A stretch of DNA of 64,000 nt from Clostridioides phage LIBA2945, in sequence record MF547663.1, one strand, 5' to 3'. This document shows, one piece after another, positions 1-64,000 of this stretch. Both the position numbers and the translations under genes were made by a program. Under the pieces are notes generated by a model. That model was not told where the DNA came from. It saw only the letters and a program-made list of their open reading frames with translations, and searched no databases. Numbering within the stretch: the first letter of the stretch is position 1; each line of letters opens with the position of its first letter.

Positions 1-110
1 AAACTAGTATCACTCACTGTATAAATTTCACCTTTTTTATAATTTCCTATGTTATTTATACAATATAATTTATCTCCCATGTGTACGTTTTTTATTAAAA
101 ATTTTATCAT
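1..110 (-). CDS. hypothetical protein, N-terminal fragment (continues past window start)
   Basis: RBS GGAGGT 7 nt upstream of ATG at 110 (minus strand); open frame MIKFLIKNVHMGDKLYCINN... runs to position 1. Confidence 0.35.
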   Translation of the reverse strand, partial: MIKFLIKNVHMGDKLYCINNIGNYKKGEIYTVSDTS

Positions 111-184
111 GTAATCTACCTCCAATTCATATTAAAACACATATTTTATTTCATAAATTCTTCTTTAGTCAAAAATCACCTCCT

Positions 185-208
185 AAGAAGGGAAATTTCC
201 CTTCTTAA
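185..208 (-). terminator. perfect 22-bp palindrome AAGAAGGGAAATTTCCCTTCTT overlapping the nrdG stop codon; possible terminator or attenuator hairpin
   Basis: seen directly; followed on the minus strand by an RBS-like AGGAGGTGA and a short T-run. Confidence 0.3.
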
Positions 209-705
209 TTCATATATAGTATTACTTGTTTTTTATTTAATGATTGTTGAACATCAATTATCCTTTGATTTGATGAACCTTTAAAAATTAACTCTAAAGA
301 TTTTTTATCTTCTTCAAATTTTCCATCTACAAGAACATCTATTAATTTTAACAATTCTAGCTTTTCATTGTCTGTTATGAGTTCTTCAAACTTAAAACCT
401 GTATAACACCATATTGTTTTGTTTGTATTCTTTTTAATTAATTTAGCTAAATGAACAAATCCTTGCAGTTGTAGAAGTGGGTCTCCTCCTGAAAATGTTA
501 CATCTGAAAATTTATTTGAAATGATTTCCTTATAAATATCTAATACTTTAGTTAAAGTTCCATTTTTTATATCCCAAGATTGAGGATTGTGGCAGCCTCT
601 ACACATATGATTACATCCAGAACAATAAATAGATGTTCTAAACCCTTCTCCATCAACAATTGTGTCATGTTTTATATCTAAAATATAAATATAGTCTTTA
701 TCCAT
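205..705 (-). CDS. nrdG: anaerobic ribonucleotide reductase activating protein (radical SAM)
   Basis: CSGCNHMCRGCHN cysteine cluster, SGGDPLL motif, 166 aa, overlaps and is co-oriented with nrdD. Confidence 0.8.
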   Translation of the reverse strand: MDKDYIYILDIKHDTIVDGEGFRTSIYCSGCNHMCRGCHNPQSWDIKNGTLTKVLDIYKEIISNKFSDVTFSGGDPLLQLQGFVHLAKLIKKNTNKTIWCYTGFKFEELITDNEKLELLKLIDVLVDGKFEEDKKSLELIFKGSSNQRIIDVQQSLNKKQVILYMN

Positions 706-2923
706 GTGTGACTCTATCCTTTAACTCAGCTAATTTTGCATTATTCCAGCTATCCGTAGTTCCAACTAGATATCCTGTAATTCTTTGTATAATATTTATG
801 TTATGACTTCCACATTTTGGGCATTCTTTTAACTCTGAATCTGCATTTTCAAAACCACAATTAAGACATCTGCTTCTTGTATGGTTTACAGAACCATAAC
901 CCATATTGTATTTTTTTATTAAATCCACAACCTTCATTATAGCTTTAGGATTATGTGTTGCATCCCCATCTAATTCAACATAAAATATGTGGCCACCACC
1001 TTCTAATTCATGGTAAGATGCTTCTATTTTCGCTTTATGTTCAACATTGCAGTTATACCAAACTGGAACATGAGAACTATTAGTATAATAATCTTTGTCT
1101 GTAATATTTTTTATTTCTCCAAATATTTTTTTATCTTTTTGAGTAAATTTTCCAGAAAGACCTTCTGCGGGTGTGCCTAATACAGAATAATTGAGGTTAT
1201 ATTTCTTTTTATATTTTTCTACTTTAGACTTTAAAAATGATATGATTTCTAAACCTAATTTTTGTGCCTTTTCGCTTTCACCATGATGTTCACCTATAAG
1301 AGCTATTAAACATTCTGCTAGACCTATAAATCCTACCCCAAGTGTTCCATGCTTTAAAACTTCGCTTACATCATCATTTGGATTTAAATTTTCTGAGTTT
1401 TTCCATAACCCACTCATTAATAGTGGAAACTGTTTTGCTTTAGCAGTACATTGAAATAAGTATCTATCATATAATTGTCTTGCTACTACATCTGAATATT
1501 TATCAAGAAGAAAAATAAACTCTGCAACTCTATTAGCTTCATTATTTGGATATTTTTCTTTAGCCTCTAATGCCATTTTTACTAAATTAAGAGTCGTAAA
1601 AGATAGATTTCCTCTTCCTATACTTGTTTTTTCTCCATGCAAATCTTCAAATACCCTTGTACGACACCCCATTGTTGCTACTTCATAAATATATCTGTTT
1701 GGGTCACACATTTTCCATTTTACATGCTTATTGAAGGTTGCATCTAAATTTAAAAAATTAGGGAAAAATCTTTTAGCTGATACTTTACATGCTAATTCAT
1801 ATAAGTCATAATTTCTATCAGTAGGATTATAGTTCACACCTTCTTTCACTTTCCAGATTTGAATTGGGAAAATTGGTGTTTCTCCATTTCCGACTCCTTC
1901 ATAAGTAGATTTTAGTATTTCTCTTATTATACATCTACCTTCTGCTGAAGTATCTGTACCATAATTTATAGAACTAAACACGACCTGATTTCCACCCCTT
2001 GAATGAATTGTGTTCATATTATGTATAAATGACTCCATTGATTGATGAACTCTCCATACAGTTCTGTTTATAGCATGTTGAACATTTCTTTTTTCGCTGT
2101 CTAATTCTTTTAAGTCCTTAATTATATAATCCTCTATTTCTATATTGTATAAATGAGATAAATCAATATCATCCTTTATTTCTATATTTTTTATTTCTTC
2201 TATAAATGTTTTTCTTACACTCGGAGCATTATAAAAATCAAAAGCTGGTATCGCCTGTCCTCCATGCATTTCATTTTGTACAGTCTCTAAACTAATACAT
2301 CCTAATATACTTGAAGTCTCTATTCTTTTAGTAGGTCTACTAGAGCCATGTCCCGCTCTAAAACCATTATTAAAAATTTTATCTAAAGGATGTTGGATAC
2401 AAGTTAATGATTTCGTAGGATAATAGTCTTTATCATGTATATGTATATAATTATCCATCATTGCTTCTTTTGCTTCTTCAGATAAAAGTACATGGTCAGT
2501 AAAAGTTTTAGTAGCTTCACTTGCAAACTTCATCATCATACCTGCTGGAGTATCTGCATTCATATTTGCATTTTCTTTAGTTATATCATTACTTTCAGTA
2601 TTTACAATAGACATATAATCATTATAAGTTTTTCTTCCTCTTGCTATATTTCTTTTCTCTCTGTATGTTATATATTCTTTAGCGACATCTTTCTTTTTAC
2701 TAGCCATTAAGCTAAATTCGATTATATCTTGTATATCTTCTATATGCATTTTTTCACATGGTTTATTTTTTATTTTTTTAGCTATTAGCGTTGCTAATTC
2801 TCTATCAAATGCTTCACTTTTTCCTTTATTCCTTAATGATAAAAAGCTTTTTTCTATTGCGTCTATTATTTTGTTTTCATCAAAGGGAACTATTCTCCCA
2901 TCTCTTTTAATTACGTTTAACAT
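698..2923 (-). CDS. nrdD: anaerobic (class III) ribonucleoside-triphosphate reductase
   Basis: N-terminal ATP-cone-like region (VIKRDGRIVPFDENKI), C-terminal Zn ribbon CLNCGF...CPKCGS, glycyl-radical-like RITGYL near C-terminus, 741 aa. Confidence 0.88.
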   Translation of the reverse strand: MLNVIKRDGRIVPFDENKIIDAIEKSFLSLRNKGKSEAFDRELATLIAKKIKNKPCEKMHIEDIQDIIEFSLMASKKKDVAKEYITYREKRNIARGRKTYNDYMSIVNTESNDITKENANMNADTPAGMMMKFASEATKTFTDHVLLSEEAKEAMMDNYIHIHDKDYYPTKSLTCIQHPLDKIFNNGFRAGHGSSRPTKRIETSSILGCISLETVQNEMHGGQAIPAFDFYNAPSVRKTFIEEIKNIEIKDDIDLSHLYNIEIEDYIIKDLKELDSEKRNVQHAINRTVWRVHQSMESFIHNMNTIHSRGGNQVVFSSINYGTDTSAEGRCIIREILKSTYEGVGNGETPIFPIQIWKVKEGVNYNPTDRNYDLYELACKVSAKRFFPNFLNLDATFNKHVKWKMCDPNRYIYEVATMGCRTRVFEDLHGEKTSIGRGNLSFTTLNLVKMALEAKEKYPNNEANRVAEFIFLLDKYSDVVARQLYDRYLFQCTAKAKQFPLLMSGLWKNSENLNPNDDVSEVLKHGTLGVGFIGLAECLIALIGEHHGESEKAQKLGLEIISFLKSKVEKYKKKYNLNYSVLGTPAEGLSGKFTQKDKKIFGEIKNITDKDYYTNSSHVPVWYNCNVEHKAKIEASYHELEGGGHIFYVELDGDATHNPKAIMKVVDLIKKYNMGYGSVNHTRSRCLNCGFENADSELKECPKCGSHNINIIQRITGYLVGTTDSWNNAKLAELKDRVTHG

Positions 2924-3062
2924 TAAATACCACTCCTTTGTATTTTATTTAGTTTATAAAAATTTTATAAATTTAATTAAGTTTAATATAAGTATAACAC
3001 TCAACTAGATAAAATGCAATACTAGATTTTAAAAATTTTCATTTTAAAATCTAGTATTATCT

Positions 3063-4202
3063 CTATTGTTTTTGCTGCTGAATTGCAAATTGCTCTAAAT
3101 ATATATCTTTCAAGGTTCTTCTTGTACTTGTATTATTAATAATACTTAATCCAGAACTTGTTTCTCTCATAACTCTGCTCCAAATAGAACTGCCTTTATC
3201 CATATCTATATACTTAATACATTGCATCTTCTTTTTCCAATTTGAGTGTCTCCATAAATATAAATTATGCGCAAGACCTAGATATGCATAAAACATGAAA
3301 TTCTCACAAGTTAATGAGATTTCTTTAGACATTTTTCTTCCTTCATAAGACATCATCTCAGGATAAATTTTAACTAATTCTTCAAAAAACTCTTTTAAAA
3401 ATTTAAAACATTCTTCTTCCATATTTTTGTCTTCGATATCACTAAAAGTATTTTTAAATGCTGTTACAAGTGTATTTAAAGTAACAATATTCATCATATC
3501 ATTTTTTGCAATAGATGTTTTAACCATATCTATTTTATTCTTTAATGCCCCTTTTTCATTTAATTTTATCATAATACGATTTACTGCATCCTGTTTATTA
3601 AAAGATTCAATTCTCGACTTAGAAAGAGTTTCGTGCAAGTTTAATTGCCAGAAATGTTCCATTGCAACTTCCATGTTATGACAAGTTATTAGAACAGGAA
3701 ATTTAAGAGTTTTTAATATTTTTATTATTCTCTTTTCATCTTCTCCTCCTATTATTTTGGCATCCTGATATATATTATGTATTGCTTTTGTTCTATGTTG
3801 ACCATCTTGCATACACATTAAACCTAGTATTATTGTTAGTTGCGAAGTATATTCATCATATATTACTTTTCCTTCTTTCCCATTTTCATCAAGTATATTT
3901 ATTGTTAGTTGGTCTGGAAAATATTTTTCTTGTAATATCTTTTTTTGAATACTTTTGACTCTTGTTTTATTAAAAACTGCTTTATATTTAAATGTTCCAT
4001 CTGCTTGTTTTTTTGCTAATAGACCACGCTGTGTTGCAGGATAGTATATTATTTTTTGTTCATCCCATAATTTTGCTATTTCATATGCAGAAATATTTAT
4101 AGTCCACATTTTTTTATATAAGTGGTCTACTCCTTGAAATGTGTAGTTCTCAGTAAGTTTATGTTCATTAGGATTATATATATTATCAAATGTTATCGCC
4201 AA
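3063..4202 (-). CDS. DGQHR-domain protein (DndB/DpdB-like, ParB-fold)
   Basis: exact DGQHR motif in MCMQDGQHRTKAIHN, about 379 aa as in DndB; TTG start with upstream GGAGAG RBS. Confidence 0.5.
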   Translation of the reverse strand: MAITFDNIYNPNEHKLTENYTFQGVDHLYKKMWTINISAYEIAKLWDEQKIIYYPATQRGLLAKKQADGTFKYKAVFNKTRVKSIQKKILQEKYFPDQLTINILDENGKEGKVIYDEYTSQLTIILGLMCMQDGQHRTKAIHNIYQDAKIIGGEDEKRIIKILKTLKFPVLITCHNMEVAMEHFWQLNLHETLSKSRIESFNKQDAVNRIMIKLNEKGALKNKIDMVKTSIAKNDMMNIVTLNTLVTAFKNTFSDIEDKNMEEECFKFLKEFFEELVKIYPEMMSYEGRKMSKEISLTCENFMFYAYLGLAHNLYLWRHSNWKKKMQCIKYIDMDKGSSIWSRVMRETSSGLSIINNTSTRRTLKDIYLEQFAIQQQKQ

Positions 4203-4372
4203 TTAAATCTCTCCTTATTTTGTATTTTATTATATTATTATTATATACCATTTTCAACTGAATAAAAATAGACTTTAAACAATTTATCTGTTTTTTATTT
4301 AGTTTATAATTTACTCTAACATCCTTATTTTATACATAATCCTAAGTTTTAAATCTTATTAAAATAGTGATT

Positions 4373-4675
4373 TTAATTACTTTTTTTCTTCTTAGATTCC
4401 TCCTCTGTCTTTTTCTTATTTTTTAAATTTCTTGCTTCCTCTTCTATTAATTCAATCATAGTATCAATAAAGGTTTTTACAAATATTTTTTTATAATTTT
4501 TAAATTCTTTATCAGTCAAATCTAACTCTTGTTCATCTACGATATTTTGGAATCTATCATTCGCAAATTTTTCTAAATATTTTTTTGAATATGTTATAGT
4601 AAAACATGCTTTGAATGATTTAGCATATTCTTTAGTCCAATCTTTTAAATTATTTAATTCTATTCTTAATCCCAT
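4373..4675 (-). CDS. hypothetical protein, lysine-rich C-terminus
   Basis: ORF with RBS, co-oriented. Confidence 0.3.
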   Translation of the reverse strand: MGLRIELNNLKDWTKEYAKSFKACFTITYSKKYLEKFANDRFQNIVDEQELDLTDKEFKNYKKIFVKTFIDTMIELIEEEARNLKNKKKTEEESKKKKSN

Positions 4676-4787
4676 TTGAATCCCCTTTTATTTATAAAAA
4701 TTTAATTCCTCTATATTTATATATTTTATCTTTTTTAGATTTTATTTATTCTTTAAAATCACCACTAGAATTTTATTTATGGCATAT

Positions 4788-7700
4788 TTATTCAATTATC
4801 CAGTAAGAACTTACCCATATATCAATTCCCTCTACATCTACATAATCATCATTTATAAATCTCTTTTTTGATTCAGTTCTAGTTTTATTTAAATATACTT
4901 TGTCAAACAATTTAATTGGATTGTTTTTAAATGTTTTTTTCTTTATCTTACATTCTTTTATTCTTCCAGAGCGTATATTATAAAATGTAATTTTAGGGGA
5001 GTACTTAGTATTAATATCTACAGCTATACAATGCCTTGGATTTTCATCAGATTTAATAATATTACAACTTCCTACATTTTCATAATGAGCTTTAATTAAT
5101 TCTTCAATTGGAATATCTTTATTCTCAAAAACATCTTCCATGTATTCACACAATGCTAAAATATTTACATCCATGAACATTTTTTCAGTTTTTCTATTTG
5201 CGAATTTTTCTATATATTTCGCATAGATATTAGTTTTCTTTAATTGTTTTTTTTCATAAAAAGCACTAAATACTTGAACAATATTTAATAATTTAGATGT
5301 CTTACCAAACTCTTCAAAAAAGTTTAACTTAATTAATATTTCTAATTGTCTACTATTGATATTTTTATTTAAATCAATTAACAATTTAGTAAAAGTATTA
5401 TATTCATTATTTCTTAATGAATATAAATATTCAGCAACTTCAGTATTTAAATATTTAATACTTGATATACCTTTATATATAGTATTTGTTTTTTTGTCCA
5501 TGAAATACTCTGCTCTTGAATATCTAAATTTACAATTTTTAACTTCTATCCCATATTCTTTTGCCAACTTTATTCCATTATTCAAATCTTCTTCATTATC
5601 TGCCCAATTTAAATATGATGTTGTAAATTCTAAAGGATAGTAGTATCTTAACATTCCACATATATAACCATTCATAGAGTATCCAGTTGAATGGTTGTAT
5701 CCAAATTGATATTCTGAAGAATCTGATATTATTTGTATAAATTCTTTCGCTTCTTTTTCAGCTATTTCTTTGGGTTTATTTGAGTGTTTACAATAGCCAT
5801 TTAAAATCTTTGGCAATTGTTTTTCTAATTCAACATCATCTTTTTTTCCTATTGCTCTTCTAGTTGTATCAGCTAAAGAGCCATCAAAATCACATATGTC
5901 TGTTAAGAACTTTATTGTATCTTCTTGAAATACTAAAAACCCATTATTATCTTTTAATAATTCATCTATTTCTTCTGATGGATTTTTATTAAATTCTCTA
6001 TTTATTAATCTTTCTCTATATGATTTTCCACTAGGTCTTAAACTTGCATTTACTAAAGACATATCATTTACACATTTTGCTTTATATGTACTTAATAAAT
6101 CAAAAGCGTAATCACCTTCAAATTGAAAAATTCCAACATTAATTCTATTTATATCTTCCCAAACATTTTTATCATTCCAATTTATTTCGTGAGCATACTT
6201 CCACTCTTTATTTATAAGTCTATACGTATCTTGAATTATACCTATAGTTTTTAATCCTAATATATCAAATTTCACATAATTCAATGAATCTACTGCTTTC
6301 ATCGTGCAAAATGATACTGGACTGTTTTCATTTCCATCTTTATAAAATACACCCAAATTATCATACAAAGTTATTGGGCTACCAATCATCCCTGCTGGAT
6401 GTGTACCTTTAGAAGTTATTACTCCTCTAATCCCATCAAAATAATAAAACAAATCCTTATTATGTTCTCTTAACTCATCCCACATTTCTTTTAATTTAAT
6501 TAATCTTTGTTTTTTCTTATTGTTTCTTATTGTATGCAAATATAATTCATGGTCTATAAAGTCTGGCGATTTACTTTCTTTGCCTTCTAGCTCTTCTATG
6601 TTTATTTCTTCTATAATTATCTTGGAATATTCTTTAAAGATATTATCAAATGTGTCTTTTATATTTTTAACCAAATTCAAATTATCATAATTTAATCCTT
6701 TAGCAAGTACATCTATACTGCCTCTATCCTTTATAGTTTGAAATGTTAGTATATATGATACTTTATCTTTTCCAAATCTATTAATTATATATTCATAAAC
6801 CTTTTGTCTATCTGATGGACTAAAATCTAAATCTATATCTCCAAGTGATATTCTATCAGCATTGCAGAACCTTGAAAATGCAGTTTTCCATCTAATAGCA
6901 TCCACATCTGTTATTCCTGTTATGTATGCTATTAAAGAACCACCAACAGAACCTCTACATGGGCTAACATGAATATCATTATCTTTGCACCAATTTACTA
7001 ATTCAGCTACAAACAGCATGAAACTAGCCATGCCTTGATTACACATTATTTCATATTCTTCTTGTACTCTTAGTTTATATATATCTATTTTTTCTTTTTC
7101 AATAGCATTTACATTTATTAATTTTAAAAGTTTTTCATCTATGTAATCTTTCCATGTTTGATTGGCATTTTCCCCATATAAATTAGGATATTTAAAAGTT
7201 TTATCTAGTGTAAAATCTTCAACCATAGCAGCTAATTTATTTGTATTATTAATTGCTTCCAATATAATATCAATAGGTAGAATATTTTGTTTTTTAAACT
7301 CATCAACTAAATCATCATAATTTTTCCATGTTAAGTCAAATTCATCTTCTTCTCCATAGAAGCTATTTTTAGATTTTTGAAGCACTTTTCTACATTCTGC
7401 TTTATATTCAGATGATGAATGAGTGTCTGTCCCTGCTATCAATGGTATTCCATATAAGATACTCCACTCATAGAGCATCTTATTATACTCTTTTTGACTA
7501 TCGCAGTTGTGATATTGTATTTCTAAAAAACATCTATGATTATTTTTAGACATCCATTCTAGTAACTCTTGTCTTTTTTTAATATTATAATTATATTTCT
7601 CAATACCCTCAATATCTATTATATTTGTATCACCTAGCTTCCATAATGGTGATGCTAGACAAGCAGAAGTTATTATTATATTATCGCTTGTATTCATTAA

Positions 7701-8120
7701 TTCATCAAATGATATTCTTGGATTGAAATAAAAATGACGGTCACTATTATCTTTTAAAATTCCTTTAGATGTAGCTTTTGACATTAGAGAATTTAACTCT
7801 CTAACACCTTTTAAATTTTTTGCATATAAGCCAATATGCCAACCTCTATTATTATCTTCTAAATTTATGCATGTATATAGTTCTACACCATGAATATACT
7901 TTATTTCTGCGTTATCACACGCCTGTTTCTTTTTTACCCAGTCATAAATACCACCATGATTGCTAAATGCTATTGCTTTCATGTTATTTTCTTTTGCTAA
8001 TGATATATATTCATCATATTTGCTACATGAGTCAGCAAAACCATTACAATTAGAAGTATCATCATGTAAGTGGTATACAACATAATTATTTGTTAATATT
8101 TCTTTTTGTATTTTATTCAT
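4788..8120 (-). CDS. dnaE: DNA polymerase III alpha subunit (DnaE-type) with N-terminal PHP domain
   Basis: PHP motifs VYHLHDDTSN and AFSNHGGIYDW, 1110 aa, in replication gene block. Confidence 0.85.
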   Translation of the reverse strand: MNKIQKEILTNNYVVYHLHDDTSNCNGFADSCSKYDEYISLAKENNMKAIAFSNHGGIYDWVKKKQACDNAEIKYIHGVELYTCINLEDNNRGWHIGLYAKNLKGVRELNSLMSKATSKGILKDNSDRHFYFNPRISFDELMNTSDNIIITSACLASPLWKLGDTNIIDIEGIEKYNYNIKKRQELLEWMSKNNHRCFLEIQYHNCDSQKEYNKMLYEWSILYGIPLIAGTDTHSSSEYKAECRKVLQKSKNSFYGEEDEFDLTWKNYDDLVDEFKKQNILPIDIILEAINNTNKLAAMVEDFTLDKTFKYPNLYGENANQTWKDYIDEKLLKLINVNAIEKEKIDIYKLRVQEEYEIMCNQGMASFMLFVAELVNWCKDNDIHVSPCRGSVGGSLIAYITGITDVDAIRWKTAFSRFCNADRISLGDIDLDFSPSDRQKVYEYIINRFGKDKVSYILTFQTIKDRGSIDVLAKGLNYDNLNLVKNIKDTFDNIFKEYSKIIIEEINIEELEGKESKSPDFIDHELYLHTIRNNKKKQRLIKLKEMWDELREHNKDLFYYFDGIRGVITSKGTHPAGMIGSPITLYDNLGVFYKDGNENSPVSFCTMKAVDSLNYVKFDILGLKTIGIIQDTYRLINKEWKYAHEINWNDKNVWEDINRINVGIFQFEGDYAFDLLSTYKAKCVNDMSLVNASLRPSGKSYRERLINREFNKNPSEEIDELLKDNNGFLVFQEDTIKFLTDICDFDGSLADTTRRAIGKKDDVELEKQLPKILNGYCKHSNKPKEIAEKEAKEFIQIISDSSEYQFGYNHSTGYSMNGYICGMLRYYYPLEFTTSYLNWADNEEDLNNGIKLAKEYGIEVKNCKFRYSRAEYFMDKKTNTIYKGISSIKYLNTEVAEYLYSLRNNEYNTFTKLLIDLNKNINSRQLEILIKLNFFEEFGKTSKLLNIVQVFSAFYEKKQLKKTNIYAKYIEKFANRKTEKMFMDVNILALCEYMEDVFENKDIPIEELIKAHYENVGSCNIIKSDENPRHCIAVDINTKYSPKITFYNIRSGRIKECKIKKKTFKNNPIKLFDKVYLNKTRTESKKRFINDDYVDVEGIDIWVSSYWIIE

Positions 8121-9813
8121 TTACAACACTACTTTCAACATCTATTATATCTATATAAGAATATCCATTTTCATTGTTTTTAATAGAAAATAATATATTC
8201 ATTATTAAATCCTTAGATTTAAGATTATTATTATCTTCGTTAATCATTTTGCTAAAAAATTTTTTACTACAAAAATCTTTTTTAAATAAAATTTTATCTT
8301 TCATAAAACTATAACTAGCATTCCCATATTTTTTTATATCCATTGTATTTATTCTTAAGTCTTTAATTATAAATTTAGGTCTTTCAATTGTCCCACACCA
8401 AATATCTTCTAATTCTCCTATACATATTAAATCATTTATGTTTATATTGCTGTCAAATACAAAATCTACTTCTACATTACTTGTTATTGTTATATTTTTA
8501 AATTTATCATTTGTATATTTTATAAACTTACTTATATTTTCTTTGGGAAACTCATATCCAAAACTAGATTCATGTCCTTTACACCAATTGAATAATTTGC
8601 TGTCTACACAAATAGATTTAAAATTATCTATATAATTAGGGCATCTTACTGAACCTGTATAATTATTTTTATTGTCAGATTCTCTTATCATAAGTATTGG
8701 CTTGTTGAATACATTCATAAATTTATTTGCTACCAATCCTGTTACTTTTGCATCTATACTATTTGAATCAATTAATACAACCTTATCATTCTCCACTGAA
8801 AATAGTTTTACATTTCCCTTTATTGCTTTATCAGTTATATCTTTTTGCTTTCTTTTATAGTTTTTACCTATCCTTATAATAGCATCTTGTAATTTCTGTT
8901 TTTTAATTTCTCCTTTTGATTTATATGTAATTGTTTTTTCTTCACCTATAAAAGCTCTAAACAACAATTCTTTATCTTCTATTGTTCCATTTCTAATTAT
9001 TGCATTTATTATGGGTGAAATACCCCAAACAACATTGTCTATCTTTAAATAATTTTTTATTTTTAAATCATGAACAAATGATAATATTAAGGGATTAGTT
9101 ATATGGTTTACTTGCTTACCTATATTGAATATATATCTGTTTTCTAGTGACCTCATATCCATAGAATCACTTATATTTGCAACATTAGCCAAGTCAATAT
9201 ATTTATATCCTATATCTAAATTTACTTTATCTACTATGTATCTTATGAATTTATATGTAACCATCGCCCCACTACCATCTATATTTTCTACTTCTCCATT
9301 TTTATTATTAATTATTATGCTTGTATCTGGCACTTTAGTTAAATCATACATATGATGGTCTAATGCAATGAAATCTATTCCATTCCTATTCAATTCTATT
9401 TGTTCTTTAAAATTTTCTGATGAGCTATCTGGAGTAATCAATAGTTTTGTGTTGTCTTCAATTACTTTATCCATAACCTCTTTTGTTAGTCCATGAACTT
9501 TTGCCTTTTCAGTATGTTGTATATAATACACATTGTCATATTGTAAGTCAAATTTAATAAACATATATATTATTGAAGAACTACAATAACCATCAACATC
9601 TGTATCCACTAGTATACCTATTTTATTATTATTTCTAATATTTTTTAATAAACAATTGTAGGCTCTATCAATATTGGTGTAATTATTATAATCTTCCCAA
9701 TTTAAAATATCTGCATTTAAAAGCCAATTTATTTTTTGATTATCAAGACCTCTATTTTTTAAAACAGTATTTAATACTGTATCTTCTATATGGTTTTTTA
9801 GTTCCCATTCCAA
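8113..9813 (-). CDS. DHH-family phosphoesterase, RecJ-like ssDNA exonuclease
   Basis: DHH motifs VDTDVDGYCSS, LDHHMYD, DGSGAMVTYKF. Confidence 0.6.
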   Translation of the reverse strand: MEWELKNHIEDTVLNTVLKNRGLDNQKINWLLNADILNWEDYNNYTNIDRAYNCLLKNIRNNNKIGILVDTDVDGYCSSSIIYMFIKFDLQYDNVYYIQHTEKAKVHGLTKEVMDKVIEDNTKLLITPDSSSENFKEQIELNRNGIDFIALDHHMYDLTKVPDTSIIINNKNGEVENIDGSGAMVTYKFIRYIVDKVNLDIGYKYIDLANVANISDSMDMRSLENRYIFNIGKQVNHITNPLILSFVHDLKIKNYLKIDNVVWGISPIINAIIRNGTIEDKELLFRAFIGEEKTITYKSKGEIKKQKLQDAIIRIGKNYKRKQKDITDKAIKGNVKLFSVENDKVVLIDSNSIDAKVTGLVANKFMNVFNKPILMIRESDNKNNYTGSVRCPNYIDNFKSICVDSKLFNWCKGHESSFGYEFPKENISKFIKYTNDKFKNITITSNVEVDFVFDSNININDLICIGELEDIWCGTIERPKFIIKDLRINTMDIKKYGNASYSFMKDKILFKKDFCSKKFFSKMINEDNNNLKSKDLIMNILFSIKNNENGYSYIDIIDVESSVVNE

Positions 9814-10875
9814 TCAATCACCTACTTTAATTTTATTTTTTAACAATTTTTCAAAAACATCTTTCCCTTTATCTATTGGAGAGTCTTTGTAAGACAATAA
9901 ATTCTCTACATCCCATAACACATATACATCTACTAACCCAGATAGATTTTTAGTCATTTTTTTTATTTTATTCCACCATTTAGTACAATCATCATCTTCT
10001 AGTTCTTGAAATTGTCTATCATATGCTATTATGATTTCTGTTACTCCTAAATCCAAAATCATTTTTTTCTGATAATTAGAAAATGAACTTCCACAGGTCG
10101 CAACTGCTATATTATTTTTAGGATATATGGTCTCAAACTTTAATACTGATTTTTCACCTTCAAATATAAAAACTTTTTTCTTATGTCTTATATTTTCTTT
10201 GTTTTTATTTAATCCATACAAATTCTTTCCTAATGGATGGTTATATCCTTTATCATCTAACCATAATGGATAATATTTTCCATATCTTTTCGTTAGATAT
10301 TTATTAAATGCTCTTACTCTTATGCCTACAACTTCATTATTAATATTCATATGTGGAATTACAACCCTATTGTTCTCTATATCATACCTTACATCAAAAT
10401 TTTTTATAGCTTCAAATGATATTCCTTCCTCTTCCCATTGCTTAATGCGTTTTTGTGGGTACGTCCTGTGTAAAAAAGGCTTATCTATACGATTTAATAT
10501 TTCAACTTCTATATCTAATATGGATTTGCTTTTAGTTAGATTAAGTGTACCAAAACCTATTTTTGGTTCGTAACAATATGTGCATTTCACTATATCTGTG
10601 ATGAATTTAATGGAACTTTTAAAATCTATATTTTTAGATGCCATAACCAAATCAAATAAAGACATATTTCCACAATTAGTAAAACAAGTAAACAACTTTG
10701 AATCTTTATGATAATATAATTTATAGCTACACTCATCATTTGGATTATTGTGACATATTGTTTTAAATATTAATTCTTTGTCATTACTTCTTTCAGATAA
10801 ATCACTTCCAAGTTCACTAAGTATTTTTATTATATCTTCTTCAGTTATGCTTTTTAAAAGCTCTTTCGCATCTAT
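9814..10875 (-). CDS. dnaG: DnaG-like DNA primase (CHC2 zinc finger + TOPRIM)
   Basis: Reading frame stays open upstream of the TTG at 10695 and encodes a CHC2 finger (ICHNNPNDEC...HKDSKLFTCFTNCGNMSLFDLVM); TOPRIM-like IFEGEKSV...AYDRQ downstream. There is no ATG/GTG/TTG between 10696 and the stop at 10882; likely ATA start at 10875 lying 9 nt after AGGAGG. Confidence 0.65.
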   Translation of the reverse strand: MDAKELLKSITEEDIIKILSELGSDLSERSNDKELIFKTICHNNPNDECSYKLYYHKDSKLFTCFTNCGNMSLFDLVMASKNIDFKSSIKFITDIVKCTYCYEPKIGFGTLNLTKSKSILDIEVEILNRIDKPFLHRTYPQKRIKQWEEEGISFEAIKNFDVRYDIENNRVVIPHMNINNEVVGIRVRAFNKYLTKRYGKYYPLWLDDKGYNHPLGKNLYGLNKNKENIRHKKKVFIFEGEKSVLKFETIYPKNNIAVATCGSSFSNYQKKMILDLGVTEIIIAYDRQFQELEDDDCTKWWNKIKKMTKNLSGLVDVYVLWDVENLLSYKDSPIDKGKDVFEKLLKNKIKVGD

Positions 10876-10888
10876 ATATAATCACCTC

Positions 10889-12490
10889 CTAATAGGTTAA
10901 TTGCCCAACAAATACGTTATCACAATATGCTTTTTCTATAAATCTTCCTGACCTTCCATCCATTTCATACAATAATATTTTATTATCGTCATCACCAGAC
11001 CTAGTTTTATTTACAAATAATAAAATGTGTTTTTTTCTAATATCTATACAATTTTTGTCAAACTCTCTTTCTTTTCCTTCTTTTGTGGAACTATCTATAA
11101 TCTCTAAATATGACTTTTGAAGCTTCCCTTCTAACCTACCTTTTTTCCATCTGTACGGTTTTAAAAAATATCTATCTTTTTCGGGATTTAGTTCATCTGG
11201 TATTATTTTTCTCATCAATGTTATTGTATGCCCCACCTCTTTAATTTGTTTTGCATTTGATATACAAGCAGCAGTCAAATAACTGACTTTCCCTTCAGTA
11301 TAAGTTGCTAATTGTATAGGAAAAATTATCCTCATCCTCATTTGTTTTCCAAACTTATCAAAATCTCTAGCTGCTTCATTCATTTCACCTGTAGAATTTC
11401 CTGATGAGGCATCTTCAGCTTTGAAAGTATCAAGTATCAAAGTATCATAACCTTCACTCAAACTTAATTTTTTGGCTATTTTTTTTATTTTTTCAGTGTT
11501 AAAATCATACATTGATATAAATTTAAGTTTTCCTGGTATTGAATATTTCTCTTCAATAAATTTATTTGCTAAGTAGAAAGTTTTTTCTTCTTCAATTGTA
11601 AAATCAAAATTTTTAACTTTTCTTCTAGTCATTGTATGACAATTAAATATAGCATTTGATATATATGTTATTAATATCTGTTTGTAGTATTCACTTTGTT
11701 GTTCGTTACTTATTATCAAGACTTTACAATCAGATTCTACTAGCCCCATAGCCATATTTAAAGTAAAAGTTGTTTTTCCAGTGCCACTATGACCTGCTAT
11801 AAAATATATACCATTTGAATGCCCTACTCCATCTATTATGTTACTCAACATAGGCATACCCTGAACATATCTTTCTTCTCCAGTATCAGTTTGCCATCTT
11901 AAAGCTATTGCAAAACTAGCTGAGTTATCATCTTCATTATTTTTCTTTTTTAATATTTCTTCTGAAGTATAATGCAAGTCTTCTATAACAACATCATTTC
12001 CAACTAAATTAATACTACTATCTGCTAATAACATTTCATAAAAATCATGAACTTGAGATGCAGTCATAGAAGGAAATAAGTCTATTGGTTTTACTTTTAC
12101 ACCTTCCACTTCAATTTCCTTATCTATATTAAAGCCTTTACTTTCTAGCCTTATTATAAGATTAGATTTTTCTAAATCATCTATATATTTTTTTTGATTG
12201 TGTATATTTCCTAAATCTCTAACTTTTTGTATGCTTTCCCAACCACCATATTTTTCATATAATTCATTTAATGAAGGAGACATTCCTACAAATGCTGATA
12301 CCGTCACTTCATCTATCTCTTTATATTTTGTACTTAATTCTCTTATGAGATTGTAAAAAAATTTAGTTTTCGGAAAAGTAAAGTCATTTTCAGATAGAGG
12401 ATAGTCAGCAATTATACTTATATCTTGCAACAGAACCGATATCACAAGGCTTTCAATATTCCCTCTATTTTCTAATACCATTTTCTCCAA
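10889..12490 (-). CDS. dnaB: replicative DNA helicase DnaB
   Basis: Walker A GHSGTGKTTFTLN, DnaB N-terminal domain, 533 aa, adjacent to primase. Confidence 0.85.
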   Translation of the reverse strand: MEKMVLENRGNIESLVISVLLQDISIIADYPLSENDFTFPKTKFFYNLIRELSTKYKEIDEVTVSAFVGMSPSLNELYEKYGGWESIQKVRDLGNIHNQKKYIDDLEKSNLIIRLESKGFNIDKEIEVEGVKVKPIDLFPSMTASQVHDFYEMLLADSSINLVGNDVVIEDLHYTSEEILKKKNNEDDNSASFAIALRWQTDTGEERYVQGMPMLSNIIDGVGHSNGIYFIAGHSGTGKTTFTLNMAMGLVESDCKVLIISNEQQSEYYKQILITYISNAIFNCHTMTRRKVKNFDFTIEEEKTFYLANKFIEEKYSIPGKLKFISMYDFNTEKIKKIAKKLSLSEGYDTLILDTFKAEDASSGNSTGEMNEAARDFDKFGKQMRMRIIFPIQLATYTEGKVSYLTAACISNAKQIKEVGHTITLMRKIIPDELNPEKDRYFLKPYRWKKGRLEGKLQKSYLEIIDSSTKEGKEREFDKNCIDIRKKHILLFVNKTRSGDDDNKILLYEMDGRSGRFIEKAYCDNVFVGQLTY

Positions 12491-13022
12491 CCTCCTTTAT
12501 TAAATCCTTTAAGGTTGTTGTTCTTTTTTTTCTCGCTACTGGAATTTTCATTGTTTCTTCAGGTATGTCCACTAAATCCATCTCAGTTTCTTTTTTCTCT
12601 TTTCTTTGTATATTTTTCTTTACAACTGTAACATCTCTTATATTATTTTTTAATATTGTAAATATATAGCATAGTTTTTGATATTCATTTTCTATATCTT
12701 TTCTAAACTCTAAAGCGTCAATTATTTGATTTTTCATTTCTAAAATACAATTATAAACATCTTCTCTTGTATAACCGTTATCTAACATCTCTTTTATCAT
12801 TTTAGTCTTATTTTTTGCGATACATTTGTAACCAATAATACTATCTATTCCTAATAAAATTTGATTCCATAGCCATTTCTCTCTTTCTTCTAATCTATAG
12901 TGTAATTCACAACAATAATTTCGTTTTTCTTCTCTACCCGTTTTAGTAATATGAATCACTGAGTATATATCTTCAGCTAGAAATTTTTCTTTACAGTATC
13001 TACAAGTTATTTTTCTTCCCAA
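12465..13022 (-). CDS. hypothetical zinc-finger protein
   Basis: CRYCKEKF...CCELH cysteine pairs; TTG start after AGGAGG. Confidence 0.35.
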   Translation of the reverse strand: MGRKITCRYCKEKFLAEDIYSVIHITKTGREEKRNYCCELHYRLEEREKWLWNQILLGIDSIIGYKCIAKNKTKMIKEMLDNGYTREDVYNCILEMKNQIIDALEFRKDIENEYQKLCYIFTILKNNIRDVTVVKKNIQRKEKKETEMDLVDIPEETMKIPVARKKRTTTLKDLIKEVGENGIRK

Positions 13023-13052
13023 TAATTCTCCTCCTTCTTATTGTTGATGTTA

Positions 13053-13080
13053 AAAAGTCGCCCTAATTGAGCGACCTTTT
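13053..13080 (-). terminator. intrinsic terminator hairpin GTCGC-N9-GCGAC flanked by A and T runs
   Basis: seen directly downstream of the 13089..13664 gene. Confidence 0.5.
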
Positions 13081-13088
13081 AAATTATT

Positions 13089-13664
13089 CTATATTCTTCC
13101 AGAACGCTTAGGTTGGGTACTTTGAATATCTTGAGATGTATTTTTTTTACTAGGAGGTTTAACTTGAGAATTGCCATCATCATCCTCGCAAAATGATAAT
13201 TGAAGTAGGCTGCCTAGTGCATAACGCTTACTATATGTTTCTGTTGCTCCATATCCTTGAATATCTAATTTACTCGGTTTTATAGGTACACTATCAGACT
13301 CCATAAACTGACCGCTAGAATGCCATAATACAGTTTTAATTGATACTGAATTGTTTCCACCAGAAATGGGAAATTGAGTTATACATAAATCAAATTTTGC
13401 TAATATTGGTCTTATTGTTGTTAGAATATCATCTAAATTTGCATATTTGCTATTATAAAATGGATTATTAGAACTCTTTTCAATACTTTCTACCTCTTTT
13501 TGAAAATCAACTAAACTTACTAATAAATCTTTTATATTTTCACTTCTGCGAAATGGTATTAATGAATCTTTATTCTCATTTTCTTTTAAATCTCCAACCA
13601 TTTTTCTTATTACATCTTTTAATTGTTTTACTTCGCTCTCTATGTTAGCTATTTGTTCTTCCAT
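13089..13664 (-). CDS. putative ERF-family single-strand annealing protein
   Basis: GYGATETYSKRYALGSL resembles the conserved ERF TY.RRYAL block; sits in the replication/recombination module. Confidence 0.4.
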   Translation of the reverse strand: MEEQIANIESEVKQLKDVIRKMVGDLKENENKDSLIPFRRSENIKDLLVSLVDFQKEVESIEKSSNNPFYNSKYANLDDILTTIRPILAKFDLCITQFPISGGNNSVSIKTVLWHSSGQFMESDSVPIKPSKLDIQGYGATETYSKRYALGSLLQLSFCEDDDGNSQVKPPSKKNTSQDIQSTQPKRSGRI

Positions 13665-13704
13665 AAAACCCTCCTTTTAATTTTATTCAGTTTATAAATA
13701 TTAA

Positions 13705-14550
13705 TTAAAATGGTAAATCTGATTCTTCAATATTTATGTTATTTTTTTGTGCATCTTTTTCTTTCATGGCATTTTCTTTTTCTTCCATTTTATCTATCAT
13801 GGCTACTATATTATCCTTATAGAATGGATTAGGCTTCCCATCTTCACCAAAATCATTTTCTTTTGATATCTTATTTCCTGAACCTCCAGTTATTCTAAGA
13901 TATTTTATTATTTTATCTTTTTTCCCTGTACCAAATCCACCAGTTCCTTCTATTATCTCAGTTACTATATCTCCTTCTAATTGTGGTACATCTCCCACTT
14001 TATATAGCTTTTCAAATTCTTTTATTACTTCTGTATTATCAATTACAAGTCTAACTCTAAATCCATTATCATTGTATTTATTCATTATTCCTATTACTTC
14101 TAATCCCTCTTCTATTTTTATTATTTCCTCCAAGTATACATATGCTCTCCATAATATACCTGCCTTTATAGGTAGTTTTGCATCTTTTTGTCTGTTACAA
14201 AATTTACCTTGTATTCTAAATCCTTCATGTTTTTCTCCATCACTATAATATGTATTGTCATCTAATTGACAGGTGCATCTAACTATTTCTCCTCTACCCT
14301 CTTCTGCTCTAGTTACAATATCATTCACAACTGTTTCTAATCCCTGTGATATCTTATTAACTCCTCCAGCAGATGTGTATATGCTTCCATAATAATCAAC
14401 TATTTCATTCTTATCTTGTGATATAGCAACATTAAGTTTAAACTTTATTGCTTCTTGTGGAGTTCCTTCTTTTACTCTTTCTGCTGCTAATATATCTAAC
14501 ACTTCCCCACTAACAAAAACTTCATTGTAATTTACATTTTTTTTCGCCAT
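13705..14550 (-). CDS. hypothetical protein
   Basis: 281-aa ORF preceded by the recurrent upstream motif and an RBS. Confidence 0.35.
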   Translation of the reverse strand: MAKKNVNYNEVFVSGEVLDILAAERVKEGTPQEAIKFKLNVAISQDKNEIVDYYGSIYTSAGGVNKISQGLETVVNDIVTRAEEGRGEIVRCTCQLDDNTYYSDGEKHEGFRIQGKFCNRQKDAKLPIKAGILWRAYVYLEEIIKIEEGLEVIGIMNKYNDNGFRVRLVIDNTEVIKEFEKLYKVGDVPQLEGDIVTEIIEGTGGFGTGKKDKIIKYLRITGGSGNKISKENDFGEDGKPNPFYKDNIVAMIDKMEEKENAMKEKDAQKNNINIEESDLPF

Positions 14551-14862
14551 AAATATTCTCCTCTTTTATTTTGTATTTTATTCAGTTGTAATCATTCTTA
14601 ATTTTTCTATATACTTATAATAACATGTTCTATTTATTATTTCAATACTTATTTTTAATTTTATTTATTTTAACTAAAAAATCCTCCCCAATACAATAAA
14701 CCAAAAATTACTAGCTTTGAAATTGTAGATACTCCAAAACTTATTTTCATTTCTTTTACCTTTCCATTATTAGCTAAAGACACTCCTAATTGCATAACGT
14801 ATATTATTATTACTAAAATTTGTGGTATTCCTAATTTCATTTAACCTCTCCTTTTAATATGA

Positions 14863-15528
14863 TTACATCATTAATTCTTTATATTTTGGTAATGTTTTAA
14901 AGAAATCACATAAAATCCTCCATTCTTCCATTTTATGATTTTCTCTTTGATTTATCATAGATTTTATTTGTAGATAATTTAATGTAACTCTTGCAGTTAA
15001 CATTAATCCTGATGGGCAATTTGATATTATAATTTTCCAAAGAGTTTCCTTTGTGGCTCTAATATTTTCTCCATTTCTAAGAGTGACTTCATCAGATGCG
15101 GTTAATTTTAATTCCTGAAAATTATTATAATCGTAAATCAATTCATTCAGGAAGTTTATTGTATTTTTAACAACATACTTATTACACATATCATCAATAT
15201 TAAATTTGGTTAATCTGTGCATTTTACTTTGACTAGATACATAGTCATTATGATGATATCTATCCCACTGTCTCCACATATATTCTGACCATTGCAAATC
15301 CATTTGGACAATAATTCCTTTAGAGAAGCAATCATGGCCTGAACCTTGTTTTGATTTGCCTAATTGACATGCTCGTTGTAAATCTTTTTCTGAAATATTT
15401 ACTTCTCTCATATCTTTAATCTGTTGCTGCATAGGATAACCACTCGAAATTATACTTTCTTTAATTCCATAAACACACACATTTGATACATCAATAATTC
15501 CTGGTATTTTTATTCCATTTACTTTCAA
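14863..15528 (-). CDS. hypothetical protein
   Basis: 221-aa ORF. Confidence 0.35.
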   Translation of the reverse strand: MKVNGIKIPGIIDVSNVCVYGIKESIISSGYPMQQQIKDMREVNISEKDLQRACQLGKSKQGSGHDCFSKGIIVQMDLQWSEYMWRQWDRYHHNDYVSSQSKMHRLTKFNIDDMCNKYVVKNTINFLNELIYDYNNFQELKLTASDEVTLRNGENIRATKETLWKIIISNCPSGLMLTARVTLNYLQIKSMINQRENHKMEEWRILCDFFKTLPKYKELMM

Positions 15529-15539
15529 TTTATCAACTC

Positions 15540-16112
15540 CTAACCTTCCACAATAATATAACCTTCTTTATAATGTCTTCCCATATTGTTCACCCTTTTA
15601 TAATACTTATAATCACTCTCCCCTTTTATTCTTGGCACAAATACATCTATTGCATTAGAATTTCCAAAATATTTATTAGAACCTCTGTCTTTGACTACCT
15701 TTAAATTTCCATCAACTAATATTTTAGTTCCGAATTTAAGATGATTATTGGCCACAAACCCATATTGTAATTTTTCTCCTGTAGCTGTAATAGCTCCATA
15801 TTTACTATTTTCACAGTTTAAAGAAGTATAGTAACTTACTTCCCATGTTACAGGAATTAATTTTTCTATTTTTATTCCTAAGTCCTTTTCTAAATTAATT
15901 CTCTTGATTTCTAATTTATATTCAGAACTATTTTTGTGTTGCTCCCACTCATATTTATACATTAAGTTAATATTTTTAGCTGTATCTGCTACAATATTTT
16001 TATCCATCCTGCTAGTACTCATTTCTTTAGTATTAGCAAATATATGTATGCTACTACCCATTACTAAAACACTTGTTACTAATATATTTCTCCACCTCAT
16101 AAAGACCTCCAA
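15540..16112 (-). CDS. secreted 3D-domain protein (RlpA/YuiC-like, cell-wall associated)
   Basis: N-terminal signal peptide; C-terminal ATGEKLQYGFVANNHLKFGTKILVDG...DRGSN..IDVF typical of 3D domains. Confidence 0.5.
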   Translation of the reverse strand: MEVFMRWRNILVTSVLVMGSSIHIFANTKEMSTSRMDKNIVADTAKNINLMYKYEWEQHKNSSEYKLEIKRINLEKDLGIKIEKLIPVTWEVSYYTSLNCENSKYGAITATGEKLQYGFVANNHLKFGTKILVDGNLKVVKDRGSNKYFGNSNAIDVFVPRIKGESDYKYYKRVNNMGRHYKEGYIIVEG

Positions 16113-16131
16113 TCATATTAAAATGATAAAT

Positions 16132-16557
16132 TTATTTATTATTTATTTCATCTAATACTAAATTTACTTGTTTCTTTGCTTTTTTAACTTCAATTCTTGC
16201 CAGACATAACTTAATACCTTTATTTAAATTAAATTCATCTGTATCATGGCAAGTAGAGGATGCTTTAAAATTTCCTTTTCTAACTTCTACTTTTTTCCCA
16301 TTTGTTCTATATAGATATGCTCCAGAGAAATCTCCTCTTATAGACCATGCACCCCATTCATATTTTTTCTTTTGTTGAACAATTTCAAAATATGCTTCAA
16401 ATTCACTATAGTTCATAAAACCTATTCCATAATCTGTTTTAAAATGTATAGCTCCATTATTTCCCACAGATGTAATAATAAATATATCTCCTATTTTTAA
16501 CATCTCAAAACCTTGTATTTCTTTCATTAATCTTATTTTAGTTCCTTCTATTAACAT
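16132..16557 (-). CDS. hypothetical protein
   Basis: ORF. Confidence 0.3.
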   Translation of the reverse strand: MLIEGTKIRLMKEIQGFEMLKIGDIFIITSVGNNGAIHFKTDYGIGFMNYSEFEAYFEIVQQKKKYEWGAWSIRGDFSGAYLYRTNGKKVEVRKGNFKASSTCHDTDEFNLNKGIKLCLARIEVKKAKKQVNLVLDEINNK

Positions 16558-17672
16558 ATTTTCTTCATCCTTTCTATTCTATTATTATATTTATCAATTG
16601 CTTCTTGCTCTCTTTCATTGACATCTCTATTATATTTACCTTTAGCTTGGACTATTTTGCCATTTCTAACTTCAATTGTTACTAAACTTTTACTTGGATT
16701 ATCCTTTTTTCTCATAAATAATATATGACATTTTCCATCTATAACATTTTGAATATAACTACTTACACAATTATTTTGTTGTACTGCTTCATCTTTAATT
16801 TCATTTGTATTTTTAGGGTATATAAATTTATAATCTTGATATGAATATTCTAGTGACTTGTCTATTCTTTTATTAAATACTTCTTCTTCAAATTGAGTTT
16901 TAAGACGATTATAATTTCGAGATGCTATTTTATGAGTTGTTAAGAAATGTCTTGGATATTTTTCATATTTATCACTTATTACACTCATCATAACAACATA
17001 GTCATATAATTCGTTTAGAGTGCTTTCAAGCCCATTTAATGCTTCATATGTCATCAGATTATCTATATAATTTATAAGTGATTGAGGTTTATATTTATAT
17101 ATGTCTATTAATCTATCAAATATCATTCTATCATAACCAGAATCAAGAATTGAAATTAAATTAGTTTTTCTTATTGAATTCAATTCTAAGCTTAATAAAT
17201 TATTATATAAATTTGGGTTTTTACTATACCCTTGTATCAATCGGTCACTCAAAGTAATACTATGATTCCTACAGATAGAAATAAGACCTTTAGGTATACT
17301 CTTAATATCACAATGTATCGGATAAATTATTTTTTTTAATCCTGCTGAGAATAATTGTTCATACTCAGAATAATTATTTATTTCATTTAAAAAACTTCCT
17401 ATATTTCTTATTCTTTCAACTCTCCTTCCCCAAGTTCTGCTACTCTTACTTCTATTTACTCTTCCGTCTACAAAATTTAAAAAACACTTATAATTTTCAT
17501 CTTCAAAAGAATTTATTACCTCATGTAAATCATATCCTCTAAGCTGAGTGCATACATCTTTTACAATCCTTCCAGATTTACCAATACATTCTCCTGTTGC
17601 TAAATTATATTTTACATTCTTCCCATCTTCAAATTCAAATACTAAAAACTGTTTTTCTTTATAAGATTTCAA
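16551..17672 (-). CDS. hypothetical protein
   Basis: 373-aa ORF. Confidence 0.35.
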   Translation of the reverse strand: MKSYKEKQFLVFEFEDGKNVKYNLATGECIGKSGRIVKDVCTQLRGYDLHEVINSFEDENYKCFLNFVDGRVNRSKSSRTWGRRVERIRNIGSFLNEINNYSEYEQLFSAGLKKIIYPIHCDIKSIPKGLISICRNHSITLSDRLIQGYSKNPNLYNNLLSLELNSIRKTNLISILDSGYDRMIFDRLIDIYKYKPQSLINYIDNLMTYEALNGLESTLNELYDYVVMMSVISDKYEKYPRHFLTTHKIASRNYNRLKTQFEEEVFNKRIDKSLEYSYQDYKFIYPKNTNEIKDEAVQQNNCVSSYIQNVIDGKCHILFMRKKDNPSKSLVTIEVRNGKIVQAKGKYNRDVNEREQEAIDKYNNRIERMKKIC

Positions 17673-17750
17673 ATATTAATCACTACCTCCTTTACATCTT
17701 GATGACAATTGTATGACATAAGTTATTTTTCCACCTATGTAATAATCATT

Positions 17751-18059
17751 TTAGATTTTTTTAGAATTTATATATTTTTCTTTTAAACCTTTATTACCTC
17801 TTGTTTCCATAATTTTATTTATAGATTTTATATAGTTTATATCATTAGAAATTCTCTTAAGACTTGTTATAAAGTAGACAGAATAGCTTCTTGGTATCTT
17901 CTTTTTGATAGCTAAATCAATTACTGTTCTAGCAGCATTGTAACTTTTTAAATGAGTATGCCCTTCTTCAAATTTTTTATTTGTATTATAAACAATATAT
18001 CCAGTTTTACATTTGATAATAATATATTCTTTTTTCTCATATATTTTATTTGTATCCAT
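17751..18059 (-). CDS. hypothetical protein
   Basis: ORF. Confidence 0.3.
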   Translation of the reverse strand: MDTNKIYEKKEYIIIKCKTGYIVYNTNKKFEEGHTHLKSYNAARTVIDLAIKKKIPRSYSVYFITSLKRISNDINYIKSINKIMETRGNKGLKEKYINSKKI

Positions 18060-18310
18060 TACAAATCCTCAATTTTATGCCATATCATTTCTAACTTTCC
18101 ATGTTTTCTATTTAGCCTTCTTCTAATTTCATATGCAGATTTAATTTCTTCTTTTACATTTTGCCACTTATCTAAAACTTCTTCATATTCTTTATTCTCT
18201 TCTTTTAAAAATAGTATTTCTTCATTCAATTCACTAATTTTGATATTTAACTCTCTGTTCTTTTCTAATAAATTATAATATCTTTGTTCATCTATAAGTA
18301 TTGAAATCAC
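18059..18310 (-). CDS. hypothetical coiled-coil protein
   Basis: ORF. Confidence 0.3.
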   Translation of the reverse strand: MISILIDEQRYYNLLEKNRELNIKISELNEEILFLKEENKEYEEVLDKWQNVKEEIKSAYEIRRRLNRKHGKLEMIWHKIEDL

Positions 18311-18432
18311 TACCTTTCACAAACTTCGTATATGCCATTTTAAGCAATAAAGGTATAAACACAAGCAGTCATTTTTACAAAACCTTAGAATGTCATATAC
18401 GAGACCATGTTTTTTAATTTAAAACTGACATT

Positions 18433-18642
18433 TTATAGTTTATATTTTCCATCATCCCTTGGATATAGAAATTTTATATCTTTAAGGTCTAAACCATTTC
18501 TCTCGTAATAATTCTTTGCTCTTATACATTCTCCTGGCGACACTCCATATAATTTAATTAAATCTCTAAAATTTATAAAATGTTTTTGGCCATCATTTTT
18601 TGATGTAATCTCCCATTCAAATACAACGTATTTAACTTTCAC
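18433..18642 (-). CDS. hypothetical protein
   Basis: ORF. Confidence 0.3.
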   Translation of the reverse strand: MKVKYVVFEWEITSKNDGQKHFINFRDLIKLYGVSPGECIRAKNYYERNGLDLKDIKFLYPRDDGKYKL

Positions 18643-18656
18643 TTTACACCTCTATT

Positions 18657-19259
18657 TCATTGACTTATTAATACTTTTAACTGAGAAAATTTTGGATTAT
18701 ACCCCTTCTGCCATACAAAATGAGCATATTCTATGCTATCTGTCTTTTTATCATCTGTAAAACTCATTCTTTTGTTGTGAACAAATATGTATTTAGGCAT
18801 ATTATTTCCCCACAGTCTTTGTCTTACTTTTTCTCCAAGATAATTTAATCTTAGCAACATAATAACGAAACCACCTTCTCTTACATCATTTAAAGCTTTA
18901 TTAATTATATCCAAGCTTAAATTAAAGGGAGGATTAGTAATAATTACATCGTATTTTTCTTTGGGCTGAAACTTTAAATAATCTTGCTTTACATTTGCCC
19001 TTGAATCATCTCTTATATCTACTGTATCTATTGAAATATCTTGATTTAAAAATTCTTGAATTGCAGTTGGATAACTCATTAGATTTGTATTATCTCCACC
19101 TGCACATGGGTCTAATATTTTTATATTTGAATTGAGTATATTTTCATATCTACTGAACTCAGTTAAAAACTCTTTGATTTTAGTAATTGGAGTTCTATAA
19201 TAATCACTTACATGAAAATCTCTAGCATTACTTCTATTTGTACTACTTATAAATATCAC
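18657..19259 (-). CDS. DNA N6-adenine (or N4-cytosine) methyltransferase, compact orphan type
   Basis: motif I-like ILDPCAGGD and motif IV ITNPPFNLS. Confidence 0.6.
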   Translation of the reverse strand: MIFISSTNRSNARDFHVSDYYRTPITKIKEFLTEFSRYENILNSNIKILDPCAGGDNTNLMSYPTAIQEFLNQDISIDTVDIRDDSRANVKQDYLKFQPKEKYDVIITNPPFNLSLDIINKALNDVREGGFVIMLLRLNYLGEKVRQRLWGNNMPKYIFVHNKRMSFTDDKKTDSIEYAHFVWQKGYNPKFSQLKVLISQ

Positions 19260-19348
19260 CTCTACTTATTTACCACTTTATCTATTGTTTTGTTTACTAA
19301 TATTTCATTTATAGTAGCAACAACAAATATAAGTATATCCTCAATATT

Positions 19349-19675
19349 TTAATCTTGTTTTCCAAAATATTCTTCTAGTGCCTTTATAAATAAATGCTCT
19401 TTATTTTTAGCATTTTTTATTATGTTTTTAATATCTTCTACAGTACAAACATATTCGTCGCCCCACGAATCCCATCCATTTTGATATGTATGGATTAAAA
19501 TATATCCATATTCTTTTAACTTCTCATCTATCTCTACTAAATTATATTGAGCATCATATAGTCTATATTGGTCGAATTGATTTACATCTTTACTGTGATT
19601 CATTGATATAGCACATATAATGTTATAATTTTTTATCTCAAATTTTTCGTTTTCTAATACATTTACTTTTCTCAT
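19349..19675 (-). CDS. hypothetical protein
   Basis: ORF. Confidence 0.3.
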   Translation of the reverse strand: MRKVNVLENEKFEIKNYNIICAISMNHSKDVNQFDQYRLYDAQYNLVEIDEKLKEYGYILIHTYQNGWDSWGDEYVCTVEDIKNIIKNAKNKEHLFIKALEEYFGKQD

Positions 19676-19701
19676 ATATGTATCTCCTTAAAATAATACT
19701 T

Positions 19702-19836
19702 TTAATCTAAGTCATTATTCAATAATAATAATGCTATAAGACAAAATCCATTAAGTAGTATCCCATTAGTATTATCTTGCAAGTAATTAGCTACCATACA
19801 ACCTAAATTAAAAATTGCAGCAATATTTAAAATCAA
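19702..19836 (-). CDS. small hydrophobic peptide (44 aa), TTG start
   Basis: GAAAGGAG RBS then TTG; MILNIAAIFNLGCMVANY...CLIALLLL; below ORF-track size cut. Confidence 0.25.
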   Translation of the reverse strand: MILNIAAIFNLGCMVANYLQDNTNGILLNGFCLIALLLLNNDLD

Positions 19837-19853
19837 ATTAATACTCCTTTCTT

Positions 19854-20021
19854 TTATTCTTTTTTGTCAATATATATACTACTTGATGGTATAAGAATCC
19901 AGATTAGCAACCATGCTAAGGTATTGATTGGATATGTTGTATCTAAGAATTGAAATTGTGGGAAGTTTAAAATATCTACTACCCAAATTATTATAAGAAT
20001 TGTTTTTAAGACTTTAAACAT
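19854..20021 (-). CDS. small two-helix membrane protein (55 aa), holin-like by shape only
   Basis: AAGGAGAG RBS 5 nt before ATG; MFKVLKTILIIIWVVDIL...LAWLLIWILIP hydrophobic stretches. Confidence 0.3.
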   Translation of the reverse strand: MFKVLKTILIIIWVVDILNFPQFQFLDTTYPINTLAWLLIWILIPSSSIYIDKKE

Positions 20022-20032
20022 TTAACTCTCCT

Positions 20033-20317
20033 TTATTTATTAGATGAATTTTCTTCTATTACTACATGAGCATTACATATAATCACCCTTTTACCATCAA
20101 AATCTAGTGTTATAGTACCACCATCTCCATCTTTAACTCTCATGCTTTTACTTGTATATGTTTTTAATACCTCGCCATTATCTGAATATACATTTACAGT
20201 TCTATTAAGCCCTGATACATCACTTTCAGCATCTTTCATTGAGCTTTGTATCCCTGTACATCCAGACATTCCTATTAACATTGTTCCTAATACCCCTATT
20301 AATAAAAATCTTTTCAA
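20033..20317 (-). CDS. putative lipoprotein
   Basis: signal peptide with lipobox LIGMSGC. Confidence 0.45.
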   Translation of the reverse strand: MKRFLLIGVLGTMLIGMSGCTGIQSSMKDAESDVSGLNRTVNVYSDNGEVLKTYTSKSMRVKDGDGGTITLDFDGKRVIICNAHVVIEENSSNK

Positions 20318-20416
20318 TATAATTTCACTCCTTTATTTTTAATTGAATTGTAAATAAGAATATATATTTAGAATTTTTGAATTGGTTAAATGAATTTCTT
20401 AGAATTGAAATTTTGA

Positions 20417-20812
20417 TTAATCATTTACAACATTATATTTATCATCTTCTCTCCATCCAAAATTATATGGTTTTATAATATTACATATTATATCTTTGCA
20501 TAAACACATATAGTCTTCAATACTATCTTCAGAGTCACTATCTTGTATATTTATTAATGTATCACAGCCACTACAGCTTCCATAACCAACATATGTCATA
20601 AGATATTCATATTCATTAGGTTGGTATGTTTTTTTAGGTATTAAATATAATAAAGTACCTTGATAATGTCCATTATCTATTTCACTTATATTGTCGACAT
20701 CCCACTCATCATCTTCATTTATATTGTCATTCAAAATATGTTTTACAGATAATTTAACCAAATCTTCATAGCTACAGTAACTATCACGATTAATGAAATC
20801 AGACTCTAACAA
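20417..20812 (-). CDS. hypothetical protein
   Basis: ORF. Confidence 0.3.
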   Translation of the reverse strand: MLESDFINRDSYCSYEDLVKLSVKHILNDNINEDDEWDVDNISEIDNGHYQGTLLYLIPKKTYQPNEYEYLMTYVGYGSCSGCDTLINIQDSDSEDSIEDYMCLCKDIICNIIKPYNFGWREDDKYNVVND

Positions 20813-20881
20813 TGCTTCATGTAATCTTGTTTTATTTTTTTATCCACTTTTCTTTACAATATTTTATCATTTAGCTCTCCT

Positions 20882-21232
20882 TTAAATATTATTTAGATTT
20901 TCTATTTGAATTGTTCCAGTAGCACAATCTATATGTTGCCCAAGAATAGATGTTAAGCAACAATCTATATCATCTACTACTATTTTTATATGAGGGTCTA
21001 TTTTTAAAGATATTCCATTTATGGCTTTTGTATCATATATTTTACTTCCATTAAACATGTATTCTTTAAAGGTTCTTGGGTTTATTATATCTAAATTCAT
21101 TGTTTTTGCTAAACTAATTATGTAATTTTTATTAGCAATAGAATGACATAATATAAGTGCATTATTTTCATAAGCATACTTTATTAATGCAGTAGTTTTC
21201 CCACTACTTCTGTTTCCATTTATTAATTTCAT
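20882..21232 (-). CDS. small P-loop NTPase
   Basis: Walker A GNRSSGKTT at the N-terminus. Confidence 0.4.
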   Translation of the reverse strand: MKLINGNRSSGKTTALIKYAYENNALILCHSIANKNYIISLAKTMNLDIINPRTFKEYMFNGSKIYDTKAINGISLKIDPHIKIVVDDIDCCLTSILGQHIDCATGTIQIENLNNI

Positions 21233-21257
21233 AATTATTTTTCTCCTATTAAAATAT

Positions 21258-21440
21258 TTATTTTAATTCTATTACTACCTTGTCACCTTCATCATTAGTT
21301 ACAGTTAATTCATATCTTAATTTTATCCAATCTTGAATGCCTCTAAGTATACCATCCTCATCAAAAAATGTTACATACTTTAAGTCGCTTGATGGATGCT
21401 CCTTATTAGTCCTCATATCATAAGCCATTGTCTTAATCAT
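21258..21440 (-). CDS. hypothetical protein
   Basis: ORF. Confidence 0.3.
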   Translation of the reverse strand: MIKTMAYDMRTNKEHPSSDLKYVTFFDEDGILRGIQDWIKLRYELTVTNDEGDKVVIELK

Positions 21441-21654
21441 TAGTACCTCCTTTAAATTTAACTTCCTCCTGATTTAACAATTCTTTTAGCAATTTATTAT
21501 ATAGTTCTCTACTTATATACTTAAATTCTGGTTTCCCTCCTATTTGCCTAAGACCTATACTATAACTATCTGTTTTTATATCATTAACTAACGTAACTTG
21601 TAAGTTACCATTTTTTAATATAACATTTCTTTCAAAATCCATAGCTCCCTCCAA
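21433..21654 (-). CDS. hypothetical protein
   Basis: ORF. Confidence 0.3.
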   Translation of the reverse strand: MEGAMDFERNVILKNGNLQVTLVNDIKTDSYSIGLRQIGGKPEFKYISRELYNKLLKELLNQEEVKFKGGTND

Positions 21655-21862
21655 TTAAATATTATTTTACTCTTTCATTATACTTACCTCTTAGGTAATG
21701 TAAATCTTTCCATGCCCTATCAAACTTACTATCTCTTTTAAATATGTATTTTCCTTCTTCATTTTTTGTATATTCAAATCCTAACCAGACTAAAAAATCA
21801 GCAACATTTCTATAATTAACAATTCTTGTCTTTTCCATTTTATAATTCTTCCTCCAATTTGT

Positions 21863-22093
21863 TTATTCTGCATCATATATTTTCATATCAATTTTATTTG
21901 TCTTAGGATGTACTTTTTCAAAATCTGTATCTATTTCAAATTTAGGTCTAAAATCACCATCTCCATCTGAGTAAATACCTACTATTTTACTAGAACCTAC
22001 ATCTCCTAAATTTTCCATCATTTTAAGCATAGAACAAAAATCATTAATCCATCTTTCTTCCATTTTAATTTTTATTGTTATTTCTTTTTCCAT
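21863..22093 (-). CDS. hypothetical protein
   Basis: ORF. Confidence 0.3.
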   Translation of the reverse strand: MEKEITIKIKMEERWINDFCSMLKMMENLGDVGSSKIVGIYSDGDGDFRPKFEIDTDFEKVHPKTNKIDMKIYDAE

Positions 22094-22110
22094 AATATAC
22101 TCCTTCTTTT

Positions 22111-22473
22111 TTAAAAACGTTTCTTTCTATATGATTTAATGTTTAATCCATAATATTCATCAACTGTAGTTATGCTTTTATAATCATCTCTATTTTTTAC
22201 TTCATTTAATAATTCAATTATAGTTGACATATCCTTATATGTTAATTTAGAGTTTATATTCCAATCATGAAATAAGTTATTTATAGATTCAATATGCATG
22301 TTTCGTATATCTATTGTATCTCTTCTTTTATTTTCTTCAATTATCTCAATTATTTTAGCAGTACATTTTTCGCATACTGGAGTAGAAACAAATAACTTAT
22401 CATATACATCACATTTATTACTATTTGTTTTACAAAATGCACATTCTTCCCATTCTTCACTATAATGTCCCAT
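22111..22473 (-). CDS. hypothetical zinc-finger protein
   Basis: CAFCK...CEKC. Confidence 0.3.
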   Translation of the reverse strand: MGHYSEEWEECAFCKTNSNKCDVYDKLFVSTPVCEKCTAKIIEIIEENKRRDTIDIRNMHIESINNLFHDWNINSKLTYKDMSTIIELLNEVKNRDDYKSITTVDEYYGLNIKSYRKKRF

Positions 22474-23209
22474 TTAATCATCTCCTTAATTATTTTTTAT
22501 ATTCCCATTCATCAAATTCTTCTTTATCTTCATAAGCACACATTTCTGACCAACCACAATCACAATGTAGTGGTTCATAGCAAAATCCTACGCCTACATC
22601 TATACCATCTGCATAAGCAATCCCTCCACATCTAAAACTCATACACATCACTCCTTCTTAATTTTATTTAAATCTTTGAATCTTAATATCTTGTCTTAGA
22701 TGTTCTACCATATTGACTATTTCTTTTTCTGAATATTCCTTTCCATATATTGTATCCATATAAAATTGAAATTGCTCTTTGTCATAATGAACAAATCCTA
22801 TCATATACATTATTAAACCTATCTGACTATCATCTAATCTCATAATTACTCCTATATAACAAAATCTTAATTCTAATCATTTATATAATTAAATTATATT
22901 TTAATATTTTTTGTCATATACAATTCCCACCTCCACCATATATTTCTTTTATTTCACTTATTTTCACTCAATATATATACTCTTTCATATTGTCCTCATT
23001 TCTTTATTATTGTAATATCATTTAAATCGATTTTACATGTATTTAAACTCTTCATATAAGAAACTATAGGTTCTACTATATTCTCAATGTCTTCATATTA
23101 GACTCTAACTATATCGCAATTATCATTTTCTTCATTATCTATAAATTCAACATAAATTAATTAGGCATATCTTTTTTTATCCTTTTGATTTTATTTAAAT
23201 AACAAGATT

Positions 23210-24463
23210 CTAATTGCTTTTAAAATTATAAATTGGCTTTAACACCTCCATTATCTCAATAGTATCTCCTATATTGTTTAAGATGTCCTCTATAGGTTTG
23301 TATGCTTGTGGTGCTTCATCTAGTGTTGATTGACCTACGCAAGTTGTAAATATTTCTTTCATAGATTCTTCAAATTCATCTAAAGATATTTTTTCTTTAG
23401 CTTTTCCTCTTGATAAAATTCTTCCTGCTCCATGTGGTGCTGAATAATTCCACTCAGAATTACCTTTACCTTTTCCTAATATAATCCCATCTCTCATGTT
23501 TACTGGAATTATTACTGTTTCATCTTTATTTGCAGAAATTGCTCCTTTTCTAAGTATTTTACTATCCATATCTATATAGTTATGAATACATTCTATAACA
23601 TCACATTTAATATCTCTTATAAAATGGTCATAATTTACATCTAGGCTGTTATATTTAAACAATATATCCGCAATTATAACCATTCTATTTGCAACAGCGT
23701 ATTTTTGAGCTATACTCATATCATGTAAATAATCTTCCATTAAATCATTTTCTAAATAACATAAATCATCATGTGGCTTATTCAATTTTCTATCACTAAG
23801 GTCTTTCAAATATTTATTTATCAAATGTTCTTTATTGTCTTTTTTTAGAGTAGATATTAAAAACTCTTTTGCATCATCATATGACTTTTTATATTTTTCA
23901 ATACAATATTTTATAGCTTTGTCTTGGTAATAATCAGCTATTTGTTTTCCTAAATTTCTTGAACCTGTATGAACAGTAAGATACATTTGACCTTTTTCAC
24001 TTTTATCAACTTCTATAAAGTGATTGCCTCCACCTAAAGTTCCTAACGACATATATGCTCTATTTTTATTCACCTCGCATCTAAGATTATTTATGTCTAT
24101 ATTAAATAAATTCTTTAATAGTTTTTCTCTTGACTTATTATGTATTTTAAATCCATGAGGAATATAATCTCTTATAATCTTATCTAATTTTGTATAATTT
24201 ATATTATTAATATATTTTTCTAATGGAATAGTAGCCATTCCACAACCTATATCCACCCCTACCAGATTTGGCACTACTTTATTACTTATAGTCATTGTCG
24301 TTCCTATTGTACATCCTTTACCAGCATGACAATCAGGCATAATTCTTATACTAGATTCTTTAAATTCCTTTTGATTACATAAATTTATTATTTGACTTAT
24401 TGTTGTACTATCTACATTATCTGTAAATATTTTTGCTTTATTATATTTTCCTTTAATTTCCAT
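23210..24463 (-). CDS. rtcB: RtcB-family RNA (3'-phosphate/2',3'-cyclic phosphate) ligase
   Basis: RtcB signature blocks MPDCHAGKG, GVDIGCGM, GGGNHFIEV, HTGSRNLG, APHGAGR; 417 aa. Confidence 0.85.
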   Translation of the reverse strand: MEIKGKYNKAKIFTDNVDSTTISQIINLCNQKEFKESSIRIMPDCHAGKGCTIGTTMTISNKVVPNLVGVDIGCGMATIPLEKYINNINYTKLDKIIRDYIPHGFKIHNKSREKLLKNLFNIDINNLRCEVNKNRAYMSLGTLGGGNHFIEVDKSEKGQMYLTVHTGSRNLGKQIADYYQDKAIKYCIEKYKKSYDDAKEFLISTLKKDNKEHLINKYLKDLSDRKLNKPHDDLCYLENDLMEDYLHDMSIAQKYAVANRMVIIADILFKYNSLDVNYDHFIRDIKCDVIECIHNYIDMDSKILRKGAISANKDETVIIPVNMRDGIILGKGKGNSEWNYSAPHGAGRILSRGKAKEKISLDEFEESMKEIFTTCVGQSTLDEAPQAYKPIEDILNNIGDTIEIMEVLKPIYNFKSN

Positions 24464-24515
24464 TTATTCTCCTTCCAATCCTTTTTTAACATATCTACAC
24501 TCCTTTAATAATCTT

Positions 24516-24947
24516 TTAAGATATCTCGACCCCCTTTAAAATAAATTCGGATTTATCATCGCTTAAACTAATGTACCAATTATCATATTTCTCTTTAATA
24601 TGACAATTGTCATACCATAGTATTTTTCCTATAACTTGGTTATCTACTATTGCTACATCCATTATAATTCCTACAACTTCATCTTTATAAAAATCATTTA
24701 CTCTATCAGCATCTCTATAATCTGATAATTCTTGATTTGGATTATATATAACTGGTGCATTTTTAAAAGTATGTATAGATTTTTCAACCATAGCTTTAGT
24801 TATTTCTATATTATGGCCTTTGGATATATCCATAACAATCATATTTGTGCTTACATAATTAGTATTAATATTCATCATATTCTCCTTTTTAATTTTATTT
24901 AAATAGTAAAACTCCATGAAAAGGCTTATATTCTTTTTTATATACAT
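24516..24947 (-). CDS. hypothetical protein
   Basis: ORF. Confidence 0.3.
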   Translation of the reverse strand: MYIKKNISLFMEFYYLNKIKKENMMNINTNYVSTNMIVMDISKGHNIEITKAMVEKSIHTFKNAPVIYNPNQELSDYRDADRVNDFYKDEVVGIIMDVAIVDNQVIGKILWYDNCHIKEKYDNWYISLSDDKSEFILKGVEIS

Positions 24948-25362
24948 TCATAAAAAGTAAGACTAGTTTTATTTGCTCTGTAATGAAATTTTGGATAGTT
25001 TTATTTGAAGTGTTTACATCTACTATTACACATTCACCCCTGTACCCTCTCAACTCCTGATAATTTATATCCCTATCAAATATTAAAAATTTTATTAATC
25101 TATCTGTGTTAAGAACTTTTAACTCTATTTCTATATTGTGTTTGATTCTATTTCTATGCTTTATTAGAGTATATTTATTTTTTATAGCTGCTCTTATTAA
25201 TTCTTTGTAGACAAGTTGTTTGTTTGTAGTAAAAATTATTATTGTTTCTCCTTGTTTAATATCATCTTCATGAGTTTCGTTAGAAAAACTATTTATCAAT
25301 GTATCATAAATATTTTCATTGTTGTATTTGAATATTTCTTTATTTATTATCATATCAAACAT
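24895..25362 (-). CDS. hypothetical protein
   Basis: ORF. Confidence 0.3.
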   Translation of the reverse strand: MFDMIINKEIFKYNNENIYDTLINSFSNETHEDDIKQGETIIIFTTNKQLVYKELIRAAIKNKYTLIKHRNRIKHNIEIELKVLNTDRLIKFLIFDRDINYQELRGYRGECVIVDVNTSNKTIQNFITEQIKLVLLFMNVYKKEYKPFHGVLLFK

Positions 25363-25553
25363 GTTTTATCTAAGCTCCTTTCTTGTAAAATCTAAACTAT
25401 TTATTCTTGTCAAATTTACCATCAATAGCTATTTCTCACTTTTTCATTTCAAATTATAATACTATAAAAATAACTCCTAGTATTATAATTTCATATTAAT
25501 AATATAAGTCAATTTACACTTATATTATTAATGTGCTCATTTTTAATTAAATC

Positions 25554-25916
25554 CTATTCTTCTAAAATCATCAAATTATCTATGTAATTCTCAAAATCAA
25601 TACTTTCACTACTTAATTTTTCCCCACATAAGAAACAATATTTAAATGGTATTCCTCCTGCAAATCTATCCACATTTAACTTTATATTTTGATTTGAATC
25701 TTTGACAATTAGATTGTGTTCTACTGATAAATTTATATTCCCTTCTTTAAATTTATAAAAACTAATATCAAAATACTCTTCCTGGTCTAAAAGTTCTGTA
25801 CTCTCATAAGTAGTATCTTTTCCTTTGATTCCTACAGAAGAAATTCTTACTCTTCTAGTTTCATGTTTTTTCATATCTTTTATACTGTCACAAAATTTAC
25901 ACATATTTACCTCCAA
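25554..25916 (-). CDS. hypothetical zinc-ribbon protein
   Basis: CKFCD...CFLCGEKL. Confidence 0.3.
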   Translation of the reverse strand: MEVNMCKFCDSIKDMKKHETRRVRISSVGIKGKDTTYESTELLDQEEYFDISFYKFKEGNINLSVEHNLIVKDSNQNIKLNVDRFAGGIPFKYCFLCGEKLSSESIDFENYIDNLMILEE

Positions 25917-26034
25917 CTAATAATTATATCACCCTTTTACTTATATTCATTTTAGCATATTCCAAAACTTTTATTATAAAACTAGCACTAAATTTTCTAT
26001 TGATATTAAATCCTGTATTTTAACTTGTTATTTG

Positions 26035-26316
26035 TTATCCCTTTATTAAATCCTGTACGTCTACAGCCACCGAACCTTTTCTTTCGAGTTTTATAAAATT
26101 TTCCATTAGTATTTCAGGAAGTATATTCTCCCCATACTCTTCTTTTATTTTATCTTTTATTAAATTTATAATATATTCCTCCATTTCTTTATCTGTCATA
26201 TTAAGATATTTATCCAGGTCATAAATGACGAGTTGTTCTATATCTCTTCGATAATGGCATAGTATATCTTTTAAAAATATTTTTTTTATTATCTTAATTC
26301 TTTTTTCATAAATCAA
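26035..26316 (-). CDS. hypothetical protein
   Basis: ORF. Confidence 0.3.
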   Translation of the reverse strand: MIYEKRIKIIKKIFLKDILCHYRRDIEQLVIYDLDKYLNMTDKEMEEYIINLIKDKIKEEYGENILPEILMENFIKLERKGSVAVDVQDLIKG

Positions 26317-26476
26317 TAATTCTAAATTAAAATATGTTCTTTTTTCTTTGATTCTTATTTCATATTCAAAAATTCTTTCTAATGGTTTTATTGATTCGTT
26401 ATTTTTTATATATTTTGACTTTATTAATTTCTTAAAAGAGTTAATTATATTTGCTCATCTCCTTCCATTTTAAGTT

Positions 26477-26923
26477 TTATATTCCATACATATTAAAACT
26501 AAATTCTACCCCTTCATCATCCTCAAATTCTTCATTGAAGACTTCTTCTACTGTTTTATCCTTAGAGATAACTATATGTAAATAACCTCGTTTACTAATA
26601 AAAGAAGTTTGATAAAGATTATCTAAACCCAAGAAATCCCCTTCTTGTTTATAAGGTACATATATATCCTCCACACTTCCGTCTTCGTATTCTATCTTTA
26701 CATTTGTAATATCCTTATAATCATGCAATCTTTGAATTTCATCAACACGTTTATGTATTTGTATATGTAAATAATCTGCCTGTTTGCATTTACCTATATA
26801 ACTCAAAGTAAATCCTCCAATAATTTCATGTATATTATCTAAATAAAAACCTCCTACATCTCCAATACCCAACTCTACATTCTCTAAGTTATCTAATCCT
26901 AAAATTATTTTCTTTATTTTCAT
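26477..26923 (-). CDS. hypothetical protein
   Basis: ORF. Confidence 0.3.
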   Translation of the reverse strand: MKIKKIILGLDNLENVELGIGDVGGFYLDNIHEIIGGFTLSYIGKCKQADYLHIQIHKRVDEIQRLHDYKDITNVKIEYEDGSVEDIYVPYKQEGDFLGLDNLYQTSFISKRGYLHIVISKDKTVEEVFNEEFEDDEGVEFSFNMYGI

Positions 26924-27120
26924 AACTCATTCCTCCATTAATTAAACTCTTAAAAATTATTGATGACGTCACACTTAGAGCATTTCCATCGTTTCTTTAA
27001 TTTATAATTATCAAAATAAGAATTAAAATATCCTACAAATTCTTGAAATTCTATCCTTTCACATTGATAACACCATACTTTTACTACATCACCTTTAGAA
27101 TACATTTATTGTCTTTCTCC

Positions 27121-27501
27121 TTAATATAATCTCAATCTTTTAATTGTAGATGGTATTTCATCCTCATTAAATATTCCTAAGTTAACACATGTTATGCTAT
27201 TTTTAGGAATTTCTGTTAATCCTCTATCCACTATAGTTAAATAACCTTTTTCTTTAAATTTTAATAATTGTGCCTCTTTAGCTTTCAATATACATATTGT
27301 ATCCCCATTATTCTTAAATGACGTTAAATCACATTTTAAATCTATTAATTCATGTGCTATTGTTTCTGTTTCATAAGAGCAAGAAACAGTGTCTAAAATT
27401 TTGTCATACAAATAATCATAAACTGCATGTGCAACTTGTGCTCCAACTTTGCCTGGACTCATATTTAAGTCTGAATTAATTGCTATGTACATTTTTTTCA
27501 T
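27121..27501 (-). CDS. PTH2-family (archaeal/eukaryotic type) peptidyl-tRNA hydrolase
   Basis: GKVGAQVAHAV and IVDRGLTEIPKNSITCVNLG match the PTH2 blocks GK.AAQ..HA / .DAGLT......T.LGIGP; 126 aa. Confidence 0.65.
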   Translation of the reverse strand: MKKMYIAINSDLNMSPGKVGAQVAHAVYDYLYDKILDTVSCSYETETIAHELIDLKCDLTSFKNNGDTICILKAKEAQLLKFKEKGYLTIVDRGLTEIPKNSITCVNLGIFNEDEIPSTIKRLRLY

Positions 27502-27536
27502 TATTATAAACCTCCAAATAAATTAAAATTATTATC

Positions 27537-28013
27537 TTAATACCAATACATAATAATTAAACTATGTTTTTCAAAATCAATTATGTTTAACATTTTTTGA
27601 AATTCTTTTAATACTAAATCCCAAAACTCCTGTGTATACCTATCATCAACTGTTACTTTTTTATCATTTTTATAATAATACTCTTTATCCTTATTGTATA
27701 TCTTAGAATTTATATCTTTTTGTTTAAGAAAAGGAATTATATAATCTTCCAAATCTTCCTTTGTAATAAGTATGGCTTCATCTTCATAACTTTCATAACC
27801 TTTTTCCCATTTGGCTTTATATATCATACGAATAACTGACCAATCTTCTAAAGATATATCAATATCTAATAATTCTTCAAACTTATAAAACTCTTCTTCA
27901 TCATTATTCAATTCCTTATATTTCTCACCTCTTGTTTTATTTAAATAAGTATCTAAATCTGTAACTTTTGTTTTTACTGAATAAAAACCTAAATCTAATC
28001 CCATATGTATCAC
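27537..28013 (-). CDS. hypothetical protein
   Basis: ORF. Confidence 0.3.
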   Translation of the reverse strand: MIHMGLDLGFYSVKTKVTDLDTYLNKTRGEKYKELNNDEEEFYKFEELLDIDISLEDWSVIRMIYKAKWEKGYESYEDEAILITKEDLEDYIIPFLKQKDINSKIYNKDKEYYYKNDKKVTVDDRYTQEFWDLVLKEFQKMLNIIDFEKHSLIIMYWY

Positions 28014-28129
28014 CTCGCTAATTAAAACTGTTTTAATTAGATTCTAAATTCACTTTTTCTTTTATGATGTTTAATAAAGGTTTATAATTATCAATACCTA
28101 TTGCTCTCATTACTCCATTATCTACATGT

Positions 28130-28474
28130 TTAATATATTTCATTAAATACCTCACTTATTATTTTTAATTCATCACAATCATGCTCATTTTCTAATTTAT
28201 TTTTTATAAATTCTGCTACCTCCTCTTCTTTTAACTTTTCTATATCTTCTTGATGATTTAAGATAACCTTCATAATAGATGACAAAGACATCCCATAATC
28301 ATACATCGACTCATCTCTTATAATATCCTTCTTTTTATTCTTATATATTATCATTAAGTCTGTTGTATAGCAGCTGCCATAGTCACACGTTTCACATCCA
28401 CTCGAATATTCTTGCTCTGTTGTTATGTCTATTATTGCTCCATTCGTTAACTGTATTAATACCTTATCATCCAT
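28130..28474 (-). CDS. hypothetical protein
   Basis: ORF. Confidence 0.3.
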   Translation of the reverse strand: MDDKVLIQLTNGAIIDITTEQEYSSGCETCDYGSCYTTDLMIIYKNKKKDIIRDESMYDYGMSLSSIMKVILNHQEDIEKLKEEEVAEFIKNKLENEHDCDELKIISEVFNEIY

Positions 28475-28574
28475 ATTTATTAATTCTCCTTTTTAATTTT
28501 ATTTATTTAAAACTGTTATTTTATTTAAATTTCATTTGACTGTAAATACTCAAGATTTATAATATCTAATGATT

Positions 28575-28859
28575 TTAATATTCAACTTTATACTCACCAG
28601 ATATTTCAATACCTTCATTTTTTAAAATAATATTTCCATCTACAAAAACTGTTATTGTAACATTTTCTAATTCTACTTCCCCACTGCTTAATTTACCTTC
28701 AATAGAAACACAATACGTTCCCTCTTTAAGTATCTTAAAAACTTTTTTAAGTATTTCTCTTTTATCCTCATTTTCTAGAATTAAGTTAAATTTAACATTA
28801 TGTTTCTTAGATGGATAAATTATAAGATTAATTCTATCTTCTATTTTATATTCAGTCAT
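28575..28859 (-). CDS. hypothetical protein
   Basis: ORF. Confidence 0.3.
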   Translation of the reverse strand: MTEYKIEDRINLIIYPSKKHNVKFNLILENEDKREILKKVFKILKEGTYCVSIEGKLSSGEVELENVTITVFVDGNIILKNEGIEISGEYKVEY

Positions 28860-28893
28860 TCAAACCTCCTTTTGATATAACACTATAGCTATT

Positions 28894-29262
28894 TTATTCA
28901 TTTATAATATTTAATTTGGATAGATTTATTTTATATTTATCTAAATAAGAATTTCCTTTGACCACATCAACTGCTTCATACCATAAATAATCTATATCTT
29001 CTTCAGATATTTTTAATTGTTCAATAGACTCTTCTTTCATTCTATCCATCCAGTTCTTAGCTTCTTTTTCTGTACAAACCCTATGCATATACACATGTAT
29101 AAATTCGCCTTTACAAATTAATTCTTCTGCGATGTAATATAACCTTACTTCTTTATCATCTAAATCTTGTTTATTTTCTGATTCTTCCAAAGCTGATATT
29201 AGTCTTTCTGCTGCTTTCTCATCTTTTATATCTATATTTTTTAATATAGTTTTTGTAGACAT
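28894..29262 (-). CDS. hypothetical protein
   Basis: ORF. Confidence 0.3.
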   Translation of the reverse strand: MSTKTILKNIDIKDEKAAERLISALEESENKQDLDDKEVRLYYIAEELICKGEFIHVYMHRVCTEKEAKNWMDRMKEESIEQLKISEEDIDYLWYEAVDVVKGNSYLDKYKINLSKLNIINE

Positions 29263-29282
29263 GGTTTCTCTCCTTATTATAT

Positions 29283-29819
29283 TTATTTTTTAATCCAACC
29301 TTCTGGATAATCATTTCTTAAAACTCTTAACCCTAATACTTGTTGAGCTTGATGTATAGCATTTTGAAAATCTCTTAACTCAGAAGGATGCTGTCTTTTT
29401 AATTTGCAAAATCCATTCCATGCATTTATCAAATTGTCCATAACCACTCCTTCTTCATAATTTAATCCATCAAGTCTTTTTCCTTCTCTATTACCATTCA
29501 TTGTTATTGTAATCCCATTTAAATCTAAACTATTTTTATTTAAACTTTTTATGTAATGTATTATGGGTTTTACTACATCTTCAATATCTGCATTTACCTT
29601 TCTAAGTAAACTATAATCACCACAATCATATTCAACATAAGCTAATTGGTTTGTATCACTATCAAAACCTAATGATAATTCTGTTTTACTAGCTATAGGT
29701 ATTAAATCTCTTTTGCAATTAGGACATACTATTACATCTTCATTTAAGAAATAATAGTATTCTTGTAATGTTTCTTCTACATTGAAGTATTTATTACAAT
29801 TCTCACACCAAAACCTCAC
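29283..29819 (-). CDS. hypothetical protein with N-terminal zinc ribbon
   Basis: CENCNKYF...CPNCKR. Confidence 0.3.
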   Translation of the reverse strand: MRFWCENCNKYFNVEETLQEYYYFLNEDVIVCPNCKRDLIPIASKTELSLGFDSDTNQLAYVEYDCGDYSLLRKVNADIEDVVKPIIHYIKSLNKNSLDLNGITITMNGNREGKRLDGLNYEEGVVMDNLINAWNGFCKLKRQHPSELRDFQNAIHQAQQVLGLRVLRNDYPEGWIKK

Positions 29820-29838
29820 AGTATCACTCCTTTTATAT

Positions 29839-30234
29839 TTATAACATAGACTCTATTTTATTTATCTCTAATTCAACCTTCTTTTCATTAGATAATAATT
29901 CCATTAATTTTATTTCCATCTCTTCAAGTTTACTTCTTTCCTCATTTATAGTTAATATATCTAATTTACTTTTTATATCATCTATCCAATCTTGTACATC
30001 ATAACCACTCATTACAAGATTGAAGCCTAAATTTTTAGATGACATATTATAAGAATGTAACATAGATGCTAATAATATTAATTCATCTTTTTTTAGTACT
30101 TGTATATTAATTTTCTTATTATTCCAATTCAATATACAATTAGTTTTTGGTGTAAATTTTTTTATTGAATCTAACTTTTCTTTTTTTAATTTTATTTGTT
30201 CTTTTAAAGTTATTATTTTATTATCACTATTCAT
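29839..30234 (-). CDS. hypothetical coiled-coil protein
   Basis: ORF. Confidence 0.3.
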   Translation of the reverse strand: MNSDNKIITLKEQIKLKKEKLDSIKKFTPKTNCILNWNNKKINIQVLKKDELILLASMLHSYNMSSKNLGFNLVMSGYDVQDWIDDIKSKLDILTINEERSKLEEMEIKLMELLSNEKKVELEINKIESML

Positions 30235-30237
30235 TAA

Positions 30238-31248
30238 TTATTTCCCCTCTCTATATAATCTTCCATTTAATAAATATGTGTTTAAATATTGTGGTCTTAT
30301 TTTGTTATATAATTCTTCTAAATTGTTATATTTTTCTTCTCTATAACCATAAGTATAGAGTGTGCTACGTCCTTTTAAATATTTAATTCTACCATCAGAA
30401 TATATTCTTACTTTTTCTCTATTTGCATAAAATTCAATTCCCCAACATGTTTTATCATCTTTCATTTTTTCTTTAAATTCTTCTAATGAATACTCTATAT
30501 ATTCATTTTTGGATTCATCTATTGGTGAATAAAAATAACTTCCTTCCATTTTATGAAATATATCAGCGTAATTTTCATGACAATCACTATCTATAATACT
30601 TATTAACTTATTTAGTACACTTCTAAATTGTTCAAAATCATCCCTCTCAACATTATAAAACCAATGATATTTACCTGTACATTTTTTACCATACAAACTA
30701 TAATAATCAAATTTCCCAATGTAAATAAAAGTTTGATTTTGTTTAGTTCTATATGTTGCCCCAATAATTAAATCTTTTGCTTTTATAATTTGTTTATTAT
30801 GTAATATCTTATTAAATTCGGTGATTTCTTTATAATCTGGAGATGATATTGGTATTAGTATTAAATCCTTACCATCCCATCCATATACAAATTCTCCCTC
30901 TAATCCTTTTCCTTTTATAGAGCTTGTATTTTCTAATATATATAATAAATTTTCTACTGTTATTTCAAATTCAAATCCTCTTGAATCATAAATCCTAACA
31001 TAAGTTTGTCTATGATTCCATCCTGTATTATAACCACCTATTTTTTTATTTAATACAAATCCTGACATTGGAGTATTTTTATATATTAAAGGTTCTATAT
31101 TTTTATCTCTCCAAGAATTCCAAGATTGTTCTTTTCTCAATTTTCCATTTTCATCCTTATATATTACATAAGCAAGTTTACCTGTATAAGTCCCATTTCT
31201 ATTTTGGAATCCTATAATTATTTCTTTAGGTATAAATATATTATTCAT
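30238..31248 (-). CDS. hypothetical protein
   Basis: 336-aa ORF. Confidence 0.35.
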   Translation of the reverse strand: MNNIFIPKEIIIGFQNRNGTYTGKLAYVIYKDENGKLRKEQSWNSWRDKNIEPLIYKNTPMSGFVLNKKIGGYNTGWNHRQTYVRIYDSRGFEFEITVENLLYILENTSSIKGKGLEGEFVYGWDGKDLILIPISSPDYKEITEFNKILHNKQIIKAKDLIIGATYRTKQNQTFIYIGKFDYYSLYGKKCTGKYHWFYNVERDDFEQFRSVLNKLISIIDSDCHENYADIFHKMEGSYFYSPIDESKNEYIEYSLEEFKEKMKDDKTCWGIEFYANREKVRIYSDGRIKYLKGRSTLYTYGYREEKYNNLEELYNKIRPQYLNTYLLNGRLYREGK

Positions 31249-31259
31249 AGCATCCCTTT

Positions 31260-31448
31260 CTATATAGAATTACTTAATAATCCTAGTTTTTCTAATATAC
31301 TTATTCTCGCACTTTCAAGTTCGCATTCTTCACAATCTTTTCTTGAATTTCGCATTTCATCATAAGCGCATCCTCTCTTGCAAGGGTTTGATGACAGATA
31401 AGCATCTATAGCTCTTATTTCGTTTTGATTTAGCTCTATTGTTTTCAT
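31260..31448 (-). CDS. hypothetical cysteine-rich protein
   Basis: CKRGC...CEEC. Confidence 0.3.
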   Translation of the reverse strand: MKTIELNQNEIRAIDAYLSSNPCKRGCAYDEMRNSRKDCEECELESARISILEKLGLLSNSI

Positions 31449-31469
31449 AAATCGCTCCTAAATACTTTT

Positions 31470-32072
31470 TTAATTCATACATTCTAACATTTCTTTTCTA
31501 TATATACTGCTATAAACTATTTTCTTTGCTATTATCTCCATTTCTGATTTAGCTTGTTTTTCTTTATAAGAAAATGTATTAATATACTCACTAAGTACTT
31601 TTAAACTTTCATTCATAGTATCTAAAGTCTCTTTTAGTGTTTCTATTTCAGATGTCAATCCTTCTCTTTCAGCTAATAATTTGTCCTTTTCAGATGATAT
31701 TTCATCCATTATATTAATATATTCTTTTTCGGTTTTGTCTAACTTTTTCAATAAATTTTCAATTATCATTAAGTCAGTTTCTCTATCAATTCCATATTCA
31801 ACTCTATACAATGTTATTATTTTTGTATCTCTCAAATCTGTTATTAGTATGATATTGTCAACTAGCCTAAAATTTGTTTCAGTATATTTATCATTAAATC
31901 TTCCTGTGTAAATCAATCTACTTTGTTCAAACATCTTATTTAAATCTTTTTGATATTGGTCTTTGTTTAAATTTAGATTCTGCTCTACACAATTTTTCTC
32001 ACACTCTTTAATTCTCTCTATATATCTTCTTAGTGCATGGTTAGTTACATTTATCATTTTATCTTCTCCCAA
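31470..32072 (-). CDS. hypothetical protein
   Basis: ORF. Confidence 0.3.
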   Translation of the reverse strand: MGEDKMINVTNHALRRYIERIKECEKNCVEQNLNLNKDQYQKDLNKMFEQSRLIYTGRFNDKYTETNFRLVDNIILITDLRDTKIITLYRVEYGIDRETDLMIIENLLKKLDKTEKEYINIMDEISSEKDKLLAEREGLTSEIETLKETLDTMNESLKVLSEYINTFSYKEKQAKSEMEIIAKKIVYSSIYRKEMLECMN

Positions 32073-32254
32073 TCTACAAATTTATGAATATTAAAATTTA
32101 AATCTATATAATATAAATCATATTGTTCAATATTTTTATTTTTAAGTGTTAACGAAGCTCTCAAGCCTCCTAATGTCTTGAAACCAATTCTATTACCATT
32201 ACCTATATAAAAATCTTCCATATCTTTATTTTTCGCAAAATAAATCCTATTCAT
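32054..32254 (-). CDS. hypothetical protein
   Basis: ORF preceded by two copies of the recurrent upstream motif. Confidence 0.3.
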   Translation of the reverse strand: MNRIYFAKNKDMEDFYIGNGNRIGFKTLGGLRASLTLKNKNIEQYDLYYIDLNFNIHKFVDWEKIK

Positions 32255-32440
32255 ACATTTATACCTCTATTATTTTGTATTTTATTTAGTTTATATCTTT
32301 AACATATTGTATTTAGTTCCTCTTCCTTATTTATAATAATAACATAACTTTTCATTTATTTCAATAGTTATTTTGTATTTTATTTAGTTTATAATTTTAT
32401 TATTTATATTCGCATGATTAAATACTTTGTGTATATCTTT

Positions 32441-33724
32441 TTAATAATAAGAAACTTCTTTACCTTCCTCTCTAACTCTTAGAAAAACAGGAAATCTTAA
32501 GGATAGTTCACCTTTTTCATTGTTGGTTTCCTCGAAAAATTTTACTTCTATAACTCTTCCTAATATCTTATTTTGGTTAATAAAATAATACTTACGTTGT
32601 TCATCTGTAAATCCAGAGCCAACTCCTAATCTATATCCTTTATAATCACATATTATGTTGCCTAACAAATCCTTGTATTTACCATCACCTTCCTCTATAT
32701 CAATACATCTTATATCACATGTATTAAACACCTTTACTTTAAGTAAACTTTTTACACGTTTACATTGATATGATTCATCAGATATATTAATCATTACTCC
32801 CTCTTCATTATTGGATATCATTTCACTTAAATATTTATTAATCATTGTAATATCTCTACCTTGATATAATGGTTCTAAATATTCAATATATTTTAGTTCA
32901 TTGATAAGTCTTTTAAATATCCTTTCAAGTTTGTTTTTTCTAATATAACATGGTGTTTTATCTTCTCCTGCATAAAAGTCATTTATATTTTGAACATAGT
33001 CATAACAAACCATTTTTAATCCTGTTTTAATACCTTTAACTCTACATCTTTTTAAAGTATCTTTAAATCGCTCTTTAGAATTTTTATAGATACCTTCTGC
33101 AAGTAATTCACCATCATAAACTCCTACAGGCATTTTAATAAAATCTTTCTCTATATCAATTAAATTTTCTATTATCTGTCCTTGTCTGCTAAATATTTTA
33201 ATGGAGTTTTTATCTTTAACTACTATTATTCTTGTTCCATCCAATTTAGTTGTTAAAATAAATTCTTTATTACCAAGTTTATCTTTATTTTTATCATAAT
33301 TTTCTGCTAACATTACCCCAAATTCTCTTACAAGTCCTGGCATTATTTTATTTGCAGTTTTTGATGTCAAGCCTAATTTAATTGATTTTGTAGCTAATCC
33401 AATTATAAATTTTTTCAATTCTTCATTTTGATTTGCAAATACTTGTATAGTTTTAATGTCAGTGTCTCTTCCTGTGTTATTTTTAGATAGGTAATCAATC
33501 ATATCATATACATTATTTAAATTACTATAATTAACACTATTTAATGACTTAGATATTTTCTTTTTAGATATTCCAGTTACAATATATGTATCTAAAAGAA
33601 ATTGTAAACATTCAACAAACATTCTATTATTTTTATATTTTTCTAATATTCTCTCTTTTTCTTTTCTACTAGATGTAGCTGCTAAAATATCAAATATTTT
33701 TTTTATTTCTAAAAGCTCTTTCAT
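32441..33724 (-). CDS. ATP-dependent DNA ligase (nucleotidyltransferase superfamily; an RNA substrate is not excluded)
   Basis: motif I KLDGTR, motif III YDGELLA, motif IV EGVMIN, motif V LLKVK, C-terminal OB-like region. Confidence 0.7.
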   Translation of the reverse strand: MKELLEIKKIFDILAATSSRKEKERILEKYKNNRMFVECLQFLLDTYIVTGISKKKISKSLNSVNYSNLNNVYDMIDYLSKNNTGRDTDIKTIQVFANQNEELKKFIIGLATKSIKLGLTSKTANKIMPGLVREFGVMLAENYDKNKDKLGNKEFILTTKLDGTRIIVVKDKNSIKIFSRQGQIIENLIDIEKDFIKMPVGVYDGELLAEGIYKNSKERFKDTLKRCRVKGIKTGLKMVCYDYVQNINDFYAGEDKTPCYIRKNKLERIFKRLINELKYIEYLEPLYQGRDITMINKYLSEMISNNEEGVMINISDESYQCKRVKSLLKVKVFNTCDIRCIDIEEGDGKYKDLLGNIICDYKGYRLGVGSGFTDEQRKYYFINQNKILGRVIEVKFFEETNNEKGELSLRFPVFLRVREEGKEVSYY

Positions 33725-33778
33725 TAAAAACCTCCTTGTACCTACTAGGTAAAATCACATTAAAACTATTGTTTTAAC

Positions 33779-34003
33779 TTAATCTTCAACCTCATACCAA
33801 TTCCAATCTATAAAATTTTCAAAAACATACTCCCATGCGATTTTATCTATATAATCCTCTCTCTCTTCATCAGACATATCTTTTAAATCATCATCATCTA
33901 TTTCAAACTCTAACTCGCAGTCTGAGCCAACTTTATTAGTTTTAACACATACATTTACTCTCATATTTAGCACCCTCCTATTTAAACTAAACTTTTTCCC
34001 CAA
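33779..34003 (-). CDS. hypothetical acidic protein
   Basis: ORF. Confidence 0.3.
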   Translation of the reverse strand: MGKKFSLNRRVLNMRVNVCVKTNKVGSDCELEFEIDDDDLKDMSDEEREDYIDKIAWEYVFENFIDWNWYEVED

Positions 34004-34325
34004 TCAAAACAGACTTTAACTCATTTTCTTTATCTTTAGAATAACAGTATCCATTATAATTATTTGCACATGTTAATAATTTACATTTTATTATATACTC
34101 ATTTATTATCTTACCATTATGATGTATAGACATTATTTCAGCTAGAGTTTCTCTACAATGTCTACATGCAAAATCATAAGTTTCTTGTTGATTTATTTTT
34201 TTTAATCAAACAACAATCTTTATCTTTTAAAAATTTATGCCTAAATATACATCTTAAACTTTTAATAAAATATCACTCCTTATATATTTATTATTCTTGT
34301 CATACTATTGTCATCATTGAAAACA

Positions 34326-34715
34326 CTAGTTTTCATTAACAACATCTTTTAGTTTAACTCTTTCTGTATCTGAAACAATAGACCATTTTGGCTTGTACCC
34401 AAATTCATCTACCCATTTAGAAAGTACTTCATTTACTCTATTATTTAATATATCTATGTGTTCTTTCTTTATATTAAGTATCCAACCGTCTCCAACTTCT
34501 CCATATTCATCATCTATTTCTTCTTGAACATTCCACAATATATTTTCTACATCTAAATCTGGAAGACCACCAACCTCTTCCTTTTTTCCAACATAAACAT
34601 ATTTCCCACATTTTTTCATTTTAGCTGCTTTAATCGCTTCTTTTTTACTTTCATACTCATCACTATTAAAATGTTCGTCATCCCAACTATATAGCCATAC
34701 ATCTTTATTTTGCAT
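34326..34715 (-). CDS. hypothetical protein
   Basis: ORF. Confidence 0.3.
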   Translation of the reverse strand: MQNKDVWLYSWDDEHFNSDEYESKKEAIKAAKMKKCGKYVYVGKKEEVGGLPDLDVENILWNVQEEIDDEYGEVGDGWILNIKKEHIDILNNRVNEVLSKWVDEFGYKPKWSIVSDTERVKLKDVVNEN

Positions 34716-34791
34716 TATCTCTCTCTCCTTTTATTTATTTTCTTATATCTCTCTTAAAGTAATTCTATATTTCCCATATTTAATCTCCCCC

Positions 34792-35118
34792 TTACATGAC
34801 ACCAATTGTGAATCTACAATCCACTATCATAAGAATCTCTCTCAATGTTTTGCCTATAAATGTATGGTCACTATCATAAATATTTCCTGAAATATTTTCG
34901 CATTCAAATTTATATTCTAATAGAAACTCCCTCATTAATTCATTTGAATCTAAATCCTTTGGATTCGGAACTTCCAATTCATCCCATCCACATGGATGAA
35001 TATTACATGGTACATAAATAGTGCCTCCAAATTCCTCATGTGACAACTGGCAAATTTTTATAATAAAATCATCAGTAAGTTCATCTTTTTCACAAATCTT
35101 TCTAAAGTTGAAATCCAT
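34792..35118 (-). CDS. hypothetical protein
   Basis: ORF. Confidence 0.3.
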   Translation of the reverse strand: MDFNFRKICEKDELTDDFIIKICQLSHEEFGGTIYVPCNIHPCGWDELEVPNPKDLDSNELMREFLLEYKFECENISGNIYDSDHTFIGKTLREILMIVDCRFTIGVM

Positions 35119-35152
35119 TCAATAACCTCCTATTTTCTATAATTTGATTTAA

Positions 35153-35752
35153 CTACTCAAAAATCTCCACATATTTAAATGGTATATACTCACATAACCA
35201 AACATTGTTTTCAGATAAGTAAAACTTATAACCATTTTCATACATTTTACCTGTATTAATTTTTAAAATTACAGGTGTACCATGTCTTTTACCAACTTTA
35301 ATAGCAGTATCTATATCCCTTGATAAATGTACATATAGTCTACTTTGTTTAATAATACCTTCATTTTTAATATTGTCTAAAAATCTAGTAGCTGTTCCAT
35401 GATAAAGATATTCTGGTGGTTCTAATTCTTTCAATTCAACATCAATATTAATTGAATGTCCTTGATTTGCTCTAATCTTACTTCTATCCTCATTAAAACT
35501 GTACCTTTGCTTATTATCTTCTTTAACTATTTGCTCAAGGATTTCTATATTAATATTTCTACCAGTATTATTTATTTTTTCAATCAATTCATTAACATCT
35601 GCATATCCATAATCATCTAGTTTAATTCCAATAATTTCTGGTTTATGTCTTAATATTAAACTTATAAAAATAGATAACTTATCTTTTTTACTCATTGACT
35701 TCACCTCATCTTCTTTAGCTAATATTTCAGCACTATCTATACATCTCGCCAC
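35153..35752 (-). CDS. kptA: RNA 2'-phosphotransferase (Tpt1/KptA family)
   Basis: LSIFISLILRHKPEIIGIKLDDYGYADVNEL and LYHGT...VHLS...RHG match the KptA/Tpt1 blocks. Confidence 0.78.
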   Translation of the reverse strand: MARCIDSAEILAKEDEVKSMSKKDKLSIFISLILRHKPEIIGIKLDDYGYADVNELIEKINNTGRNINIEILEQIVKEDNKQRYSFNEDRSKIRANQGHSINIDVELKELEPPEYLYHGTATRFLDNIKNEGIIKQSRLYVHLSRDIDTAIKVGKRHGTPVILKINTGKMYENGYKFYLSENNVWLCEYIPFKYVEIFE

Positions 35753-35901
35753 AATTTTTACATTGATACATAGTACCTAATTGTGTATTAAGTTCATATA
35801 TATATCCACCACAGTCACATTTTTTAATTCTTATTGGATTTTTCTTCATTTTTAATCACTCCTTTTCTATTAAAATCTTGATTTTAACTTCATTATTCTT
35901 A

Positions 35902-36096
35902 TTAATATTTAATATATTTACCTTTGCATTCTACAATTAACCCTTCACTATTCCTATCGTTAATCCAACTTAATTTACATATCTTATTAACCTTAAAACA
36001 TTTCTCTTCATTAGTTAAACATGTAGTACATTTGATTATCTTTCCTAGTGTTGGTAATGGTTCTCCCATTTTCACCCTAATTATCATTTCATCCAT
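35902..36096 (-). CDS. hypothetical protein
   Basis: ORF. Confidence 0.3.
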   Translation of the reverse strand: MDEMIIRVKMGEPLPTLGKIIKCTTCLTNEEKCFKVNKICKLSWINDRNSEGLIVECKGKYIKY

Positions 36097-36105
36097 TTTC
36101 TTCTC

Positions 36106-36519
36106 CTATTCAATACTAAGATTATATTTTTTGATTACATCTTTATTTTCATAAAAATTACCTATGATTTCTAATTTCCTATCTTTTGAAAATATTTCAC
36201 TTAAATTAAAAGTATATTTTCCACCTATACTTTCAAATGTAACTGTTGTTCCTTTTATTAAAGATAAATCCACTAAGCTTATTTTCCAAACACCATCAAA
36301 TATGAATTTAATAATATCATATTGAAATATCTTTTTTCCAAAATAATCTTTTAGTCCTATATATTGCATTACTTTTAAATCTTCCATTCTTGGTATGCAA
36401 ATATGGTTATGGTATTGTTCAGAATATCCACTTTTTATAAACATATCTTCTGTTAGTAATCTTAATTCTTCTCCATGTATCATTCTAAATCCATTCCAAA
36501 TTCTGAAATCTAACTCCAC
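36106..36519 (-). CDS. YopX-family phage protein
   Basis: FRIWNG...MQYIGLKDYFGKKIFQYDII resembles the YopX block (F)RAW....[20 protein letters not shown]. Confidence 0.45.
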   Translation of the reverse strand: MELDFRIWNGFRMIHGEELRLLTEDMFIKSGYSEQYHNHICIPRMEDLKVMQYIGLKDYFGKKIFQYDIIKFIFDGVWKISLVDLSLIKGTTVTFESIGGKYTFNLSEIFSKDRKLEIIGNFYENKDVIKKYNLSIE

Positions 36520-36537
36520 TTAACCAGCTCCTTTGTT

Positions 36538-36771
36538 TTATTCTTCTGTCGTATCTAACAATCTTGTAACTTTTTTTACAGACCAATCACATGGAAGTAA
36601 ACCCTTGTCTATTAATTCATATAGCATACAATTATGTTCATCAAGATTTTTCATATATCCAAGAGGACAATTTTTGCAATGTTTAGATTTTATACAAATA
36701 TATTTAATAATATTTAAAGCACTTAAAGTGTTCTCTATATCTTTTTCTGTTAATTCAGTTTGATTTTCCAT
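36538..36771 (-). CDS. hypothetical cysteine-containing protein
   Basis: ORF. Confidence 0.3.
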   Translation of the reverse strand: MENQTELTEKDIENTLSALNIIKYICIKSKHCKNCPLGYMKNLDEHNCMLYELIDKGLLPCDWSVKKVTRLLDTTEE

Positions 36772-37067
36772 ATGTACCTCCCTATAATTTTTCTAACATC
36801 TTACAATTTTTCTTATTACATTTACCTCCACAACCACATTTTTCAATATTTCTAAACCAGCCTTTGTGTATTTTTCTTTCAGCACAAAGCTTTTTTATTA
36901 AGTTAAACTGATATTCTTCCACTTTTCACTCTCCACACATTATGTTTTGCATTTTATTTATTTGTTAGTTTTATTGAAAATATAAATTTACAATATATTC
37001 TATCAGCTATTCTAAGATTTAATAGTGACTTAGAATAGCTTAGTTTCTCTATAATAAATAATTTTAA

Positions 37068-37406
37068 TCATTGCATTCTTCTAACTAAATAATCCATAGT
37101 TCTTCTAAATCCATTCTCTGCCTTTAATATATAGACTTCTTTAAAATCGTTTTCTATATTTTCATATCCATTTAATTTATTTATGTACTTAATTATTATA
37201 TCAAATGAAACTATTTCAAAAAACAATATATTTTCTATGACATATTGAATTTTTTCTAAATCCTTTTCTTCTATGTACTTTATAAGTTTTTTAATTTTAA
37301 TTGGCAAATCAGCATCATCTTTTGTTATTTTAATCATTTCAACACGCTGCTCATTCTTCTCCAATGAATTTCCCTGAAATTTATTTGTCGCTTTTATTAT
37401 ACTCAT
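37068..37406 (-). CDS. hypothetical protein
   Basis: ORF. Confidence 0.3.
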   Translation of the reverse strand: MSIIKATNKFQGNSLEKNEQRVEMIKITKDDADLPIKIKKLIKYIEEKDLEKIQYVIENILFFEIVSFDIIIKYINKLNGYENIENDFKEVYILKAENGFRRTMDYLVRRMQ

Positions 37407-37566
37407 CTGCTTCTCCTCTCTAACCCATTATATTTATATTATATCATATCGAACAACCGTTCTGTATATTTTTTCTAAAATTATTTTTATTTTTTTGGTT
37501 TTTGATTTTATAGATTTGTTGAATCTTTTTATAAATGCACTAACATGCACATTTATAAAAAGATTT

Positions 37567-38460
37567 TTATTCTCGATTAGTCTTTAAATTATGATACCTC
37601 TGATGATATGCTTTATAGATATTATTTGCATCACCTTTCAAGCATTTTAACTCTAAATATTTTTTTATTTCAGGAATAGACCAAGATACACACTCATAAG
37701 CTTCTTGTTCATACATATCGTATATTATCCCTGATTTTTGTAAAGTCTTACCAGTCAGATGTATGTCTAAATCTGAAAATGCTACTGATAAAGTTTTTAA
37801 CCTATTTTGTATTCCATTCTTACTAATAGCCTTCATACCATTATCAGTTAATTTGGTAGGTCTAGTTTTTATTATATATTCACAATCCATGTTAAATTTA
37901 TATTCTGTTTCTTTACTACTTCCCTTTATTTCGCTTTTAGTATAATAATCTTCTACAATAACATCTTCTAATATTTCCTTCATATAATCATCACAAATAA
38001 ATCTTCTGTCTGGAAGGTCTATATATGAATAATCTTTTGCTATATCTGACACTTTCAAATATCTTAATTCTATATAATCTTTTCCCATGATACCTTCAAA
38101 GAGAGCATATACTATAAATTTATCTTGAGCATTTAAAAATGCACTACATATATTTTTTATTTGGTTTCTTGTAAAATATTTATTGGCATTAAATTTTATC
38201 ATATCTGTGTATTTGTTAGTATCTATACTAATATTACAATTATTTTCTTTTAATATCTCTCTTAAAATTCTTAAATTAGTATATACAGTTGTAGTAGATT
38301 CTCCTATTAATCTTCCTTTTATAAAACTATCTATATTTTGTTCATTTAAATTACTTATTTTATCTATTTTAGCTTTAGTTATAAACTCTTCTAAGTATCC
38401 ATTTATTCTGTTACGTCTTACTTCTTCCTCTCTTATTGTACTTTCTAATTTATTAACCAT
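37567..38460 (-). CDS. hypothetical protein, possibly a degenerate integrase-like paralog
   Basis: 297 aa just downstream of the integrase and co-oriented; N-terminal SAM-like flavour but no clear R-H-R-Y set. Confidence 0.3.
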   Translation of the reverse strand: MVNKLESTIREEEVRRNRINGYLEEFITKAKIDKISNLNEQNIDSFIKGRLIGESTTTVYTNLRILREILKENNCNISIDTNKYTDMIKFNANKYFTRNQIKNICSAFLNAQDKFIVYALFEGIMGKDYIELRYLKVSDIAKDYSYIDLPDRRFICDDYMKEILEDVIVEDYYTKSEIKGSSKETEYKFNMDCEYIIKTRPTKLTDNGMKAISKNGIQNRLKTLSVAFSDLDIHLTGKTLQKSGIIYDMYEQEAYECVSWSIPEIKKYLELKCLKGDANNIYKAYHQRYHNLKTNRE

Positions 38461-38571
38461 TTTTTAATTCACTCCCTTTTTAAGCATATATAATAAATTA
38501 TAGTACAACATAATCTATAAGTACATATTATTATGTTTTATTTAGCTTAATTGTTCTATAATTTTTTAATA

Positions 38572-39540
38572 TTAATTAACATCTCCCACTTTTAATAATT
38601 TATATATTGGATTATTTTCAGTCATTTTTTTTGTATTACTCTCTTTGTCTTGATGCATATAATATTTATACATTGTCTGTATACTTTTATTACCTGTAAA
38701 CTTTCCTATTTCTTCCAATTTTGTTCCTGTTTCAGACATTAATGAAACAAAACTATGTTTAAAACTATGCGGTGTTACATGAGGCAATCCAGCTAACTTC
38801 AATGCTTTTTTTACAAGTCTTTCTATTGACCTTGTTGTTAATCTTTCATTATTTTTAGATAAGAACAAAGCATTTGTGCTATCTTTATTATCTTTTTTAC
38901 CTTCGATTTGGTTTCTAAAGTATAAAAAATCTCTATACATTTTTAATACTTGTTCATTTAAACCTACATTTCTTTTTAATTTTCTTTTCCCTATCACTTC
39001 AAAATCTCCATTCGAGAAATTTATGTCTTTTATATTCATTTTTTCTATTTCATGTATTCTCATACCAGTAAAAATAAGTATGTTTATAATCAAATTATCT
39101 CTGCAAGTATTATAGTTTTTATTATCAACATATAATTTATTCATAGTTTCTAATAATTTAATAATTTCATCTTTAGTTAATATCTTTTTCTCAAATTGAA
39201 CTTTATCTTGTAATTTTTTAACGTAGCTAACGGGATTATCTTTAATTTTACCTTTAGCTCTAAGAAAGCCACAATAAGCTTTAAATGATGCTCTTTTTCT
39301 GTTTATTGTAGCTGCTTTCATTCCTTTTTCTTTTAATAAGATAAGCCATTTTTCTTGTATATCTGTAAAAAGTATTTTATCAAGTTCTTCCATTGTACAA
39401 TTTTCTTTTTTAAATAAATACCTTATGCCTTCTTTTACATCAGCTCTATATGCTTTTATTGTTTTCTCATCTCTATCATTATATAACTTTAAATTTAATA
39501 AAAATTCTTCTAGAGCTTCTATTCCAGTCATATGTATCAC
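38572..39540 (-). CDS. tyrosine site-specific recombinase / phage integrase
   Basis: catalytic-region signatures GMRIHEI, HSFKHSF, terminal YKYYMH tyrosine; 322 aa. Confidence 0.8.
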   Translation of the reverse strand: MIHMTGIEALEEFLLNLKLYNDRDEKTIKAYRADVKEGIRYLFKKENCTMEELDKILFTDIQEKWLILLKEKGMKAATINRKRASFKAYCGFLRAKGKIKDNPVSYVKKLQDKVQFEKKILTKDEIIKLLETMNKLYVDNKNYNTCRDNLIINILIFTGMRIHEIEKMNIKDINFSNGDFEVIGKRKLKRNVGLNEQVLKMYRDFLYFRNQIEGKKDNKDSTNALFLSKNNERLTTRSIERLVKKALKLAGLPHVTPHSFKHSFVSLMSETGTKLEEIGKFTGNKSIQTMYKYYMHQDKESNTKKMTENNPIYKLLKVGDVN

Positions 39541-39697
39541 ATCCTTTTTATTTTATATTTATATCATATACCTATTTTATTTAGTTGTCAATATTTTTAA
39601 GTAATTTTATATTTTATTTAGTTTAATTAATCTTATCAAAATATAAAAATTTTTTTGATAAGATATTAAATTAAAAACTACGATTTTATTGTCATTT

Positions 39698-40270
39698 TTA
39701 TTGACCATACTTCTTTATGTATTCTAATAATGCCATGCTCATCAAATCAGATTTATTAAACTCTCTAAATTTTTCACAAAACTCATCAAATAAGTTCCAT
39801 GCATCTTTATTCAACCTAACTGTAGTCCTTATAGCATCTTTTGAAGGTAAATCAATTTTAATACCATCCTGTACAATTTCTATTACATTTGTATCTTCTT
39901 TATTCTCAAACCAGTTTAATACATCTTGTATTTTATCATAGTCTTTTGCTAAAGAGATTATATTATTTTTAAATTGGTTGTCAATTACTATGTTGTGATT
40001 GTTGTCATCTTCTATTGTCATATTAAATCTATTATCATTATTACTCTGTTGTCTGTTGTTTACTACCTTTGTCATACTATTGTCACCAATAAACACATAC
40101 TCATCATTTATACGTTTATAACCTCTTTTAGTGAGATATTTTCTTATACTACTTTCAGATACACCAAGCTCTATAGCAACTTTAGTCAAACTCTTACTAT
40201 CATTTAACTTACTATTAATATATTCAACTATATATGTTATATCATTATTTTTTAAATCATTCCAAGTCAT
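39698..40270 (-). CDS. HTH DNA-binding protein
   Basis: VAIELGVSESSIRKYLTKRGY helix-turn-helix. Confidence 0.4.
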   Translation of the reverse strand: MTWNDLKNNDITYIVEYINSKLNDSKSLTKVAIELGVSESSIRKYLTKRGYKRINDEYVFIGDNSMTKVVNNRQQSNNDNRFNMTIEDDNNHNIVIDNQFKNNIISLAKDYDKIQDVLNWFENKEDTNVIEIVQDGIKIDLPSKDAIRTTVRLNKDAWNLFDEFCEKFREFNKSDLMSMALLEYIKKYGQ

Positions 40271-40399
40271 ATACTCACCTCTAATTTAAGTATACTACAC
40301 GAGATTATGATTGTCATACTATGTTAATCTTTTAATTCTACGTTTAATCTACATATCTTTCTAAACTATATCATTTTTTTACAATATTACGTCTATTAA

Positions 40400-40560
40400 T
40401 AATTGACACACTCCCCATAGTTAAAGCAAGGGGATTCTTGGTGGCTAACGCACTTATTTATACTTAAACAGTACAACAGAGGTGTGTTACAAAGCCAAGC
40501 TACTTCGGACGGTGTCTTCGCCACTACTACCTTAAAGTTATTCGCCCACACATGGCTCAA
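40400..40560 (-). ncRNA. putative TnpB-associated omega/right-end RNA region
   Basis: about 160-nt GC-enriched, stem-rich segment immediately 3' of tnpB on its coding strand, inside the IS right end. Confidence 0.4.
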
Positions 40561-41720
40561 ACGGTAGATACTTTTAAATTTATTGGTTGCTTATGATTTA
40601 TTCTAAAATCTACTAAACCATATTTATGCTTTTTATTTAAAATATTCCAAGCACCAACTATATCTCTATGAGTTTTATAACCACAAGTACAACTATAAGT
40701 TCTACCAGTTGGTTTGTGTTTTTTAGAACACTTTGGGCAAGTTTGAGAAGTGTAGTTTTCTTTAACTAACTTAACTTCAATACCTTGCTCTTTTGCTTTA
40801 TATTTTATATAGTCCTTTATTCGACCATACTCCATTTGAGATATTTTCTGTCTATTAACTCTGTTTAATCTTTTCTTTTTCTTAGTATCTTTTTCAACCC
40901 CTTTTATATCCCCAAGAACTATTTCACATACCTTCTGCTCCACACAAAAGTCTATAAACTTTCTAGTTGTTTGATGATATAAATTCATTAACTGATTATC
41001 TGTTTTACTTCTTATCTTATTTTTTAATCTCCATAACTTCTTTGATTGTCTACTACCTTTTTTACATTTACTTAATCTTTTAGATATATAAGCATACATC
41101 TTATTTCTAAATTGTTTAATACTTCTGCCTTCTCTATTAGATAGAATAAGCCCTACACCTTCATTTGTTACACTAGCTATCGAATGTATTTCCCCTAAGT
41201 CTACACCTACGGTATTGGTGCCTTTGGCTACAACTCCATTTAATTCATTGTCAAAAGTGTAGTATAAATAATATCCGTTTCGCCATACTATTTCAGCAGT
41301 TTTTATATTCTCAACATTAAAATCTAATTCTAAATACCTGCCTTTTGACATTGATAATTTTAAGTTGCCTTTAGCATTTCTATTAATAGCACTAGCTTTA
41401 AAAGGTATTATATAAAATTTCTTAGTCTTGTATGGATATTTTGCTTTAGTATTACCTTTTTTTCTTAATTCTGATATAGTCTTTCTATTTGCATCAAATT
41501 TATCTGATATAGCTTGAATAGTTTGACTATGAAGATTGTACTTACCTTTGATTGACTTTTGTATATCATTCTTTTTAATCCATTGTTTATGTTCAAAATA
41601 GTATTCTTTAGATAAGTTAACTATATGATTCCAACAATTAGCACTCTCCATTTGTTTTTCCCTTATTAATTCAAATTGTGTTCTAGTTAGGTTTAATTTT
41701 ACTCTATGAGTTTTTATCAT
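40557..41720 (-). CDS. tnpB: IS605-family TnpB (RuvC-like RNA-guided nuclease ancestor)
   Basis: 387 aa, C-terminal zinc finger CPKCSKKH...CTCGYKTHRD, RuvC-like VGVDLG. Confidence 0.85.
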   Translation of the reverse strand: MIKTHRVKLNLTRTQFELIREKQMESANCWNHIVNLSKEYYFEHKQWIKKNDIQKSIKGKYNLHSQTIQAISDKFDANRKTISELRKKGNTKAKYPYKTKKFYIIPFKASAINRNAKGNLKLSMSKGRYLELDFNVENIKTAEIVWRNGYYLYYTFDNELNGVVAKGTNTVGVDLGEIHSIASVTNEGVGLILSNREGRSIKQFRNKMYAYISKRLSKCKKGSRQSKKLWRLKNKIRSKTDNQLMNLYHQTTRKFIDFCVEQKVCEIVLGDIKGVEKDTKKKKRLNRVNRQKISQMEYGRIKDYIKYKAKEQGIEVKLVKENYTSQTCPKCSKKHKPTGRTYSCTCGYKTHRDIVGAWNILNKKHKYGLVDFRINHKQPINLKVSTV

Positions 41721-42130
41721 TTTTTCTTACTCCTAATTGGTTGATTGTCTATGTATTGTTTAACTACTTCTAAACTTACAGAGCCAACAGTTCCTACGAA
41801 ATAACTATTAGTCCACATGCTAGGCATACTAGACTTTAAATGTGGAAAGTTCTCTCTTAATACTCTCGAACTAAAGCCTTTTAAACCTTTTACTACTTTA
41901 TGAATTCCATATTGAGGGTCACAAGATATTAATAAGTGCACATGTTCTTTATCAGTTTCCATTTCTATTATTTCTGCTCCAAGTTCATCTGCTTTATATG
42001 GTAGTATTTCTTTTAACATCTTTTCAACTTCGCCAACTAAAACAGGTTTACGATACTTAGGGCAAAATACAATATGATATTTGCAATCATAAACTATATT
42101 TTCGTTAGATTTATACATAAAAACTAACAC
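41717..42130 (-). CDS. tnpA: IS200-family TnpA (Y1 HUH transposase)
   Basis: HVHLLIS HUH motif, about 137 aa, overlaps tnpB start by 4 nt. Confidence 0.8.
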   Translation of the reverse strand: MLVFMYKSNENIVYDCKYHIVFCPKYRKPVLVGEVEKMLKEILPYKADELGAEIIEMETDKEHVHLLISCDPQYGIHKVVKGLKGFSSRVLRENFPHLKSSMPSMWTNSYFVGTVGSVSLEVVKQYIDNQPIRSKKK

Positions 42131-42503
42131 CTCCTAAATATAGGGTATCAGTAGTGGTATTAGATTACAAGCATTATTCTAACTTTTTTTATATTAAGAC
42201 CTTACCTTTCATCCCTACACCTAAAGGAGAGGGCTTTTTGGCAATTTTATTGTAATTTAGTATATTGACTTTATATACTTACTACAAAATTAACCCTAAA
42301 GTGCTGTTATACTTTAACTTATTACTAGATTTTAGTACCATACATCTTTCTAATTTATTTATTAACTTTAAGTAACACAATCTATTAAATATAAAATCCG
42401 AATTATTGAAATCAGTTTTATACTTAAACAAAAATATTTATATTTGAAGTATTAGCATTTTTAAAATATAATTTAATTATAATCTAAAAAGGGGTTGAAA
42501 AAA

Positions 42504-42803
42504 ATGGATGTTGAACAATCTAAAAAAGTTTATCTAAGCATTGGAAAAGAATTATCTAAAAAAATGACTAAATCAGAGTTAACTAAATTTTCGCAAGAAG
42601 TAGCAAACTATTTGCAATATGCTGGACTTGATAAGAATATGAAAATTAAACTATTTCAAACAATTTTGGAAATGGTGGCAAGGAAAAAAATAACATTATC
42701 AAGCGATAGCGAATTTACAGAAGGAATATTACAAAGTGATGAAGCAGAAATGACGACGAATATAGGATTTATAATCGAAGGATTAAGTTATCATAATGAC
42801 TAA
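42504..42803 (+). CDS. hypothetical protein
   Basis: ATG at 42504 after AAAGGGG RBS (track start 42495 is a TTG). Confidence 0.35.
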   Translation: MDVEQSKKVYLSIGKELSKKMTKSELTKFSQEVANYLQYAGLDKNMKIKLFQTILEMVARKKITLSSDSEFTEGILQSDEAEMTTNIGFIIEGLSYHND

Positions 42804-42819
42804 TTTTAGCATTAAAAAA

Positions 42820-42849
42820 ACAGTGTATTTATCTGAATGCACTGTTTTT
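42820..42849 (+). terminator. intrinsic terminator ACAGTG-loop-CACTGT followed by TTTT
   Basis: seen directly. Confidence 0.5.
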
Positions 42850-43078
42850 ATTTCCTCATAGTTAATATAAAATAATGTGATATTATATCATATAGATATA
42901 GATTAAATTGATATTTAAATCCCTTATAGTTAATCTAAAAAATTGCCATTATATCATTTCTCTATAAATTAAATTGACATTTAAATCCCTTGTAGTTAAT
43001 CTGAAAATTCTTATTATAATATCATTTCTAAATAAATTAAAAAATATTTTAAATCCCTCGTAGTTAATCTTAAAGATA
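42845..43078. repeat. three tandem direct repeats of about 67 bp (core TTTAAATCCCTYRTAGTTAATCT plus ATTATATCATTTCT block) and a degenerate fourth copy
   Basis: cores at 42914, 42980 and 43048; each overlaps a TTGAYA-N17-TAAT promoter-like arrangement. Confidence 0.6.
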
Positions 43079-43108
43079 CTATATACATTAATAATAATAC
43101 TCTTTCAT

Positions 43109-43594
43109 TTAAATTTCAATCATTGATTTTAATTCTTGTTTACAATTTTCTATACTTTCGCTCAATTCTTCCAAAAAATCTGGTAAACTATCTTCTATAT
43201 TTCTCTCGACTAATTCGTCAAAATTTTCTTTGTTGAATTTTTCATAACTATTCCAATTCAAAGTTTCGCTTTCAGTGTCACACCAAGTAGCAAATTCTTC
43301 GTAATCATTTAAAAAACAAAGTTCTCCTAAAAGATCTTCAATTTGAACTTCTCCTTGACTAAATTCATAGAAAATAATTTCTCTCATATTAAAAATATCA
43401 TCTGAATAGCCTTGCCAACTTGAAATTGTGCTTTTTACAACTCCTTTCAAATTTATAGAAATTCTTATAGTATCAGTTGTTTCTATTAAGTAGCATTCTT
43501 TATAAATTTTCGTAGCTTCTTCCTTTATTTTATCTATATTCATATCTACAACCTTTAAAAATTTTTTAGCTTCTTTTTTATCCATTTTACCCAT
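43109..43594 (-). CDS. hypothetical acidic protein
   Basis: ORF. Confidence 0.3.
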   Translation of the reverse strand: MGKMDKKEAKKFLKVVDMNIDKIKEEATKIYKECYLIETTDTIRISINLKGVVKSTISSWQGYSDDIFNMREIIFYEFSQGEVQIEDLLGELCFLNDYEEFATWCDTESETLNWNSYEKFNKENFDELVERNIEDSLPDFLEELSESIENCKQELKSMIEI

Positions 43595-43729
43595 ATTAAT
43601 TTCCTCCTATTTTAAAATATTATTCAAGATATATCTGTATTTTTAAGAAAAAAAAACTGTATTATAACAATACAGCTTTATGATTTTTATATTCAATTTT
43701 ATAATTTTTTAAAATAAATTCAATTACAT

Positions 43730-44071
43730 CTAATATTCTATTTCTTTTAACTTGTCATTGTCTTTTAAATATTTCTCTATGCCTTCTTCAATCCTTGCTC
43801 TAAGGTCTGATAGTTCATCGCAAAATTGGTCGCAATCGCAAGGTTGTTCTAAATTCAAAACTTCGTTGTACTCTTTTGTAAAAATTTCATGGTCATATGG
43901 GATATTAAAAGTATATTCTATGTCACCTTTATGTTTAAAATCTTCACTCATTTTTATGCTTACTTCAAAATTATTTACCATTATTTTAGTACTTTCTATG
44001 TTGTCTATTTCATATCCTGCATCAGCAATATAGTTCCATTCTTCTTTGAAATACTTTTTCATATAAATCAC
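43730..44071 (-). CDS. hypothetical protein
   Basis: ORF. Confidence 0.3.
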   Translation of the reverse strand: MIYMKKYFKEEWNYIADAGYEIDNIESTKIMVNNFEVSIKMSEDFKHKGDIEYTFNIPYDHEIFTKEYNEVLNLEQPCDCDQFCDELSDLRARIEEGIEKYLKDNDKLKEIEY

Positions 44072-44148
44072 TCTTTTTATTTTAAAATCTTTCTTAATTC
44101 TATTAAATTTAATCTTATAATTTCATCTTTTTCAGACATTAATCTCTC

Positions 44149-44505
44149 CTACTTTTTTAATGAATGTTGCAATTTTATTAAGTCTTTAATTTGATTAATT
44201 GCACATTCTTGAAATTCAATTGAAAGTTCCATTAATAAGTCAGTCGCTTCTGAAATATTCCTATTACACTTATTCTCTATGTACATTTCTCCATCTCCAT
44301 TTTTAAGCCATTCTTTATTAACATTGAATGTACTACAAATATCATCTATTAATCTATCGCTAGGTATTACTTTAGATTTATCTGATAGAAACTTAGATAT
44401 ATAAGATGGGTCAACTTTTATCTTGTTTGCAAACTCAACTTGTTTTATTTTTTCATTTTCTATTAAGATTTTAATTCTCTTGCCTATATCACACATTAAT
44501 ATCAC
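44149..44505 (-). CDS. XRE-family HTH protein, paralog 3 of 3
   Basis: N-terminal HTH (IKQVEFANKIKVDPSYISKF) and conserved FNVNKEWL block shared with the two upstream genes. Confidence 0.55.
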   Translation of the reverse strand: MILMCDIGKRIKILIENEKIKQVEFANKIKVDPSYISKFLSDKSKVIPSDRLIDDICSTFNVNKEWLKNGDGEMYIENKCNRNISEATDLLMELSIEFQECAINQIKDLIKLQHSLKK

Positions 44506-44882
44506 CTCTGTATTGACCTTTTTACAATCTCATTCAAAGACGCTATATATGTAGCATCTAATTTAGAAATGTTAATTATTAGTTCTTTTAAATTTTCATC
44601 CTTTGAACTAGCTATCTTATAGAACACTTCTCCTAAAATCGAAGAAATATCTTCTTTTACAGAAACATACATATCACCTGTACCATTTATAAGCCATTCC
44701 TTATTAACATTAAATACACTACATAAATGATTAATAAGTAAAGGTTTGGGTTCAACCCTATCATACTCTATATTACTTATAACATCTTTGCTGACACCTA
44801 ATTTTCCCCCGAAATCTGGCTGAGATAAATTAGCATTTTTTCTTATCTTTCTAATTCTCTTACTTATAGTTTCATCAGACAA
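44502..44882 (-). CDS. XRE-family HTH protein, paralog 2 of 3
   Basis: LSQPDFGGKLGVSKDVISNIE HTH; C-terminal ELIINISKL..TYI..LNEIVK shared with paralog 1. Confidence 0.6.
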   Translation of the reverse strand: MSDETISKRIRKIRKNANLSQPDFGGKLGVSKDVISNIEYDRVEPKPLLINHLCSVFNVNKEWLINGTGDMYVSVKEDISSILGEVFYKIASSKDENLKELIINISKLDATYIASLNEIVKRSIQR

Positions 44883-44901
44883 TTATAATACCTCCCACTA
44901 T

Positions 44902-45297
44902 TTAAATTAGACCTTTTACAATCTCATTTAAATTATTTATATATGTATCATTTAATTTAGAAATATTTATAATCAATTCATTTAAATTTTCATTTTTAGA
45001 TACAGTTATATTAGCAAAAACTTCTCCTAAAACAATATCACATTCTTGTTCAATAAACTTCCTCCCCTCACCAGTTTCTAACCACACTTGATTAACACTA
45101 AAAACCTCACACATATGAGTAATAAATACTGTTTTAACTTCTACTCTATTATTTTCTATATTACTTATAACATCTCTACTCACACCAAGCTTTTCTCCGA
45201 ATTTTTGTTGTGATAAATTTATATCTTCCCTTATTTCTTTTATTCTTTTATTTATATCTATATCAATCATAATACGCTCCTTAAATTTTAATAGCAT
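44902..45297 (-). CDS. XRE-family HTH protein, paralog 1 of 3
   Basis: LSQQKFGEKLGVSRDVISNIE HTH; overlaps the upstream 481-aa gene by 17 nt. Confidence 0.6.
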   Translation of the reverse strand: MLLKFKERIMIDIDINKRIKEIREDINLSQQKFGEKLGVSRDVISNIENNRVEVKTVFITHMCEVFSVNQVWLETGEGRKFIEQECDIVLGEVFANITVSKNENLNELIINISKLNDTYINNLNEIVKGLI

Positions 45298-46726
45298 TTT
45301 TAATAGCTTCTATTGCTCTATCTACATTTATATTATTTATATATCTAAGTTTGTTATCTTCGTTCAAATTTTCTATAATTTTGTAGTACATAGCATGTCC
45401 TATAAAATTAGTGTTTATAAATACATACTCATAACTATTCAATATGTTTACATTAAAATTAATTGTATCTGCTGATATAAATTCAAAGTTAGTTAATTTT
45501 TCTTTCATTTTTAAAATCCAATTTGGATGTCCACCAAATATTATTGCTTTTATATTTTTTAAATTTATACTTTCATCAATTAAAACTTTCTCTTCTTGCT
45601 CTTGTTGCTGGTTGAACATAAAATTTCTTAATTGAACCAATTCTTCTTTAGATGTAAGTTGTGCTTTGATTTCATTTTCTAATCTAAGTTTATCTTTTTG
45701 CAACAATTCTAGTTCTGATTTTAACTTTTCATTTTCTGCCTCCAATAATGAATTTTCTTTTTTAATACTATCCAATTTAAGGTCTTTTTCTTCTATAGAT
45801 TCTTTTAATTCTTCATCAAAATTATTAAAGAAAAATTGTTTAGCTTTTTTATATTCTCTTGCCAAATATCTTATGTCTATAGCAGGAATTATAAATTTAA
45901 ATAAATCCTCATAATTAATGCTATTTTCATCTTCTATATTTTTTTGTAAATTACAGTAACATAAAATTAATTCTTGTATTTGTTTAGATTTAAATATGTC
46001 TCTTCCTACAATTGAAATTAAACTTAATTCTTCCAGGTCATATATATAATCAAATCCTAAAAGGTTTCTGTCTAAATCTGTTAAAGCATCTAAATTAAAA
46101 GTTCCTATACTCCCATCAATTCCAATTGTATACGAGCTTGGAATATATTCTTTTAAATATGTAGATTTTAATCTTAATTCTATCTTACTAATGAGTTTTT
46201 GTTCATCTTTACTTAGTCTATCTATAGATAAAACTTTTTCATGTTTATAATTTTCATTTCTTAGAATCAAATTTCTAATTACTTTTATATATATTTCATC
46301 TGATTCGTCAACTTCTTTCCCTAAAGCTCCACATAAAGAAATTGCAACTAACATATTACCATTTAATTCATCCTCTGAAAAACTTTCAATTTTATTTTTT
46401 AACATAAGTTTTCTTAAAAAGGTACTTGCTTTAAATGTTTGGATAGAAATAATATAATTGTAAGCAATTGTATAACCAACCTTAAATATTTTTGTTATTT
46501 TCTTTTCATCTCTTTCTAATAGAATACCTAAAGATTTTTTAAAATAATATTCTTGAATTATACTTCCTTCACTTGCTATCCTTGAATTATAAAAAATATT
46601 ATCTTTGGCCAAACTTGAATATTTTAATTTATTTTCATTATAATATTTATCTATGAGTTTATAGCATTTTTTATTTATCGACAAAGACTCAGCTAAAAAT
46701 GGTACTATATTTAATTCTTCTTTCAT
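45281..46726 (-). CDS. hypothetical protein with central coiled coil and C-terminal GGHPNW...FI(S/G)H domain (DUF2325-like flavour)
   Basis: 481 aa; first gene of an apparent four-gene operon with the three XRE paralogs. Confidence 0.4.
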   Translation of the reverse strand: MKEELNIVPFLAESLSINKKCYKLIDKYYNENKLKYSSLAKDNIFYNSRIASEGSIIQEYYFKKSLGILLERDEKKITKIFKVGYTIAYNYIISIQTFKASTFLRKLMLKNKIESFSEDELNGNMLVAISLCGALGKEVDESDEIYIKVIRNLILRNENYKHEKVLSIDRLSKDEQKLISKIELRLKSTYLKEYIPSSYTIGIDGSIGTFNLDALTDLDRNLLGFDYIYDLEELSLISIVGRDIFKSKQIQELILCYCNLQKNIEDENSINYEDLFKFIIPAIDIRYLAREYKKAKQFFFNNFDEELKESIEEKDLKLDSIKKENSLLEAENEKLKSELELLQKDKLRLENEIKAQLTSKEELVQLRNFMFNQQQEQEEKVLIDESINLKNIKAIIFGGHPNWILKMKEKLTNFEFISADTINFNVNILNSYEYVFINTNFIGHAMYYKIIENLNEDNKLRYINNINVDRAIEAIKNAIKI

Positions 46727-46986
46727 TAAAAAACCTCGCTTATCAATTAAAATTAAAAGATATTAAATTTAATATCTTTTAATTTTAATTATATCATTAG
46801 TTCATATTTAAATATTATAGATATATAGTAAATTATAACAATTCAATGTCTTTTATTTTTATTATAGATTTATAATCTTCTTCTGAATTTATTTTTATTA
46901 CATCAAAGACAATATTTATATCAACATCATAATCTTTACCTAATCCTGAATATGTATAACTTCCACAATCTAAATAATTATATACT

Positions 46987-47445
46987 TCACCTTCCATAAA
47001 AAAAATCCCATGAGTCAGTTTTATTAACAAGATAATTATATTTTTCTTGTACAAAATTATCATATTCTAATACTGTAAACTCTTCACCTACAGAACTTTT
47101 TAGTTCTTTTATAAAGCTCTTTATACATCTTTCATTTTCTTCTATTTCCTCATTGTAATCTATAATCATATTATTTACATTTTCATGCACTATTGAATCT
47201 ACATCTTTTAAATTATATTCTTTTCTTTTATAGTCTTCTATAATATCATCAATGTAAATTATTTCTTCGTAAGTATTGTTGTATATATTTTCGTCTGCAC
47301 CCTGTCCTTTATATGAAATAAAAAACTTTATTGAATCATTTTTTATATAAAATCCGCATCTATCTATTTCCCAATTAAAATTATTACTTATAGCTTCTCT
47401 TACATATTTTTTGATTTCTTTCTTAGTTATTTTTTTCATTTTCAT
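46987..47445 (-). CDS. hypothetical protein
   Basis: ORF. Confidence 0.3.
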   Translation of the reverse strand: MKMKKITKKEIKKYVREAISNNFNWEIDRCGFYIKNDSIKFFISYKGQGADENIYNNTYEEIIYIDDIIEDYKRKEYNLKDVDSIVHENVNNMIIDYNEEIEENERCIKSFIKELKSSVGEEFTVLEYDNFVQEKYNYLVNKTDSWDFFYGR

Positions 47446-47577
47446 ATCCCCCTATTTTTATTTTTTCAATTTTAAAACCTCTTAATTTACCATCTTTTAT
47501 AATAAAACAAAATCCCTCTTTTGCTAACATATCAGCATCTTCTAAACTTATATTATTTATATCTTTCATATATCGTA

Positions 47578-48075
47578 TCATATTGCAACCTCAACATCAA
47601 AGTAAGTGCCAACACAATTACTTAAATCAATTTTACTATCTAATGTTAAATACCAATCACCCATACAAGCTGGATAAAAATAATATTTATTATCATTTTT
47701 TATATATACAATTGAACTTCCATCACTTAAAAATACTTTAATGTTTCCATTGTTATTCAACTTATTAATCACATACACATCCTTTGAGTGACTTATATTG
47801 TTTGACAGCTCTTTGTAAGTTGCAACTGCTCTATCTAAATCTTTTTTATTATCAAAACTATAGTTCCAATCACCTAAAGATTTAGGATAGAAATTATAAA
47901 CTTGCTCTTTAGTATCATATAAAACTACACTTTCATCTTCTAATATTTCTACAACTCTGTCAGTAGTTTCTACATAAAAATTATCTAATTCGGCAGCCTT
48001 AACTTTTGTTGCTCCTGCAACTCCAACAATAATTAAACCCAATACTATTCCCATAACTATATTTTTAAATTTCAT
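47578..48075 (-). CDS. secreted protein with an internally duplicated domain
   Basis: signal peptide; two repeats ending YNFYP..GDWNY / YYFYP..GDWYL. Confidence 0.4.
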   Translation of the reverse strand: MKFKNIVMGIVLGLIIVGVAGATKVKAAELDNFYVETTDRVVEILEDESVVLYDTKEQVYNFYPKSLGDWNYSFDNKKDLDRAVATYKELSNNISHSKDVYVINKLNNNGNIKVFLSDGSSIVYIKNDNKYYFYPACMGDWYLTLDSKIDLSNCVGTYFDVEVAI

Positions 48076-48392
48076 TTTTACACCCTCCTAGTTTATGATT
48101 ATGACCCCGTACAAGCCTCTATAAGCTGTTTGAAAATCATCTTAATGTATTTATACCTTTTGATTTTTATAATCTTTAAAATCCTTTTATCAAATCACTA
48201 TCATTATCATTTGAATTATAATAATATAGCTATAACAATAGCGATTTGATAACTCATATATCATATTAAAAATATAATTTTAAACTCTTTTATTACTTCA
48301 TGTCCTATATTAAAGATATGACACTCTTTTATATAAAATATAATCCTCATCTATATAAAATTCATTGTCATTAATTCATCGCCTACATACAT

Positions 48393-48977
48393 TTATTGCA
48401 TACTTTTATATAGTTCTTTTAAATCTTCATTTTCATCTAATATTACTTTTAAAGGTTTCATAGTATAACAACTTTTATATTTATATTTGTTTTTATTGTA
48501 ATTTTCATCAAATTTACTCATATATTCCTTATACTTGATAAACAAACTGTTTAATATATCTATATCTATCAATCCAGACTTACTAAGTTTATTCATTCTC
48601 ATACAACTATCTATCATACGAGCCAAAGACCAAGCCACTTCCGCAATTGCATCTTCTAACATTTGTTCATTAGATTTATAAGCATAAGAACCTTCTTTGT
48701 ATTTAGTATTATTCTTCACTATTTTATTAAGATTTGTCTCTATATCTAAACCCTTACTGTAGTACTCCATACATTTGTAATGTTTTTTTATCTCTCTCGA
48801 CAATGCTTTGTAAAATGTAACATTCAATTTCATTATTTTTTCTACACATGTTAATCCAACATGAAAAACTTCTCCTGTAACATTATTTTTTATTGTAGCT
48901 ATATTTTTTATAGTTCTTCCACAGTGGTCACAAGCTCCTTTACCTTTTGTATAACTTATCAAAATATACTCATTCAT
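48393..48977 (-). CDS. hypothetical protein
   Basis: ORF with CDHCG...C. Confidence 0.3.
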   Translation of the reverse strand: MNEYILISYTKGKGACDHCGRTIKNIATIKNNVTGEVFHVGLTCVEKIMKLNVTFYKALSREIKKHYKCMEYYSKGLDIETNLNKIVKNNTKYKEGSYAYKSNEQMLEDAIAEVAWSLARMIDSCMRMNKLSKSGLIDIDILNSLFIKYKEYMSKFDENYNKNKYKYKSCYTMKPLKVILDENEDLKELYKSMQ

Positions 48978-49014
48978 GCTTAAACCTCCAATTATATTAA
49001 AATCATTCTTTTAA

Positions 49015-49293
49015 TTACATTTCCATAAAGATAAAATTAATTATCAAAATCAAGTTATCTATATACTTTTCTATTTCTTTATATTTCAAGTCAAATATAT
49101 CTGTATTATCAATTTTGTAACACAATTTATCTATTTGATATTCTGTAATTTCATCTATTTTATTCTTATATTTATATCCTGATAGTGCTTTTCTTAAATC
49201 TTTTATGTATCCTTTTAGTTCTCTTAAGCTGCTTGTTTCAAGTGATGTTTTAATACCTTTAGCCTTATTTATTAACATTTCAATCCCCTCCAA
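49015..49293 (-). CDS. hypothetical protein
   Basis: ORF. Confidence 0.3.
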   Translation of the reverse strand: MEGIEMLINKAKGIKTSLETSSLRELKGYIKDLRKALSGYKYKNKIDEITEYQIDKLCYKIDNTDIFDLKYKEIEKYIDNLILIINFIFMEM

Positions 49294-49353
49294 TTATATT
49301 AAAATTAATATTTTAAATATTTTTATTCTCAATTCAAATTTCTTTTTTTTAAT

Positions 49354-49965
49354 CTAATAATTAACCTGTATTTTTAATAATCTATTATCTTCACTCATGC
49401 CTATTTTATATAAATCCTTTTCATATGTATGACATCTAACAGTTATAGAGTCCTCGTCCATAGAATAAAGACTTATTTTAGAATATTTTTCTCCTAATTT
49501 TTCCATTATTTCTTTATCTATTTTTTCATATGCTTTATTTCTTGCTATAGTTCTTTTTCTATTTAACTTATGGTCATCCATCAAATTGTATTCTTTTCTA
49601 TTCCCATGCACTCTGTATCCTTCCATCCAGTCTAAAACCTCTATAGTATCAAAGTTACAATTAAGATTTTCATTTATATAATTTGTTAAGTCTCTTTTTG
49701 AATATCCCTTAAAAAATGTATTATTCAATTTTATTCTTGAAACATTTTCATCAGTCGATACACCAATATTGAAACAATGGTCAATATGTGTATACCACCC
49801 GAATCTTTTTACACTTTTGCAATTTTGTAAATTTCCGCCTAGCTCTAAATATATTTTATCTCCATTACCATTTATAAAAGCAGTTCTAATTCTATAATTT
49901 TCAACATCTGAACCCTCTTCATATATATTCATTCCAGCACCTTCAAATAATAATATTTTTTTCAT
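49354..49965 (-). CDS. hypothetical protein
   Basis: ORF. Confidence 0.3.
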   Translation of the reverse strand: MKKILLFEGAGMNIYEEGSDVENYRIRTAFINGNGDKIYLELGGNLQNCKSVKRFGWYTHIDHCFNIGVSTDENVSRIKLNNTFFKGYSKRDLTNYINENLNCNFDTIEVLDWMEGYRVHGNRKEYNLMDDHKLNRKRTIARNKAYEKIDKEIMEKLGEKYSKISLYSMDEDSITVRCHTYEKDLYKIGMSEDNRLLKIQVNY

Positions 49966-50026
49966 TTTTATATCCTCCTAATATTTTATATCAACTTAAA
50001 AGTTGAATTTTTTTTACTTAAATTAT

Positions 50027-50263
50027 TTAAAATTCTTTATATTGAATTCTATTTTCATTATCTAAATACATCATATTATTAATATTTTGTATTAATTGCT
50101 GTCTCAGTTCTTCTCCCTTTAAAGCCCAATCTAATCCGATTAAATTTCCTAGTCTGACATATAAAGAATTATAAGTTCCTGCTTCTCCTATTATTTCACC
50201 TTCTAAAAGGTCACATATATTTATTAAATCTGTTGCAGTCATATATTCAGAATAATTTATCAT
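50027..50263 (-). CDS. hypothetical protein
   Basis: ORF. Confidence 0.3.
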   Translation of the reverse strand: MINYSEYMTATDLINICDLLEGEIIGEAGTYNSLYVRLGNLIGLDWALKGEELRQQLIQNINNMMYLDNENRIQYKEF

Positions 50264-50484
50264 GTTATTACCTCCTTATTTATTAGCTTGTTCCAATAAT
50301 TCTAATTGATTGCTGTTTCCATATTTTGAAATAATACTTTCTGTAGTACTCCAATAGCTACTATCTAAATCCTTTTTAAACAATGATTTTATCTTAATTA
50401 TTAATTTTTTCATGATTTATTCCCCTTTCAATTTTTTTATTGGAAGTGGCGTTTTTAAAGAACGCCCTAAAACTTTTTATTTAG

Positions 50485-50742
50485 TTATTTGATGATAGTA
50501 TTAGTAGAATTTAAATCTTTTCTATACTTATCATAGTCAAAATATCTTTCAAGTACTTCTTTAGCTAAATATTTAATATTTTTTGATTCTCCAATGTAAA
50601 GTTTAGCAAATTCAATAGTATCCATATTGTTATAGTATTCTATCTCATCTCCATCTATATAGTCATCAATTATCCTGCTTTTGTAAGGTTCTAAATCTCT
50701 TGCAAAAGCTTCTAAGTTAAAATAATGGTAAAGATTTTTCAT
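50485..50742 (-). CDS. hypothetical protein
   Basis: ORF. Confidence 0.3.
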   Translation of the reverse strand: MKNLYHYFNLEAFARDLEPYKSRIIDDYIDGDEIEYYNNMDTIEFAKLYIGESKNIKYLAKEVLERYFDYDKYRKDLNSTNTIIK

Positions 50743-50871
50743 TTTTATAGTCCTTCTTTTTTTATTTGTTCTGTCCGAATGATTTATTAAAAATTTTTAT
50801 TTGTTTTGATATTTTTATTATAATGCATTCTGTCCGAATGAGTCAAGTGTTTTTTTGAGTAGATTTTGCAT

Positions 50872-51060
50872 CTACTCAGTTATTTTTTCTATTATTATTT
50901 TTTCACCATCAAAAGTTAATGTAACTTCCCTATCTAATTTAGTTATATCCATTTGTTTAACCCAATTAGTAGGAATTGTTATTCTATTTGTGACTGAGCC
51001 TTTACTTGCAGTTCCTCCACTTGTAGTAAATAATACTTTTGCTTTTCTCTGCTCATACAT
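50872..51060 (-). CDS. AbrB/MazE/SpoVT-like swapped-hairpin DNA-binding protein
   Basis: TNRITIPTNWVKQMDI...DGEKIIIEK pattern, 62 aa. Confidence 0.5.
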   Translation of the reverse strand: MYEQRKAKVLFTTSGGTASKGSVTNRITIPTNWVKQMDITKLDREVTLTFDGEKIIIEKITE

Positions 51061-51115
51061 TCGTTATACCTCCAATGATATTATTGTTTAATAATACCAT
51101 ACTAAGAGCTTGTAG

Positions 51116-51147
51116 AAAAGACACTCAATAATTCAAGTGTCTTTTTA
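51116..51147 (-). terminator. bidirectional intrinsic terminator AGACAC-loop-GTGTCT with A/T runs
   Basis: seen directly downstream of 51155..51487. Confidence 0.5.
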
Positions 51148-51154
51148 TGTATTA

Positions 51155-51487
51155 CTATTTAATTGATTTTAACTTTGCTATTTCATTCCAATTTTTAGAT
51201 GTAGCCATTTCTACAAAGTTCATGTCATTTTTTAAAGTGTCTATTTTTTCTCCAACTTCTGTTATGCCTTCCATGTTTCTAGCAACTTGATTATAAGTTA
51301 AGTCTAGTTTCTTTTTAATTTCTTCTTGCCCTTCTTTTAAATCACTAAGTTGGTTTTCAATCCCATCAAAACGACCATCCATACTATCTAGTCTAGTATT
51401 AATCCATTTTATTTCTCCTTGTATATCATTAATACTAGTATCCATTTTTTGTAATAATTCTAATATTTTTTCATCCATGCCGTTCAC
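51155..51487 (-). CDS. hypothetical coiled-coil protein (paralog A)
   Basis: N-terminus MDEKILELLQKMD identical to 52809..53186. Confidence 0.35.
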   Translation of the reverse strand: MNGMDEKILELLQKMDTSINDIQGEIKWINTRLDSMDGRFDGIENQLSDLKEGQEEIKKKLDLTYNQVARNMEGITEVGEKIDTLKNDMNFVEMATSKNWNEIAKLKSIK

Positions 51488-52051
51488 ACTCCTATTTTAT
51501 TATTATATCATAATTTAAGTGTTGTATTCTAACACTTACTAAAATAATCTAATAAATAGTTTAAATTATACTAGTAAATATTAGATAGTTTATAACCATG
51601 TAGGTGTCAAGCAGTACAAACTATAATTTTAATGCTCAATCTTTAGTACTTTTTATAACGCAGTACCTCACAACTGCTATGTCATATTAAATTGTATTGA
51701 GTGCCATTATAGAAGCAACTAAGTTGATACCTCAATTTTTTGTAGGCTTTAATTGGAAACCTTTATTAATTTTATTTACTTAATTACTTAATGTTGGGAA
51801 CACCTCACCAACTGGTATGACTAATTCATTTTTGTAGTTAAAAAATGAAGAAAAAACTATGTGTAATATTTGTGTTGTGTGCCTTTCACCATTCACACCA
51901 TTAAAAGGTCAACTTAAAGGTAGTAATTTTTTAATAGTAGTTTAATATTTTTTAATAGAACCCTTTAAGATATTAGCTAGAGTTTTAAGAAGGTTCTTTG
52001 CCTGTTACTTCATTTGAGAGGTGGCTTTGTGTTTTCTTGTTCTCCCTTGCT

Positions 52052-52175
52052 ATGATTTAATTATATATCCAAACGGATATATTGTCAATATTTATTTTTA
52101 TAATTTAATAAAAAATATATCTAAACGGATGTTAATATATTTAGATATACGACCGATTGGATATATAACTGATTG
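52052..52175. promoter_or_regulatory. candidate operator cluster: inverted repeat ATATCCAAACGGATAT plus two further AAACGGAT / TTGGATATATA half-site copies
   Basis: seen directly 50-170 bp upstream of the XRE gene at 52225. Confidence 0.4.
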
Positions 52176-52224
52176 TTCTTAATAAATATATATGATATTA
52201 TAATAAATATAAAGAGGTGATAAA

Positions 52225-52542
52225 ATGATTAGTGATAGATTAAGAGAACTAAGAAAAGAAAAAGGCTACACAATTAAAGAGTTAGCACAAATTATAAATG
52301 TTTCAGATATTTCAATCAGTAGATATGAAAACAACAAAAGGGATGCAGATATAAAAACATTGAAAGAGTTAGCAAAATTATATGATGTATCATTAGACTA
52401 TATAACTTGTCTTACAGATAATAGAGAAAATATACAACTTGAAGAAGAAGAAGTCAAACTATTAGATAATTATAGAGAGTTAGACACTAAAAGTAAAACA
52501 ATAGTACAAGAACAAATAAATACATTAAAAAAACTACTGTAA
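52225..52542 (+). CDS. XRE-family HTH transcriptional regulator
   Basis: YTIKELAQIINVSDISISRYE HTH, 105 aa. Confidence 0.7.
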   Translation: MISDRLRELRKEKGYTIKELAQIINVSDISISRYENNKRDADIKTLKELAKLYDVSLDYITCLTDNRENIQLEEEEVKLLDNYRELDTKSKTIVQEQINTLKKLL

Positions 52543-52696
52543 GCTAGACATATATATTCTAGCTTATTTTTATATTCAATTTTAAAAACTAAAGGTATAA
52601 ACATAAGGCAATCATATTACAATACGCTTAAAATGGCATATAATAGCTTGTATAATATATTATATTGTGTAGAATGTATTATAATATAACCATATC

Positions 52697-52763
52697 AAAA
52701 AAATCCGACAACCTGCATACTTATATAGATATATATATCAATATGCGAGTCATCGGAAAAATT
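52697..52763. repeat. 66-bp palindromic site, copy 1 (A7-TCCGACAACCTGCAT-24 bp core-ATGCGAGTCATCGGA-A5TT)
   Basis: paired with 60324..60389; arms swapped relative to copy 2. Confidence 0.6.
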
Positions 52764-52808
52764 AAAAATATAAAAGTACTTAACAAAATGTCAAGTACTT
52801 TTTATGTA

Positions 52809-53186
52809 TTATTGTAATTTTATTTTTATTTCTTCTAATTGTTCCATATTTCTAGCGACTTGGTCGGTTGCTCCATTTAGCTTTCTATTAATCTTAATTA
52901 CTCTAGTTTCTATTGCATTTAACTTAATGTCAACCACATCAAAGTTATCTTTAATAGAAGTCATTTCCTCTGCTGTTGAAATAGATTGATTATATAGTAT
53001 ATCTTGTTTCTTTTCAATACTGTCAAGCCTATTTTCTATACTATCAAATCGCTTGTCCATGTTATCAAGTCTGTTGTTAGTTTCAACCTGTCCAATTTTT
53101 AAATCATTGATGTCCTGTTTCATTTCAGTAATATTACTATCCATTTTCTGTAATAATTCTAGTATCTTTTCATCCATCACGACCAC
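52809..53186 (-). CDS. hypothetical coiled-coil protein (paralog B)
   Basis: N-terminus MDEKILELLQKMD shared with 51155..51487. Confidence 0.35.
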   Translation of the reverse strand: MVVMDEKILELLQKMDSNITEMKQDINDLKIGQVETNNRLDNMDKRFDSIENRLDSIEKKQDILYNQSISTAEEMTSIKDNFDVVDIKLNAIETRVIKINRKLNGATDQVARNMEQLEEIKIKLQ

Positions 53187-53721
53187 GCTCCTTTTATTAT
53201 TATAACATAATAGTTAATGTTATATACAGCTAATTGTCGTATTCTAATCAACTTGTGTCATTATAAGTTTTCATTTGTCACACTTCCTTTTGATTTTATT
53301 TAATTGATGATTTAATAATACATTACTTTCCAATTTTTGTCAATACGTTCTATTATATTTATATATTTTATTTAGTTATTGTCCTTGTAAAAATATTGCT
53401 TATCATATTGATATCACTAGCTTATGAGTACATAATTGTGTGAATTATTTTTTATATCTACTATAGTATGCGAATTTGATTAATGATTAAGAAATGTAGT
53501 GATTATGTGATAGATGCTAATAATGTAATGATAATATTAAGCTAATAATGTAAGAGTTCTATTTCTATAAACTTTTTTATTTAATAATGAACACAAAAAA
53601 AATAATAACTCATGCTATCATCTTTAAAATAACATAAATTATTATTTCTAATAAAAAGTAAGATTTAGTACCTTTTTATTCGTTTTTAACAAAGTAATTT
53701 CTTTTCTTAACATACATTAAT

Positions 53722-53753
53722 AACGTCGTATAATAAGATGATTATACGACGTT
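53722..53753. other. perfect 11-bp inverted repeat AACGTCGTATA / TATACGACGTT with 10-nt loop
   Basis: seen directly in a 1.45-kb noncoding stretch. Confidence 0.5.
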
Positions 53754-53773
53754 GACCTTAAAAATAGAAGAAA

Positions 53774-54007
53774 GGGGGCTATTTTTAGACTTTAGTATCA
53801 AATGATATTCATTATCATTTTGTAGTCCTTTTTCTTCTACATCCCAAATTCCATTCAGCCCTTAAAATAAACATTTATACAAAATTACACCACTAATTCA
53901 AATTTTTAAACATACACTCATGAACAATTTCAAACCGTCTCCGAGTATTATAAAACAGTGTTAATTCAATACTTATTTTTCATTAATCATGATAAAAAAA
54001 TAGCCCC
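53774..54007. repeat. 12-13-bp inverted repeats GGGGGCTATTTTT / AAAAATAGCCCC bracketing about 210 bp of noncoding DNA
   Basis: seen directly. Confidence 0.45.
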
Positions 54008-54448
54008 ATCTATGTTTTGAACCTATGTTATAAGGCTAAAGCATGAACAGGGGGTGTATGTTTTATTTTAATTTATATGAACTATATAAAATATATATTA
54101 TATCCTATAAATCAACTATAATTGTTATAAAATAATTTTAAATAGTGTATGTTTTAAATTTGAACATCTCAAAATCCTATAGACAAAATTTTAATTCTAT
54201 CAAGTTATCATTTTTTACTTAAAATTCAATACAATTCAAACAAAATATACTTCATGCAATTTATTCAAGATTAAAACATATAAATATGCCTATTTTATAG
54301 AAAAATATATAGTAATTTATATAATTTTTCATATCAATTTTCGTAGACACTATACTCCAGAAAATCAATCTAAAATGATAAATTTTATAAAACAATTTTC
54401 AAATTTAAGTAGTGTATGTATGGTTTTTATAAAAATTATTAATATTTA

Positions 54449-54602
54449 ATATGCAATTGCATATAAATTATATTAAAATTTATAATTAAATATAAAACAA
54501 ATTGTAATATAACCTTCTTTACGCTTGTAGTATATTTTGTATTACAATTATAGTTTAATAGTATATATAATTTATATTAAATTTGCATTGTAATTATATA
54601 CC
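54449..54602. promoter_or_regulatory. centromere-like (parC-like) repeat cluster: ATGCAATTGCAT palindrome plus three or more TTGTAAT(T)ATA / ATTACAA half-sites
   Basis: seen directly upstream of the RHH-ParM gene pair. Confidence 0.4.
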
Positions 54603-54650
54603 AATTGAAATATAATTAAACTAAATGAGCTATAAAAGGAGGGGATTTTT

Positions 54651-54884
54651 ATAAAAAAGGATACTTATAATTTACAGATACCTATTCCAATAGAATTAGC
54701 TGATAAATTAAAATCACTAGCTGAAAAGGATGAAAGAAGTTTAAGATTGTATTGTAAAAGAGTACTACAATTACATGCAGATGAAATTTATAATAATAAT
54801 AATGATATTGACGAAGCTAATACTAATAATCAAAATGAAACAGCTAAAAAAAGAAAAGTAGGAGCTTTAAAACCACAAAAATAA
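54651..54884 (+). CDS. ribbon-helix-helix DNA-binding protein, ParR-like partition adaptor
   Basis: IPIPIELADKLKSLAEKDERSLRLYCKRVLQLHADEI is a typical RHH (CopG/ParG-like); no ATG/GTG/TTG start, probable ATA start 8 nt after AAGGAGGGG; immediately upstream of parM-like gene. Confidence 0.45.
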   Translation: MKKDTYNLQIPIPIELADKLKSLAEKDERSLRLYCKRVLQLHADEIYNNNNDIDEANTNNQNETAKKRKVGALKPQK

Positions 54885-54901
54885 TTTAGGGGGATTTACT
54901 T

Positions 54902-55846
54902 ATGAAAAAAGAAAAAGTAAAAGTTGCAGTAGACTTAGGTAATAGTATGCTTAATTCAGCAGCATATATTGAAAAAGAATTAATTTTAAAAAAGTTACCA
55001 AATAAACTTCAATTTGAAAAAACAATATCACCAAAAGCACGTGTTATGAAAAAAGATGGTAAGGTAATCTACCTAGGTGTAGGAGATTTAAATAATAATG
55101 TTCTTAAACATACTAGAAAAAATTTATTAGAACAAGTTTTAGTCATGATTCATGAAATATTTCCTGATGAGGATAATCTTTCTGTGGAATTGATAACCGG
55201 ATTACCACCAACTCAAATGTTTAATGAAAAATATTTGAAATTATTTCAAGATATTTTTATTCAACCTGGAGAAATAAAAATTACTATTGATGGAAAACAA
55301 AAAACTTTTGAAATACTTAATGTTGATGTTAAAGCAGAAGGATATTCAGGATTTATTTCACTTGTAGACAAGATTACTACTAAACAGAATATTCTAGGAA
55401 TAGATGTTGGAGGCAGTACTACAGATTTATGTAATTATGAATATGATTATGAGGATGATATGTACTATCCTAATGTAACAGACACTATAGAAAAAGGAAT
55501 CATAGACTTTGAAACAGCAATAGCAAATAAATTTAATAGTAAAAATGGTGCAGATATAAAAATAAGTCAAATAGATGTAATATTAAGAAACGATATTGAT
55601 GTTATAGAGTATGAGGGTTCTAAATACAAATTAGATGATTATATTGATGCCATGTACCCTATTATTGATGATATGATTAATAAAATCACTAATAAATTTG
55701 GTCAGCTAGATGGATATTATGTTGTTGGTATTGGAGGGGGCTATAAAACATTTAATAAATATGCTAATCAATTTATAAGTAAACAACTAGAAGTCGATGA
55801 TGATTCTCGTTTCTATGCAAATGTAATTGGATACCTTGAACAATAA
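54902..55846 (+). CDS. parM: actin-like segregation ATPase (ParM/Alp family)
   Basis: phosphate-1 VAVDLGNSMLN and phosphate-2 GIDVGGSTTD motifs, 314 aa. Confidence 0.65.
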   Translation: MKKEKVKVAVDLGNSMLNSAAYIEKELILKKLPNKLQFEKTISPKARVMKKDGKVIYLGVGDLNNNVLKHTRKNLLEQVLVMIHEIFPDEDNLSVELITGLPPTQMFNEKYLKLFQDIFIQPGEIKITIDGKQKTFEILNVDVKAEGYSGFISLVDKITTKQNILGIDVGGSTTDLCNYEYDYEDDMYYPNVTDTIEKGIIDFETAIANKFNSKNGADIKISQIDVILRNDIDVIEYEGSKYKLDDYIDAMYPIIDDMINKITNKFGQLDGYYVVGIGGGYKTFNKYANQFISKQLEVDDDSRFYANVIGYLEQ

Positions 55847-55944
55847 TACTAAAAATATTTAATGAGAGCCATTTTAAGACAGTTCCATGCCCGTCCATGA
55901 TAATTAATTCATATTCAGAAATAAAATCGTTTAGAATAGATTTT

Positions 55945-55972
55945 AAAGGTCACTAATTTAGTGACCTTTTTA
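55945..55972. terminator. bidirectional terminator AAAGGTCAC-TAATTTA-GTGACCTTT with T-run
   Basis: between convergent parM-like and rep genes. Confidence 0.55.
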
Positions 55973-56599
55973 TTATTTCTTTTGTTGTTTTTTTATTATC
56001 TCTCTCATCTTACTCGCACCTGATGCAATTTCTTTTTCAGACATAGAATATATTTCTAATTCAGTAAATCCATTTTCTTTTAGTACTTGTATATCTTTTT
56101 CTTTTTGTGTTATAATATTATTATCATTAATTGAATTTAAAGTTTTTCGTTTCGAGTCATCTGTTGAAGCTGCTACTTCATCAGGTGACTTTTTACTTTT
56201 CTTCTTTTCCCTTTTCGTCTTCATGTAACTCTCTGCATTTTCTCGAATTTTTGACTTAGACATTGCAATTTCATACACGTTATTTCCATATAAATTATTT
56301 TCATTTTGGATTCTATAAACCTTAATAAATCCATTTTCCTTTAAGACCTCAACATATTTTATAAAAGCATTTTTACTTATGTTCAACTCTCCATAGATTG
56401 TTTCCATTCTTGGATGACAGTATTTTTTATTACCTGCGAAACTAGCCAGATAAGCGTAAATAGCTTTTGAGTAAATAGGTATGTCCTTATTTCTCATAAG
56501 AAATTTTGGAGATATACCATAACCATCCGAAAGAATACTATCTTCCTCTAGTCTAACATCTAAAACCTCACCATCTTTAATTTTTATTATATTATTCAT
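55973..56599 (-). CDS. RepA_N-type (Firmicute plasmid) replication initiator-like protein
   Basis: N-terminal winged-helix block GISPKFLMRNKDIPIYSKAIYAYLASFAG...METIYGELNISKNAFIKYVEVLKENGFI; adjacent iterons. Confidence 0.45.
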   Translation of the reverse strand: MNNIIKIKDGEVLDVRLEEDSILSDGYGISPKFLMRNKDIPIYSKAIYAYLASFAGNKKYCHPRMETIYGELNISKNAFIKYVEVLKENGFIKVYRIQNENNLYGNNVYEIAMSKSKIRENAESYMKTKREKKKSKKSPDEVAASTDDSKRKTLNSINDNNIITQKEKDIQVLKENGFTELEIYSMSEKEIASGASKMREIIKKQQKK

Positions 56600-56608
56600 A
56601 AGTTACTC

Positions 56609-56848
56609 CTAGTACAATTTGTATTCATATACAAATATTCCATTTTCAAATTTTTTATTAACTTCAAGATAGCCCTTGTCTTTCAATTCGTTCCATGCCA
56701 TTCTAAACGAATATGCTCCCAAATCTAAATAGTCCATCAAAAATTGTTTAGAGAAGTAAGGTTCGTTTTTAAATGCTGAGATAGTTCCATAAAGACCTTT
56801 AGCTTTTAAGCTAATACTTTTACTTTTGAATATATCTTCTTTTACCAT
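56609..56848 (-). CDS. small winged-helix protein related to the Rep N-terminus
   Basis: KAKGLYGTISAF...FLMDYLDLGAYSFRMAWNELKDKGYL. Confidence 0.3.
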   Translation of the reverse strand: MVKEDIFKSKSISLKAKGLYGTISAFKNEPYFSKQFLMDYLDLGAYSFRMAWNELKDKGYLEVNKKFENGIFVYEYKLY

Positions 56849-56988
56849 AGTCTAATTTTTACACCCTCCTATTTTTTTTATTTTAAACTTATTATAATTT
56901 ATAATTCCCATTTTTTCAAGGTAATTTTTCCCTTTACATAAACAAATAAATACAAAAACAAATATATTAAAAACTGTTTATATTAATA

Positions 56989-57128
56989 TACCATCTCATG
57001 GTACGCCCATAGCATGGGATATCGAAAAATTCGATGTACCACGAGATGGTACATCGAAAGAATCGCTATATTTCAACGTTTTTTCGATTTTTGCCTCGAT
57101 ATACCACGAGATGGTACATCGAAAAATT
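56989..57128. promoter_or_regulatory. iteron cluster / candidate replication origin
   Basis: TACCACGAGATGGTACATCGAAA twice (57037, 57102), an inverted near-copy TACCATCTCATGGTA (56989), palindromes CCCATAGCATGGG and ATCGAAAAATTCGAT. Confidence 0.5.
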
Positions 57129-57447
57129 AAAGTATCTGAAACAATTTAAAAATTATATAGTTATGCACAGATAAAAATACAAATTGTTAATAAAATTGCA
57201 ACTTATCAACATGTTATCAACAACTTACTAACAGCTTATCAACAGGGAATAAAACTGAATAAAATACTAAATTGACAAAAATAATATAAAATGTTAATAT
57301 ATAATTATAGATAAAATATTAAATTAATAGGAGGAAATTTATATATGAAAAACATTTAACAACTAAATAAAATTAAAAAACAAAATTGAAACGGAGGTTA
57401 AAATATGAAGAAAAGTAAAGAATACAAAAAGATGAAAGGACTAGAAG

Positions 57448-57642
57448 ATGGTAAACAAAAATATAAAAATATTAAGAGAGGATTATAGTGAATTTTTAGA
57501 TGACTGGAATATAATTGGAAAAAGAAATATATATAAATGTCCAGAATGTCAATATCATGGGAATAAATGTGACAGACATAATAATAGTGAGGGGGTAAGC
57601 TATGGCTTTGATAAGTGGCAATTTCAAAGGGAAAATAGATAA
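57448..57642 (+). CDS. small zinc-finger ORF (uncertain)
   Basis: CPECQYHGNKCDRH; weak RBS; overlaps next gene. Confidence 0.2.
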   Translation: MVNKNIKILREDYSEFLDDWNIIGKRNIYKCPECQYHGNKCDRHNNSEGVSYGFDKWQFQRENR

Positions 57643-58792
57643 TAAAAGTATTTGGGACTACATGCATAAATTAGACTATAAATTAGAAACATTAGAAGAA
57701 AGAAAGAAATTTATTGATGAATTATTAAATCTAAAAAATATAGATGAGCTTAAATTCAGTGATGATGAATTTTGGCAAGAAGTATTCGATAAAGGAATAT
57801 GCAAAGCTAATTTAAATACAACAGATGTATTATGGTCAGAAACCAATATAAGTCATTTCTTAGAAAAAGTAGGTACATATCTATTAGCAAAGGATGATAA
57901 AAAAGAAGAAAAAGAAAATATAAAAGTATATGACTCTTATTCAGAATTTAAAAGGAGTATGCAACAAGAGAAAAAAATGCGAAAACATGCAGAGGTGGTT
58001 GAATTTGATGTTGAAGACAATGAAAATTCAAATGGAAAACCAGTAAGAATACTAAAAAATCAGAAAAATTTTAAACTATCTCCAGATATAAAAATAAGTA
58101 AAAAAGATAGATTAAAATATTCTGAAATAGAAGATTATTATAAATATAAACAGTATTTATTAAACTTAAAAAATGATAAAGAGCATAGAGAAAATTTATC
58201 AAAAAGTATAAATTCAAATAATGTAAAATTAAGAATTAAAAAAGGCGGGGATATTTACAGGTTTGCAATCAAACAACTACCACTAGTTCAGGATGATATG
58301 TTACAAGTCAAACTCCAAAAAGATAAAAACATAATTTGGAAAGCTCCATTAAAAGATAGTTGTAATGACATCAATATAGACTGTGATTTAATAGATATGT
58401 TTGACCCAGTACATGTAAAAGCTCTATTACAAATTCCTTATAATGATAACTTAATAGATGAGATAGCATTAAGTAAACAAGACATATTAAATAAAATAGA
58501 GTTAACTGATACACAAAAAATTATATTATCATTATGGGAAAAAGGTGTTACACAAAATGAAATAGCCAAGCAATTAGGTATAGCTCAAAAAAATGTAAAT
58601 TTACATATTGATAGAATAGTAAATAAGTTTATAGATAAGTATACTGAAATATATGAAGACGAATATTATTATGTTTATTTAGTAAAAGGAAAGTATAAAA
58701 AATGTAGCAAATGTGGAGAAATTAAACTAATACAAAGGTTTGATAAAAATGGGAAAAAGGGCTATCGTTCAAACTGTAAAAACTGCAACTAA
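57602..58792 (+). CDS. putative transcription regulator with sigma-70 region-4/LuxR-like HTH and C-terminal zinc ribbon
   Basis: LTDTQKIILSLWEKGVTQNEIAKQLGIAQKNVNLHIDRIVNKF; CSKCGE...CKNC; RBS GAGGGGG. Confidence 0.4.
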   Translation: MALISGNFKGKIDNKSIWDYMHKLDYKLETLEERKKFIDELLNLKNIDELKFSDDEFWQEVFDKGICKANLNTTDVLWSETNISHFLEKVGTYLLAKDDKKEEKENIKVYDSYSEFKRSMQQEKKMRKHAEVVEFDVEDNENSNGKPVRILKNQKNFKLSPDIKISKKDRLKYSEIEDYYKYKQYLLNLKNDKEHRENLSKSINSNNVKLRIKKGGDIYRFAIKQLPLVQDDMLQVKLQKDKNIIWKAPLKDSCNDINIDCDLIDMFDPVHVKALLQIPYNDNLIDEIALSKQDILNKIELTDTQKIILSLWEKGVTQNEIAKQLGIAQKNVNLHIDRIVNKFIDKYTEIYEDEYYYVYLVKGKYKKCSKCGEIKLIQRFDKNGKKGYRSNCKNCN

Positions 58793-58876
58793 TGGGTGGG
58801 GAAAATAGGGTATAAAATCGGCTGGAAAAGACATTAATATATGTAGGGGTAATTAATACTACTACAAATAAATAAA

Positions 58877-59209
58877 ATGTATAAAGTCGAGGAGAGATTG
58901 AAAATGAGAAAAAATGAATATGTAAAATTATTTCAAGAGAAACTAAAGGAAGAAGGATTAGAACTAAAACAAAAAGAAGTAGATGTAGTATTAGATGCAT
59001 TTAAAGAATTAGTTGTAGATATATTTAAATCAGGTGAAGACGCTACTATAGGTGGATTTCTAAAAATAGGAAGAAAAGAAATAGAAGCATGTGAAAAAAC
59101 ACATACTTTACCAGGAAAAGAAGGAGAAAAATATATTATACCAGCCAGTACTAAACCAACAGTTAAATTTATAAATTCTTTTGTAAAAGAACATATGATA
59201 TTAAAATAG
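58877..59209 (+). CDS. hup: HU/IHF-family DNA-binding protein
   Basis: about 110 aa; arm region GGFLKIGRKE...IPASTKPTVKF matches the HU beta-arm pattern. Confidence 0.6.
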   Translation: MYKVEERLKMRKNEYVKLFQEKLKEEGLELKQKEVDVVLDAFKELVVDIFKSGEDATIGGFLKIGRKEIEACEKTHTLPGKEGEKYIIPASTKPTVKFINSFVKEHMILK

Positions 59210-59278
59210 TTAACAACTAAATAAAATATAAATATAAAATGGATAAGTCTTAATTGGACTTATCATTGTGGAGATATA

Positions 59279-59312
59279 GGAGATTGTTAATGGTTCGATT
59301 CCATTAATCTCC
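59279..59312 (+). other. tRNA 3'-half-like minihelix (acceptor arm GGAGATT/AATCTCC, T arm AATGG-TTCGATT-CCATT), no CCA
   Basis: T-loop matches TTCRANY consensus; possible tRNA-gene remnant or att core. Confidence 0.35.
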
Positions 59313-59652
59313 ATCTTTTAAGCAAAAAGAAAGCACATGTCGTGAGATAGCAGTAAGTCTTTCTTTTTCTTTTTATTAAGAAAGAGAGGATGATATCATA
59401 GAAGAAATAAATATAAAAGAAGTAAGCAAGATAATATGTGTTAGTGAAAATACGTTATATAAAGATTTTAAAAAATATGCTTCTAAATTAGAAGAAAATA
59501 ATATTTTTTATGATGGAAAAGGTAAAAAAAGAAAGTTTTATAGAAAAGAAATAAAAGACAGTGAATATATAGCATATGATATTTTTAAACAAATTGCTTA
59601 TAATGTCTGGAAATTTGATAGTAAAGTAGATATAAATAAATTATTATATTAC

Positions 59653-60324
59653 ATGGCTGTGATTCTAACTATGCAAGATATAAAGGGGAATATGAGTATA
59701 TTATCATCAAATCAAATTGCAAATATAGTAGGAGTGGACAAAAATACCATATCAAGATATAAAAATAAATTAATTAAAAATAATATCTTTATGCCCTCTA
59801 ATCTATCTAAAACAGTTACATATGCTACATTTAAAGATATAGATGTCTTAAGTATTAAAAGTGAATTAATACCACATAAAGAAAATTGTAAAAATAGAGT
59901 AAATCAAGATAAAGAATTAGATAATTTTAGATATCAGGTTAGACTGGTAGCAGATAAAAATATAAACTTTAAAAGAAAAGAAAATATCATAGTTGATAAT
60001 AGTTTGTATGAAGATTATCTAAATGCATGTAGAATTATAGCAAATACACCATTTTTAAAAGATAAAGAAAATTATAATAGAGTAGTAAATATGGTGAAAC
60101 ATAATAAACATGAATTAAATGTAACTCAGAAAGATAAATACATAGCATTCAATGAATTTGCAAGAGAAATAGGATTAGTTAAGTTATATCAAGTACATAA
60201 GACAGAATATAGAACTAATGTTATGAAAAATAAAGAGTTATTAGATATAATTGTTAAAGCTTTTAGGTATAGAAATAATAATAGTAATATTAATAATAAA
60301 CTAGTAAAATACAACTCATATTAA
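59653..60324 (+). CDS. HTH-containing hypothetical protein
   Basis: NQIANIVGVDKNTISRYKNKL. Confidence 0.35.
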   Translation: MAVILTMQDIKGNMSILSSNQIANIVGVDKNTISRYKNKLIKNNIFMPSNLSKTVTYATFKDIDVLSIKSELIPHKENCKNRVNQDKELDNFRYQVRLVADKNINFKRKENIIVDNSLYEDYLNACRIIANTPFLKDKENYNRVVNMVKHNKHELNVTQKDKYIAFNEFAREIGLVKLYQVHKTEYRTNVMKNKELLDIIVKAFRYRNNNSNINNKLVKYNSY

Positions 60325-60389
60325 TTTTTCCGATAACTCGCATACTTATATAAATATATATATCAATATGCAGGTCATCGGATTTTTTT
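60324..60389. repeat. 66-bp palindromic site, copy 2 (ATTTT-TCCGATAACTCGCAT-24 bp core-ATGCAGGTCATCGGA-T7)
   Basis: paired with 52697..52763; arms swapped. Confidence 0.6.
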
Positions 60390-60416
60390 GAAAGAAATAT
60401 TTTAAAGGTGTATGTT

Positions 60417-60971
60417 ATGAATTTACAATACTTTGAAAAGGATAAATATTATGTTTATAAACATTACATTATAGATCATGATGGTAAAGAGAATGTCTTT
60501 TATATTGGAAAAGGAATTGGAGACAGAATTTATAATCAAATCAGAAATGAAAAATGGTATGATATAGTAAAAAACAATAACTATAATTATAATGTTGATA
60601 TTATTAAGTATTTTGAAAATGAAAAAGATGCATTAGATTATGAGGTAAAATTGCAATTATATTATTGGAGCAATGGACAATGTAAAGGTTGTGCTGATAT
60701 AGATGCAGCAATAGGCAAAGAAAAAATAAAGAAACAAAATAAATTATTAGAAGAAGGACTGGTTATACAAGATGACTATTTAAATAAATGGTTATTTAAA
60801 TATGAATTGGAAAATATCATCAATACATATGAGTTAAAAGATAATAAAAGAAGAGTAATGTCTGCTAATAAATTCATTAATTATTTAAAAGAATGTAATT
60901 ATAGAATTGAAAAAATTAGAAAAAGAACAAAAAAGAAACAAGAAACATTATATAAAATATGTAATAAGTAG
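60417..60971 (+). CDS. GIY-YIG nuclease (homing-endonuclease-like)
   Basis: YYVYKHY...VFYIGKGIGDR...E spacing fits GIY-(10-11)-YIG; ATG 60417 after AAAGGTG. Confidence 0.5.
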   Translation: MNLQYFEKDKYYVYKHYIIDHDGKENVFYIGKGIGDRIYNQIRNEKWYDIVKNNNYNYNVDIIKYFENEKDALDYEVKLQLYYWSNGQCKGCADIDAAIGKEKIKKQNKLLEEGLVIQDDYLNKWLFKYELENIINTYELKDNKRRVMSANKFINYLKECNYRIEKIRKRTKKKQETLYKICNK

Positions 60972-61185
60972 GATTTTATAATTATAATTTTAATCACAAG
61001 GCGTTAGCCGAAGTGATAGCAAGGAACGTAAGTGACGCGGTAGCTATAACTAACGCCTTCACTTCGTTCAGTTGTTATCCTCAGCTAAAGCTTCGGATAT
61101 ATTATTCATGATTGTAATATATGGGTTAAAGTTCTAGTAATTAATAATAGATATCTGTTAATACAGAGATGATGATATTACTAAA

Positions 61186-61262
61186 AGGGATATAGCTCAG
61201 GTGGCTAGAGCGTTCGGTTCATACCCGAAAGGTCATAGGTTCGACTCCTATTATTCCTACCA
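61186..61262 (+). tRNA. tRNA-Met (anticodon CAT; elongator-like, could be tRNA-Ile2 if lysidinylated)
   Basis: cloverleaf folded by hand: acceptor AGGGATA/TATTCCT (one G-U), D arm GCTC/GAGC, anticodon stem TTCGG/CCGAA with loop TTCATAC, T arm ATAGG-TTCGACT-CCTAT, encoded CCA. Confidence 0.8.
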
Positions 61263-61267
61263 AATAT

Positions 61268-61357
61268 GGAGAGGTACTCAAGTGGTAAAGAGGATAGTTT
61301 GCTAAACTATTAGGTCAATTAATTGATACGAGGGTTCAAATCCCTTCCTCTCTTCCA
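61268..61357 (+). tRNA. tRNA-Ser (anticodon GCT), class II with long variable arm
   Basis: acceptor GGAGAGG/CCTCTCT, anticodon loop TTGCTAA, palindromic variable arm TCAATTAATTGA, T arm GAGGG-TTCAAAT-CCCTT, encoded CCA. Confidence 0.75.
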
Positions 61358-61412
61358 ATAAAAAGAGTTTGTTATTTTAAAATAATATTTTAATTAAAAG
61401 GGAGATGTTTTT

Positions 61413-62030
61413 ATGGTTAAATATAATGTTCATAAAGCTTTAGCAGAAAAGAAGTTATTAGAAGATAAGATAGATAGATGCATTAGTAATTTTAAAATTG
61501 TAGGTACTAAAAAAGGTTCTGATAAAAATGTATATGAAACAAAAACAAGTGTAGAAGATTTTAATGTAGAAGTTTCAAGTAAATACCAGCAAATAGAAGA
61601 TTTAATATATAATTATAATGCATTAGATAAAGCAATTAATATCTCTAATGCTATAACAAATGTTCAAATTGCTAATAAAAATTATACGGTTTTAGAAGCA
61701 ATAAAAAGAAAGAATAGTATAGAATTAGATAAATCCTTGTTGAGACAAATGGTTAGTAACTATGATTGTATGATGTCTGAAGTAAATCGTAGAAATGAAG
61801 AAGTACAAAGAAATACAGATAAAATGTTTGAGGAAAAAGAAAAAAGTAAAGATGGAGCAGAACTTATTTCATTTTATAAAAAACAACAGGAATGGTCTTT
61901 AGTAGACCCTTTAAAAGTAAGAGAGAAAATAGAAAAGTTAAGGAATGAAATAGAAGAATTTGAAAAGGAAGTTGATTTTGCATTGAGTACATCAAATGCA
62001 CTTACAATTATAGATGTAGATTTAAAATAG
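61413..62030 (+). CDS. hypothetical coiled-coil protein
   Basis: 205-aa ORF with GGAG RBS. Confidence 0.35.
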   Translation: MVKYNVHKALAEKKLLEDKIDRCISNFKIVGTKKGSDKNVYETKTSVEDFNVEVSSKYQQIEDLIYNYNALDKAINISNAITNVQIANKNYTVLEAIKRKNSIELDKSLLRQMVSNYDCMMSEVNRRNEEVQRNTDKMFEEKEKSKDGAELISFYKKQQEWSLVDPLKVREKIEKLRNEIEEFEKEVDFALSTSNALTIIDVDLK

Positions 62031-62052
62031 TCCTTAATTGGACTATTTTTTA
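62027..62052 (+). terminator. terminator ATAGTC-TTAATTG-GACTAT + T6
   Basis: seen directly; same TTAATTG loop as the hairpin at 59243..59263. Confidence 0.55.
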
Positions 62053-62399
62053 ATTTGCAGGTTAGGCGAATAACATAAATTATAAGTTCCCATTGATTTT
62101 GGGTTAAAAATCAAACTGCTTATATAAAAGTGATGGGTACATACAAACGAAACGATTGTACTGTATAAAAGAGAATAATGGATATAAAGCTTAAAGTTAA
62201 AAATTCAAATGTGAAATCTCAAGTATAAAAGATTAAATTATTAAAATATCAAAAATAAAATAAAAAAGTTATATAAAATCCTTGATAAATGCGAAATGCG
62301 TTAACTTATATTAGCTATTGTTAGCTACAAGGCTGCCTAATTTGCAAACAAATATATTCCCAGTAGAGTTATATAATATAAAAATAAAGGAGAAAATAT

Positions 62400-62588
62400 A
62401 TGAAAAATAATAAAGGAACAATTTTAGAAAAATGTGAAGTAATAAAACAAGAAGATGGTACTTATAAATTTATAGAGCATACAAAAAATGGTGATAATGA
62501 AGTGTTATCTAGTGATGTTTTTGACCAGTATATTGGAAAAACAGATTTAAATATAACGATAAGATTAAGTGAAACAATAGTCCAATAA
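62400..62588 (+). CDS. hypothetical protein
   Basis: ORF with AAGGAG RBS. Confidence 0.3.
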   Translation: MKNNKGTILEKCEVIKQEDGTYKFIEHTKNGDNEVLSSDVFDQYIGKTDLNITIRLSETIVQ

Positions 62589-62640
62589 ATTAACATTAGA
62601 CTATTTATTTTTTACTTAATATATTGATAATGATATTTAT

Positions 62641-63858
62641 GTGAAAAATAGGGAGATATTGAATATGGAAGACATATTGAAGAAAAAAGAAGATGAGTCA
62701 CTGGTTGACTATAGGTTTAGAATACGATTAGCAAAAGCTAATAAAGAAATAGATTTGGATTGGGGAGAGATAGTTGAACTATTAGGATTAGAATGTTCGC
62801 CAGACCACTGTAGGAAAGTTTCATATGGCTTGAAAGAGGCTTTTGATTATCTTAATTCTAAGATACAGGATAATTCTACTCAAGAAGAGATTGATAAAAT
62901 AAATGAGAAAATATTAGAGTTGAAAAAGATGAAAGTACAGTTATCTGATGAAAGGTCGTTAGTAAATAAGAAAATAAGAGAATATTCAAGGATAGATAAT
63001 ATAATTGATTTATTTAATAATAAAATAGATGATATATCGCTTCATAAGCCATTTCTAAGTGATTCTAGTTACAAAAGCTATGAATCTTCAAATCAAGAGG
63101 CTATTATACTAATTTCAGATATACATTATGGATTAGAGACTATTAATGCTTTTAATAGATATAATTCAGAAATATTCAAGATAAGGATACAATATTTAAA
63201 AGATAAAATTATTGAATATAGTAAGTTACATAAGGTTAAGAGAGTACATGTAATGTTACTTGGAGATTTGATTTCTGGACATATACATAATTCTATAAGA
63301 TTAGAAAATAGAGAAAATATAGTTGAACAAATTATAGAGGTGTCTGAAATACTTAGTGAATTTATATATGAGTTGTCTAAAAAAATTAATGAGATTATTG
63401 TTTATTCAGTAGGAGGGAATCATGATAGAGTTCTTCCAAAGAAAGATGAAAACTTAGATAAAGATAATTTTACACTATTGATAGATGAATATATAAAGCT
63501 AAGAATTAAAAATTTAGACAATGTAATATTTCAAGAGAATATATATGATAATGACATAATAGTTGCTAAAATATGTGGAAATACATGTTTTGCAGTACAT
63601 GGAGATAAAGATAAAATGTCTACAGCAATTCCTAAATTAACATCTCTTATAAAATCAATTCCTGATTATATTTTCATGGCTCATCTACACAATTGTAAAG
63701 AAGATAGTTATGGAGAAAGTGAAATTATTGTAAATGGAAGTTTTTCTGGAACAGATACATATGCTAAGAATCTAAGATTAAGTTCATATACAATGCAAAA
63801 ATTAATGATATTTAATGATGATGGAAGATTATGTACTTATAATATTAAGCTTAAATAG
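62641..63858 (+). CDS. calcineurin-like metallophosphoesterase (SbcD/Mre11-type fold) with N-terminal coiled-coil extension
   Basis: ILISDIHYG, LLGDLISGH, VGGNHDR, FMAHLH metallophosphatase motifs. Confidence 0.6.
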   Translation: MKNREILNMEDILKKKEDESLVDYRFRIRLAKANKEIDLDWGEIVELLGLECSPDHCRKVSYGLKEAFDYLNSKIQDNSTQEEIDKINEKILELKKMKVQLSDERSLVNKKIREYSRIDNIIDLFNNKIDDISLHKPFLSDSSYKSYESSNQEAIILISDIHYGLETINAFNRYNSEIFKIRIQYLKDKIIEYSKLHKVKRVHVMLLGDLISGHIHNSIRLENRENIVEQIIEVSEILSEFIYELSKKINEIIVYSVGGNHDRVLPKKDENLDKDNFTLLIDEYIKLRIKNLDNVIFQENIYDNDIIVAKICGNTCFAVHGDKDKMSTAIPKLTSLIKSIPDYIFMAHLHNCKEDSYGESEIIVNGSFSGTDTYAKNLRLSSYTMQKLMIFNDDGRLCTYNIKLK

Positions 63859-63946
63859 AGCTAATTATTAAAGGACTAATACAATAATATTCCATCATTA
63901 TGATATGGTATTAGTCCTTTAATGGGCTAAATTCAATCTCCCTTCT

Positions 63947-63978
63947 GAGGTCGGTTTCATACTGACCTCTCTTTTTTC
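63947..63978 (+). terminator. intrinsic terminator GAGGTCGG-loop-CTGACCTC + T-run, preceded by a 15-bp-stem hairpin at 63868..63922
   Basis: seen directly. Confidence 0.55.
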
Positions 63979-64000
63979 ATCTCAAAAGGAGAGTGATAAG

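Follow-up and report, generated by a model that had tools for sequence, protein, structure and literature searches.

Location and Gene Content of the Block

The window analysed is a stretch of 64,000 nucleotides of Clostridioides phage LIBA2945 (MF547663.1), a C. difficile "big plasmidial phage" of the phiCD5763/LIBA6276 type (about 132–139 kb). Its DNA is 96–98% identical to that of LIBA6276 and pZ1322PCD0028-2. Within the window, a partition and replication block is bracketed by two 66-bp palindromic elements, referred to as copy 1 and copy 2. The features of the locus are detailed in Table 1.

Table 1. Features of the partition and replication block, its bracketing elements and the nearby recombinase gene.
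Feature	Position	Strand	Characteristics
XerC-like tyrosine recombinase	38572..39540	-	Pfam Phage_integrase and SAM-like domain
Copy 1, long hairpin, terminator-like	52697..52763	-	AATTTTT, 14-bp arm, 24-bp AT core, 14-bp arm, U7 (52703-52697)
Core K of copy 1, ACTTATATAGATATATATATCAAT	52719..52742	+	AT-only apical part of hairpin
Second, ordinary terminator-like hairpin	52772..52802	-	Between gene stop and copy 1
XhlA-like coiled-coil protein, outermost left gene of block	52809..53186	-	phrog_5553; paralog 51155..51487
ParM-like actin-type partition ATPase	54902..55846	+	Pfam ALP_N, MreB-like_C; phrog_691 partition protein, 1.5e-51
Two wHTH ORFs (208 aa, 79 aa)	55973..56848	-	HTH_36; phrog_186, phrog_270, phrog_7882
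Palindromes TCGATGTACCACGAGATGGTACATCGA, two copies at 57031 and 57096	within 56983..57253		Candidate operator/iteron DNA
11-bp unit CAACTTATCAA, 4.2 copies	57199-57244		Candidate operator/iteron DNA
Sigma-factor-like / LuxR(GerE) HTH protein, 396 aa	57602..58792	+	Domain and phrog matches
HU-family DNA-binding protein	58877..59209	+	Domain and phrog matches
223-aa protein, outermost right gene	59653..60324	+	Weak HTH_36/CII-like N-terminus; domain and phrog matches
Copy 2	60324..60389	+	Arms as copy 1, then U7 (60383-60389)
Core K of copy 2, ACTTATATAAATATATATATCAAT	60344..60367	+	Exact reverse complement at same position in LIBA6276

A partition/replication block with a plasmid-prophage role has already been described for phiCD5763-like phages (PMC5786514). 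An earlier, sequence-only reading of the interval as a plasmid-prophage module agreed with the genes found, since ParM, an initiator-like wHTH protein, iteron-like repeats and HU are present, and the counterparts of the ParM-like gene in relatives are annotated ParM. Its fuller list of plasmid-maintenance functions held for ParM, HU, the iteron-like repeats and the HTH proteins, but not for a RepA_N initiator, an RHH ParR-like protein (none was verified in the interval) or a tRNA-3'-end-like minihelix, as the only tRNA-like features, tRNA-Met (61186-61262) and tRNA-Ser (61268-61357), lie outside. The 396-aa ORF was rejected as a RepA_N initiator, its matches being to sigma-factor/LuxR(GerE) proteins. 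The best initiator candidate in the interval is the 208-aa HTH_36/DnaD-like ORF, which may be a helicase loader or replication-initiator-like protein. The outermost left gene and its paralog, claimed as a duplicated pair, match at 78% over 89 nt and are both XhlA-like coiled-coil proteins.

Anatomy of the Two Elements

Both elements were confirmed, and their description as two copies with a direct 24-bp core and exchanged arms was accurate. Set side by side in direct orientation, the two cores share 23 of 24 bases; the left arm of copy 1 differs from the reverse complement of the right arm of copy 2 at 2/22 positions, and the left arm of copy 2 from the reverse complement of the right arm of copy 1 at 1/22. 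Inside each copy, 3–4 of the 14 stem positions differ between the arms. The window contains exactly two instances of the 32-nt pattern GCAT-core-ATGC, each on the + strand; none appeared in 100 dinucleotide-preserving shuffles. In a repeat search of the window the pair was scored as a direct repeat (54 nt, 89%) and also as an inverted repeat (84 nt, 82%).

Read on the U-tract strand, copies 1 and 2 are one element, AATTTTT-CCGAT.ACTCGCAT-[core]-ATGCAGGT..TCGG-ATTTTTTT, and in this orientation the core of copy 2 is flipped relative to that of copy 1. The half-sites look swapped because the pair forms an inverted repeat in which the 24-bp loop stands the other way round. Each copy lies directly downstream of the stop codon of a gene reading outward: copy 1 about 46 nt past the stop of the XhlA-like ORF, and copy 2 starting on the final base of the outermost right ORF's stop codon and ending 27 nt upstream of the ATG at 60417.

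The arm pattern had been explained by attL/attR-like hybrids, left by recombination within the core between two perfect palindromes, so that the 7.6-kb interval would be an integrated, possibly excisable mini-replicon. Consistent with this are the direct cores, the low number of cross-copy arm mismatches (2 and 1 in 22 in the window, 0 and 1 in IMG/VR 2740892351), the possibility of parsing GCAT-core-ATGC as a lox-like 13-6-13 site with arms 11/13 matching, and the XerC-like tyrosine recombinase with a neighbouring integrase-like ORF in genomes with the module. The direct-core state is old, because it is also present in the ~86%-identical OX246691. However, an ordinary inverted repeat needs only a flipped loop to show this arm pattern, and the variation among relatives, described below, also stands against integration.

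Covariation of the Arms and Variation of the Core

The comparison comprised ~30 related C. difficile phage-plasmid loci of the phiCD5763/LIBA6276 type, many of them closely related and therefore representing few independent events. When 10 distinct alleles were aligned in U-tract orientation (7 in an earlier alignment), 92.9% of the cells of the 14-bp arms paired, with two-sided compensatory changes in 5 of the 14 base pairs. The observed pairing was matched by 0 of 500 shuffles, and shifted registers paired at 28–38%. The arm alleles include CCGAYRAC/GTYRTCGG, CCCCTYAC/GTRAGGGG and CCGACAGG/CCTATCGG. Within-copy complementarity is kept (0–3 mismatches, with compensatory changes), whereas cross-copy complementarity is not conserved, with 4/14 mismatches in LIBA6276 and OX246691; both observations argue against integration. 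Judged from these alignments, hairpin pairing appears to be what is maintained, and since the arms covary they would not be sequence-specific binding sites.

Among relatives, (AT)n changes give core lengths of 22, 24 or 26 bp (22 bp in GCA_046750105, 26 bp in six loci). Copy 2 of LIBA6276 has its core turned to the opposite orientation, as an exact reverse complement, within a single 10.9-kb HSP of 96.7% identity that spans both elements. The arms of OX246691 copy 2 match those of reverse-complemented copy 1 from IMG/VR 2740892351 at every position, the only differences between the two elements being the orientation of the core and a single base within it. The core thus does not seem to be a site of fixed geometry, and its varying orientation and length are a further point against integration.

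On the other hand, the core is nearly invariant where the flanks are 14–20% diverged and the arms change freely, which hints at a sequence-specific role for it. A role at the DNA level, in which cruciform extrusion or a protein-bound AT core would mark the replicon borders and terminator activity would be secondary, is considered unlikely, although this conservation speaks for it. The putative binders would be HU, the initiator or, at copy 1, a recombinase that resolves dimers of the plasmid. Such a role would also suit the presence of only two cores per ~135-kb genome, exactly at both block ends and flanking a strand/GC-skew switch near 52–54 kb, the occurrence of copy 1 in every examined genome of this module type, and the better folding of copy 2 on the strand other than that of its U tract. 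A precisely spaced protein site is hard to reconcile with the (AT)n length changes and the core flip; moreover, in each copy the stem is followed exactly at its 3' side by U7 on the strand that codes for the upstream gene, pCD1602_4 tolerates a chimeric copy that pairs poorly, and no dif-like or other candidate recombinase site emerged.

Module Content and Search for Excision Products

In GCA_024609125 and GCA_030494075, copy 1 is a perfect or near-perfect CCTG/CAGG palindrome, that is, it has the arms predicted for an empty site, yet the whole module and copy 2 are present, which counts against the integration reading. Three genomes have copy 1 without copy 2 and keep the module intact, also against expectation under integration, and the outermost right gene and copy 2 are missing together from three relatives. 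In pCD1602_4 an element with chimeric arms, the left one of the type seen in the window and the right one of that in OX246691, pairs poorly and lies beside an alternative, phiCD211-type module, without the XerC-like gene. Arm type is therefore uncoupled from module content. The XerC-like gene, which had been named as a candidate for the cognate recombinase, co-occurs with this module type in 9/9 such relatives checked; it was judged untied to the elements, given that pCD1602_4 has the element without the gene.

The phiCD211-type relatives exchange the block 52663-61262, so that the exchange points do not fall at the cores, again unlike the expectation for integration. The region is highly mosaic among relatives. 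The conserved 32-bp GCAT-core-ATGC could be a micro-homology crossover patch that shuffles arms and modules between phage-plasmids, a proposal compatible with terminator function. Besides the mosaicism, the arms of pCD1602_4 are as expected from a crossover in or beside the core, and LIBA6276 copy 2 mixes CCCC-type outer arms with CTCG/CAGG inner arms. However, the clear chimera is a single case, none of the major exchange points (52663, 59391-59420, 60764 and 61262) is at the elements, and the same pattern would result from any crossover between diverged alleles, with no need for a hotspot; a recombination-prone boundary is regarded as quite improbable.

Core-bearing sites in IMG/VR and in GTDB representative genomes were all at the copy-1 or copy-2 location. 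The gene right of copy 2 was seen in 10 distinct contexts, none of them an empty site and 10/10 with the module retained; PLSDB contained no small plasmid with this module, and no free circle form was found in IMG/VR, GTDB representative genomes or PLSDB. The sequence-only reading had itself stated that the same hybrid arms in relatives, with no empty-site or circle forms, or terminator-like elements, would speak against it. This is what was found, and integration, already contradicted on its own terms, is very improbable.

RNA Folding and Proposed Function

Fold prediction gives -23.9 kcal/mol (z -4.8) for the minus-strand RNA of copy 1 and -16.7 when its plus strand is folded. For copy 2 the values are -17.7 kcal/mol on the plus strand and -25.2 on the minus strand; the hairpin on its U-tract strand is the weaker one in most genomes owing to core orientation, which counts against a terminator, as does the stem imperfection (C.A plus U.G) kept in most copies. 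A T5 run 5' of the stem was also noted and likewise weighs against that reading. Both elements are absent from the list of a simple terminator scan, because it accepts only loops of 3–8 nt and at most 20 pairs. The hairpin at 52772..52802 and copy 1 are predicted tandem terminators, and an unrelated terminator hairpin occupies the position equivalent to copy 1 in phiCD211-type relatives.

Taken together, the two elements probably represent one long-stem intrinsic terminator, present as a pair of inverted copies with one at each outer end of the block. In each, a GC-containing lower stem of 14 bp would be topped by an AT-only upper stem of roughly 10 bp, formed by the 24-bp core, with U7 immediately 3'. 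We infer that copy 1 would halt minus-strand transcripts heading left out of the block and copy 2 plus-strand transcripts heading right, so that jointly they may insulate the plasmid-maintenance genes from the adjoining phage genes. The direct core with swapped arms may have arisen when the loop in one of the hairpins became inverted between that hairpin's stem arms, through intramolecular recombination or template switching, or alternatively by conversion of a copy from its partner.

Comparison with Known Systems

The elements resemble intrinsic terminators in that a GC-containing stem runs straight into a U tract and the whole lies between genes, downstream of a stop codon. Stems of at least 14 bp yield terminators resistant to processive antitermination, and in TerR from pLS20, a plasmid of Bacillus subtilis, stem length matters, not sequence (PMC10325885). 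The phage stem is likewise long, with 14-bp arms and an AT extension versus the usual 7–9 bp, and the dependence on length over sequence fits the freely covarying arms. Unlike TerR, the putative phage terminators have an upper stem made up of A/T alone and interrupted by mismatches; TerR is placed at the end of a conjugation operon, whereas the phage elements form an inverted pair around a plasmid-maintenance block. No antitermination system was identified in this phage.

Kelchner and Wendel reportedly described hairpin-associated minute inversions in plastid DNA in 1996. Such inversions lie in non-coding parts of plastid DNA, the trnH-psbA spacer being one example (PMC2903610). There too, a short segment between hairpin-forming inverted repeats (3'-UTR/terminator) occurs in both orientations in collinear relatives, and the flipped form is an exact reverse complement, as with the 24-bp core. 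In contrast, the host here is a bacterial phage-plasmid, the flip could alternatively stem from gene conversion by the partner copy, and the evidence comprises one flip polymorphism at one site (LIBA6276 versus the rest) plus the standing difference between copies 1 and 2.

With attL/attR and lox/FRT/dif sites the elements share an imperfect palindrome, an asymmetric centre, two direct-core sites bracketing a segment and a tyrosine recombinase gene, here about 13 kb away. They differ in their variable arm sequence, core length and core orientation, in the lack of recombination products and in the presence of the element in a genome without the XerC-like recombinase (pCD1602_4).

The big plasmidial phages of C. 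difficile fall into phiCD5763-like and phiCD2955/phiCD211-like groups, with ParM, the tyrosine recombinase and a DNA-binding protein being group-specific (PMC5786514). The same gene content is found here, with a LuxR-type factor, parM and a calcineurin-like phosphatase at the genome end. Neither "palindrome" nor "terminator" occurs in that paper (0 occurrences of either word). The feature is of an ordinary kind with a small evolutionary curiosity attached, and the bracketing hairpin pair is a new detail of a known phage-plasmid module, not a new system.

Structure of the two palindromic elements

The two 66-bp elements that bracket the ParM partition and replication genes of the window (copy 1 on the left, copy 2 on the right) are best explained as homologous, outward-facing, long-stem predicted intrinsic terminators that would insulate this plasmid-maintenance block. 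Both were found where the sequence-only reading had placed them, and their 32-nt GCAT-core-ATGC pattern occurred exactly twice in the 64-kb window and in none of 100 shuffles. As that reading had also described, the 24-bp AT cores lie in direct orientation and are identical at 23 of 24 positions, and the arms match across the copies: in its 22-bp parsing, the right arm of copy 2, once reverse-complemented, differs from the left arm of copy 1 at 2 of 22 positions, and the other cross pair has one mismatch. The 14-nt stem arms inside each copy are mismatched at 3-4 positions.

On the strand with the run of seven T, copy 1 (minus) reads AATTTTT CCGATGACTCGCAT [ATTGATATATATATCTATATAAGT] ATGCAGGTTGTCGG ATTTTTTT and copy 2 (plus) reads AATTTTT CCGATAACTCGCAT [ACTTATATAAATATATATATCAAT] ATGCAGGTCATCGG ATTTTTTT. 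The copies share the arms and flanks of one element, and the 24-bp centre alone is reversed. Likewise, copy 2 of the Clostridioides difficile plasmid OX246691 and the reverse complement of copy 1 of IMG/VR 2740892351 are identical in flanks and arms; the orientation of the core and a single base within it are all that distinguish them. Swapped arms about a directly repeated core, and an inverted repeat whose loop is flipped, are mathematically one and the same description. By itself the pattern therefore does not indicate integration, and a decision calls for comparison with relatives. The CCTG/CTCG signature, previously taken as the trace of two parental palindromes, is instead a U.G plus C.A imperfection in the stem of a single asymmetric element.

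Direct duplication of the hairpin was rejected because it would require unrelated flanks and, by coincidence, four substitutions through which either arm became the other's reverse complement; with an inverted repeat and one flip, 3-4 differences in 66 nt are left. A telomere-resolvase (protelomerase) target, considered on account of the TATATA-centred palindrome, was also rejected: the relatives are circular, there are two sites and their symmetry is imperfect.

Features of the partition/replication block and of related regions of the window
Feature	Position	Remarks
297-aa ORF	37567-38460 (-)	no Pfam family; matches phrog_5830 'integrase' (6e-25)
XerC-like tyrosine recombinase	38572..39540	adjoins the 297-aa ORF
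TnpB/IS605 OrfB-type gene	40557-41720 (-)	Cas12f1-like TNB domain
Internal repeats	~42846-43074	close to TnpB gene; counterpart of the CRISPR array annotated in phiCD211
XhlA-like coiled-coil gene, first paralog	51155-51487	phrog_5553
Copy 1	52697-52763	U tract on minus strand; core 52719-52742
XhlA-like coiled-coil gene, second paralog	52809-53186 (-)	phrog_5553
45-aa ORF	54747..54884	considered for ParR; sole match phrog_35171, function not assigned there
ParM	54902..55846	actin-like ATPase: Pfam ALP_N and MreB-like_C; phrog_691 (1.5e-51)
Two DnaD/initiator-like wHTH ORFs	55973..56848	
Palindromic and 11-bp repeats	56983-57253	between divergent initiator-like and sigma-like genes
Sigma/LuxR-like protein, 396 aa	57602..58792	
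HU	58877..59209	
223-aa ORF	59653..60324 (+)	
Copy 2	60324-60389	U tract on plus strand; core 60344-60367
184/187-aa ORF	60408..60971	
tRNA-Met(CAT)	61186-61262	just right of interval
tRNA-Ser(GCT)	61268-61357	just right of interval

Terminator-like properties and gene context

RNA folding on the U-tract strand gave -23.9 kcal/mol for copy 1, -17.7 for copy 2, -31.1 for copy 2 of the related phage LIBA6276 and -24.8 for copy 1 of the relative ES-S-0107-01, with z-scores from -3.6 to -7.1. The stable stem-loop has two invariant C-G pairs at its base, and U7 follows directly 3' of ...UCGGA in both copies, on the coding strand of the upstream gene. Since the opposite strand carries AAAAAUU, each copy is unidirectional, and both point outwards from the block. 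Copy 1 lies downstream of the minus-strand second XhlA-like gene, after a first ordinary terminator hairpin (52802-52772), and copy 2 occupies the 92-bp gap behind the 223-aa ORF. This intergenic position, 3' of the upstream gene and on its strand, is kept in synteny in about 30 loci. At the site equivalent to copy 1, phiCD211-type relatives, which carry an alternative module, have an unrelated A-tract/stem/T-tract hairpin. The predicted stem comprises 14 arm pairs and about 8-10 AT pairs, and so reaches the TerR-like long-stem threshold of about 14 bp or more (threshold taken from PMC10325885).

In the Rfam search, the gathering threshold was reached by two tRNAs only; at a permissive E-value, the elements matched sub-threshold miRNA-precursor models alone, that is, generic long hairpins. 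The XhlA-like gene has a homolog in plasmids of Paraclostridium sordellii, but what lies 3' of that homolog is an ordinary terminator of a different kind, and no core was found.

Gene content and phage group

The interval had been described as a plasmid-maintenance module, and ParM, the initiator-like wHTH proteins, the repeats and HU bear this out, as was already known (PMC5786514). Some of its proposed components were not confirmed: the 396-aa protein is sigma/LuxR-like and not a RepA_N-like initiator, no ORF was verified as ParR, and the tRNA-like feature placed inside the interval was not recovered, the sole tRNA genes (Met and Ser) lying outside it. In the 1.5-kb non-coding stretch at 53.2-54.7 kb, where parC was sought, only short, weak repeats were present. 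The region at 56983-57253 is a candidate origin or operator: TCGATGTACCACGAGATGGTACATCGA palindromes of 27-29 bp stand at 57031 and, nearly identical, at 57096, and the unit CAACTTATCAA is repeated 4.2 times in tandem at 57199-57244. More than 20 C. difficile plasmids of 12-135 kb contain sequences with 93-97% identity to 63-72 bp of the tRNA-Met gene; phiCD211-type phages possess tRNA-Ser and lack tRNA-Met.

Over positions 50-64 kb, LIBA6276 showed 96.6% identity along 98% of the length and C. difficile plasmid pZ1322PCD0028-2 showed 97.4% identity, and phiCDIF1296T and phiCD211 were partially similar. Ramírez-Vargas et al. divided the extrachromosomal "big plasmidial" C. difficile siphoviruses of about 130 kb into phiCD5763-like and phiCD2955/phiCD211-like groups, each with its own ParM, DNA-binding protein and regulators; a tyrosine recombinase was also found in the former, and the genome end of all these phages comprises a LuxR-type factor, parM and a calcineurin-like phosphatase (PMC5786514). 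The window belongs to the phiCD5763-like group. Its segment 39698-45600 is 99.8% identical to phiCD211 and lies between blocks of the other phage group, one carrying the XerC-like gene (35100-39702) and one carrying ParM (52663-61262), an arrangement that points to recent mosaic exchange. The XhlA-like gene has 1-3 tandem or dispersed paralogs across the related loci L003, L006, L007 and L086, and in the 50-53 kb region small HTH, MazE/AbrB and ArdA genes form a patchwork, different in nearly every genome.

Variation of arms and core among relatives

The comparative region was gathered from about 30 loci; an earlier arm alignment used 7 alleles and the later one 10. In the U-tract-oriented alignment of the 10 distinct alleles, 92.9% of cells were paired, 5 of the 14 pairs were changed on both sides, there were 13 further pair types and the covariation score was 0.317. 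These pairing values were reached by none of 500 shuffles, and shifted registers paired at 28-38% only. The changes affect 4-7 of the 28 arm positions and are compensated, with five covarying pairs and three outer-arm allele classes; examples of paired alleles are CCGAUGAC/GUCAUCGG, CCCCUCAC/GUGAGGGG, CCCCUUAC/GUAAGGGG and CCGACAGG/CCUAUCGG. Matching across the copies is not conserved: LIBA6276 and OX246691 have mismatches at 4 of 14 positions in both pairs, against 0-4 within a copy. It is the pairing inside each element that is maintained.

The core of LIBA6276 copy 2 is the exact reverse complement of that of window copy 2 (24 of 24 positions); this segment is bounded by the stem arms and its flanks are collinear, as in a minute inversion. 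Both elements fall within a single HSP between LIBA6276 and the window (50265-61130; 10.9 kb, 96.7% identity), which shows the intervening 7.6 kb to be unchanged in LIBA6276. Since the LIBA6276 arms differ too, conversion from another allele is a possible origin of the flip. Through (AT)n changes the core has a length of 26 bp in six loci and of 22 bp in a single locus; the putative spacer is GATATA in one copy and AATATA in the other.

Relatives and the excision reading

The earlier interpretation was that the block is an integrated circle or excisable cassette whose ends are attL/attR-like sites with swapped half-sites, so that relatives lacking the segment should carry a single perfect palindrome, the empty site. 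A perfect CCGATAACCTGCAT/ATGCAGGTTATCGG palindrome does exist at copy 1 of GCA_024609125 and GCA_030494075, and a near-perfect one in ERZ27272610; these are the predicted empty-site arms, but in all three the module is there and copy 2 is unchanged. In IMG/VR 2541047343, ES-S-0107-01 and GCA_046750105 there is copy 1 alone and the partition/replication genes are kept; a gene for a 399-aa ResIII/DEAD helicase replaces window 59420-60765, which takes in the 223-aa ORF with copy 2 and, of the next ORF, the 5' part. The helicase gene is intact in these three relatives (14511..15710 at locus L073), and the ORF whose start it displaces is the window's 184/187-aa ORF. The latter retains the C-terminal tail of the helicase only (about 71% nucleotide identity), and its differing N-terminus, with a GIY-YIG-looking motif (YYVYKH...VFYIGKG), has no Pfam match.

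Plasmid pCD1602_4 carries a copy-1-like element (L083, 15129-15194) with a window-type left arm CCGATAACCTGCAT and an OX246691-type right arm ATGCAAGTGAGGGG; 11 of its 14 arm positions pair, its fold is -18.6 kcal/mol, and it adjoins a phiCD211-type module. These chimeric arms suggest that diverged phage-plasmids crossed over in the conserved core or next to it. In phiCD211-type relatives homology is lost at 52663 and regained at 61262 (tRNA-Ser): the swapped block exceeds the bracketed interval and its borders are not at the cores.

Core scans of IMG/VR and the GTDB representatives detected neither an empty site nor a free circle, all true matches being at the copy 1 or copy 2 sites of phage-plasmids of about 132-139 kb. 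Among the GTDB representatives, the relevant matches were the two copies in OX246691.1 only, two others lacking palindromic arms. For the gene to the right of copy 2, 10 distinct contexts were compared; none was an empty site and each had the full module. No small plasmid carrying the module was found in PLSDB. A metagenome scan with an ill-suited pattern (core with N at two positions) returned only (TA)n noise in 50 of 50 matches, and is therefore uninformative on empty sites in metagenomes.

The conserved arm sequence, fixed core length and orientation, substrate and product forms and constant cognate recombinase of a site-specific recombination site were not found in the relatives and databases compared. 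The excisable-cassette interpretation is thus unsupported: arms covary, the core flips and varies in length, no excision products were found in the sets searched, and non-hybrid arms coexist with the module.

Recombinase genes

Despite the 99.8% phiCD211-like stretch at window 39698-45600, each of the nine relatives of this module type that were checked for the XerC-like gene (LIBA6276, ES-S-0107-01, pZ1322PCD0028-2 and six IMG/VR contigs) has it, which made the link look promising. As evidence for recombination sites this co-occurrence was set aside, given that the gene is known to be group-specific (PMC5786514) and that pCD1602_4, in the 28 kb examined, has no XerC-like gene at the syntenic position, yet has the element; the link of the gene to module type is suggestive. 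The phiCD211 homolog of the 297-aa ORF has 308 aa, is 32% identical and has no XerC-like neighbour, being followed by an unannotated 522-aa ORF; the 297-aa ORF may be a degenerate or accessory recombinase. Searches for possible targets, namely a Firmicutes dif-like site and, close to the recombinase genes, lox-like inverted repeats, yielded nothing convincing.

Interpretation and comparison with known systems

A DNA-level or recombinase-related role of the core keeps a small residual probability, for three reasons: conservation is stronger in the core than in the arms, a genome has just two copies of the element, and the core of copy 2 usually has the orientation with the weaker fold on the U-tract strand. 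Its fullest version is very improbable: the near-invariant 24-32-bp AT core (GCATACTTATATA-GATATA-TATATCAATATGC, lox-like 13-6-13) would be a true target of a tyrosine recombinase pair (the XerC-like and 297-aa integrase-like proteins), copy 1 would serve dimer resolution and the second site would let a self-replicating ParM mini-plasmid of 7.6 kb be excised conditionally if the cores are direct, or would permit inversion during replication and copy-number amplification if they are inverted, as in LIBA6276, with the hairpin doubling as terminator. In the yeast 2-micron plasmid, FLP/FRT brings about inversion during replication and copy-number amplification, and this is the likeness proposed for inverted cores of the LIBA6276 kind.

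For the paired terminators, the core would form the AT-rich upper stem and loop of the hairpin, and the core of one copy would have been inverted between its stem arms or converted from the partner copy. The pair offers a testable picture of how the block would be insulated transcriptionally from neighbouring lytic and packaging genes in the C. difficile big phage-plasmids. It is also a clean case, from bacteria, of a predicted terminator that evolves by hairpin-loop inversion, (AT)n slippage and compensatory changes in the stem. Knowledge of how these phages replicate or segregate is unchanged; the feature belongs to a known kind, and its loop flip, slippage and compensatory arm changes are a modest evolutionary curiosity.

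Recurrent hairpin-associated minute inversions are known in plastid spacers (PMC2903610), where a segment is flipped between stem arms, as is proposed for the core in one window copy. In the Bacillus subtilis plasmid pLS20, a stem of at least 14 bp makes a terminator resist processive antitermination, whatever its sequence (PMC10325885). The window elements share this stem length with pLS20 TerR, a likeness read from their sequence, and resistance to antitermination, if they have it, would be fitting for elements at the border of a block in a large phage.

Follow-up and report, generated by a model that had tools for sequence, protein, structure and literature searches.

The question raised by this locus is how a phage of about 130 kb could be kept in Clostridioides difficile as a plasmid. 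We analysed 64,000 nucleotides from Clostridioides phage LIBA2945 (record MF547663.1; this whole stretch is called the window), in which the cassette listed in Table 1 is adjoined by replication-initiator-like genes and the cumulative GC skew reaches its minimum at 52-54 kb. The 3-kb stretch around the cassette was 99.3% identical to the LIBA6276 phage (134,243 bp, circular), 99.0% identical to a circular C. difficile "plasmid" record of 132,180 bp and 87.7% identical to Clostridioides phage ES-S-0107-01. Judged by these matches, the source element is one of the ~130-kb circular "big plasmidial" C. difficile siphophages, which are extrachromosomal and carry a parM-like gene (PMC5786514; PMC6127314), and the gene neighbourhood in the window agreed with their published description. 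As these phages and their parM-like gene have been in print since 2018 (PMC5786514) and the window matches them, the motor gene reported here is not new. For the adaptor and the centromere of the big C. difficile phages, no description was found in the searchable literature.

We propose that the locus is very probably a type II (ParMRC-like) partition cassette, in the order centromere-adaptor-motor, of a low-copy circular C. difficile phage-plasmid, and that its most likely role, given the sequence comparisons below, would be to keep the ~130-kb phage stably inherited as a plasmid. A first-pass annotation, made from the letters of the window, had proposed a type II partition locus of the kind found in plasmid-prophages; independent tests supported this for the motor and the adaptor and, less firmly, for the putative centromere, and the published records of a circular, extrachromosomal phage fit the plasmid-prophage setting (PMC5786514). 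The cassette is ordinary in kind and complete, with a known motor and a previously mis-annotated adaptor; its unusual feature is a conserved ATA start codon.

Table 1. Features of the cassette and its flanks, numbered from the first letter of the window
Feature	Position	Strand	Basis or remark
Candidate centromere/operator (parC-like)	54450-54611		Motif enrichment and recurrence
16-bp palindrome ATATGCAATTGCATAT	54450-54465		In candidate centromere
ATTGTAAT sites	54501-54508; 54541; 54587	+; -; +	In candidate centromere
TTGTATTACAA, within TTGTATTACAAT	54536-54546, within 54536-54548		Convergent half-sites
TTGCATTGTAAT	54583-54594		In candidate centromere
CAATTGAAAT	54602-54611		In candidate centromere
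Sigma-70-like promoter, TTGTAA-17 nt-TATAAT	54588-54616	+	Consensus match 10/12
Shine-Dalgarno AAAGGAGGGG	54636-54645	+	5 nt before ATA 54651
parR-like adaptor gene	54651-54884	+	77 aa, ATA start; ribbon-helix-helix, linker, tail
parM-like actin-fold ATPase gene	54902-55846	+	314 aa; profile and fold matches
Intrinsic-terminator-like hairpin	55945-55969	+	11-pair stem, 4 GC pairs, T-rich tail

The identity of the motor was established by profile and fold searches that agreed with each other. The two motifs by which it had been recognised as a ParM/Alp-type actin, VAVDLGNS and GIDVGGSTTD, are both present in the 314-aa ORF, which matched phrog_691 ("partition protein") over its full length in PHROGs (E 1.5e-51). 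Pfam MreB-like_C scored above its gathering threshold (31.4 bits, cutoff 27.8) and ALP_N just under its own (23.0 bits, cutoff 26.3), and both domains are precomputed in most parM-like homologues. When a profile of 34 homologues was searched against the PDB, it retrieved C. botulinum CBg/Cbc-ParM (E 5e-17), Alp12 (E 5.5e-7) and the ParM chains 4a61/4a62/1mwk/5aey (E 2e-6 to 2e-5), with Hsp70 only at E ~0.6. The AlphaFold (AF2) model of the motor (pLDDT 95, pTM 0.90) gave Foldseek PDB matches that, at ranks 1-23, were all segregation actins or their archaeal relative Ta0583 (Cbc-ParM, Ta0583, R1 ParM, pCBH ParM, pSK41 ParM, Alp12, Bt ParM, Alp7A, CorM and AlfA), while Hsp70 and MreB ranked below them. 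The phosphate 1 (DxG), catalytic E, phosphate 2 (DxGGxTxD) and adenosine (GGG) motifs are intact, and the nucleotide-binding residues D11, G13, E146, D168, G170, G171, T173, D175 and G278-G280 were invariant in the 34-sequence alignment. Placement in a non-segregation actin, Hsp70 or sugar-kinase family, which the first-pass annotation had named as the outcome contrary to its reading, did not occur: in both kinds of search the ATPase grouped with actins of plasmid segregation. The LIBA6276 record is wrong to label this protein "heat shock protein 70", since Hsp70 matches were far weaker than those to ParM, and a sugar kinase or other ASKHA identity was rejected on the same grounds.

The closest solved ParM, that of the C. 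botulinum Cb-cParMRC/CBgs-ParMRC system (PDB 7x3h, 7x54-7x59), was also at fold rank 1 (TM 0.75-0.82), yet with ~19% identity in the structural alignment. The fold match to R1 ParM had an E-value of ~1e-17. The best single-sequence PDB match was the clostridial plasmid actin Alp12 of C. tetani pE88 (PDB 4apw, E 1e-7), a weak similarity covering residues 44-179 only.

The adaptor gene, whose start is a rare ATA codon, has for that reason been obscured in public databases, where it appears as 43-62-aa "hypothetical protein" fragments; one 45-aa fragment cluster was found on 356 contigs. The ORF listing and both public records call a 45-aa ORF from TTG 54747. The 77-aa protein that had been noticed directly before the ATPase is real, but only with ATA 54651 as its start. 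An in-frame TAA at 54633 precedes the frame, and its stop is separated by a 17-nt gap from the ATG of the co-oriented parM. The ATA was kept in 10/10 related sequences, including locus L004 (ParM 83% identical), as was the arrangement GGAGG(G/A)GATTTTT-ATA, with the Shine-Dalgarno sequence identical or nearly so. Between the ATA and TTG 54747, all four substitutions relative to ES-S-0107-01 were synonymous; upstream of the TTG, 8 of the 12 codons that differ in L004 were synonymous, and L004 has TTA in place of the annotated TTG. An exhaustive HMMER search with the adaptor returned 26 representatives, and 23 small distant homologues (54-122 aa) have their own Met at the position equivalent to the ATA, beginning M-S-K-x-x-Y-N-L-Q-I-P-I where the window reads I-K-K-D-T-Y-N-L-Q-I-P-I. 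By reason of the conserved ATA and Shine-Dalgarno sequence, the synonymous bias, the TTA in L004 and the aligned homologue Met, we accept the 77-aa form, which on this comparative evidence is the correct reading of the ORF. Two other starts were discarded: TTG 54747, which is replaced in L004 by a codon that cannot initiate, is without a Shine-Dalgarno sequence and has synonymous-biased substitutions upstream of it, and ATT 54645, which falls within the Shine-Dalgarno sequence itself. In tested bacteria translation starts very weakly from ATA, which puts the level of ParR in doubt and counted against the partition reading; we know of no characterised ParR with an ATA start. By placing this codon after a strong Shine-Dalgarno sequence, the phage would probably keep ParR translation low.

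Pfam and NCBIfam searches gave nothing meaningful on the 77-aa protein, with no ParR or RHH model matched, and so fold evidence was used. The profile searches suggested in the first-pass annotation bore fruit for the ATPase, through partition and ParM profiles, and failed for the 77-aa protein, which had no Pfam ParR or RHH hit. Its description as a ribbon-helix-helix (RHH) protein nevertheless held, as the AF2 model and the Foldseek and PDB profile matches all pointed to RHH. The RHH of the protein takes up residues ~5-47 at the N-terminus; a low-complexity linker then leads to the KKRKVGALKPQK tail at the C-terminus. In the AF2 model, an extended N-terminus is followed by helices at 14-26 and 31-58 (pLDDT 96-98 over residues 11-40), with linker and tail disordered; the model is a monomer, and the intersubunit sheet of an RHH dimer is outside its reach. 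The top Foldseek matches were all RHH proteins (ORF56 of pRN1, Arc, CopG, CdbA and CopA(SO)), with TM(target) 0.7-0.86 and rmsd 1.1-1.6 A for 3ft7, Arc and CopG. The family profile retrieved RHH proteins from the PDB weakly (ORF56, AvtR and HP0222; E 0.014-0.6), and Pfam matches of family members were all sub-threshold (RHH_5 best at 7.6e-5, FitA-like_RHH 1.2e-3 and RHH_1 2e-3, with TraY and Arc also among them). By its predicted fold, then, the adaptor is an RHH protein outside any curated sequence family.

A protein that by fold most resembles repressors and antitoxins (Arc, CopG and ORF56) might be nothing other than an Arc/CopG-like repressor of its own operon, with the upstream sites a plain operator, no centromere and no contact with ParM. 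The overlap of those sites with the promoter and their small number, just ~5-8 degenerate copies, would agree with such a role. The gene neighbourhoods of relatives, which were located via ParM homologues, spoke otherwise (a search with one adaptor sequence yielded just one viral locus). In each of the 13 loci of more distant relatives examined, a small ORF of the RHH type immediately precedes the ParM gene, while ParM identity at these loci fell from 75% to 42%; L004 has no called gene upstream of parM, yet the same ATA-start ORF is present there. The adjacency of adaptor and actin is therefore strict across 42-100% ParM identity. The adaptors fall into class A, to which that of the window belongs (YNLQIPI), a class A variant with VYNLQ(I/V)K, and class B with SR(I/V)VLTF. 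Their tails follow a different line of division: the adaptor of the window has a KKxKVGxL-type tail, and adaptors beside this ParM clade, whichever DNA-binding class they have, end in a tail of the K-V-G-x-(L/F) type or one close to it. Locus L008, where the neighbouring ParM is only 26% identical, has a class-A domain with a different tail, ESFDWSLDD, of a type common to several adaptor family members. The tail thus appears to go with the motor and the N-terminal domain with the DNA, as one would expect if the protein is a ParR-like adaptor. Because the tail stays with the ParM clade even where the DNA-binding domain has been exchanged, and the adjacency is strict, we favour an adaptor over a plain repressor; a long disordered linker and a conserved tail would also be unneeded for repression. 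In known ParMRC systems the centromere doubles as the operator, so overlap with the promoter would not set the two roles apart. We regard a repressor without a partition function as very improbable.

The sites upstream of the adaptor gene constitute the candidate centromere. Half-sites had been reported there as a 150-bp array; the half-sites are present at that place, but they form a loose and irregular group. Neither TRF nor a repeat finder detected a regular or tandem array in 54449-54602, and the site centres are irregular, about 19-48 bp apart, a spacing for which a ~22-bp phasing suspected from L004 was dropped. Given this spacing, the lack of a detected array and a repeat motif chosen post hoc, after inspection, we describe the region as a loose cluster of half-sites and not as a tidy iteron array. 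Three exact ATTGTAAT copies fall within 94 nt, and three in 196 nt was reached by 1 of 1000 dinucleotide shuffles; AATTGTA with up to one mismatch has 14 copies in 196 nt, the densest spot of the 64 kb. Another motif, GTGTATGT, was clustered too, with 6 copies found in the whole window vs 6.1 expected.

With 15% GC in the intergenic DNA, such repeats could be an accident of composition, and the ParR site could lie elsewhere or be the palindrome alone. The post hoc choice of the motif favours this, as do the failure to detect a tandem array and the window-wide count of ATTGTAAT, which is not over-represented (17 observed vs 13.6 expected). Nor did a comparison of the window with L004 leave a significant footprint, motif cores being 83% and spacers 73% conserved (Fisher p = 0.12). 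Chance would not readily account, however, for the shuffle result and the local density given above, or for recurrence at other loci. The 12-bp palindrome ATGCAATTGCAT of the window was found again before the class-A adaptor of L016, where ParM is 52% identical, and ATTG(T/C)AAT sites are also upstream in L005 and L008; taken together, ATTG(T/C)A(A/T) or ATGCAATTGCAT occurs upstream of class-A adaptors in L004, L005, L008 and L016 and not upstream of class B. Upstream of class-A adaptors, ATTG[ACT]A[AT]T was present at 2-5 copies per 210 nt vs about 0.5 expected, with shuffle p <=0.023 in five of six loci, which represent about four independent lineages; upstream of class-B adaptors there were 0-1. 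Class-B adaptors are instead preceded by 6-11 copies of TTTTATAAA (0-2 in class A), which flank a TTGACA/TATAAT promoter, and the VYNLQ(I/V)K subclass by TAATGAC repeats. These counts support the view that the type of upstream motif co-varies with the DNA-binding class of the adaptor. Because adaptor tail and motif vary in this way, both the repressor reading and an accidental origin of the repeats become less likely, and we consider the latter distinctly unlikely.

The -35 hexamer of the promoter sits within the last ATTGTAAT site, and the TTGTAA-17-TATAAT arrangement is conserved in L003 and L004, although this AT-rich region shows no enrichment of promoter-like sites (45 vs 39.6 expected). 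The overlap of the ATTGTAAT site with the -35 hexamer would fit autoregulation as in other ParMRC loci.

Comparison with characterised systems placed the cassette among ParMRC loci while setting its gene order apart. In the C. botulinum Cb-cParMRC system, too, ParR is small and a parC of palindromic repeats lies beside the operon, and this ParR shifts that parC in EMSA (bioRxiv 10.1101/2022.03.07.483215; PMC12270681); there, parC lies upstream of parM-parR, whereas the phage cassette has the adaptor before the motor, and Cb-cParMRC is thought to be chromosomal, whereas the present cassette is on a phage-plasmid. R1 ParMRC (PDB 1mwm, 4a61, 4a62) also combines an actin-fold motor with an RHH adaptor. 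The C-terminal motor-binding peptide of the R1 adaptor and the R1 repeat centromere enclosing the promoter have putative counterparts here, but no sequence similarity was detectable between the phage adaptor and that of R1 or other characterised ParRs. R1 is arranged parC-parM-parR, and its centromere has ten regular iterons of 11 bp (PMC2241845), in contrast to parC-parR-parM and a palindrome with loosely spaced half-sites in the phage. The few, degenerate sites and the adaptor-first order unlike R1 were counted against the partition reading. The closest biological analogues are the cassettes of IEBH, vB_BtS_B83 and other Bacillus plasmid-prophages, in which a ParM-like protein is accompanied by a small adaptor of the RHH type and by a putative centromere; these phages are likewise temperate siphophages kept as circular plasmids (PMC8026635). 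They belong to another host genus, a search of the phage collection turned up no near relatives by sequence, and the C. difficile element, at ~130 kb, is much larger.

The order of the genes raised the further possibility that the main task of actin and adaptor is to move phage DNA or put it in position while the phage replicates lytically, as in the AlpAC/alpS system of the Corynebacterium prophage CGP3. That system, too, is encoded by a phage and has its adaptor gene ahead of the actin gene; AlpA binds short repeats in the promoter region of its operon, an arrangement noted there as unlike ParM-ParR (PMC4446434), and the authors of the big-phage paper made the same comparison (PMC5786514). 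Neither AlpC nor AlpA appeared among the sequence and fold matches of the phage cassette, for which the closest solved relatives are the ParMs of ParMRC systems. CGP3 is normally integrated, and AlpAC serves its replication after induction (PMC4446434), whereas the present element is a circular plasmid and, being maintained as such, needs a segregation function; no second partition ATPase was seen beside the replication-like module in the window. The two roles could coexist, as they are not mutually exclusive, but a mainly lytic role in place of prophage partition seems quite improbable.

Under the partition reading, dimers of the RHH protein ParR would bind the palindrome and the ATTG(T/C)A(A/T) half-sites of the candidate centromere. 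The resulting nucleoprotein complex would also cover the operon promoter, and by doing so ParR would repress its own operon. The flexible KKxKVGxL tails would capture ParM, and ATP-dependent ParM filaments, growing by insertional polymerisation between paired copies, would push sister prophage plasmids into opposite cell halves before division. A complete cassette of this kind would explain how a 130-kb phage persists as a plasmid.

The analysis leaves the current understanding of type II partition unchanged. It likely supplies the missing adaptor and putative centromere for the parM-like marker gene of the big C. difficile phages, corrects a widespread mis-annotation of the adaptor caused by the ATA start codon, and, through the comparison of cassettes, exposes a modular ParR family. 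By transferring the cassette, C. difficile vectors could perhaps be stabilised, and the classes of ParR tail and motif could serve to predict incompatibility among clostridial phage-plasmids.

Two further ideas are offered in the same spirit. The conserved ATA codon and the near-perfect Shine-Dalgarno sequence may together be a deliberate device, a translational throttle or a sensor, by which this phage-plasmid clade sets its ParR:ParM ratio. The ParR family may also be plug-and-play, with three or more DNA-reading variants and two or more motor-binding tails recombining freely; if so, incompatibility among clostridial phage-plasmids would be determined by these short tails and motifs. Alternatively, the partition cassette may double as a DNA-positioning device in the lytic cycle. 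We consider this combination of throttle and interchangeable adaptors, or the double role in its stead, unlikely as matters stand.

Beyond the two genes, an Rfam search of 51-58 kb in E-value mode gave only two sub-threshold chance matches; the ORF-free region matched no known RNA. The terminator-like hairpin, ~100 nt past the parM stop, would close the two-gene operon.

The ParR-like adaptor gene was annotated, in NCBI and in other sources, as fragments of 43-62 aa (public protein clusters P0091-P0096), and the coding part for the ParR N-terminus (54651-54746 in the window) was missing from these annotations. The fragments arose because the start codon is ATA, and the fragmentary annotation is therefore a systematic error. 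One cluster of 45-aa fragments was present on 356 contigs, and phrog_35171 in the PHROG collection was founded on that same fragment. In relatives' loci (L013, L014 and L017-L019), several ORFs that precede the ParM gene and encode adaptors of class B, the DNA-binding class with SR(I/V)VLTF, likewise had no ATG where the alignment places the start; the frame there read N-L-S-R-(I/V)-V-L-T-F. Translation of these ORFs may begin at TTG or some other non-ATG codon, so that non-canonical initiation may be common in the ParR-like adaptor family.

The par locus was accompanied by genes and repeats with possible roles in replication and maintenance (see table). In the PHROG collection, both HTH_36 proteins matched families that carry the annotation DnaD-like helicase loader or replication initiation protein. 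The match of the 79-aa protein to phrog_22134 was confined to the first 81 of 262 positions, and because of this limited coverage the pair may represent a split or duplicated initiator. Together, the HTH_36 gene pair and the par locus would form a plasmid-maintenance module.

Features of the window around the par locus
Feature	Position	Strand	Remarks
AbrB/MazE/SpoVT-type protein, 62 aa	50872-51060	-	'putative PemI' in the record of the related circular phage LIBA6276
Paralogous small proteins (two)	51155-51487; 52809-53186	-	
XRE-type HTH gene	52225-52542	+	between the paralogues
Extra GTGTATGT copies	near 53710; near 53910	-	
Extra GTGTATGT copy	54054	+	
Direct repeat, ~35-42 nt	54118-54152; 54378-54419		3' end TAGTGTATGT
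Conserved palindrome TTTTTATAAAAAT	54424-54436		immediately upstream of the class-A (YNLQIPI) sites
HTH_36 protein genes (two, adjacent)	55973-56599; 56609-56848	-	convergent with parM
GAT(G/A)TACCACGAGATGGTACATCGAAA direct repeat, ~27 bp, 2 copies	within 56990-57130		
Tandem 11-bp units CAACTTATCAA, n=4	57199-57244		

The cumulative GC-skew minimum lay at ~52000-54000, where gene orientation switched from minus on the left to plus on the right, adjoining the par locus; this arrangement is consistent with an origin of replication or, at the least, with the point from which the two transcription arms diverge. The tandem 11-bp units lay between replication-initiator-like genes and a luxR-like gene, and this placement makes them candidate iterons or a candidate origin of the plasmid prophage. 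The DnaA-box consensus is TTATCCACA, and the units contained three copies of TTATCAACA, one mismatch away from it. The ~27-bp repeats, whose GC content is unusually high for this region, each contained the inverted repeat TACCA-N5-TGGTA; a kindred sequence, ACCATCTCATGGTA, occurred at 56990, and one copy scored as terminator-like on the minus strand (57058-57030).

Upstream of the ParR-like gene, 1.46 kb (53187-54650) contained no ORF of at least 45 aa, and Rfam returned no match in this stretch. Conservation of two blocks (54125-54149 and 54425-54449) exceeded that of much of the DNA around them, with 96-100% identity even against L004, a relative's locus whose ParM is 83% identical to that of the window. 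This stretch may encode a regulatory RNA, contain a set of promoters or belong to an origin. The core of the palindrome, TTTTATAAA, was also the repeat unit in class-B ParR loci, which could reflect an AT-rich chance match or the relic of a swapped centromere.

The two paralogous small proteins shared the N-terminus MDEKILELLQKMD and a repetitive, coiled-coil-like sequence, and carried no annotation in public records. The 62-aa AbrB/MazE/SpoVT-type protein, encoded near the maintenance region, may belong to an addiction module or act as a regulator.
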